Shown piece by piece: positions 1-32,000 of a stretch of 32,000 nucleotides of DNA. The notes beneath the pieces were generated by a model. It was not told the DNA's origin. It did no database searches and saw only the letters and a list, made by a program, of their open reading frames with translations. Source of the DNA: an uncultured delta proteobacterium (GTDB taxonomy: Bacteria; Myxococcota_A; Polyangia; Polyangiales; Polyangiaceae). Location: positions 17,166 to 49,165 of the forward strand of contig CAWEUH010000057.1 in assembly GCA_963811985.1 (NCBI GenBank), read 5' to 3'. Every line of letters starts with the position of its first letter. Position 1 is the first letter of the stretch. The translations under genes and the position numbers were made by a program.

Positions 1-382
1 TCAAATCATAACAAGTAAGGACTAGTGGTATTTGTTCGTCGCGAACCAATGGCTCCGGTTCGGTCACGTGAAGCAAATGGGCGCCGCGCAATTGAGCTGC
101 GCCTGCAAACCCGTTGAGCTTGCGTCTTACGTATGCGTCGCGGTCGAAGTCGTCTGGATGAATCAATGAGCCACGATAGGACAATCCATCCGTCCCTGTG
201 GTTTGGCCTTGTTCGTCGTAACAAGCCAGGCCGTCGACCGTGAAGTCCAGTTTCCCTTCCTCTTGAAGCGCCTCTAGCCCCATTGCAAGCCCAATGACGT
301 ACTGTCCGACACCCCGCAGGCGCGACGGGGTATCGAGGGGAGACATGTCAAGCAAGACTTTGCGGCTATTCGCGGCGACCAT
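1..382 (-). CDS. Glycosyltransferase (GT4-like), 5' portion only; the gene runs off the left edge
   Basis: Missing from the ORF track because it is open at the window edge. Hand translation from ATG 382..380 gives MVAANSRKVLLDMSPLDTPSRLRGVGQYVIGLAMG...HLLHVTEPEPLVRDEQIPLVLTCYDL with no stops. This is colinear with the N-terminus of the 1678..2868 protein (VLIDMSPLDTPSRLRGIGQYILGLASG...LLHVTEPVVIPRDNRVPRIVTCYDL). Confidence 0.8.
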   Translation of the reverse strand, partial: MVAANSRKVLLDMSPLDTPSRLRGVGQYVIGLAMGLEALQEEGKLDFTVDGLACYDEQGQTTGTDGLSYRGSLIHPDDFDRDAYVRRKLNGFAGAAQLRGAHLLHVTEPEPLVRDEQIPLVLTCYDL

Positions 383-460
383 GAGCTGCTCCTGAGTAGT
401 ACAGGGCCTCTAGTGTTGCAAACGAGATTCGTCGGGTTCCTGCGCCTTGGAGGCAATGCA

Positions 461-1681
461 CTAGTCGAGTTCGTAAGCCGAAAGCATCTGCGGACCAATG
501 GTCGATGCGGAATAGCGTTCGCGACATGCGCGATCGGCCATCGCACGCAATGCGTCCGCGTCCTGATCCGACAGCTTGGCGAGTCGTTCGAGCACGTCGG
601 CAAAGCCGTCCGGAGAAAAGGCATCCGTGATGTGGCCGAGTTTGCCTCCGTCTAATATCTCGGCCGGCCCCCCATGGTCCGGACCAACGAGCAACAGACC
701 ACGCGCAGCCGCCTCCGGGAATACCATGCCAAACGGTTCGTCAATCGAGAGCAACGCGAACACTTGGCATAGGTCATAGATACGGCGAAGTTCAACGTCG
801 GATACGAAGCCGTGAAACTGGGTAATCGCAACAATGCCCAACTGGCGCGCGAGCGTTTCCAGCGCGCGGCGACTGGGTCCCTCGCCGACAATGTGCAGTT
901 GGCCGCGATGGCGTCCACCGTGGGTGAACCTGGCAAAGCCGCGCAGAACCGTATCAACGTTTTTCTCTGGGACAAGCCGGGTCTGAACGAGCACTCGCAA
1001 CTCATCTCGATCGAGCCCTCGACGCGATGAATCATCAACCGGAAACCGAACAATCGGGTATAGAACCTTGCAAGGCCGCCGTCCATAGGTGCGAATCACG
1101 AGTTCTCGAGTGTACTGGCTATTGGCACATATCACGTCCAACCCGTTCACAGTCTTCAGGTCGCGCCTACCTTCGACGACAAACCGGTGCTGCGTGCCCA
1201 ACGGCAATGGCCGCTGACGCCGTGCCATTCGCGCAAAATGAGATTCTGCCATGCTTTGCGCTGGGATCCCCGCGCTTTGCCGCGACGATAATGTCGGGTG
1301 CGCAGCGTCTAGGTGAATCTCCCGATAAGGTTCGTGGCAGTACCAGATCTTCCGCGCGCGACAGGCAGCATTCGCTAAGATATGAGGCATTGGGTAGTTG
1401 TGCGCAATAGCGACATCGATACCATCGAGCAGCCTTGACATGTGCGGCGTCCGGCGCGCCATCCACGCCTCACGACCTCCCAAGACTTCGAGCCAGTTTG
1501 GCCCTCCCAACAGGGCAACCTGCATGCCCCTCATTTCATCGCGCCAACGCGCTTCGTTGACCGCTCTGGCAATGACACGGATATTGAAGCCGCGCTCCAG
1601 CAGAAACTTCGCCTGGCTGAGCGCAAGAATCTCGGCGCCGCCTATGCTCAGAAATGCTGGGTGCAATACTGCAATATTCAA
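461..1681 (-). CDS. Glycosyltransferase family 4 (GT-B fold)
   Basis: ORF 461..1801. N-terminal NIAVLHPAFLSIGGAEI and C-terminal EPFGMVFPEAAARGLLLVGPDHGGPAEI (EX7E-type region) are typical of GT4. Start set at TTG 1681..1679, which overlaps the upstream TGA (TTGA coupling) and gives a typical GT4 N-terminus. ATG 1726 or the start of the full ORF at 1801 are alternatives. Confidence 0.85.
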   Translation of the reverse strand: MNIAVLHPAFLSIGGAEILALSQAKFLLERGFNIRVIARAVNEARWRDEMRGMQVALLGGPNWLEVLGGREAWMARRTPHMSRLLDGIDVAIAHNYPMPHILANAACRARKIWYCHEPYREIHLDAAHPTLSSRQSAGIPAQSMAESHFARMARRQRPLPLGTQHRFVVEGRRDLKTVNGLDVICANSQYTRELVIRTYGRRPCKVLYPIVRFPVDDSSRRGLDRDELRVLVQTRLVPEKNVDTVLRGFARFTHGGRHRGQLHIVGEGPSRRALETLARQLGIVAITQFHGFVSDVELRRIYDLCQVFALLSIDEPFGMVFPEAAARGLLLVGPDHGGPAEILDGGKLGHITDAFSPDGFADVLERLAKLSDQDADALRAMADRACRERYSASTIGPQMLSAYELD

Positions 1682-2868
1682 AGCGACAGTGCCTTCCGAT
1701 ATGCCGCTACGGATTTCCGTGCGCATTCGACCCAGCTGAATCGCGCAACTTGGCGAGGCCCTTGTTCTCGGAGCTCGGCGCGAAGCGTTTCGTCGTAGCA
1801 AAGTGACCGCAACGCTTCCGCCAACGCCACTGGGTCGCTCGGAGGAACCAACACAGCCGAATTGCCAGTGATCTCGGGAATGGAGGTGGCATTGGTGGTG
1901 ACGGTGGGTGCGCCGCAGGCCATCGCTTCCGCGACGGGCAGACCGAAACCTTCGTATTTCGACGGGAACACGTGAACGTGACAGGCGCGGTACAACGCTG
2001 CAATGTCTTTTTGGTCCACGTAACCGAGCAGCCGCACCGCGCTAGCGACGTTGGCTTTGTTGGCCAATTGCAGCAGTTGTCGCTGCCTCTTGTCCATGAT
2101 GGCACCGGCTAGCACCAAGTCGAAGTCTTTGGCGAGCCCGGCTTGCGCGAACGAGTCGATGAGTAGATCTACATTCTTTCGCGAATCGAATGCGCCAACG
2201 TAGTAGCAAAACGGACGCTTGAGGTTGTACCGCTCCATCAAGCTTGATTGTTCGTTTTCGAATTCGGGCTCCGGGCGGAACTGAGCATGATCGACGCCAA
2301 GATAGGCCACGTCGATCAAGCTTTCACTGATCCCCAAGTGCCGCACGAGATCGCTCCGTGTCGCTTGGCTGATCGCCAAGATTCTGCGCGCCGTGCCGTA
2401 GCGCTGGCTGTCCTTCCACTTGCAGTAGACACGCGCCCAGGGTTCGGGGCCAAGGTACTCTTTGTGCAAGACCAGTGGGATGAGGTCGTAGCACGTGACG
2501 ATGCGCGGAACGCGGTTGTCTCGCGGAATGACGACGGGCTCCGTGACGTGAAGCAGATCGCAGCCACGCTCGAAAGCGGCCGGCCCGAGCCCGCGGCGCT
2601 TGCGGCGGCGATAGGGCCCATTTGCAAAGCCTTGCGGGTGTACCATCTTACCCTGGTAACTTAGTCCATCGGGACCCGTTCTTTGGCCCTGGAGGTCAAA
2701 CTGCGCGATGCCGTCCACGTTCAGTTCCAGCTCCCCTGCCGCTTGAAGTTGCTGGATCCCCGACGCAAGCCCTAAGATGTATTGCCCAATACCGCGTAGC
2801 CGCGACGGCGTATCGAGCGGTGACATGTCGATGAGGACCCTGGATTGCTGGCTCTCTGAAGCGGTCAT
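1678..2868 (-). CDS. Glycosyltransferase family 4
   Basis: 396-aa ORF. The C-terminal VFPSKYEGFGLPVAEAMACGAPTVTTNATSIPEITG is the classic Glycos_transf_1 EX7E region. Confidence 0.9.
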   Translation of the reverse strand: MTASESQQSRVLIDMSPLDTPSRLRGIGQYILGLASGIQQLQAAGELELNVDGIAQFDLQGQRTGPDGLSYQGKMVHPQGFANGPYRRRKRRGLGPAAFERGCDLLHVTEPVVIPRDNRVPRIVTCYDLIPLVLHKEYLGPEPWARVYCKWKDSQRYGTARRILAISQATRSDLVRHLGISESLIDVAYLGVDHAQFRPEPEFENEQSSLMERYNLKRPFCYYVGAFDSRKNVDLLIDSFAQAGLAKDFDLVLAGAIMDKRQRQLLQLANKANVASAVRLLGYVDQKDIAALYRACHVHVFPSKYEGFGLPVAEAMACGAPTVTTNATSIPEITGNSAVLVPPSDPVALAEALRSLCYDETLRAELREQGPRQVARFSWVECARKSVAAYRKALSL

Positions 2869-3033
2869 GCTGGGCTTTCGAGGCGCGTATGTTATACGAA
2901 TCTGCGTAAATGTCGCGCGAAATGCTGATGGGACTTCTTCCCAGCCGACGCGCGAAGCCCTTGCGCAACTGGCACCGAGTGATACTGAGACTCATTCAGC
3001 AAATTCGGGCTAATTCAACTTCTCTAAGCTGAA

Positions 3034-4074
3034 ATGCGGTTTTTCTTTACGGATGAGGATCGTCGGACCGATGAGCGAGGTTCGGATATACGCGCCGCGT
3101 TGGTACACGCACGCCACAGAGTCATTCACGGCCAACCGGGCCAGCCGGCGCCCGAGGGTACGGATATCTGGATGCACGGCCTCGGGCTTGAAGGCGGGCC
3201 ACCGCTGAAGCAATCGACCGTCGATAGGTTGCTTACATCCAAGGCGGAGGTCGTGCTGCTGCAGCTGTGCGATGCCGAAACCATGTCGTTCGATTCGGTT
3301 CCGGAGGGCCTAGCGCGCCGGGCACGCTTGTTTCTGAGAAATCACTGGCCCATGGATGTGCAGCGCATCCCGGAACCCTACCGCGATCGCATCGGGTGGT
3401 TGCCGCCAATGATCAAACCCATGAAGCCTCACCCAGGCAAGCCGCTGAACAAACGGGTTCCGCGATCCGTTTTCTTCGGAACGCGAACGGGCTTTTCCAA
3501 CATGAATGATGGAATGAACGCTCGCGAGCAGACCGTACGTATCATGCGAAACTCCGGGCTTGCGTTCGAAGGCGGGCTAGTCCTGCACAAGTTCGACCAA
3601 TATCAAGTGGTTCCCGAGCTCACGGTGCCTCGCATTAGTGGGCGCACGCATGACAGGCTATTGCAGAATTCGTGCATATGTCTGGCACCCTGGGGCAATC
3701 ATCCGCTGACCTATCGTTTCTTCGAGGGGCTTGCCTATCGCTGCCTCGTCCTGGCACAGTCGATTCAGAAATGTCGGTTCTTGGACGGCGGGCTCGAACC
3801 GGGGCGGCACTTCGTTGAGGTCAACGATGACCTGAGCAATCTGGCCGAGCGAGTCGATTACTACCTCAATCACGTGGACGAAGGGCAACGCATCGCCGAT
3901 GCCGGGCACGAGCATTTCAAGCGTTTCTTCGCGTCGCGCGGGCGGCTTGTATCGGCCTGGATTTACGATGCCACCGTTGCGTCGTGGGGAACGTTATATC
4001 AGCCGAGCACGGCTCGCGATCCATTGTCGTGGTTGCGCTCGATTTATGCCCGGCTATTTTCCAATCGCATTTGA
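3034..4074 (+). CDS. Putative glycosyltransferase (CgeB-like / Glyco_trans_1_2-type C-terminal domain)
   Basis: 346-aa ORF divergent from the GT4 genes. The C-terminal half (LQNSCICLAPWGNHPLTYRFFEGLAYRCLVLAQ...HFVEVNDDLSNLAERVDYYLNHVDEGQRIADAGHEHF) resembles CgeB-type transferase domains. Judged by eye only. Confidence 0.55.
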   Translation: MRFFFTDEDRRTDERGSDIRAALVHARHRVIHGQPGQPAPEGTDIWMHGLGLEGGPPLKQSTVDRLLTSKAEVVLLQLCDAETMSFDSVPEGLARRARLFLRNHWPMDVQRIPEPYRDRIGWLPPMIKPMKPHPGKPLNKRVPRSVFFGTRTGFSNMNDGMNAREQTVRIMRNSGLAFEGGLVLHKFDQYQVVPELTVPRISGRTHDRLLQNSCICLAPWGNHPLTYRFFEGLAYRCLVLAQSIQKCRFLDGGLEPGRHFVEVNDDLSNLAERVDYYLNHVDEGQRIADAGHEHFKRFFASRGRLVSAWIYDATVASWGTLYQPSTARDPLSWLRSIYARLFSNRI

Positions 4075-5019
4075 TAGAGATCTGTGCCTCCCACGCCTAC
4101 TCACGCCAACGGCGACGGCCAGAACGCCAATTACCGCGAACGGTAGATCGGCCACGACGCGAAAGGCCGTCCAGTAACTATGCCCGCACGTGTAGAGCAT
4201 CGCCAACAGCGCGACGCCTCGCGCCACGTGCATCGCGACGAGACCTTGTAACAGCAAACTGCGTTCATTAGGCACGAACCCCCGTATGAACACGCCAATC
4301 AGAATGAACTGTGCGATCAGGAACTTGTACGTCAGGGCCGCGCCAATGAACCACGGGGCAACGCCCGCATCGCCGAACGTGCCCGCTGAAAAATCCATCG
4401 TGTTCAGTTGCAAGCCGCCCTGCAGCCCAATCCACTGGACGTAACTGAGCGCGAATAGGAACGTGAGGCTCACGAGTCGCAGCGGGTTGCTCGCCTCGGC
4501 GGCGCAAGCACGACCGACAATCTCGGCTGCCACCAGCGCTGGCACGAGAACCAGGATCTCGAAATCGCGGCACACCCAGACGTAGCTAGTGACGGCAAAA
4601 ACCCAAGCAAGTTGACGACGGCCGGCAACGTGGGCCAACAGTGCGCCCAGAGCGCAAGCAACCCAGGCGACGCGTCCCAGCCAAGATATCGCGTAGTGTC
4701 GCAAGACGAAACTGAGTAGCGCGGCAAACACGCCAACGACGACCCAGTGCATCTCGGCAGCCATTGGTCGATTTCCTTTGTGTTGCTGCGGCCCAGACTC
4801 GGTGCGTGCGCCCGCGTTCACGATGGGACAGCGCATCGCGTTGAGCAACCAAGCAAACCCCGCAGCCAGCAAGACTGCAGCCATGACCGCGGCTTTCGTC
4901 GGGGTTTCGCTAAAGAACTTGGGGCAGACGTCGCTTGGGTGCGTGCCTGCTAAGGCGAGCAGCGCAATCGCCGTGAGTAGAATGGCACTCGCACAGATCC
5001 TCGCAGCCGGTGACGCCAT
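4054..5019 (-). CDS. Polytopic integral membrane protein, function unknown
   Basis: 321-aa ORF that is almost entirely hydrophobic, with at least 8 apparent TM segments. Sits in the glycan cluster. No catalytic motif recognised. Overlaps the convergent 3034..4074 gene by 21 nt. Confidence 0.6.
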   Translation of the reverse strand: MASPAARICASAILLTAIALLALAGTHPSDVCPKFFSETPTKAAVMAAVLLAAGFAWLLNAMRCPIVNAGARTESGPQQHKGNRPMAAEMHWVVVGVFAALLSFVLRHYAISWLGRVAWVACALGALLAHVAGRRQLAWVFAVTSYVWVCRDFEILVLVPALVAAEIVGRACAAEASNPLRLVSLTFLFALSYVQWIGLQGGLQLNTMDFSAGTFGDAGVAPWFIGAALTYKFLIAQFILIGVFIRGFVPNERSLLLQGLVAMHVARGVALLAMLYTCGHSYWTAFRVVADLPFAVIGVLAVAVGVSRRGRHRSLSNAIGK

Positions 5020-6793
5020 CTCTCGTGCTCGTGCCCGAGGTTGTGTTCGCCCTATTCCCTGCGCGGGACTTTCGTTCGCCCCTCCCTAAATCCCTCCCCG
5101 CCTGGGGAGGGACTTTGAACCCCCCAAATCCCCCCAGTCTTGGGGGGATATCTCGGCGCGATTGCTTCGCGTCGCATATTTGAGATCGATCGAGACGAGT
5201 TCGCCCCTCCCTAAATCCCTCCCCGCCTGGGGAGGGACTTTGAACCCCCGGTGGTTTGCATACTCTGCCTGTGCCCTGTGTTGCGCGGGCGTGCAACCAA
5301 ATGCCCAACGCGACGATGCATGCGTAGGCCTCGATCTGTGTGTTGGTCGTGTAGCTGACGAGCAACCAACCCGGCAGCACGCCCAAAATCAGCGCCCAGT
5401 GTCGTTCGAAACGCGATGCCCATGACTTGAAGCGAATGACCGCAGCAACCAGGCAGGCATTGGCTACCAGGAAGAGCAAAGCCCGAATCAGGTTGGGCAG
5501 ATTGCCCGAAAGTCGTTCGACTGAGTACGTAAGCGCCAACGCGCAGCCAAGCCAAACCGCGCCAATGAGCACCGCGCGTGGTGCACGCCTGCCGTAGATG
5601 ACGACGGCTGCAGCCAGCGCCGCAAGGCCTAAAATAGCAAGCCAATGCCAGCCGTGATGGGCATGCGTGCCCTGCACTTGCCCCTGGGCATTGTCGTAGT
5701 TATGGGACAGTTGGCGCGTCTGCTCAATGCAGCGGCGGTTGTCCCCGACATTGTCGCAGCAGTCGCGAATTGCATCGCCTGCCTCTTGGCGGGAGATCTG
5801 CGGCAACAGCGCAGCAAGGCGCCGAGTCTCCGAACAGGCAAGGCGCCGTTCGGTTTCGGGAGATTGCTCGAGCCATTCGAAGGGCACACGGCCGCGTGCC
5901 TGCTGTGCCGTCGGCACACCGAGCAGCGCGCTCAGCAGCCCAGGAAGGTCGACTTGATCCAGGGCGCGCGACGGATGAATCGAGGGGCGTATTCCAGGCC
6001 CGTAGGCGAATAGCGGGCAGCGCCGCTGTTCGGTGGTGTCTGTCCCGTGCGTGCCACTGTCGGCGGCTCCGTGATCGCTCGTTACGATGACGGTCCAGTT
6101 TGGCCCAAACGAACCGAGCCATTCGAACAGCCTGCGATCGAAGTGCTGCATGTGGCTGGCATAGCGCGACGACTTGATGCCCCATGCATGACCCTGGTGG
6201 TCGGGCGTGACGAAGTGAACGACTAGGAAATCGGGCGATCTGCGCTGCAGTTCACGGGCGTCACGGAACGTTATCGCGTTGAAGTCCGTCTCGGTCGTAA
6301 CCCCTTGAGGGTCCGGTCGAAATGTTTCAAAGGCATCGCCGTAAAGCTGTGACCACGCGGGATCGCCTGCGCCCATCAACCCGAGGCCTGCGTGCTTGGC
6401 ATTGTGGAGCCAGTCATTGACGCTCGCTCGCGGCGGGTGTAAATTCTCGAGGATCTGATCGAGATCGCCCCTTTGCCCCGTGCCGTAAGCGAGCACGGCA
6501 CTCGACGTCATGGTGATGCGGCCCGCCCAGACCTCGCTGCTTGCGCGCTTGAGAAGTGCTGCGGCAAATTGCGGCATGGTCGCCGAGTCGTTGGCGACAT
6601 CCCAACGCAGCCCGTCGACAATCACAAGTAGCACGTGACTCGTAAGGCGTTGTCCTGGGCCCCTTGCTGCGGCTTGCGGCGGGTCGCGGGACGGCGGCGT
6701 CACCGGTCGAACCGCGACCAATGTTGCGTTGATTGAAGCGAGGATCCAAACGCCAAGTAGCAGACCAAGAAGCGCAATTTTGCGCCTGGACAT
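4910..6793 (-). CDS. Alkaline-phosphatase-superfamily membrane enzyme (type I phosphodiesterase / phosphoethanolamine-transferase-like)
   Basis: ORF 4910..6955, with the start moved to ATG 6793 (MSRRKIALLGLLLGVWILA, an N-terminal membrane anchor). Core motifs LLVIVDGLRWD, HFVTPDHQGHAWG and VIVTSDHGAADSGTHG are followed by about 5 TM helices. The last ~115 codons (below ~5255) read through repeat DNA and then out of frame over the next gene, so the true 3' end is uncertain. Confidence 0.8.
   Translation of the reverse strand: MSRRKIALLGLLLGVWILASINATLVAVRPVTPPSRDPPQAAARGPGQRLTSHVLLVIVDGLRWDVANDSATMPQFAAALLKRASSEVWAGRITMTSSAVLAYGTGQRGDLDQILENLHPPRASVNDWLHNAKHAGLGLMGAGDPAWSQLYGDAFETFRPDPQGVTTETDFNAITFRDARELQRRSPDFLVVHFVTPDHQGHAWGIKSSRYASHMQHFDRRLFEWLGSFGPNWTVIVTSDHGAADSGTHGTDTTEQRRCPLFAYGPGIRPSIHPSRALDQVDLPGLLSALLGVPTAQQARGRVPFEWLEQSPETERRLACSETRRLAALLPQISRQEAGDAIRDCCDNVGDNRRCIEQTRQLSHNYDNAQGQVQGTHAHHGWHWLAILGLAALAAAVVIYGRRAPRAVLIGAVWLGCALALTYSVERLSGNLPNLIRALLFLVANACLVAAVIRFKSWASRFERHWALILGVLPGWLLVSYTTNTQIEAYACIVALGIWLHARATQGTGRVCKPPGVQSPSPGGEGFREGRTRLDRSQICDAKQSRRDIPPRLGGFGGFKVPPQAGRDLGRGERKSRAGNRANTTSGTSTRDGVTGCEDLCECHSTHGDCAARLSRHAPKRRLPQVL
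5074..5250. repeat. REP/MITE-like composite: 52-nt unit A, module M1, 52-nt unit A
   Basis: gttcgcccctccctaaatccctccccgcctggggagggactttgaaccccc occurs identically at 5074-5125 and 5199-5250. Each copy holds a 9-bp GC hairpin (tccctcccc/ggggaggga, loop gcct). Between them lies an 8-bp hairpin (atcccccc agtctt ggggggat, 5128-5149) followed by the core cttcgcgtcgcatatttgagatcgatc (5165-5191). Confidence 0.85.
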
Positions 6794-7134
6794 CGAGCAC
6801 CCAAATATATTTGTGGGTTCGCCGACGTACCGAGACGTGGTCTTTGAATCAACAATAGGCGAAATCGCTACGGTCAGGGTGCCACCCGCGAGCGCAAGGC
6901 TACGACGAAATCTTTCCGTCCTTCCGCCCTTCCTGTGCAATCCCAACAGGGGCACAAAATGCCGCCGAGTTTCTCCGTAGTGCGGAAGGTCGGAAGATTT
7001 GCAGGCAATCGCTGACCCGTTGGCCGTTCAGCGCTAGAAGCGAGCCATTTGAAGCACTGCGGAGCCACGTGCCGCCGCGGCAAGAAAATCGGAACCAGGC
7101 GCCGCGCGCGGCATTTGTGGTATCAACGCGAGTC

Positions 7135-7806
7135 ATGGCTTCCGATAGTGATCGGCCCGCACCACATCGTTCTTCAAGACGGCCTTCGAACGCCTCGGAT
7201 CGTCCGCGTCCACGTCCGCGGCGGCGCGATGAGCCTGAGCCGCTGCCCATTGTCGGCGGTACCTTCACGAACGCGATCATTGCCGGCTGCGCGATGTTGA
7301 TCATCTTCCCCTTGGAAAATGTCGTACACACGCCAAACCCGGCTCCGACGAACATGAGCGGTTGGCACGTGGGCGGCTCGACGCGTGTGCGTTTGACCGT
7401 CATCACGATGGATTACGAGCGGCTGCTGTGCGCCGCAAGCCAGGCTTTTGGTGAAGAGCATTGCCAGTACAAAGACGAAAACACGCTCTGGCCGATTGAG
7501 CCAGGACAGCCGCTCGACGACACAAAGAAGCACGTGATTCAGCCGTACCGGACGTACCCCGACAATCAATTGATCTTGGTGTCCGGGATCTGGTCGCATC
7601 CCTTGATCACGACGCGGCTGCACCGCGAGCCTTGGCAGGGGTTTCTCGAGACCAAGCTGCAGCGCTTCGTGATTGAATGCGACGTCAACTTCATCGGAAA
7701 CCTCCAAAACGTATCGCTGCGTTGGAAGCCGGATGTTGCCTGGGGCAAAGAAGCGTCGGCGATTGTGGCCAAATCGCGATCGTGCTGGCTGGGATCTACC
7801 GAGTAG
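7135..7806 (+). CDS. Hypothetical membrane-anchored protein
   Basis: ORF 7069..7806, with the start set at ATG 7135 (MASDSD...). It has an Arg/Pro-rich N-terminus, one TM segment (GGTFTNAIIAGCAMLIIFPL) and a ~150-aa C-terminal domain with coding-like composition. No family recognised. Confidence 0.5.
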   Translation: MASDSDRPAPHRSSRRPSNASDRPRPRPRRRDEPEPLPIVGGTFTNAIIAGCAMLIIFPLENVVHTPNPAPTNMSGWHVGGSTRVRLTVITMDYERLLCAASQAFGEEHCQYKDENTLWPIEPGQPLDDTKKHVIQPYRTYPDNQLILVSGIWSHPLITTRLHREPWQGFLETKLQRFVIECDVNFIGNLQNVSLRWKPDVAWGKEASAIVAKSRSCWLGSTE

Positions 7807-7967
7807 ATCTCCCCTCCCTAAATCCCCCTAGTTTTTGGGGGATATCTCGTCGCAGGTCCTTCGCGTTACATATTTGAGCTCGTTTTACGGCCCACCCACC
7901 CCAACCCCGCCCTCAACGGCGGGGTATCTAGGCGCGTGCTCTTCGCGTCGCATATTTGAGATCGATC
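7807..7967. repeat. Two tandem REP/MITE-like modules (M2, M3) of the same family as 5126-5191
   Basis: M2: cccctccctaaatccc prefix, hairpin atccccc/gggggat (7822-7843), then cttcgcgttacatatttgagctcg (7859-7882). M3: hairpin ccccgcc/ggcgggg (7905-7924), then cttcgcgtcgcatatttgagatcgatc (7941-7967), a 27-nt exact match to 5165-5191. Together they fill the gap between convergent genes. Confidence 0.85.
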
Positions 7968-8317
7968 ATTGGCTCACCAGCGTCCGAGGTTTGAAACCCA
8001 AATTCAAGTTGTTGGCGACCTTGGCCAAAGCCGAATCGAGCGACCATAGCTGAGCGTGAGACACGAGGCTCGCCGCGATGAGCTCCGCGTCCACCCAGCC
8101 GATGCCCTTGCGGGCCAGACGCCGACGCCGGATCAGCGTCAGGACTTCGTCAGCCGGCACACGCTGCGACTGAGGCAGTTGCTCTAGCAGCCGCGCCTGT
8201 TGCGACGACAACCCACGCCTGCAGACCCATCTCGATGACTTCCGTCTTAGTCCGCGCCCGCGTTTCGTTCATTGCGCGGCGAACGAGAGTTTCATCCAAG
8301 TCGAGGGTGGTCCTCAT
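7966..8317 (-). pseudogene. Decayed vapBC toxin-antitoxin module (frameshifted VapB fused to the C-terminal third of a PIN/VapC toxin)
   Basis: ATG 8317 opens MRTTLDLDETLVRRAMNETRARTKTEVIEMGLQAW..., a typical VapB N-terminus, which then drifts into nonsense (stop at 8150). The +1 frame (ORF 7966..8211) continues SSQQARLLEQL (VapB-like tail) and runs directly into ADEVLTLIRRRRLARKGIGWVDAELIAASLVSHAQLWSLDSALAKVA, the conserved C-terminal block of PIN toxins. The N-terminal ~90 aa of the PIN domain are absent. Confidence 0.6.
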
Positions 8318-8332
8318 GCATACATTTATGCA
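8317..8332. promoter_or_regulatory. Palindrome TGCATA-N4-TATGCA abutting the vapB start codon (candidate TA operator)
   Basis: tgcatacatttatgca at 8317-8332 is a 6-4-6 inverted repeat overlapping the ATG. TA antitoxins commonly autoregulate through such sites. Confidence 0.35.
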
Positions 8333-8374
8333 GCTGTCAAGCGTACCTGCTTGCCACGGCCCGCGATAAGGCGC

Positions 8375-9079
8375 CTATCTCCGCTCAATTGCCGTGAGCA
8401 GCAGCCCCACGTACGACGTTACGATGCGTTCGCGATCGATGGCTGGCGCGCCGCCTTCGTGTTGCGGCACAAGGCCCGCCCACAGTAGTGGATCTAGCTG
8501 AGGAGCCACTTGATCGACGGACTCGAGGACTTTCACACTTAGTGCGACAACGCCATGCATGCCCGCGAGCGATTGAAGAATTGTCAGCCGTGTGTCTAGG
8601 TGCGGTCGAATCGAGCCGTCCCTCTTTCCGAGTTCGAAAACACCGACCGCGAGATGCAGCGCTCGCTTGACGAATTTAGCGTAGCTGGCAGCAAGTGGTT
8701 CAGCGCTCGGGAATTGCCACTCCGGTGTGAGCCAGGCGCCGGCCAGGCAGAACTTGGCGGGATCGCTGAGCGAGTAGCGGGCATACGTTTCCAACAGCGC
8801 CCGTGTGCGTTCGAAGCCAGTTCCCGTCATTGGGATAGCCTCGAGTTTTTCGACCAGCTCTTGCAGCGAGCTGACAGCGAGTGTCAGGTAAAGCTGTTCT
8901 TTGCTTTCGAAGTGCACGTAGACCACGCCCTTGCTGACTCCGGCGTGACGCGCGATATCGTCCACGGTGGCCGCCGACACGCCACGAAGGGCAAACACTT
9001 GCTCGGCGGCTCTTTCGATGCGAGCTTGCCGCTCTGCCCGATCCTCGACCCGCTTGTAATTGGCTGCAACGCCCCGCAT
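8375..9079 (-). CDS. TetR/AcrR family transcriptional regulator
   Basis: 234-aa ORF. The N-terminal HTH RIERAAEQVFALRGVSAATVDDIARHAGVSKGVVYVHFESKEQLY is the TetR_N signature. Confidence 0.9.
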   Translation of the reverse strand: MRGVAANYKRVEDRAERQARIERAAEQVFALRGVSAATVDDIARHAGVSKGVVYVHFESKEQLYLTLAVSSLQELVEKLEAIPMTGTGFERTRALLETYARYSLSDPAKFCLAGAWLTPEWQFPSAEPLAASYAKFVKRALHLAVGVFELGKRDGSIRPHLDTRLTILQSLAGMHGVVALSVKVLESVDQVAPQLDPLLWAGLVPQHEGGAPAIDRERIVTSYVGLLLTAIERR

Positions 9080-9090
9080 ACCGCGTTCAT

Positions 9091-9101
9091 AATGTTACAT
9101 T
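9091..9101. promoter_or_regulatory. Short palindrome AATGT-T-ACATT 12 nt upstream of the TetR start (candidate operator)
   Basis: aatgttacatt is a perfect 5-1-5 inverted repeat in the TetR 5' region. Too short to be decisive. Confidence 0.25.
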
Positions 9102-9390
9102 CGAGCAGCCGGCAATAGAGAATTGTGAAGCCAAGTGACCAGGCCTTACGGCATTGCGTTTTGTCCAAATCTCTCGCAGTTTCAGCGCGTTTGCACACGC
9201 GTCGGATCAGTCGAACCGACATCGACTCCCACCTCACGACATGGACAGCCATCTCGGGGCCCTGAGAAATCGCCAAAGACGCCACCAGCGCCAATTTCGC
9301 CATGAGGGATTCTTCATGGGGCGCCCCTTGGCGAACTTGGTGCCCCGGCGGTTTCCGAGAAACGCGTCAGGTCGTTTCCGCCTCGCGCGA

Positions 9391-10566
9391 TTACCGCTTC
9401 GCGGGCTTTGGGTAGTCTCTCGCTTCGGGCCCGAGCAGCGTGCCGCAGATTGTGTTGCAGCGGACCTCGCCCTTGGCGCACCCGCAGTTGCCCTTCTCGG
9501 CTTTGGTTTTGAGGGCCCTTTGCACCTGGGCGCGCGTGAAACCGGCAATCTGTTCTACCTTCTCGAACCTCCAATTGTCTTTGCGCTGCTTGGTCGTGCG
9601 AGGATCGGTCGGTTGTTGATCGGGCTCGGCGCAGCAACGAAAACTCAGGAAGTAATAGTAGAAGCCTTCATCGTGCGTGTAGATCTTGGGGCGGCATTGG
9701 TTGCGCACGCCCTTGTACCAAGGGCCGCCCGTGTGCACGCTGTCGAATTTACCTCGAAAGTCCGAGCTAAACGTTTCACTAGACACGACTTCGTCCGTGT
9801 TGCCCGGCATGTCGTAGACCCCGTACTCGCTCGCACACTGAGGTTGCGAGCCACTGCGCACGCCCTTCCACAACCGCGCCAATTCCGCCGCGTCGCGCTG
9901 TGCCACCTTCTTCATATCGGGTGAATCCCACATCACGTCGCCGTGACAGAGGTTGGTGTCGCGTACGTAGCCGTACGGGAATGGCTTGTATTTCGGGCCT
10001 TCGCAGGTCATCGTCCATTCGGACTCCGTGCACAGGCGCTTGCCTGCGGCCGCGCACTTGACTTCGGCCTGGTGAAACTTGTTCATCACTTCGGGCCGTT
10101 CGCCGGCACGGTTGGGCCACTCGTAGCGGTCAATGCAGAAACGCTTGTGCTTGAGCTGACCTACGCACTCGCTTTTCGGCTCAAAACGTTCGCAGATTGT
10201 CTTCTTGTTAGACTTGTCGTACCAACTCTCGAGGCAATGGTGCTTGACTTCAGTGCAATACTCGCCGTCTATGAGTTGCATGTCCGCCGGACACGCTGCA
10301 GCCTTTGGTGACGACGCTTGCGCTTGCGTGGCGGCATGCGACGTCGCGTTGCGTGCGGTGGGTTCAACTGGGCGCGGCACGCCGGCATCTGACTCGGGTC
10401 GAATCGACCGACGGCCTTGATTCAACGTCACTCCCTTACCGGTTTTGTTCGAGCTCGAGGCAGCGGGTACCGCCTGGGGACGTCCGGATTCGCTGTGCGC
10501 CGCCCCGCAGGCCGCCTGAGCCGCGCAAGCCATCAAAAAACCAGCGATCAAGCGTGATCCACGCAT
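9391..10566 (-). CDS. Formylglycine-generating-enzyme (FGE-sulfatase/SUMF1) domain protein, secreted or lipoprotein
   Basis: ORF 9391..10725, with the start moved to ATG 10566, which is preceded by AAGGAG (caaggagccaaatATG). Signal peptide MRGSRLIAGFLMACAAQAACG. FGE-type blocks CIDRYEWPN, LCTESEWTMTCEG, FPYGY and YGVYDMPGNTDEVV. Cys-rich flanks. Confidence 0.85.
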   Translation of the reverse strand: MRGSRLIAGFLMACAAQAACGAAHSESGRPQAVPAASSSNKTGKGVTLNQGRRSIRPESDAGVPRPVEPTARNATSHAATQAQASSPKAAACPADMQLIDGEYCTEVKHHCLESWYDKSNKKTICERFEPKSECVGQLKHKRFCIDRYEWPNRAGERPEVMNKFHQAEVKCAAAGKRLCTESEWTMTCEGPKYKPFPYGYVRDTNLCHGDVMWDSPDMKKVAQRDAAELARLWKGVRSGSQPQCASEYGVYDMPGNTDEVVSSETFSSDFRGKFDSVHTGGPWYKGVRNQCRPKIYTHDEGFYYYFLSFRCCAEPDQQPTDPRTTKQRKDNWRFEKVEQIAGFTRAQVQRALKTKAEKGNCGCAKGEVRCNTICGTLLGPEARDYPKPAKR

Positions 10567-10728
10567 ATTTGGCTCCTTGTGCCACAAACCAGGACCTCTG
10601 ACTCTCGTGAACTTATTCTGGCTACGGAGGCGGGGCAAAATCGCGTACGCCTGCAGCGGCGCACTTTCAGGAACAATCGACTTGAGCTCTCGCGGGTCGG
10701 CCGCTAGGTTACGGCCGAGGTACAAACC

Positions 10729-11241
10729 GTGACGATTGGCTCAGCCCACGCTCCCCTCGTGGGAGTCATCATGGGGTCCCAGAGTGATTGGGAGACCATG
10801 CAGCATGTATCCGTGACGCTCAATGAGTTGGGGGTTCCGCATGAAGTGCAGGTGGTTTCGGCCCACCGCACGCCGGATCGCATGTTCGAATACGCAGCTT
10901 CCGCCGAGGGGCGGGGGCTGCGCGTCATCATCGCGGGCGCAGGCGGTGCTGCGCACTTGCCCGGCATGACGGCTTCGAAAACCGCATTGCCAGTCCTCGG
11001 CGTGCCAATCCAAAGCAAGACACTGAACGGCATTGATTCCCTATTGTCGATCGCGCAGATGCCAGCGGGCATTGCCGTGGGCACCTTAGCCATTGGCAGA
11101 GCCGGCGCGGTCAATGCGGCCTTGTTGGCCACAGCCATCCTTGGCGGCGAGTTTCCCAAGTTTCGCGAAGCATTACACCGTTTCCGTGACGCCCAAACCC
11201 AAACAGTCTTGGATAATCAAGATCCGCGTTCGGAAACTTAA
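10729..11241 (+). CDS. purE: N5-carboxyaminoimidazole ribonucleotide mutase
   Basis: 170-aa ORF with a GTG start. [17 protein letters not shown]...[15 protein letters not shown]...[26 protein letters not shown] is the canonical PurE sequence. Confidence 0.95.
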
Positions 11242-11285
11242 TTTTCCCCGAAATGGACTGACGGGACTCCTCTCGGCCGGTGAAA

Positions 11286-12347
11286 CTATGCTACCCGAGT
11301 CTCGTCGTACAATGCTCGCAATGTCGCGTGCGCCGCTACCTGTTGGCCGCGTGAAATGGCCCACACAATGTCGCGGGCTTTCTCGTTGATCGGCGTCTTG
11401 ACGCCCAAGTGTTGACCCCGGGTGATGACCTCCCCGTTCAAGAACTCGACGGCGGGGGTGTGGCCGCGCTCAATCGCGCGCAGCATCGAGCTGCGCAGCC
11501 TTCGGTATTTCGCGCCAAGCCCGAGCGCCGCGGTGTGTTGCGCCCAGCTTCGCGCCGCGGCTCGCAAGCCCGCGCTATCCTCGGGCGTCGCCACCAGCCA
11601 CTGCAGCGGGATCGTGCCCGGCAACCGTTCGAGCTTGATCGACGAGGCGCGGGCGACCGCGACGGCTTCACCCATCACTTCGAACGCAAGCTCGCGCGCA
11701 TAGGACTTGTTGAGCAGCGCGCCCAGCTGGTCGCCGCCAATGGTCCCCAGCGTCGATACGGCGCAATTGAAGACCAGTTTTGACCAACGAATCCCCATCA
11801 GGTTCTGGGAGATGCGCACCTTGCCCAATCCCCTGAGACGTTCGGCGAGCCGAGTCAGTGCTGCATCGACGCTCCCATCGACGCGGCCCAAGACGACACC
11901 GCCGCCCGGCACGTGCTCGCAGACCCCTGCTCCGTGAGATTTGGCGCCAAAGGCAATGACGGCGCCAATCACGTTCTTCGTGCCCACTTGCGCGGCGACG
12001 CGCTCCTCGCATAGGCCATTCTGCAAACACACGGCTTGCGTCCCTGTGGCAAACACACTCGACAGGCCAGTGACCACCGCTTCGACGTCGGTGGGTTGCG
12101 TCGCCAATACGACGTAGTCATACGGCGCCATCTGCCCGAGGCCGTCGCATACAACGCGGGGCTTTACCAAGACCCCGGATCGCAATTCGCGAAGTCCCGA
12201 TGCGTTGACGATGCGCTCGACTTCGGGTCGGCGAACGAGCACCGTGACGTCACAATCCGCCGCGCAAAGCGCGTGCGCCACAACACCGCCCAATGCGCCC
12301 AAGCCAACTACGAGAAACCGCGACTGCTCGGGCCGAGTCACCATCAT
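11286..12347 (-). CDS. 2-dehydropantoate 2-reductase family oxidoreductase (ApbA/PanE)
   Basis: 353-aa ORF. N-terminal Rossmann motif FLVVGLGALGG. The C-terminal block SSMLRAIERGHTPAVEFLNGEVITRGQHLGVKTPINE matches the ApbA_C pattern. Confidence 0.8.
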   Translation of the reverse strand: MMVTRPEQSRFLVVGLGALGGVVAHALCAADCDVTVLVRRPEVERIVNASGLRELRSGVLVKPRVVCDGLGQMAPYDYVVLATQPTDVEAVVTGLSSVFATGTQAVCLQNGLCEERVAAQVGTKNVIGAVIAFGAKSHGAGVCEHVPGGGVVLGRVDGSVDAALTRLAERLRGLGKVRISQNLMGIRWSKLVFNCAVSTLGTIGGDQLGALLNKSYARELAFEVMGEAVAVARASSIKLERLPGTIPLQWLVATPEDSAGLRAAARSWAQHTAALGLGAKYRRLRSSMLRAIERGHTPAVEFLNGEVITRGQHLGVKTPINEKARDIVWAISRGQQVAAHATLRALYDETRVA

Positions 12348-12713
12348 AGGTCATGTTGCCATGACTCTGGTTTTTTGCAGCGAAACTTGCAGGACCTCGA
12401 GTCAGTCAAATCTCCCCGATGCCGTCGTTTGGGCCGGGTCCCAAACGACCAACACAATCGAAACGTCGGAACGGACGAAGGTACAGGTCACCGACGTATT
12501 AGGTTTGGCGGTGTGAGCATGGCTTCGCCGCCTGGCAGGAGCCCCGTTAGCAAATTTTATTGTCAATTTCCTGATTTTGATGTACTCGGCGTGCCCGAAG
12601 AACGTCAAACTTCTGCGGCCCGTCCTAAGCGCGCTTCCCCCTCCCCCCTCCTGCGCGTTTGGTTGCGGGCCGCTCTTTTTTGCGACCACCGAATCGGGTC
12701 GCGTAGCAGCCGC

Positions 12714-13637
12714 TTAGCTTCGAGCAAGCGCCGCGGCCAGCGCCAGTCTAAGATCCGGGTACCGGTACTCGAAGCCTTCGCGCTCGAGCACCGAGGGTGT
12801 CACACGTTGCCCACCTAGAATAGAGTCCGCGCCCTGGCCGAAGGCGATCTTCACGGCCAAAGCCGGAACCGGAAGGATGGCGATCCTTTGCAAGGCGTCG
12901 GCGAGAGCGGATGTGAACCGTTCATTGGTGACACAACTTGGCGACACGACATTGACCGGGCCGCGCACGCTTTCGCGATCCACGCAGAATGCCAACGCGG
13001 CCGCAGCGTCATCCAGTGATACCCACGCCATTGGCTGGCGCCCCGAGGCGATTCGGCCACCAAGCCCGAGGCGGAACAGGGGCAGCAACTTCGCGACAAT
13101 GCCGCCGCTTGCGCCAATCACGACGCCAAGCCGCGCGATCACCACGCGGACCCCAAACAAGTCAGCCTTGGACGCGGCGGACTCCCACTCGTGGCAAACC
13201 TGGGCCATGAAATCATCGCCAGCGGGTGCTGACTCGTCTAGCGACTGTTCCGTGGGACGAGAACCATAAAAACCAACAGCCGAAGCGCAAATGAGAACTT
13301 TGGGCCGGACCGGAGATTGCCCGATGGCATCAACGAGCCGCCGCGTGCTTTTCACGCGGGAATCTCTGATTTGCCGCTTCACTGGTTCCGTGAGCCTGCG
13401 CCCGACCGCGGGCTCGCCGGCTAGGTGAACCACGGCGTCTTGCTGCGCTAGCTCCTGCGTCCAGGGCCCATAATCCAGGTAATTCCACTGTACTCCCCTG
13501 GCTTCCCCTGGGAGCCGCGCTTGGATGCGGCGTAGATCACGCCCCAAAACAGTGACTGTCCGTCCAGCGCGGAGCAGCGTCGAAACCAGCTTTTGTCCGA
13601 CAAAACCCGTGCCGCCCGTCACCAAGATGTTCTTCAC
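12714..13637 (-). CDS. TIGR01777/YfcH-type NAD-dependent epimerase family protein (with DUF1731-like C-terminus)
   Basis: ORF 12714..13748. Start set at GTG 13637, giving VKNILVTGGTGFVGQKL. Further matches: VVHLAGEP, SAVGFYGSR, CHEWE, GVRVVIARLGVVIG, GLGGRIASGRQPMAWVSLDD and FEYRYPDL. Confidence 0.85.
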   Translation of the reverse strand: MKNILVTGGTGFVGQKLVSTLLRAGRTVTVLGRDLRRIQARLPGEARGVQWNYLDYGPWTQELAQQDAVVHLAGEPAVGRRLTEPVKRQIRDSRVKSTRRLVDAIGQSPVRPKVLICASAVGFYGSRPTEQSLDESAPAGDDFMAQVCHEWESAASKADLFGVRVVIARLGVVIGASGGIVAKLLPLFRLGLGGRIASGRQPMAWVSLDDAAAALAFCVDRESVRGPVNVVSPSCVTNERFTSALADALQRIAILPVPALAVKIAFGQGADSILGGQRVTPSVLEREGFEYRYPDLRLALAAALARS

Positions 13638-13762
13638 ACGCAACTTGTAGCCCGAGACGGACGTTACGAAAAGCAGCAGGTTCTGATTGAGGCCCCGTAT
13701 ATGTGGAAAATCCTGATGTCGTTCTCTGGACGCGGCGACAAAAACCATCTAGTAGGCATTTC

Positions 13763-14383
13763 ATGATGTCCTATGGAATTAAGAGTGGCTTCGTCGCGGT
13801 ACTTCTAGGGGTCATGGCGGGTGGCTGCGCCAGTTCACCGGTAGCGCCGTTCAATCAAGTGGAGAAATCCAATCTGCTGGTCTTCCGGCTGCAGAACTAC
13901 GAGCCACCGGTGGCGTCGGCACCGGCGGCAGGTCAGCCAGCTCCCATTCTGCAAGGTCTGCCGCCTGAGATTCAGACCTGGATCCAACAGGGAGCGCAGG
14001 GGCTACAGCAATTGATCCCGCCGGGCCTTCTCGGCAATCTGGCACCTGCTGCGGCTCAGCCTGTGCCCGACGCGCCACGCTTCTACGGCTTTAGGATCTT
14101 GGGGCAGACTAATGTCTCCGATCCGGATCTCAAGAAACAAATCGCCGACCTGTTCGGCACCAAAGACAATTTTGAGGCCCCGAAGACCAGTTGCCTGTAT
14201 CCAGAGCTCGGTTTCTCATTTGGGCCTGGGCCGGGATCGCCGTCTAACGACTTTCTCGTGTCGTTCAGCTGCAACCAGGTGCAGGCGCGCAGCTTTGCTT
14301 GGCCGCACCCCTACACGGGGATGACATCCAACACTGTCAGTGACCTTACGCAGATCGTAAAGAAGATCTGGCCGGGCGGTTAA
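13763..14383 (+). CDS. Hypothetical lipoprotein
   Basis: ORF 13703..14383, with the start set at ATG 13763 (MMSYGIKSGFVAVLLGVMAGGCASS, signal peptide plus lipobox-like GGC). Pro/Gln-rich linker followed by a globular C-terminal part. Confidence 0.7.
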   Translation: MMSYGIKSGFVAVLLGVMAGGCASSPVAPFNQVEKSNLLVFRLQNYEPPVASAPAAGQPAPILQGLPPEIQTWIQQGAQGLQQLIPPGLLGNLAPAAAQPVPDAPRFYGFRILGQTNVSDPDLKKQIADLFGTKDNFEAPKTSCLYPELGFSFGPGPGSPSNDFLVSFSCNQVQARSFAWPHPYTGMTSNTVSDLTQIVKKIWPGG

Positions 14384-14406
14384 ATCCCGCCCTCGAAGGG
14401 AAAGGT

Positions 14407-15003
14407 TTGCGTCAAAGACCCGTTCTCATGCCCGGTGGGTGGCCCAACGAGGAAACTGAACGGGAGGTTTGCGCGCGCGCTTTGCTCGCGGGCGGCGGCG
14501 ACATCGAACGCATCTACGACGAGTCACAACTCGGCCTCGACGCGTACATTCGGCATATCGTCCGCGTTCCTTTCTTCAAATTGGCGCAAGAAAACCCGAT
14601 TGTGCTGGTGACGGGCAAGATGCAGACGGTGGTCAGCTTGCTCGGGTTTTACACACGGCTCTATGAGTTGACCGACCAATTCGACAGAGCTAGCTGGATA
14701 GCGTATCTGACGCGAAGTCACGTCAACGAATTCTTGCGTGATGCCGAATCGTGGGGCGACGTAGAATATATGGGCAATGAGATGTACCGCTGGTACACGT
14801 CGCCCGTGCCGATTCTCGTGATCTCCGATCGCAGCCGTGCATCCGGGTTGCTGGCGGCCGTGGCCGGTCTCGAGCTTGCACCTGAATCAGGCGTCATTGC
14901 GCTGACCGAGCCCGCGACTACCAACCCGGCGCACGGCGACCTGCCTGAGCGTCACTCGTCCGCGCAACCGAGAAGCCCGAGGATCCGTCGCAACACCGGC
15001 TGA
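14407..15003 (+). CDS. Hypothetical protein
   Basis: 198-aa ORF (TTG at 14407; ATG alternative at 14428) with coding-like composition. No family recognised. Confidence 0.5.
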   Translation: MRQRPVLMPGGWPNEETEREVCARALLAGGGDIERIYDESQLGLDAYIRHIVRVPFFKLAQENPIVLVTGKMQTVVSLLGFYTRLYELTDQFDRASWIAYLTRSHVNEFLRDAESWGDVEYMGNEMYRWYTSPVPILVISDRSRASGLLAAVAGLELAPESGVIALTEPATTNPAHGDLPERHSSAQPRSPRIRRNTG

Positions 15004-15233
15004 CCATCGCGCTGCAGGCCAATTCCCCGCCAGGATCTGCGGGCGGCGCAAGCACCTACTTCTGCCGCTGGAGATTTGAGCAAGCCCGCCCGCAAAGCCT
15101 GGTCGCGGCCGAAGTTTTCGGCGAGCACCGGAGCGGAACGTACGAGGGTACTTGAGCACCGGAGCGCAGCCAAAACGCAGGCCCCGGCCAGGATCTGCGG
15201 GCGTCGTGGCAGGTTGAATTGTGGCGGAAGTAC

Positions 15234-15947
15234 TTATTCGTCGTGGGAGACTGGCTCCCAGCAGGCATAGTCGTACGTAAGATCGAAATCGGCGGAGTTT
15301 ACTTCTATGAGGTGCCCCGCATCATCGTACGAAAACGTGGATGTGCTTGCCGTGTTGACCGCGCCGCCGGCAGTGTACCCGGTCACCTCTTGGATGCGAC
15401 AATCGGCGGTTTCGTACACGAACCGCACGGCGGTATTAGTAGGGGTAGCGTCCTGACCATTATCCTGCTCGCTGTAGGTAAGCGTTAGAGGATAACCTTT
15501 GTCATCCAACGCGTAGTCGTAGATGTAATTTTTGTTGGCTGGAGCAAATCGGGTGTACCCGGCGGTGCCGGCGCCATAGCGGTAGGTCACGTTCGAAAGC
15601 AGACCCAATTCGAAGTGCGTCTCCTGGTCCAAGAGCCCGTCCTTGTACGTGTATTCGAAATGGTGGTCGTTGTTGGCGGTCGCTGCCAGAGTCACCAACC
15701 CATCGGTGTACGTGTACACAATCGTGTAGGTCTTGGGAGAATTGCTCGAAGGTTGGTCGGTCTCCGTGTAGCTGCAGGGACCTAGGTCTGGGCCGTAGAA
15801 AAATGGCCCCACTCGCGGGAACAGCTTCTCCGCAGGCCAAGTTGGACAATCGGTGTCTTCAGGAGAACCGTTCGGGGCGCCTCCCGTACTCGAACCGCCT
15901 GCCGTCGTAAAATGGCTGGGGGAGTGTGTTGAACGATGAACAGCCAA
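15234..15947 (-). CDS. YD/RHS-repeat-like protein; probable lipoprotein whose signal peptide lies in another frame (see findings)
   Basis: 237-aa ORF with repeated Y-x-Y-x-D-G-type hairpin motifs (YTYTDGLVT, YTYKDGLLD, FSYDDAGHLIEV, TLTYSEQDNG). A lipoprotein signal MRSRCLLGLLIIGCSS starts at ATG 15981 in the frame offset by one nucleotide. Confidence 0.7.
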   Translation of the reverse strand: MAVHRSTHSPSHFTTAGGSSTGGAPNGSPEDTDCPTWPAEKLFPRVGPFFYGPDLGPCSYTETDQPSSNSPKTYTIVYTYTDGLVTLAATANNDHHFEYTYKDGLLDQETHFELGLLSNVTYRYGAGTAGYTRFAPANKNYIYDYALDDKGYPLTLTYSEQDNGQDATPTNTAVRFVYETADCRIQEVTGYTAGGAVNTASTSTFSYDDAGHLIEVNSADFDLTYDYACWEPVSHDE

Positions 15948-16113
15948 TGATCAGCAGACCCAACAAACACCGCGAACGCATGCGCGTATCCTAGGACAAG
16001 CGCCCTCGGGCGCCATGACCGTCGTGCGACATGTGCACGATTCATCGCGGAACAAGCAGGTGGGTCGAATATTTCTGCCCAAGGCATCATGGGACCGGAT
16101 ATGCTTGGACCCC

Positions 16114-16374
16114 ATGACGTTCGATGAGATGTGCGAACTGGCATTGCAGCGCAAGCGGGACATGCCCCCCGACAAGTCTACGACGGCCCTGTTCGAGAAA
16201 GGGACGCATGCAATTGGCAAGAAACTCGTCGAAGAAGCCGCGGAAAGTTGGATGGCGGCGCGCTACGAGGGCCGCGATGCCATAGCGCTCGAGTTGTCGC
16301 AGGTGCTCTACTACGTCGCCTGTATGATGGCCGAGACCGGCGTCACTCTCGAGGAAGTGTTCAGGCATTTATGA
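16114..16374 (+). CDS. hisE: Phosphoribosyl-ATP pyrophosphohydrolase
   Basis: ORF 16015..16374, with the start set at ATG 16114. MTFDEMCELALQRKRDMPPDKSTTALFEKGTHAIGKKLVEEAAESWMAA...LSQVLYYVACMMAETGVTLEEV matches HisE end to end. Its TGA overlaps the hisG ATG (ATGA). Confidence 0.9.
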   Translation: MTFDEMCELALQRKRDMPPDKSTTALFEKGTHAIGKKLVEEAAESWMAARYEGRDAIALELSQVLYYVACMMAETGVTLEEVFRHL

Positions 16375-17210
16375 TTAAGGTCGCCTTGCCCAATAAGGGC
16401 CAATTGTTCGAGCCAACACTCGAGATGTTCCTGGCTTGTGGCTATCGGGTCAATAAGTCGTTGCGCGATCTGAGTACCCTCGATCACGAAAATGAAGTCG
16501 AGTTCTTCTTCTTGCGTCCTTACGACATCCCACTATACGTTGCAAACGGCATCCTCGATGCAGGCGTCACCGGCCAGGACTTCGTTGCCGAAAAGGGCCT
16601 TTGCCCGACTTGCCTTTACGAACTCAACTACGGCCATTCCAGGCTTTGCGTCGCCGCGCCCGCGGACCTTGCCATTGCGTCAATCCGCGAACTGCGTGGA
16701 AAACGCATTGCGACCTCGTTCCCCAACTTGGCAGCACGGTTCTTTCCCGAACGCAACCTGCTGGTGCAACTTGAAGGCGCCGTGGAAATCTCAGTGCGCC
16801 TCGGCATCGCGGACGCCATCGTGGACATTGTCGAAACGGGAAGCACACTGCGGCAGGCCGGGCTCAAGATTGTCGGCGAGCCATTGTTCGAGTCGCACGC
16901 CGCGCTCTTTGCTCACCCAGGCCGCGAGCATCTTGACGAACTCATCACCCTGCGCAACCGCCTCGAAGGGCGCGTCTTGGCTCAAGAATACATGATGGTC
17001 GAGTATGATTGCCCAGAGGGCATTTTGAGGGCAGCCTGTGCCATGACTCCCGGTATCGAATCGCCAACCGTCATGTCCCTCGAAAAGACCGGCTGGTTCT
17101 CGGTCAAATCAATGGTCAAGCGACGTGAAGCTCAAAAGGTAATGGACCAACTCGCGCGCCTGGGTTGCCGAGGGATCTTGCTTTCGGCAATCGACAGCGT
17201 CCGCATCTGA
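16371..17210 (+). CDS. hisG: ATP phosphoribosyltransferase, long form with C-terminal regulatory domain
   Basis: In-frame ATG 16371 within ORF 16131..17210. MIKVALPNKGQLFEPTLEMF..., DIPLYVANGILDAGVTGQD, ADAIVDIVETGSTLRQAGL, plus a HisG_C-like tail (MVEYDCPEG...MSLEKTGWFSVKSMV). Confidence 0.95.
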   Translation: MIKVALPNKGQLFEPTLEMFLACGYRVNKSLRDLSTLDHENEVEFFFLRPYDIPLYVANGILDAGVTGQDFVAEKGLCPTCLYELNYGHSRLCVAAPADLAIASIRELRGKRIATSFPNLAARFFPERNLLVQLEGAVEISVRLGIADAIVDIVETGSTLRQAGLKIVGEPLFESHAALFAHPGREHLDELITLRNRLEGRVLAQEYMMVEYDCPEGILRAACAMTPGIESPTVMSLEKTGWFSVKSMVKRREAQKVMDQLARLGCRGILLSAIDSVRI

Positions 17211-17217
17211 GTGGCGT

Positions 17218-17646
17218 TCAGCACGCGCTCAACAAGTCGAGCAGCGGAATATCCGGCGATGCGGGGTTCACCTTTGCCTCGCGCGATTTTGCATCAACGA
17301 CGAGGTCTAGCGCTTCTAGTTGGATCTGTCCAATCAAAGGCGTTGAGCCCACGGGCATTACGAGGGCGTCACAGGTCATCGTACGCCCGAGGATTTCGAC
17401 TTGTAGGTTGCCGACCAGCGCTAGCTCTTTAACACTGCCATCAGCCAGACGCACTTTGCGCCAGTCCAATTGGGGCAGGCCCAATGTGTCGACGACTTCC
17501 TCGGGCAGCGCCAAGAGGGTTGCACCCGTGTCCATTAATGCGTCAAGCTCGAGCGTCCGCACTCGATTGAGTGGTAACGCGCCGTTACGTGCGTTGCCCG
17601 CATCCAGGGAATTCGTGAGTCTGATTCGTGTCATGACTTTGCCCAT
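17218..17646 (-). CDS. Retropepsin-like (clan AA) aspartic protease
   Basis: 142-aa ORF. The active-site block LDALMDTGATLLALPE (D-T-G-A) and the size are typical of bacterial single-domain retropepsin-like proteases. Confidence 0.75.
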   Translation of the reverse strand: MGKVMTRIRLTNSLDAGNARNGALPLNRVRTLELDALMDTGATLLALPEEVVDTLGLPQLDWRKVRLADGSVKELALVGNLQVEILGRTMTCDALVMPVGSTPLIGQIQLEALDLVVDAKSREAKVNPASPDIPLLDLLSAC

Positions 17647-17748
17647 TGCAGATTATCGGCCATAACGCTTGGTAAGTTGCTCGGATTATACGACGTCTAC
17701 CTCCAAAGGGCCGCAAAGTAGAAGCTTAACGGCGTTGGTGCTAGCCTC

Positions 17749-18114
17749 TTGGCTATGCGCCCGAGCGACCATCCAGCTCTGCATCGGCTGCTCACTGACT
17801 ATCGGGCGCGGTTGAACGCCAAGTTTGGCAGCCGCTTGCTCGAGCTCAGACTGTTCGGCTCGTACGCGCGTGGCACGGCGCACGAGGGCTCGGATGTAGA
17901 TGTTGCCGTGGTTCTCGATCGAGTGGAATCACACGCTGAGCGAGTCTACCCCATGCAATTGGCCGGTGATCTGACAATCGAGCATGGTCTTGTCATCGTC
18001 CCAATCGTATTGTCCAAGCAGGAGCTCGAGTTTTTGCGCGAACGCGAGGAACTATTGGCCGAGAACCTGGACCGAGAAGGCATCGCGATATTACGAATGA
18101 AAACGCGCTTCTAG
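17749..18114 (+). CDS. Minimal nucleotidyltransferase (MNT/MntA-type antitoxin of HEPN-MNT modules)
   Basis: 121-aa ORF (TTG 17749; ATG 17755 is an alternative). LFGSYARGTAHEGSDVDVAVVL is the G-S-x(n)-D-x-D polymerase-beta-type NTase motif. Confidence 0.85.
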   Translation: MAMRPSDHPALHRLLTDYRARLNAKFGSRLLELRLFGSYARGTAHEGSDVDVAVVLDRVESHAERVYPMQLAGDLTIEHGLVIVPIVLSKQELEFLREREELLAENLDREGIAILRMKTRF

Positions 18115-18176
18115 ACGCAAGAGCGGAGCTGCAAAAGGCGCACGCTGCGTTACGCGCCGCGCAAGCGCTAGCGGAC

Positions 18177-18500
18177 TTGGCGTTATTCGACGACTCGGCC
18201 AGCCGCCTCTACTATGCTGCATTTCATCTGGTGAGTGCCGCGCTCGTGGCACTGGGTATTCAGGCACAAACCCACGCGGGCGTCGCTACGTTGCTCGGCC
18301 AACACCTGGTCAAACCCGGCTTGTTGCCTGCTAGCGTCAGTCACGATTTGGCAGCGTTGCACGGTCTGCGGGGCCAAGCTGATTACAACCGTCACTTCGC
18401 ACTCGATGCCGAGGCAATCGCGGAAGAGATGGCGAGAACGACGAGGATGTTCACAGCCGTCGAAGCGTTTCTGGCGTCGCGCGGGGTCACTGCGTCGTAG
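18177..18500 (+). CDS. HEPN domain protein (HepT-type toxin partner of the MNT)
   Basis: 107-aa ORF directly downstream of the MNT gene. All-helical, with YYAAFHLVSAAL and LRGQADYNRH (R-x-n-H-type motif). The frame is open and HEPN-like further upstream (NENALLDARAELQKAHAALRAAQALADL) but lacks a canonical start, so the 5' end is uncertain. Confidence 0.8.
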   Translation: MALFDDSASRLYYAAFHLVSAALVALGIQAQTHAGVATLLGQHLVKPGLLPASVSHDLAALHGLRGQADYNRHFALDAEAIAEEMARTTRMFTAVEAFLASRGVTAS

Positions 18501-18564
18501 CCGGTGCCACAATTACCTCCGACCGGCTTGAATTGCGTCCAAATTCGCGCGATACTAAAGATCC

Positions 18565-18819
18565 GTGAATCGATTGGTGCGTTCCGCCAGTAGCCACGAA
18601 GAAGCCGCAGTGCTGGATCGAGAGGATTTGGCGCGCCTAACGTTCGAAGAGCGCATCTCCGCCGTCGAGCGAATGCGAAAGGTTTGGTTCCGTGAAGATC
18701 GAGCTCAACCCGGATTGGAGCGAGTTCTTGAGGTTACTGATCTCGCATCGCGTAAAGTTCATGATCGTCGGCGGCCACGCTGTCGCCGGTTACGGCCAGC
18801 GGCGGGCCAACGCGGCTGA
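18565..18819 (+). CDS. Small hypothetical ORF (possible antitoxin-like partner of the truncated gene that follows)
   Basis: 84-aa ORF with a GTG start. The first ~55 aa (HEEAAVLDREDLARLTFEERISAVERMRKVWFREDRAQPGLERVLEV) look protein-like. The Arg-rich tail overlaps the next reading frame and is probably not native. Confidence 0.35.
   Translation: MNRLVRSASSHEEAAVLDREDLARLTFEERISAVERMRKVWFREDRAQPGLERVLEVTDLASRKVHDRRRPRCRRLRPAAGQRG
18692..18805 (+). pseudogene. 5' fragment of a nucleotidyltransferase-fold (DUF6036/AbiEii-like) gene
   Basis: GTG 18692 gives KIELNPDWSEFLRLLISHRVKFMIVGGHAVAGYGQRR, which resembles the N-terminus of that family (..V.FLLVGGYA...G.PR). The similarity stops after ~37 aa, where the opposite-strand gene ends. 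Confidence 0.4.
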
Positions 18820-19239
18820 GACCTTTTTGCCGAGAATCCGCGGGCTGCGCAGGCTTTCGGCCGCCAGCTCTTGCGTGTCGTCGTCAGCCGCTGCAACTTG
18901 TGGCTCCTGCAACGGTTTGACGAAGAAGGTCGGCTTCTGAAGTTCACCGTGACGCGCCAATATCCGCGCATCGGAGTCACTCAATGAGGAGGCGACGACG
19001 ACGGCGTCGAACAACGCATAGGCTCGCAGCAGCTCTACGGCCAGTGAACCGTCACGCGCCGAAACAACCGCATCGATCCCGGCAAAGGACAGAGAACGAC
19101 GGCATGATGCATCGGTGAGGGGGTCACACCCGACTAGCAGAACTGCGGTACGCTTGACTGCCGGTGGTAGATTCAATTCGCATCGTGCGGGCGGACACGT
19201 CGGATCGATCGCGCGGGGAGCGAGTGAGAATTCGAACAT
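18790..19239 (-). CDS. Receiver-like (CheY-fold) single-domain protein with a non-canonical acidic pocket
   Basis: In-frame ATG 19239 within ORF 18790..19539. AVLLVGCDP (beta1), DGSLAVELL, FDAVVVASSLSDSDA (beta3) and TFFVKPL (the K-P motif of beta5) follow the receiver-domain order. Confidence 0.45.
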   Translation of the reverse strand: MFEFSLAPRAIDPTCPPARCELNLPPAVKRTAVLLVGCDPLTDASCRRSLSFAGIDAVVSARDGSLAVELLRAYALFDAVVVASSLSDSDARILARHGELQKPTFFVKPLQEPQVAAADDDTQELAAESLRSPRILGKKVSAALARRWP

Positions 19240-19277
19240 TATACTGGCCTTTCGTGCTTTCGCTTGGGCGGGCTCTG

Positions 19278-19805
19278 CTAGGATACGGGACGAGGCCGCG
19301 CCGAGACGTGCTCGGGGAGTAGGCCAAGTCGCTTGGAAACGAGTGCGCAGTCCTCGTAGTCGAGAATAATGACGTCCGCGCTGGTAGCTACGGGGCGAGC
19401 AGCGTATGGACGATCCCGATGATGCAAGGGCGGGCAGGACAAGTACGACCACGCCAGGATCCCAGGGAAATACGGGGAAACCTGACCCTTTCGGCGTGCT
19501 TGCGCCCTTGGCCTTAGTGACGCTTCCACTGGACGGCACGGGGTTCTTGAATGCACACGCTCGTGAATCGGATTGGGTTGCTGGCGAGGCGTTGCCCCGC
19601 GCTCGACTATGCCAATTCGTTTCCGAGGCGGCCTGAAAAACAACGAGATGCTCGAACCTAACGTCAGCAGGGTAACGATCGCACCGGTGAGTTCACCGAC
19701 TGTGAACGGGACCGATGCTTGAGTTCCCCACACATCCGTGGCCACCAGAACAGCACCGCTGCTGAGCAAGAAGGCCGTTACGACCCCGCGTATTTCCATA
19801 CCCAC
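19278..19805 (-). CDS. Hypothetical; the N-terminal ~60 aa look like a two-TM membrane peptide, the rest is doubtful
   Basis: ORF track 175 aa. MEIRGVVTAFLLSSGAVLVATDVW...LTGAIVTLLTLGSSISLFF forms two hydrophobic helices. The downstream part is Arg/Pro-rich and overlaps another open frame. Confidence 0.3.
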   Translation of the reverse strand: MGMEIRGVVTAFLLSSGAVLVATDVWGTQASVPFTVGELTGAIVTLLTLGSSISLFFRPPRKRIGIVERGATPRQQPNPIHERVHSRTPCRPVEASLRPRAQARRKGQVSPYFPGILAWSYLSCPPLHHRDRPYAARPVATSADVIILDYEDCALVSKRLGLLPEHVSARPRPVS

Positions 19806-20203
19806 GATTCAGCAAGGACTGGGCCAACGCCCCCGATAGGCGCTCATCTCCAGTTCCGCATGTGATTCTTGTCGCACTTTTGGGCGGGGTGACACTTACT
19901 GTCGCAGCTCGCGACACACTGCGACCAAAATCGTCACTCCATTTCGATCTGACTAGAACACATGAGTCGGCCAGATCGATCTCGTCATCGGGGACGCCAT
20001 TGATCAAGGCGGCCTAGGTAGTCCGAGGTCAGAGTGCAGCGTGCAGCGTCAGCGTGGAACGCGGTGAGCGGTGCGGGGCGCGCGGTGCGGGTTGGGCGGT
20101 GCGTTGATTTGCGCGCATCACCTCCCACCACGCGCCGCTCCACCCCCAACCCTCGGCGCGCTGACCTGCACCCTGCACTCTGATCACAAGGCCTGCGGCC
20201 GGC

Positions 20204-20231
20204 TCGACACGATTCAAATCTCCGCTACAAT
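20204..20231 (+). promoter_or_regulatory. Sigma70-type promoter candidate for ssrA
   Basis: TCGACA (20204-20209), 16 nt, TACAAT (20226-20231). This places a transcription start about 30 nt upstream of the mature tmRNA 5' end, consistent with RNase P processing of a leader. Confidence 0.5.
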
Positions 20232-20268
20232 CAGGCCACCTGGTTGATTCAGGCAATCCCAAATGCTT

Positions 20269-20615
20269 GGGGGCGATCGGTTTCGACGTGGGGACTGAAC
20301 GTTGGCTTGCGTGCGGTGGGCTCCCAGACCACTTCAAAAATGGGACGTATTAATTGCGAACGATAATGCAATCGCTCTGGCGGCCTAAGAAACCATAGAG
20401 CCGTCCGACCGTGAGATTGTCTTGGTAGCGGAAGGGCGTCAGCACTAAGGCTGGGCCGGCGACGTGGCCTCCGTCGTCGCCAGCTGAGAAAAGTCGGAGG
20501 CTAGGTGGTGACCGAATTCACCAACTCAGTCGCCAGGGATATGGCGACTATGCACGTGAATGAGGGTCGATGGGATGCCTTGCGGACCGGGGTTCGATTC
20601 CCCGCGCCTCCACCA
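20269..20615 (+). ncRNA. ssrA: tmRNA (transfer-messenger RNA)
   Basis: The 5' GGGGGCGATCGGTTTCGACG pairs with the 3' CGCCTCC-ACCA, including the G3:U wobble that is the alanine identity element. T-arm CGGGG-TTCGATT-CCCCG. Internal tag ORF at 20356-20388: GCG AAC GAT AAT GCA ATC GCT CTG GCG GCC TAA = ANDNAIALAA. Length 347 nt. Confidence 0.93.
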
Positions 20616-21362
20616 ATGAAATGAATTCGAACCTTCTTCCGCAACGAGGAGGTTCAAACTATCGACGTTGCACCGGACCTTGAAATAAGGACGCCCCACT
20701 TCAGGCTTTTCTGGAGTGAGCGTCACGGGACCGGTGAGTCGTCTCAGGGCCAACGCTGACTTCTCTGTCCGCTTGGCTAGGAGCTCGTTCAGGTTCTTCA
20801 GGCGATCGGCAATCCAGGCACGAGGCGGCGGCGTAAACGCTTCAGCTGTCGCATGTGTCATGCTCTCAACGTCAGTCTTGAGCGTCTTCACCTGCTTCTC
20901 GGCTTCAGCCAGGGCGTCCGAGAGCGCTCCAGTTGCCCGGCCGCTGGCGATGAACTCAATGAAGTTATGAACGCGAGTCTCTGCGCGGTTGAGCTCCAGT
21001 CTCTTCAATCGGAGCTCCTCGGGCACATGCGCAAACTGCTCTTTGATCTTCTCAGCGGTCCGTTCGTAGATGGCCGCGAGCACTTCAGGCTTGAGTACCT
21101 CGTCATTCAGAGTCGCAAGAAACTTCTCCTCAAGGCGCCTACGCGCAATCAGTACTCTGTTATCACAGGCGTGCCGCGACGCGTTCAGGCAACCGTAGTA
21201 ACCGGCACCTTTTCCGCTCACCAGGCCGATGGCGCCTCCGCAATTCCCGCATTTCAAAGCGCCTGACAGCAAATGCGTCGGGTGTGAGACAACGTAGCTC
21301 TTTCGCTGGCCCTCAAAGCCTCGCATTCCACTGCCGCTCGGGCTCGGAACTAGCCCATCCAA
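20526..21362 (-). pseudogene. Large serine recombinase, C-terminal fragment only (zinc beta-ribbon plus coiled coil; resolvase catalytic domain missing)
   Basis: HLLSGALKCGNCGGAIGLVSGKGAGYYGCLNASRHACDNRVLIARRRLEEKFL is the recombinase zinc-ribbon pattern, followed by a coiled-coil region. No N-terminal Ser-catalytic or recombinase domain is present. The last 30 codons (..WWRRGESNPGPQ..) are merely the antisense of the ssrA 3' end. Confidence 0.75.
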
Positions 21363-22002
21363 CCCGAAGGTAAAACGTCCCCTCCGGCGGCAGCACCGCG
21401 TGGCCAGCCTTCGTCAACGCCTCGCCGAGCGCGTCGCGGCGACGTTCGAGCGCTCGAACGTCGATCGACAAACCTTCAACGTGGGGAACGGCATTTTGCA
21501 TGACGGCGTTCGGAAAGCACCAGCCAAGCGCCATCTGGGTCGAGTACATCGCATCGCGGAGCAGCTGACGGTCCACGGTTGGCATCGTCGGCGCAATCGC
21601 CAGGTACCCGAGGCGTTGCCCAGGCGCGAGCAGGACTTTGCCATAGCTATACGAGATGAGCGTCCAGGGATAGAGAGCCGCTGGGCTGACGAAGTCGCGG
21701 CCGTCGAGACGCAGGCGGCGATAGGGCTCGTCCGACAACAGGAAGATATGGCGACCGATCCGGCGCGAGGCGCGCTCCGAGAGCTCTGCGCCGCTGGGCA
21801 TGCTCGAGAAGGTGCGTTGGGAGTCGCCGACCCCGCCTGCCCAATTAACTAACCCAAGATCTACGTAACACACTCGTGCCGGCGACATATGTCTCGATAG
21901 AACCTCGGCCAATGCGACTTTAGCCAGGCATTCCAAGCTTTCAAAAGGGCGCGCTGCGCTTGGGACAATCTGACAATCAGGCGACGCGGGAGTATGTGAC
22001 AT
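21313..22002 (-). pseudogene. Class I/II PLP-dependent aminotransferase, internal fragment
   Basis: IFLLSDEPYRRLRLDG...LISYSYGKVLLAPGQRLGYLAIAP (S-x-S-K/PLP-lysine block followed by R-x-G-Y) and LPPEGTFYLRV are aminotransferase motifs. The ~130 N-terminal residues (including N-P-x-N-P-T-G) and the C-terminal ~60 residues are absent. The 3' end abuts the recombinase fragment. Confidence 0.65.
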
Positions 22003-22330
22003 GATTCCAAGAAACGACAATCTCAGACTTCGGCCTCGTTTTTCCCTTAGAAGCGCACTCTCACGCCGAACAATCCTTGCGGTCTGCGCGATTGCGTTGT
22101 CGCTTGTGGCCTGCGCGAATCGAAAGAGCGCCGATGATGTCAATGTAAAGGGTGGTTCGTTATCAGCTAAGCTCACGGCCGCCCCGGTAGATGCGGAACA
22201 CTCGGCGTCAACCTCTGGAGCCATTGCCGCCAATTCGGGAGCGCCGGGCACGGGCACCCCCGCCGCACGCACTATCAAGAGCTGCCCTTTGCCCCCGCCA
22301 GGAGCCAAGCCTGCCTGTAGCAGGACTTAG
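22001..22330 (+). CDS. Small putative lipoprotein
   Basis: 109-aa ORF with signal peptide plus lipobox RRTILAVCAIALSLVAC. It lies antisense to the non-homologous 5' extension of ORF 21313..22308, so only one of the two can be real. Confidence 0.4.
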   Translation: MIPRNDNLRLRPRFSLRSALSRRTILAVCAIALSLVACANRKSADDVNVKGGSLSAKLTAAPVDAEHSASTSGAIAANSGAPGTGTPAARTIKSCPLPPPGAKPACSRT

Positions 22331-22662
22331 CAAAACAGTAGTTTGCCCTTCTGAAGGTAAGACCGCCTGTATGTGCGACTTGCGATTTCGTTACGATATG
22401 CGTCACAAAAAGATCTCACCTCATGATTCTTGGGGTCTGCCAACCGCGGATTCGTCTTCCCGGGAACAAGCCGCAAGAATTCTCGCTAGCGGCGTAACAC
22501 TTCACGGCCTTTGCCATATGCCCATCTTGACCGCGCCCCTTTGGTGGGCGCGACAGAGCACACACGCGTTGCGTCTGCGATCGGGGCATTGGTGCATTGA
22601 ACGCTGGCGCGAAGCGTGGGGCTTGATGGCATGCTGTGTGTTTAACGATTGAGAGGGATATT

Positions 22663-24972
22663 ATGCGGTTCAACTCATTGAGTACGTTTGGCTTGTTTGG
22701 GTCTCTGTCCATATTGGCCTGTTCGAGCAACAATCCTGGGCCTTCCGATAACGGAACCAGTGGCGGCATGACCGGTGCCCCGACTGGAGGTGCCATGACA
22801 ACCGGCGGCATGTCAAACATGGCTGGTGCGTCGAGTCTGGCGAGCACCGGTGGAGTGATGTCTACAGGCGGCGTACCAAACACCGGTGGGATGATGACGA
22901 GCGGCGGGATGTCCACCTCGGGTGGCATGATGGCAACCGGTGGCATGATGGCAACCGGTGGCATGATGGCAACCGGTGGCATGATGGCAACCGGTGGCAT
23001 GATGGCAACTGGTGGCATGATGGCAACCGGTGGCATGATGGCAACCGGTGGCATGATGATGACCACTGGAGGCATGACGAATGCAGGCGGCATGACGGCG
23101 GCCGGCGGCATGTCCACTGTAGCTGGCATGCCGAGTATGGGTGGCATGAGCGGCGTCACAAACTTCAAGTTGCGCATCGAAAACACGTCAACCAATTCGG
23201 CGCTTCCAACGTTGGTGGCACCCGGTGCTTATGCCGTCGTAAGCGGAACGACCAAGCCATTTACAAGCGATATGATTGCTTCCGCGGGCCTTGAGAAGGC
23301 TGCGGAGGATGCCAACCCTGCGATGCTTGCTGCAGAAATCATGGGCGCGCAGGGCGTTGCTGCGTCAGGCATTTTCAACGTTCCCGTTGGGGCGAGTTCT
23401 GCGGGACCCCTGAATCCTGGCGATGCGTATGAATTCACCTTCAGTGCAACGCCCGGCCAGACCTTGCACTTTGCGTCCATGTTCGGACAATCCAATGATA
23501 CCTATTTCAGCGCGGCTTCGGGCATAACGTTGTTTGACGGCACCAACAGCCCTGTAAGCGGAGACGTCACATCGGTTATCTCGCTTTGGGATGCAGGCAC
23601 CGAACGCAATGAAGCTCCCGGAATGGGCCCCAATCAGGCGCCGCGGCAACCCGCACCCAACACGGGTCCCACCGAAGCGGGCGTATCTTTGCGGACGGAC
23701 GGCACGCGCTCGATCCCAATCCCGAGTGCATTGGTTAACGTAAGCGTGTCCCTGACGGGCAGCGCCTACACCGTGACGCTAACAAACAAATCAGACAAAG
23801 GGCCGCTCATGAGCCCGCTTTCGCCTGCATTTTACGCGTTACACAATTCCGCCTATCACTACTTCACCGCCGGGGCCGCGGCCTCCGCTGGCCTTGAGCG
23901 GCTTGCGGAAGAAGGCAACACGTCCGTTTTGGTCACCGAAGCCAACGCCGCAGGCGCCGTAGCCGCAACGGCGGGCACTGCCGCTTATGGTCCGGGCGCA
24001 TCGGTCATGTTCACCGTGACTCCGAGCAGTGCCATGCCGTTATTGAGTATGGCCATGATGATCGGTCAAACGAATGATGTTTTTATCGGCACGCGCCCGC
24101 AAGGTGTCCCCCTTCTCGACACCGCCAGCATGCCGCGAGCAGCCGCCGACGTGCAAAAGGACATTATGAACCTGTTGGCAGTCTGGGACGCAGGAACCGA
24201 GGCCAACGAAGTGCCTGGCGTCGGCCCCAACCAAGCGCCGCGACAACCAGCCGCCAATACGGGCCCGGCCGATCCAATCAATATGGTGCGCCTTTATGCC
24301 GACAGCACCAATGATCTGGCTCATTTGTCCGGTTTCGTGAACGTCATGACCACCCACGGCATGGGGTCGAGCTTTAGCGTAACGGTCTCGAATACGAGCA
24401 GCGGCAGCACATTCCCGCTCATCATGTCACCGGTCGCGTGGGCCGTGCACGGCGACTCATTTACTTCGTTTGCGCTCGGGGCACCCGCGTCGCCTGGCCT
24501 CGAGCATCTGGCGGAAGACGGTGCTTCAACGACCTTGCTCGCCGAATGGGGCGCTGACAGCATGGTAAGCGGTTCAGGTGTCGCAGGAACGGCGCCGTTC
24601 AGCGGCGGCAATTCGGTGACCTTCCAAGCAACTCCGGATTCAACGCACCGATACTTGAGCCTCGAGGCGATGCTCGTGCCGTCCAATGACACGTTCGCGG
24701 CGCTCGGACCCATGGGAATTGCATTGCTGGATACCTCGGGCAATCCGCGCAGTGACAGCGATATCGCGGCGGATGTCATGACGAATTTAGCTGCCTATGA
24801 GTCAGGGACAGAAGCCAATCAGGGCAGCGCCCTGGGCCCAGACATGGCACCGTACCAATCCGCACCCAACACCGGCGCAAACGAAGGGTCCGGAAGAGTA
24901 CGACCTATCGACGGAGTCTGGCCGTTCCCCGCGGTGCCGCAGGTGCTCAAAGTCACGCTAACGCCCCTGTGA
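22663..24972 (+). CDS. Lipoprotein with a Met/Gly-rich repeat tract and three tandem spondin_N-like domains
   Basis: ORF 22636..24972. Start set at ATG 22663, preceded by GAGAGGGA. MRFNSLSTFGLFGSLSILAC is a signal peptide plus lipobox. ORF residues ~43-171 carry ~31 Met in GGM/GGMM motifs. Three ~190-aa repeats follow (approx 23155-23703, 23725-24303, 24328-24969), each with ..GLE.LAE(D/E)G.., ..SND.F.. and WDAGTE.NE.PG.GPNQAPRQPA.NTGP (degenerate in the third). Confidence 0.9.
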   Translation: MRFNSLSTFGLFGSLSILACSSNNPGPSDNGTSGGMTGAPTGGAMTTGGMSNMAGASSLASTGGVMSTGGVPNTGGMMTSGGMSTSGGMMATGGMMATGGMMATGGMMATGGMMATGGMMATGGMMATGGMMMTTGGMTNAGGMTAAGGMSTVAGMPSMGGMSGVTNFKLRIENTSTNSALPTLVAPGAYAVVSGTTKPFTSDMIASAGLEKAAEDANPAMLAAEIMGAQGVAASGIFNVPVGASSAGPLNPGDAYEFTFSATPGQTLHFASMFGQSNDTYFSAASGITLFDGTNSPVSGDVTSVISLWDAGTERNEAPGMGPNQAPRQPAPNTGPTEAGVSLRTDGTRSIPIPSALVNVSVSLTGSAYTVTLTNKSDKGPLMSPLSPAFYALHNSAYHYFTAGAAASAGLERLAEEGNTSVLVTEANAAGAVAATAGTAAYGPGASVMFTVTPSSAMPLLSMAMMIGQTNDVFIGTRPQGVPLLDTASMPRAAADVQKDIMNLLAVWDAGTEANEVPGVGPNQAPRQPAANTGPADPINMVRLYADSTNDLAHLSGFVNVMTTHGMGSSFSVTVSNTSSGSTFPLIMSPVAWAVHGDSFTSFALGAPASPGLEHLAEDGASTTLLAEWGADSMVSGSGVAGTAPFSGGNSVTFQATPDSTHRYLSLEAMLVPSNDTFAALGPMGIALLDTSGNPRSDSDIAADVMTNLAAYESGTEANQGSALGPDMAPYQSAPNTGANEGSGRVRPIDGVWPFPAVPQVLKVTLTPL
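22921..23046 (+). repeat. Seven head-to-tail copies of an 18-bp unit (ggtggcatgatggcaacc) encoding (GGMMAT)7
   Basis: Six units are identical and one (22993-23010) differs by a synonymous C>T. An eighth, degenerate unit follows (ggtggcatgatgatgacc). Confidence 0.95.
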
Positions 24973-24993
24973 TCGCGTCCGAGACAAGCCGGT

Positions 24994-25031
24994 CAAGTGC
25001 CGAGGGCATGCCCCTCGGCGCTTGGCTTTTT
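24994..25031 (+). terminator. Rho-independent terminator of the spondin-like gene
   Basis: 13-bp stem caagtgccgaggg / ccctcggcgcttg (one G:U pair), loop catgc, then gcTTTTTg. Begins 22 nt after the stop codon. Confidence 0.65.
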
Positions 25032-25075
25032 GTGACCATCGAACAGTCTGACGGCGCAGGCTGGCAGAGGTCCAG

Positions 25076-25915
25076 TTAGCTTCTTTCCGACGCGCTCCGT
25101 GACCGAAATCGAGCGAACACAATTGCAGCACCGATGCAGACGAGCAACACCAAGCCTACAGTGGCATGACCCAGGAGTTGGTGAGCGGGCTGCTCATTGG
25201 GGCAATGCAGCAACAGGGCGAAATTGCCAGTGACGCCGCCAATGCTCGCCGCGAGCGTCAAAAAGAGGCGGCCGCGAGCGAGTTGGCGATCCATCGCGAC
25301 GAATAGCACTATGCAGGGAAGTGAAAGAAACGTCCCGTACCGCAAGCAGACCGCAGCCTGGTAGAGAAATGAACGCTGAATCTCGACGTGAGAGGCTGGT
25401 TGAGCATAGGCGGGAGCCAACGCAGCCAGGATGAAGGGCAGACAAAAAGCGAGAGCGGCCGCCGACGCTAGCGCCCGAGAAGACTTCGGCCGATACAAGG
25501 GGGTGAGGAGCGTCCTAGTCGCAAAGACCACGATGGCCAAATACATCACCACCGCCAATACAAGGCGTGGCAGCGGGTAGTCACCAAGGTCGTGTCTCCG
25601 GGAAAATGCCAATTGGGCTGCAGCAGGTAACAATGCGACGCTTACGGCAAGGGCTAGGCGCAAGGGCGTCTGTCGGCTACGCAACCATGCGAGTAGCCCT
25701 CGCTCCCGTGAAAGCTGAAGCTGTGTTTGACTCAGTAAGCTCGCAACATCAATTGCGCCAGCGTTCGCGTTCGAAACGGACTCGAGTTCATTGGCCGCGG
25801 GGAGCTCAATCATTTCCTGACACACGGCACATTGTGCCAGATGCTCCAGCGCCGCTTCCGACAGTTCGTCTTGTCGCAACAGATGGCGGCGCGTTTCATC
25901 GCAGGTCCAATTCAT
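25076..25915 (-). CDS. Anti-sigma factor: N-terminal zf-HC2 (ZAS) motif plus ~6 TM segments (NrsF/DUF1109-like architecture)
   Basis: 279-aa ORF. MNWTCDETRRHLL...EHLAQCAVCQ carries the C...H-x3-C-x2-C motif. The remainder is polytopic membrane. Its ATG overlaps the sigma gene stop (ATGA). Confidence 0.8.
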   Translation of the reverse strand: MNWTCDETRRHLLRQDELSEAALEHLAQCAVCQEMIELPAANELESVSNANAGAIDVASLLSQTQLQLSRERGLLAWLRSRQTPLRLALAVSVALLPAAAQLAFSRRHDLGDYPLPRLVLAVVMYLAIVVFATRTLLTPLYRPKSSRALASAAALAFCLPFILAALAPAYAQPASHVEIQRSFLYQAAVCLRYGTFLSLPCIVLFVAMDRQLARGRLFLTLAASIGGVTGNFALLLHCPNEQPAHQLLGHATVGLVLLVCIGAAIVFARFRSRSASERS

Positions 25916-26484
25916 GGCCCACGCCCCTTATCTATGTCGATATCATTGGAAATGTTACCGGACGAAAGCAATTTACGTAACGCTGTATAGCCGCGGTGAG
26001 CCCGAACGCGGACTGCGCCCGCACTGGCCCCAACCTTTTCTGCGATTTCCTCGAAGGATAGCTCTTCCACGAAGTGCAGGCGCACTACCTCCTGCTGGTC
26101 GTTCGGTAATTGCTGAATCGCATGAGACAAGTCTCGGCGGAGTTCGAAACGACGCTGTTCGTCGGGCTGGTGAGCGTGCTTGATCTCAGCCGTCGCGTCT
26201 AGCTCCGCCTCCGGCCGACGACGGGCCCGGCGCAACTGTTCCCTCGCAAGGTTGAATGCGATGGTCATCAGCCACGGGCGCAATTCGCAGTCTGGGTGGA
26301 AGTCGTTCCGGGCCCTGTGCAGTTGCAAGAAAGTCTGCTGCACGAGGTCAGCCAATTGGTCCTTGCTGGGTCCAAATCGCCGCAGGACGCGCTCAAGAAT
26401 GGGCGCGTAGCGGGAAAAGAGTTCGCCGAAGGCCACGGTGTCTCCCCCGCAGTAGGCCAACATGAGCTCTTCATCGCTCTTCAC
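25912..26484 (-). CDS. ECF (group 4) RNA polymerase sigma-70 factor
   Basis: 190-aa ORF with a GTG start. Region 2 (DEELMLAYCGGDTVAFGELFSRY..DLVQQTFLQLHRA...RPWLMTIAFNLAREQLRR) and region 4 (LPNDQQEVVRLHFVEELSFEEIAEKVGASAGAVRVRAHRGYTALRKLL). Confidence 0.92.
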   Translation of the reverse strand: MKSDEELMLAYCGGDTVAFGELFSRYAPILERVLRRFGPSKDQLADLVQQTFLQLHRARNDFHPDCELRPWLMTIAFNLAREQLRRARRRPEAELDATAEIKHAHQPDEQRRFELRRDLSHAIQQLPNDQQEVVRLHFVEELSFEEIAEKVGASAGAVRVRAHRGYTALRKLLSSGNISNDIDIDKGRGP

Positions 26485-26746
26485 AAATCCAGTCTATAGC
26501 CGAATAGCAAGCTCAGGCCAAGGACCCCCGCGCCGCCTTCCAACGAGCCTACCCAGACCTGCCCCATTCGGACGAGACGGGCCAATTCGGCGAGGGAGAA
26601 CGATACGTCGTGGGAAACGGCTCCCGCCGCAACAAGATTCGAACGTTGATTGTAACGCACAGACGCGCTGCACGTACCTAGCATTGGCATCGTTGATTCG
26701 CTCGCATTGTTACGAGCGCTGCACGGTGTCGAGAGGAACAAAAACG

Positions 26747-27886
26747 ATGAGAACCTATGTCCGTGAGATATTTCTAATTCCGTTGTGTTTGTCAACTACC
26801 ATGGCCTGCGCCGAAGCATCAAGTGATGAAACATCGACGCCTGCGACCGCAGAAGAAGCGCTAATTGGCCAGCACGGCGAGGGTGCCGTGTTTACGATGA
26901 GCAATGCCGCCGCCGGCAATACGGTGTTAGCGTTTCATCGCATGCAAGATGGTTCGCTAGGGGCCGCTGGCGAATATCCAACGGGCGGACTTGGATCGGG
27001 CGCAAGCCTCGGTTCACAGGGCTCCGTGACGTTATCGGAGGATGGCCACTATTTGGTGGTGGTCAATGCGGGTAGCGACGAGATTTCGAGCTTCGAAGTC
27101 CGCGGAACTCAGCTTACGTTGCGCTCTCGGCTTCCCTCTGGAGGTTCTCATCCGACCAGTGTTGCCGTGCGAGACCAGCTCGCATACGTGCTCAATGCGG
27201 GTCAAGACAGCAACATTTCCGGCTTCTGGCTCGATCCGCTGGGACGACTGTTCGCAATTCCCGGTTCAACGCGAGCACTGAGCGCCGCGATGCCCTCAGC
27301 GGCGCAAGTCGCGATAGCGCCAAGGGGCCTCGGCGTAGTCGTAACGGAAAAGGGAACGAGCCTGATCGATACGTTTGCGTTCCGGCGCAACGGAACACTC
27401 GAGAACGCCGTTACTCACGCCTCGTCGGGTAGCACTCCTTACGGATTCGATATTTCTCAGGACGGCACGGTCGTTGTTTCCGAGGCCGCCGCTGGTGCCG
27501 CTTCATCCTACTCATTGACAGGGAGCGGTGGTTTTTTGACGATTTCGGGCTCCATCGGTGATAATCAGAAGGCTCCCTGTTGGCTCATTATAACCAAAGA
27601 CGGCCAGTTCGCATATACCGCAAATGCAGGCAGCAGCTCGATATCGGGCTATGAATTGGCGCACGATGGCTCGCTGCAACTTCTCGACCCGAACGGGGTT
27701 ACGGCATCGACTGGTGAAAACGGAAAGCCGCTCGACGTGGCAGTTGACCGCAACCAGCATCTTTATGCTCTCGCTGCGGGCAATCACGTCATCGACGGTT
27801 TTGCGATTGGCAACACGGGCGCATTGACACCGGTGTCAAGCACCACGGGCCTGCCGGAAACCACGGTTGGTATCGCGGCGTTCTAG
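26747..27886 (+). CDS. Secreted beta-propeller lactonase-family protein (7-bladed, 6-phosphogluconolactonase-like)
   Basis: ORF 26462..27886, with the start set at ATG 26747, preceded by GAGAGGA. Signal peptide MRTYVREIFLIPLCLSTTMAC. Repeated blade motifs (DGHYLVVVNAGSDEISSF, LAYVLNAGQDSNISGF, DGQFAYTANAGSSSISGY, HLYALAAGNHVIDGF). Confidence 0.85.
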   Translation: MRTYVREIFLIPLCLSTTMACAEASSDETSTPATAEEALIGQHGEGAVFTMSNAAAGNTVLAFHRMQDGSLGAAGEYPTGGLGSGASLGSQGSVTLSEDGHYLVVVNAGSDEISSFEVRGTQLTLRSRLPSGGSHPTSVAVRDQLAYVLNAGQDSNISGFWLDPLGRLFAIPGSTRALSAAMPSAAQVAIAPRGLGVVVTEKGTSLIDTFAFRRNGTLENAVTHASSGSTPYGFDISQDGTVVVSEAAAGAASSYSLTGSGGFLTISGSIGDNQKAPCWLIITKDGQFAYTANAGSSSISGYELAHDGSLQLLDPNGVTASTGENGKPLDVAVDRNQHLYALAAGNHVIDGFAIGNTGALTPVSSTTGLPETTVGIAAF

Positions 27887-27908
27887 GGTTCATGGAAATT
27901 TCGCCAAT

Positions 27909-27943
27909 GCGGGTGAACCACAACCGAGTGGTGGTTCACCCGC
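27909..27943 (+). terminator. Perfect 13-bp inverted repeat downstream of the lactonase-like gene (terminator-like, no U-tract)
   Basis: gcgggtgaaccac (27909-27921), loop aaccgagtg, gtggttcacccgc (27931-27943). Lies 22 nt after the stop codon. No T-run follows. Confidence 0.4.
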
Positions 27944-28206
27944 AACCGGCCCAACAGGGGCGGACCAGCCCGCCCGGCGGCAGTTGAGGATGAACCAACG
28001 TGGAGATTAGCCGGGTTCGTTCACACGCTAGGTATGGCTTCATGCCACTGCCGTGTCGGCGCGGTTGTCGAATCATAAGGAATTCACTATCCTCGGGAAA
28101 CTCGCTGGAAACGCCACTGCAGCTAATGTCAGACCTGCCACCGGTGCGACAATCTCTTGTCCGCGAGTGGTAACTCGACTAGTTCCAACCCAACGCTGCC
28201 CTATCC

Positions 28207-29445
28207 GTGCTGGATCCTCATCCCATCACAGTCGCCCCCTTTGCACTGCTGCTGTTGGCCATAGCCATTTTGCCCCTGTTTGCGCCTAGGTTTTGGGACC
28301 AAAATCGGAACAAGGCGCTCGTCGCGACGCTGCTATCAGTTCCAATCGTCGGCTGGCTAATTTTTCGGCAGCCGCTGGCCATTTTGCACAGCTTACGTGA
28401 ATACGCTTCATTTATCGCGCTGCTTGGCTCGCTGTTCATCGTATCCGGCGGCATCCACCTCGAGGGTGATTTGCAGGCGACACCGGCACGAAATACCGCT
28501 CTGCTCGCCCTCGGCGGGGTCCTGGCCAACATTCTGGGGACCACCGGCGCCAGCATGCTTCTAATCCGGACCGTCCTGAAGACCAATTCGCAGCGCAGCC
28601 ATGTCGCCTATCTTCCGTTCTTCTTTATTCTGATCGTGTCCAATTGCGGGGGACTGCTAACTCCCCTCGGCGACCCACCGTTGTTCTTGGGCTATCTACG
28701 TGGAGTGCCGTTTACTTGGACGCTGCGTCTGTGGCCTGTCTGGATGGCGGCCATGTTGTGGCTACTGGGTCTTTACTACTTCATCGATCGGCGCGCGTAC
28801 GCGCGAGAGGACCCAATCCAACTCCAACGGGACGCGGCAGAGGTGGTCCCCCTTAGCTTGATTGGTTGGCGCAATGTTGTTCTTCTGTTCGGCGTCGTGA
28901 CGTCAGTGATATTGCCCACTCCGTATCGAGAAATATGCATGGTAGCGCTAGCGCTTGTGTCTTTGGCTTTCGGAGGCTCCAAGGCACGCCGGGCGAACGG
29001 CTTTTCATTTGGCCCTATCGTTGAAGTAGCGATCTTGTTTGCGGGTATCTTCCTAACCATGATTCCAGCCCTACGACTGCTGGAGCTGCACGGAGTGAGC
29101 ATTGGTCTAACGCAACCGTGGCATTACTTCTTGGCGAGCGGCTCGCTATCGAGCGTACTCGACAACGCACCCACCTACTTGACGTTCCTGTCGGCAGCGC
29201 AGGGGCTTGGTTTGCACGGTACGGTGGGTGTTCCTAACGCGTTCCTGGCAGCAATCAGCGCCGGTTCAGTCATGATGGGGGCCAACACGTACGTAGGGAA
29301 CGGGCCCAATTTCATGGTCAAAGCTATTGCCGACAACTCAGGGTATCGGACCGCATCATTCGGTAGCCACGCGCTGGCTGCTGTCTTGGTGCTGATGCCT
29401 GTCTATGTCGCTACGGCACTTTGGTTGTCGTTTTGCGTACGGTAG
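28207..29445 (+). CDS. ArsB/NhaD-superfamily ion transporter (usually annotated sodium:proton antiporter / citrate-transporter-like)
   Basis: 412-aa ORF with a GTG start and about 11-12 TM segments. Blocks GGLLTPLGDPPLFLGY, SSVLDNAPTYLTF and GNGPNFMVKAIA are characteristic of this permease family. Confidence 0.8.
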   Translation: MLDPHPITVAPFALLLLAIAILPLFAPRFWDQNRNKALVATLLSVPIVGWLIFRQPLAILHSLREYASFIALLGSLFIVSGGIHLEGDLQATPARNTALLALGGVLANILGTTGASMLLIRTVLKTNSQRSHVAYLPFFFILIVSNCGGLLTPLGDPPLFLGYLRGVPFTWTLRLWPVWMAAMLWLLGLYYFIDRRAYAREDPIQLQRDAAEVVPLSLIGWRNVVLLFGVVTSVILPTPYREICMVALALVSLAFGGSKARRANGFSFGPIVEVAILFAGIFLTMIPALRLLELHGVSIGLTQPWHYFLASGSLSSVLDNAPTYLTFLSAAQGLGLHGTVGVPNAFLAAISAGSVMMGANTYVGNGPNFMVKAIADNSGYRTASFGSHALAAVLVLMPVYVATALWLSFCVR

Positions 29446-29815
29446 AAATGCCTCAGTCTTACGTCTCTGAAACACGGATGACTTTGATTTCATCATGTGT
29501 GTACGGCCCCCCATTTTGGATTCAAGACCCTTGGATTCCGCAGTTGTTGACAAATCCAATAACCGTTTCGTCCGCGCCAGCATAATTAAATATTTATGTA
29601 CATTGCCTTAACGGAACGCGAACTGGAAACCTGCGTGATCGGTGCGGCGGGTTAGTAATTGTCGGTATCAAGGACCCGCAACTCGACTACACCGCCGATT
29701 CTCTCTTGGACGGACATGCAAATGGCCGGAACAGCCTTGCTCCGTAGAATGGGGAATCGTGCGGTCAATCTCGCCACAATCAACCTTTCTGTCTTCAAAA
29801 AACAAACGAGGCACC

Positions 29816-30028
29816 ATGTGGGATCAATACAAGAAGACATTTGTCCGAATGCAAGTGATGATTCTGTTCGTCACAGCGCTGGTGCATGCGTGGTCCCACC
29901 TGTGGACCGTCGCTGCCGTGTTCTTTGCCGTCATGCAAACCGGCTCCGCGTTGGGTGCAATGTGGGGCTTCAGACTCAAGAGAAAGATTCTGCCTAGCCT
30001 CTGCGGGCCTTCATTGCCTCGCGCATGA
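29816..30028 (+). CDS. Small two-TM membrane protein (hypothetical)
   Basis: In-frame ATG 29816 within ORF 29642..30028, preceded by GAGG (aaacgaggcaccATG). MWDQYKKTFVRMQVMILFVTALVHAWSHLWTVAAVFFAVMQTGSALGAMWGF forms two hydrophobic helices. Lies 115 nt upstream of amt. Confidence 0.45.
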   Translation: MWDQYKKTFVRMQVMILFVTALVHAWSHLWTVAAVFFAVMQTGSALGAMWGFRLKRKILPSLCGPSLPRA

Positions 30029-30143
30029 GTCCGCCGTGAATAGCCCGGAATCAATGATCAAAACACAACCATCAAAGGATACCCGTCCCGTCACGCAGCC
30101 TAGAGACAACGTGACCCCATCCAGACACCATTGAGGTACGAGA

Positions 30144-31865
30144 ATGCTGAAATCTAACTCTAACCATCGCCGGCGCTACTGGTACGCGTTAATGTTTTTC
30201 GTCGTCGGATTGCTCGCCGTGGTAACCACGCGACGCGCCTATGCCGATGAGCCGCCCAAGGCGGACCCAACCGGCGCATTTCAGACCACGCCTACTGCCT
30301 ACTCGGTTCCAGGCTACACCAAGCCCGACCCGGAGAAGGCTACGACCAAGGATTTGGCTACGGCTGTCAACGCGGTGGCTCAGGCGTCCTCACACAGTAT
30401 ATTTTCGGTCAATTTCGTCTGGACATTGATTGCAGGATTCCTAGTCATGTTCATGCAGGCAGGATTTGCTCTTGTCGAAACGGGGCTTATCCGTGCCAAG
30501 AACGCCGCCCACACAATGTCGATGAATTTTGCCGTATATGCCTTGGGCATGTTCGGCTTCTTCGTGTGCGGTTTTGCCTTTATGTGCGGAGGACTCAATG
30601 GCACTGCGATTGGCGGTCCGGCTTCGCTGGGAGGCGTGCCTACGCTCAATCACATGATCACGACCGGTGCTTCAATAAACGGTGATCACGGTTGGGGACT
30701 GATCGGGAGCACAGGTTTCTTCCTTTCTGGCAGCACCTATGATGCAGGTGTCATCGTTCTGTTCCTGTTCATGATGGTCTTCATGGACACGACGGCCACC
30801 ATCGTTACGGGCGCCTGTGCTGAACGCTGGAGCTTCAAGAGCTTCTTCATCTTCAGCATATTAGTCGGCGCCATCATTTACCCGATCTTCGGCGGCTGGG
30901 TATGGGGCGGCGGCTGGCTGGCACAACTCGGCTATCGTATGGGCCTTGGCCATGGCGCGGTGGACTATGCTGGCTCGGGAGTCGTACACCTTCAAGGTGG
31001 CGCCCTTGCTCTCATAACGGCCTATTTGATTGGCCCACGCATCGGCAAGTACGGCAAGGACGGCAGGGTCCACCCGATCTTGCCGCACCACATTCCGATG
31101 GTACAAGTTGGAACATTCATTCTCGCCTTCGGATGGTTCGGATTCAACGCCGGTAGTTCTCTTGCAGGTGCTGATGGTCGAATTGGCATTATTGCAGCCA
31201 ACACGATGATTGCAGGAATGGCAGCCACGATCTCTGGCATCCTGTACATGTGGCTTTTCGTGGGCAAACCCGATCCATCGATGATGTGCAATAGCCTGCT
31301 CGCGGGTCTGGTGGCGATTACGGCGCCTTGTGCTTTCGTAACTCCAGTGGGTGCCTTCATTATCGGCGCCGTTGCGGGCGTATTGGTAGTGGTAAGCGTA
31401 TTTTTCTTCGACAAGATGAGGATCGACGATCCCGTCGGCGCGATCAGCGTGCACGGAACCAACGGCCTCTGGGGCGTGCTCGCCGTGGGCCTCTTTTCAG
31501 ACGGCACCTACGGTGGCGGCTGGAACGGCGTTGGAGCCACCTCGTATCTAGGAGTGGCGGGCAAAGGCGTCACTGGACTCTTCTATGGCGACAGTAAGCA
31601 ATTGATCGCCCAATGTTTTGAGGGCGGCGTGTGCATTGCCTGGAACGTTCTCGTCGGAGGACTAATATTCTACACGATCGGCAAAGTACTCGGTTCCAAT
31701 CGCGTGCCAGCCGAAGTTGAAATTGCCGGTCTGGACGTCCCCGAGATGGGCATTCCAGGCTACCCCGAGTTCATACCTCAAACGGCACCGGAAGAGGTCT
31801 CCGCTTCGGAACTCGAGAAAGCAGAGGGCATTCGAGTGCCTCGGCTATCGGCAGTTGCACGCTGA
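30144..31865 (+). CDS. amt: Ammonium transporter (Amt/MEP/Rh family) with signal peptide and extended C-terminus
   Basis: 573-aa ORF with GAGG 8 nt upstream. FVWTLIAGFLVMFMQAGFALVETGLIRAKNAAHTM, DYAGSGVVHLQGGALAL, FGWFGFNAGS and AISVHGTNGLWGVLAVGLF are canonical Amt blocks. Confidence 0.95.
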   Translation: MLKSNSNHRRRYWYALMFFVVGLLAVVTTRRAYADEPPKADPTGAFQTTPTAYSVPGYTKPDPEKATTKDLATAVNAVAQASSHSIFSVNFVWTLIAGFLVMFMQAGFALVETGLIRAKNAAHTMSMNFAVYALGMFGFFVCGFAFMCGGLNGTAIGGPASLGGVPTLNHMITTGASINGDHGWGLIGSTGFFLSGSTYDAGVIVLFLFMMVFMDTTATIVTGACAERWSFKSFFIFSILVGAIIYPIFGGWVWGGGWLAQLGYRMGLGHGAVDYAGSGVVHLQGGALALITAYLIGPRIGKYGKDGRVHPILPHHIPMVQVGTFILAFGWFGFNAGSSLAGADGRIGIIAANTMIAGMAATISGILYMWLFVGKPDPSMMCNSLLAGLVAITAPCAFVTPVGAFIIGAVAGVLVVVSVFFFDKMRIDDPVGAISVHGTNGLWGVLAVGLFSDGTYGGGWNGVGATSYLGVAGKGVTGLFYGDSKQLIAQCFEGGVCIAWNVLVGGLIFYTIGKVLGSNRVPAEVEIAGLDVPEMGIPGYPEFIPQTAPEEVSASELEKAEGIRVPRLSAVAR

Positions 31866-31884
31866 GCGATGCCTAGGCGGGTGA

Positions 31885-31915
31885 AGTACGGGCTCGTAGC
31901 AGACGGGCCCGTACT
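31885..31915 (+). terminator. Weak hairpin after amt
   Basis: agtacgggc (31885-31893) pairs with gcccgtact (31907-31915) across a 13-nt loop. No U-tract. Confidence 0.25.
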
Positions 31916-32000
31916 GACCCTCCCCTAACTGCAATATTGAATTCTGCGCAATGACTGACCCTGCAAAGACCGAATTGACGACGGCTGACTGGCAAACGTT

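What the first reader, a model, noticed from the sequence alone, without database searches (positions are those of the whole stretch)
22663..24972. Lipoprotein combining an extreme Met/Gly-rich tract with three tandem spondin_N-like domains
Seen in sequence: a lipoprotein signal (..LSILAC) is followed by ~128 residues in which I count ~31 Met, almost all as GGM / GGMM / GGMMM, with no charged residues. Three ~190-aa internal repeats follow, sharing GLE.LAE(D/E)G, SND.F and WDAGTE.NE.PG.GPNQAPRQPA.NTGP. Established knowledge: the repeat pattern matches what I recall of bacterial spondin_N (PF06468-type) domain proteins, whose function in bacteria is not established. Clustered Met motifs in CopA/PcoA, CueO, CusF, PcoE/SilE and Ctr1 bind Cu(I)/Ag(I), and Met-rich surfaces can also act as oxidant sinks. 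Inference: this could be an envelope-tethered soft-metal-binding or oxidant-buffering arm that presents a triple spondin module. I do not know of this combination having been described.
Basis: partly seen in the sequence, partly recalled or inferred. Interest (0 to 1): 0.8.

Follow-up and report, generated by a model that had tools for sequence, protein, structure and literature searches.

The report
Stress-promoter spondin lipoprotein with methionine-rich tether
This gene encodes a membrane-anchored bacterial protein with three spondin-type domains on a long floppy tether made mostly of glycine and methionine, and several independent clues (its promoter, its neighbours, its relatives) suggest, without proving, that it belongs to an envelope defence against oxidants or toxic metals.

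Summary
ORF 22663-24972 (+) encodes a 769-aa lipoprotein (lipobox LSILAC, Cys20). Residues 21-165 form a disordered tether: residues 30-165 hold 31 Met and 43 Gly and no charged residue. Three F-spondin (FS) domains follow (Pfam, NCBIfam, AlphaFold, Foldseek to 3Q13/3D34), and each keeps the two motifs that form the Ca2+ site in F-spondin.

New findings:
- The tract's core is an 18-bp tandem repeat (7.7 copies, 98% matches), so its length is young. Met-richness is nevertheless kept in every orthologue with an N-terminus down to about 59% identity.
- Other lipoprotein tethers in the same contigs have 0.5% Met, against 9.5% in spondin tethers.
- Chemically different Met-rich segments (D-M, E-M, T-M) recur in 9 of 150 mutually distant spondin clusters.
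- An ECF-type promoter, GTAAC-N16-CRTA, precedes the spondin gene in 23 Myxococcota loci (about 0.1 expected). It also precedes the nearby Lactonase-propeller gene.
- An ECF sigma factor and an NrsF-family anti-sigma lie next to the gene in 7 loci. NrsF systems are known to drive Met-rich HOCl scavengers (MrpX/BcrX) and copper defences.

Most likely this is a stress-induced envelope protein whose tether acts as a sacrificial thioether sink. This is unproven, and a neutral tether remains a serious rival.

The parts
22494..22518 (+). ECF-type promoter motif GTAAC-N16-CATA, 144 nt upstream of the ATG
   Evidence: The pattern has 4 matches in the window against 0.14 expected. It lies upstream of the spondin gene in 23 Myxococcota loci, where about 0.07-0.15 would be expected by chance. 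Function as a promoter is inferred.
22651..22658 (+). Shine-Dalgarno-like GAGAGGGA
   Evidence: Read from the sequence. Conserved in the 5 close relatives.
22663..24972 (+). Coding sequence of the 769-aa triple-spondin lipoprotein, stop codon included
22663..22722 (+). Signal peptide with lipobox LSILAC; Cys20 is the lipidation site
   Evidence: The same N-terminus occurs in the orthologues.
22723..23157 (+). Disordered Gly/Met/Thr-rich tether (residues 21-165). The Met-rich part is residues 34-163, with 31 Met.
   Evidence: Composition. pLDDT is below 50 throughout.
22921..23058 (+). 18-bp tandem repeat GGTGGCATGATGGCAACC (GGMMAT), 7.7 copies, 98% matches
23158..23727 (+). FS (spondin) domain 1, about residues 166-355, with motifs QSNDTY (N278, D279) and WDAGTE (G312, E314)
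23728..24327 (+). FS domain 2, about residues 356-555, with QTNDVF (N471, D472) and WDAGTE (D509, G511, E513)
24328..24969 (+). FS domain 3, about residues 556-769, with PSNDTF (N675, D676) and YESGTE (E717)
24991..25037 (+). Intrinsic terminator (16-bp stem plus T-run) 19 nt after the stop codon, so the gene is monocistronic
25076..25915 (-). Membrane anti-sigma factor of the NrsF family, with an N-terminal HxxxCxxC motif and two invariant Cys in the membrane domain
   Evidence: Pfam PF06532 scores 39.6 bits against a cut-off of 26.8. Alignment of 7 homologues.
25912..26484 (-). ECF sigma factor, overlapping the anti-sigma gene by 4 nt
   Evidence: Orthologues lie next to spondin genes in 7 loci.
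26652..26676 (+). Second copy of the promoter motif (GTAAC-N16-CGTA), 71 nt upstream of the Lactonase gene
26747..27886 (+). Secreted 7-bladed beta-propeller (Pfam Lactonase PF10282), a probable functional partner
   Evidence: The same domain is fused to triple-spondin proteins P0046, P0058, P0059, P0066, P0073, P0079, P0086 and P0092, and lies adjacent in L017 and L018.
22370..22394 (-). Divergent copy of the promoter motif, conserved at the same distance in L002 and L089. Its target in the window is unclear.
21865..21889 (+). Further copy of the motif, upstream of a 109-aa lipoprotein-like ORF (22001-22330)
   Evidence: The ORF is conserved only in L004.

Best explanation
What it is (shown or strongly supported). 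This is a monocistronic gene for an envelope lipoprotein. A lipidated Cys20 is followed by a tether of about 145 residues that is intrinsically disordered, uncharged and rich in Gly and Met. Three F-spondin (C2-like) domains follow and pack into one folded module. Each domain keeps the SND.F and (D/E)(A/S)GTE motifs that form the Ca2+ site in F-spondin. The gene is preceded by an ECF-sigma-type promoter that is conserved across Myxococcota, and it lies beside an ECF sigma / NrsF-type anti-sigma pair.

How it most likely works (inferred). The protein is made when an envelope stress releases an ECF sigma factor. The stress would be the thiol- or thioether-reactive kind that NrsF sensors detect: HOCl-type oxidants, Cu, Cd or Cr. 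The spondin module docks, probably through Ca2+, onto an anionic envelope ligand or onto a beta-propeller partner. The 31 exposed thioethers of the tether act as a local sacrificial sink for oxidant (Met to Met-sulfoxide). This is the same chemistry that other NrsF regulons deliver as free Met-rich peptides (MrpX, BcrX). Slippage of GGM-type units sets the sink's capacity and the tether's reach.

The stated confidence applies to the oxidant-sink mechanism. Confidence in the anatomy is about 0.9. Confidence that the motif is an ECF promoter is about 0.75.
For: Anatomy. The Ca2+-site motifs are described in PMC3117680, and the matching columns are invariant in the homologue alignment.

Met content looks maintained and specific:
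- All orthologues with an N-terminus at 59-89% identity have tethers with 9-28% Met, although their sequences cannot be aligned.
- In 12 tethers there are 203 Met, against I 7, L 10, K 10 and R 3, which are all one mutation away from Met.
- 22 non-spondin lipoprotein tethers in the same contigs hold 7 Met in 1405 residues. 18 spondin tethers hold 135 in 1415 (p = 4e-33).
- Met-rich segments of different chemistry and position occur in 9 of 150 clusters at 50% identity or less, against 7 of 2098 background ORFs (p = 1.6e-7).

Regulation:
- GTAAC-N16-CRTA lies upstream of 23 spondin genes, where about 0.1 is expected.
- It shares the -35 element, and nearly the spacer length, with the ECF16/SigF site GTAACC-N16-CGAA (PMC3511200; PMC8315932).
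- An orthologous sigma plus an NrsF-like anti-sigma lie next to spondin genes in the window and in L002, L005, L007, L008, L084 and L031, while the outer flanks differ.
- The anti-sigma keeps two invariant Cys, as NrsF does (PMC3511200).

Precedent: SigF/NrsF drives MrpX (20% Met) and BcrX as HOCl scavengers (PMC4436054; PMC8315932).
Against: - No msrP/Q or msrA/B gene lies in the window or in the 9 annotated related loci. MrpX and BcrX are operonic with msrPQ.
- The promoter's -10 element differs from ECF16 (CRTA against CGAA). No such motif precedes the sigma genes, so the adjacent sigma is only a candidate regulator. It is also convergent with the spondin gene, not co-transcribed.
- The promoter also precedes Met-free family members (L011, L015, L030). 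The stress link therefore belongs to the spondin family, not to the Met tract.
- Tether flavours (Lys-, Thr-, Asp-rich) also persist within clades, so inheritance combined with slippage could explain why Met persists.
- One non-spondin lipoprotein in L024 also carries a DMADM tether.
- Nothing here measures oxidation, metal binding or expression.
Confidence: 0.35

Rival explanations
1. Neutral tether. The family needs only a long, flexible, low-complexity linker between the lipid anchor and the spondin module. Which third residue accompanies Gly (Met, Thr, Lys, Asp) is set by which unit happened to be amplified by replication slippage and was then inherited. On this view Met has no function of its own.
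For: - The core is an 18-bp repeat of 7.7 copies at 98% identity, so it expanded recently.
- Tether length ranges from about 80 to 165 residues among close orthologues, and the sequences cannot be aligned.
- Other clades have GKGGSAG, GTGGTAG or acidic tethers under the same promoter.
- ACG (Thr) to ATG (Met) is a single transition.
- There is no Msr or copper gene context.
Against: - Other Gly-rich lipoprotein tethers in the same contigs have 0-1 Met in up to 190 residues.
- Met outnumbers its mutational neighbours I, L, K and R by 203 to 30.
- Met-rich segments arose in at least three unrelated chemistries, and also inside domains and at C-termini of distant family members.
- Met is rare, costly and oxidation-prone.
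Confidence: 0.3
2. Cu(I)/Ag(I) buffer. The thioether-rich arm captures soft metal ions in the envelope, as the Met motifs of CusF, PcoE/SilE, CopA/CueO or Ctr1 do, and either sequesters them or passes them to a partner.
For: - In Caulobacter, SigF/NrsF is the core copper-stress regulon and drives copper-binding bufferins (PMC11626156). NrsF also responds to Cr and Cd (PMC3511200).
- Other spondin clades carry acidic D/E-Met segments that include MxM runs such as DMAMDMGD.
- SCO1/SenC lies a few genes upstream in L002.
- A flexible Gly-rich chain can wrap three or four thioethers around Cu(I) (established coordination chemistry, own knowledge).
Against: - This tract has only 1 MxM and 3 MxxM. 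Most Met are MM pairs spaced by four or five residues.
- It has no His, Cys, Asp or Glu co-ligands.
- No cop, cus, pco or sil gene lies in the window or in the related loci.
- Met-only sites bind Cu(I) only at micromolar affinity (own knowledge).
Confidence: 0.2
3. Redox-switchable tether. Met oxidation changes the hydrophobicity and compaction, or the self-association, of the uncharged Gly/Met chain. This would alter how far the spondin module reaches or whether the proteins cluster. The tether would then be a sensor or actuator rather than a sink.
For: - The tract is uncharged and consists only of G, M, T, S, A and N, which is unusual for a soluble disordered chain.
- Met-rich low-complexity domains whose assembly is controlled by oxidation are known in eukaryotes (yeast Pbp1, own knowledge; review PMC8394241, listed but not read).
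Against: No direct evidence. The acidic Met-rich variants in other clades would not behave in this way.
Confidence: 0.07

Closest known systems
MrpX (Azospira suillum) and BcrX (Brucella melitensis): Met-rich periplasmic HOCl scavengers of SigF/NrsF (ECF16) regulons
   Same: Exported. About 20% Met. Encoded beside an ECF sigma and an NrsF-family anti-sigma with two conserved Cys. The promoter has a GTAAC -35 element and a spacer of 16-17 nt.
   Different: MrpX and BcrX are small free peptides, rich in charged residues (MXKDX repeats), and co-transcribed with msrPQ. Here the Met-rich chain is uncharged and Gly-rich, is covalently part of a 769-aa lipoprotein, has no msr gene nearby, and its promoter has a -10 element of CRTA rather than CGAA. 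No NCBIfam match to an MXKDX-type family was found in any Met-rich spondin protein tested.
F-spondin and mindin FS domain (PDB 3Q13, 3D34; Pfam PF06468)
   Same: Fold (Foldseek E = 3e-6 to 7e-6). Profile match. The two signature motifs that supply the Ca2+ ligands.
   Different: The animal proteins have one FS domain set among reelin-N and TSR domains, with disulfides and glycans. Here three FS domains sit in tandem, with no Cys in the mature protein after the lipidated Cys20, on a bacterial lipoprotein. The ligand is unknown.
NCBIfam NF038123 'spondin domain-containing protein' (bacterial, function unknown)
   Same: Clear member: E = 1e-97 with three copies. Hundreds of triple-domain homologues occur in Myxococcota, Chloroflexota, Planctomycetota, Bacteroidota and others.
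   Different: No publication on the bacterial family's function, regulation or Met-rich appendages turned up in the library searches made here. The only mention found is of two Spondin_N genes in a putative operon with an H2O2-producing L-amino-acid oxidase (PMC6316408).
Met-motif Cu(I)/Ag(I) binders (CusF, PcoE/SilE, the Met-rich inserts of CopA/PcoA/CueO, Ctr1 Mets motifs)
   Same: Clustered thioethers in an exported, flexible segment.
   Different: Those use MxM, MxxM or MxxH patterns, often with His or Asp, and are encoded in copper or silver operons. Neither holds here.
Bufferins (SigF/NrsF-controlled periplasmic copper-binding RiPPs of Caulobacter)
   Same: A protective periplasmic product of an NrsF-type regulon. 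This is a functional analogy only.
   Different: Unrelated chemistry: Cys-derived thiooxazoles made by MNIO enzymes. No homology.

Membership tests
Spondin_N / FS domain (PF06468, NF038123) | Profile match above the curated cut-off | tested here: met
   PF06468 scores 61 bits against a cut-off of 24. NF038123 scores 326 bits against 40, in 3 stretches.
Spondin_N / FS domain (PF06468, NF038123) | Eight-stranded C2-like beta-sandwich fold | tested here: met
   AlphaFold2 domains have pLDDT above 90. The top Foldseek hits are 3q13_A and 3d34_A/B at probability 1.00.
Spondin_N / FS domain (PF06468, NF038123) | Signature motifs PSPDW and DAGTD, which supply the Ca2+ ligands | tested here: met
   SND(T/V)(Y/F) and (D/E)(A/S)GTE occur in all three domains. 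N278/D279, N471/D472, N675/D676, E314, D509/E513 and E717 are invariant in 45 homologues. The motif roles come from PMC3117680.
Spondin_N / FS domain (PF06468, NF038123) | Actual Ca2+ binding | not testable with these tools
   Needs ITC or a crystal structure.
Bacterial lipoprotein | Signal peptide followed by a lipobox [LVI][ASTVI][GAS]C | tested here: met
   The N-terminus reads MRFNSLSTFGLFGSLSILAC, with Cys20. Conserved in the orthologues.
MrpX/BcrX-type Met-rich scavenger system | Exported polypeptide with about 20% Met | tested here: met
   31 Met in 136 residues, or 23%.
MrpX/BcrX-type Met-rich scavenger system | Small free peptide rich in charged residues (MXKDX repeats) | tested here: not met
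   The tract has no charged residue and is part of a 769-aa lipoprotein. There is no MXKDX-type family hit.
MrpX/BcrX-type Met-rich scavenger system | Co-transcribed with msrPQ (yedYZ) | tested here: not met
   No Oxidored_molyb, Ferric_reduct, PMSR or SelR gene lies in the window or in the related loci. The gene has its own terminator.
MrpX/BcrX-type Met-rich scavenger system | Adjacent ECF sigma plus NrsF-family anti-sigma | tested here: met
   PF06532 is above its cut-off. There are two invariant Cys. Adjacency holds in 7 loci. The orientation is convergent here, divergent in L084 and same-strand in L031.
MrpX/BcrX-type Met-rich scavenger system | ECF16 promoter (T/C)GTAAC-N17-CGAA | tested here: inconclusive
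   There is no exact ECF16 site near the gene. The conserved motif is GTAAC-N16-CRTA, with the same -35 element, a spacer one nucleotide shorter and a different -10 element.
MrpX/BcrX-type Met-rich scavenger system | Oxidised by HOCl in vivo and repaired by MsrP | not testable with these tools
   Needs biochemistry.
Met-motif Cu(I)/Ag(I) binding proteins | MxM or MxxM (Mets) motifs, often with His or Asp | tested here: not met
   Counts are MxM 1, MxxM 3, MM 10, Mx4M 10 and Mx5M 21. There is no H, D or E.
Met-motif Cu(I)/Ag(I) binding proteins | Copper or silver resistance gene context | tested here: not met
   No such gene lies in the window. The only related gene is an SCO1/SenC a few genes upstream in L002.
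Met-motif Cu(I)/Ag(I) binding proteins | Measured Cu(I) or Ag(I) binding | not testable with these tools
   Needs BCS/BCA competition, ITC or ICP-MS.
ECF16 (SigF) sigma factors (the neighbouring sigma) | Sequence membership in ECF group 16 | not tested
   Only generic ECF models were available. The assignment rests on the NrsF-family partner.

The most novel reading that the evidence does not exclude
Met-rich low-complexity arms and bacterial spondin domains may together form a widespread, unrecognised envelope-defence module. A thioether buffer for oxidants or soft metals would be physically coupled to a Ca2+-dependent C2-like docking module, often with a beta-propeller partner. In Myxococcota the module would be wired to an ECF16-like sigma/NrsF stress sensor, making it a tethered counterpart of the free MrpX peptide. 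This would give the bacterial spondin domain its first functional context.
Probability: 0.25. Interest if true: 0.75.

Novelty: new variant of a known kind. Interest (0 to 1): 0.6.

Why it matters
In the library searches made here, no function was found for bacterial spondin-domain proteins, although the family is large (more than 5,400 clusters at 50% identity). This locus supplies three testable handles:
- a conserved ECF-type promoter that defines a small regulon (the spondin lipoprotein, a beta-propeller lipoprotein, and possibly a small lipoprotein);
- a candidate sensor pair from the NrsF family, whose known outputs are defences against HOCl and copper;
- a recurrent pairing of the domain with Met-rich segments.

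If the Met arm is a sacrificial sink, it would extend the MrpX principle from free peptides to surface-tethered proteins, and from Proteobacteria to Myxococcota and Chloroflexota. If it is neutral, it is still a clean example of how slippage shapes lipoprotein tethers.

Tried and rejected
- Exact ECF16 consensus (GTAAC-N14-20-CGAA and GTAA-N14-21-CGAA). The matches were at chance level and none lay at a relevant position.
- The GTAAC-N16-CRTA motif upstream of the sigma genes, allowing one mismatch and a spacer of 15-17 nt. Only one match appeared, a weak one in L084, so there is no evidence of autoregulation. The sigma genes instead share TATTCGGnTATAa just before the GTG start.
- A homology search with the Met tract alone. 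Composition filters left one irrelevant hit.
- Literature on bacterial spondin function. Nothing beyond one gene-neighbourhood remark.
- An MXKDX/MrpX-type family match in Met-rich spondin proteins. None.
- Antisense ORF 22416-23195 (259 aa, MPPVAI repeats). Rejected as a gene because it is the reverse reading of the repeat, whereas the + strand ORF has hundreds of homologues.
- Synteny as the explanation for the sigma/NrsF adjacency. Partly rejected: the outer flanks differ in the window, L002, L005 and L007, and the pair reappears in other orientations in a Kofleriaceae MAG and a Planctomycetota MAG. It is absent from L001, L003, L004 and L006.
- Identifying the source organism. The exact protein is not in the collection, and the best representative genome hit is 54% identical, in a Polyangiaceae MAG.
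- An Rfam family in the 5' UTR. None.
Full report
**1. Observation**

The window holds an ORF at 22636/22663-24972 on the + strand. The ATG at 22663 is the likely start. It is preceded by GAGAGGGA, and the orthologues begin with the same MRFNSL. That gives 769 residues.

The N-terminus is a lipoprotein signal with lipobox LSILAC and Cys20. Residues 30-165 contain 31 Met, 43 Gly, 22 Thr, 16 Ala and 12 Ser, and no charged residue. 26 of the Met sit in 16 GGM, GGMM or GGMMM units.

The remainder matches Pfam Spond_N (E = 2e-16) and NCBIfam NF038123 'spondin domain-containing protein' (E = 1e-97, three stretches).

**2. Anatomy**

An AlphaFold2 model built on 45 homologues (mean pLDDT 82, pTM 0.76) leaves residues 1-165 disordered, with pLDDT below 50. 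It folds three beta-sandwich domains at about 166-355, 356-555 and 556-769, each with pLDDT above 90. The high pTM, despite 20% disorder, suggests that the three domains form one rigid module.

Foldseek against the PDB returns the FS domains of F-spondin (3Q13) and mindin (3D34) as the only convincing hits. A profile search of PDB sequences gives the same two.

In F-spondin the Ca2+ ion is held by Asp residues of the two family signatures, PSPDW and DAGTD (PMC3117680). All three bacterial domains keep the equivalents, SND(T/V)(Y/F) and (D/E)(A/S)GTE, and these columns are invariant across 45 homologues. Ca2+ binding itself is inferred.

A strong intrinsic terminator at 24991-25037 follows the stop codon, so the gene is monocistronic.

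**3. The Met tract at the DNA level**

Positions 22921-23058 are an 18-bp tandem repeat, GGTGGCATGATGGCAACC, with 7.7 copies at 98% identity. The central GGMMAT run is therefore a very recent slippage expansion. The flanking parts of the tract are degenerate versions of the same theme, with varied codons.

**4. Is the Met tract strain-specific?**

It is not. Among 172 homologues, every relative at 59-89% identity that retains an N-terminus has a Met-rich tether with 9-28% Met. These are P0001-P0008, P0010, P0012 and P0013. Their lengths differ (about 80-165 residues) and so do their repeat units, for example GGMGMMxT in P0005. More distant Myxococcota homologues have Gly-rich tethers with little or no Met, in GGT, GGS or GKGG types.

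Across 12 Met-type tethers there are 203 Met. Ile, Leu, Lys and Arg, each one mutation away from Met, number only 7, 10, 10 and 3.

The decisive control is other proteins from the same DNA. 22 non-spondin lipoprotein tethers in the fetched loci contain 7 Met in 1405 residues (0.5%). That set includes Gly-rich tethers of 70-190 residues in the closest relatives' contigs. 18 spondin tethers contain 135 Met in 1415 residues (9.5%) (p = 4e-33).

**5. Recurrence across the family**

Unrelated Met-rich chemistries appear elsewhere in the family:
- an acidic D-M tether in a Myxococcota clade (P0091, P0093, P0098 and L024; for example DDMAMDMGDVTPDMDPPDMEDDM);
- an acidic E-M tether in a Chloroflexota lipoprotein (L086);
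- a T-M run (P0094);
- a long C-terminal D-M insertion (P0234);
- an insertion directly after a conserved His inside a domain (P0227);
- MMDKDTMDTD repeats (P0219).

An exhaustive profile search found 5,420 clusters (at 50% identity) in the family. Among the best 150 representatives, 9 have at least 7 Met in some 40-residue window. The background is 7 of 2098 non-spondin ORFs from the fetched loci (p = 1.6e-7).

Two caveats apply. The background consists of six-frame ORFs rather than curated genes. One Cys-rich lipoprotein in L024 also carries a DMADM tether, so the association is an enrichment and not exclusive.

**6. Regulation**

Every spondin gene in the first eight loci is preceded by GTAAC-N16-C(A/G)TA on the coding strand, 71-179 nt before the start codon. 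The pattern occurs four times in the window, against 0.14 expected.

Across about 1.6 Mb of fetched loci, nearly all occurrences lie directly upstream of a spondin lipoprotein gene. There are 21 such loci, plus L088 and L089, all from Myxococcota. Chance would give about 0.1. The spacer and the flanks are not conserved between distant loci, as expected for a two-box promoter.

The motif also precedes Met-free family members (L011, L015, L030). It is therefore a property of the family and not of the Met tract.

The -35 box and the spacer resemble the ECF16/SigF site: GTAACC-N16-CGAA in Caulobacter (PMC3511200) and (T/C)GTAAC-N17-CGAA (PMC8315932). The -10 box differs.

In the window the other three copies lie as follows:
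- upstream of the Lactonase-propeller gene (26652);
- upstream of a small lipoprotein-like ORF (21865);
- divergently at 22394 on the - strand. This last copy is conserved in L002 and L089.

**7. Neighbours**

Convergent with the spondin gene are an ECF sigma factor (25912-26484) and, overlapping it, a membrane anti-sigma (25076-25915). The anti-sigma passes the Pfam NrsF threshold.

The orthologous pair lies next to spondin genes in L002, L005, L007 and L008, in the same convergent arrangement but with different outer flanks. It lies divergently in a Kofleriaceae MAG (L084) and on the same strand, upstream, in a Planctomycetota MAG (L031). It is absent from L001, L003, L004 and L006.

The seven anti-sigma sequences share two invariant Cys in the membrane domain (GC and LHCP..H.L.GH). 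This matches the two conserved periplasmic Cys that are needed for NrsF function (PMC3511200). Most of them also have an N-terminal HxxxCxxC motif.

NrsF systems respond to HOCl in Azospira and Brucella. There they drive the Met-rich scavengers MrpX and BcrX together with MsrPQ (PMC4436054, PMC8315932). In Caulobacter they respond to Cu, Cr and Cd and drive copper-binding bufferins (PMC3511200, PMC11626156).

The sigma genes lack the GTAAC-N16-CRTA motif. Assigning this sigma factor to this promoter is therefore an inference from adjacency and from the similarity of the -35 box.

**8. Partner**

The Lactonase 7-bladed propeller gene two positions downstream carries the same promoter motif. The same Pfam domain is fused to triple-spondin proteins in at least eight clusters and lies adjacent in two Chloroflexota loci. 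The D-M clade has a gluconolactonase-like (SGL) propeller protein immediately downstream. This points to a functional pairing whose chemistry is unknown.

**9. Mechanism and rivals**

The best-supported reading is a stress-induced envelope lipoprotein. Its spondin module docks by Ca2+ onto an envelope ligand or a partner, and its exposed thioether-rich tether acts as a local sacrificial sink for HOCl-type oxidants. It would be a tethered analogue of MrpX. Confidence is 0.35.

The rivals are:
- A neutral slippage-shaped tether (0.30). This is supported by the young repeat, by the other tether flavours under the same promoter and by the lack of msr genes. It is weakened by the control tethers and by the recurrence of Met-rich segments.
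- A Cu(I)/Ag(I) buffer (0.20). This is supported by the copper role of SigF/NrsF and by the acidic Met variants elsewhere in the family. It is weakened by the scarcity of MxM/MxxM motifs, the absence of His and the absence of a copper gene context.
- A redox-switchable tether (0.07).

Nothing here measures expression, oxidation or metal binding.

**10. Comparison and novelty**

The protein is a clear member of the bacterial spondin-domain family (NF038123). It is not a member of the MrpX/BcrX family: it is not a free charged peptide and it is not linked to msrPQ. It may nevertheless work like one. It does not meet the sequence or context criteria of the classical Met-motif copper binders.

I found no paper on the function or regulation of the bacterial spondin family, or on its Met-rich appendages. 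The only mention is of two Spondin_N genes in a putative operon with an H2O2-producing amino-acid oxidase (PMC6316408).

I rate this a new variant of a known kind, with interest 0.6. The solid new results are the conserved promoter, the NrsF-type neighbour and the family-wide enrichment of Met-rich segments. The function remains a hypothesis.

Noticed in passing
window 20269-20615 (+), 20526-21362 (-), 21313-22308 (-): A tmRNA gene (Rfam 139 bits; tag ANDNAIALAA) is followed directly by a remnant of a large serine recombinase, of which only the Zn-ribbon part remains. Next comes an ORF whose C-terminal 150 residues alone match aminotransferases. This looks like the scar of an element integrated at ssrA, and it explains why synteny with the closest relatives (L002, L004) stops just upstream of the spondin promoter.
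   Followed up: partly
window 22416-23195 (-): A 259-aa antisense ORF made of MPPVAI repeats is the reverse reading of the GGMMAT repeat. Gene callers may report it. The truncated call of P0002, which starts at MMATGG, shows that the many in-frame ATGs also confuse start prediction.
   Followed up: yes
window 22001-22330 (+): A 109-aa ORF with a lipoprotein-like signal (LSLVAC), preceded by a copy of the GTAAC-N16-CATA motif at 21865. It is conserved only in L004, at 75% amino-acid against 85% nucleotide identity, so its coding status is doubtful.
   Followed up: partly
window 22370-22394 (-); L002 7710-7734 (-); L089 5050-5074 (-): A divergent copy of the ECF-type motif lies 100 nt from the spondin promoter and is conserved in three loci. 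In L089 it faces a 368-aa protein of unknown function followed by a different ECF sigma. In the window its original target seems to have been lost to the rearrangement.
   Followed up: partly
window 22530-22560; alignment A2: The 5' UTR of about 145 nt is conserved among close relatives. It contains a GC-rich hairpin (CGCGCCC...GGGCGCG) just downstream of the predicted transcription start. There is no Rfam match.
   Followed up: partly
window 26485-26520 (- strand view); L002, L005, L007: The sigma genes share TATTCGGnTATA(A/G) about 12 nt before their GTG start. This looks like a housekeeping-type -10 box and would give a leaderless or very short-leader mRNA.
   Followed up: no
P0046, P0058, P0059, P0066, P0073, P0079, P0086, P0092; P0063, P0074, P0081; P0124-P0126: Triple-spondin modules are fused to Lactonase propellers and to CHRD and CBM_4_9 domains. 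Some proteins of 1,462-2,171 aa carry two complete triple modules.
   Followed up: partly
L024 998-2917 (+): A Cys-rich lipoprotein of 639 aa with no Pfam match carries a DMADMPDMADMADMADMADM tether. It lies 3 kb upstream of the D-M-type spondin gene in the same MAG.
   Followed up: partly
L086 3593-9459: The Chloroflexota spondin lipoprotein with the E-M tether is flanked by an OmpR-type response regulator and a HAMP histidine kinase, a PrsW-family protease, and a DsbA-like thioredoxin fused to cyclophilin. This is an envelope-stress or oxidative-folding context that uses a different regulator type.
   Followed up: partly
L002 4301-7502: In the closest full-length relative (88% identity), SCO1/SenC, MOSC and OsmC genes lie just upstream of the spondin gene. 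These relate to copper delivery and peroxide stress.
   Followed up: no
window 461-6955: A cluster of three or four glycosyltransferases and a phosphodiesterase/TgpA-like membrane protein, probably for envelope polysaccharide synthesis. It is unrelated to the finding.
   Followed up: no
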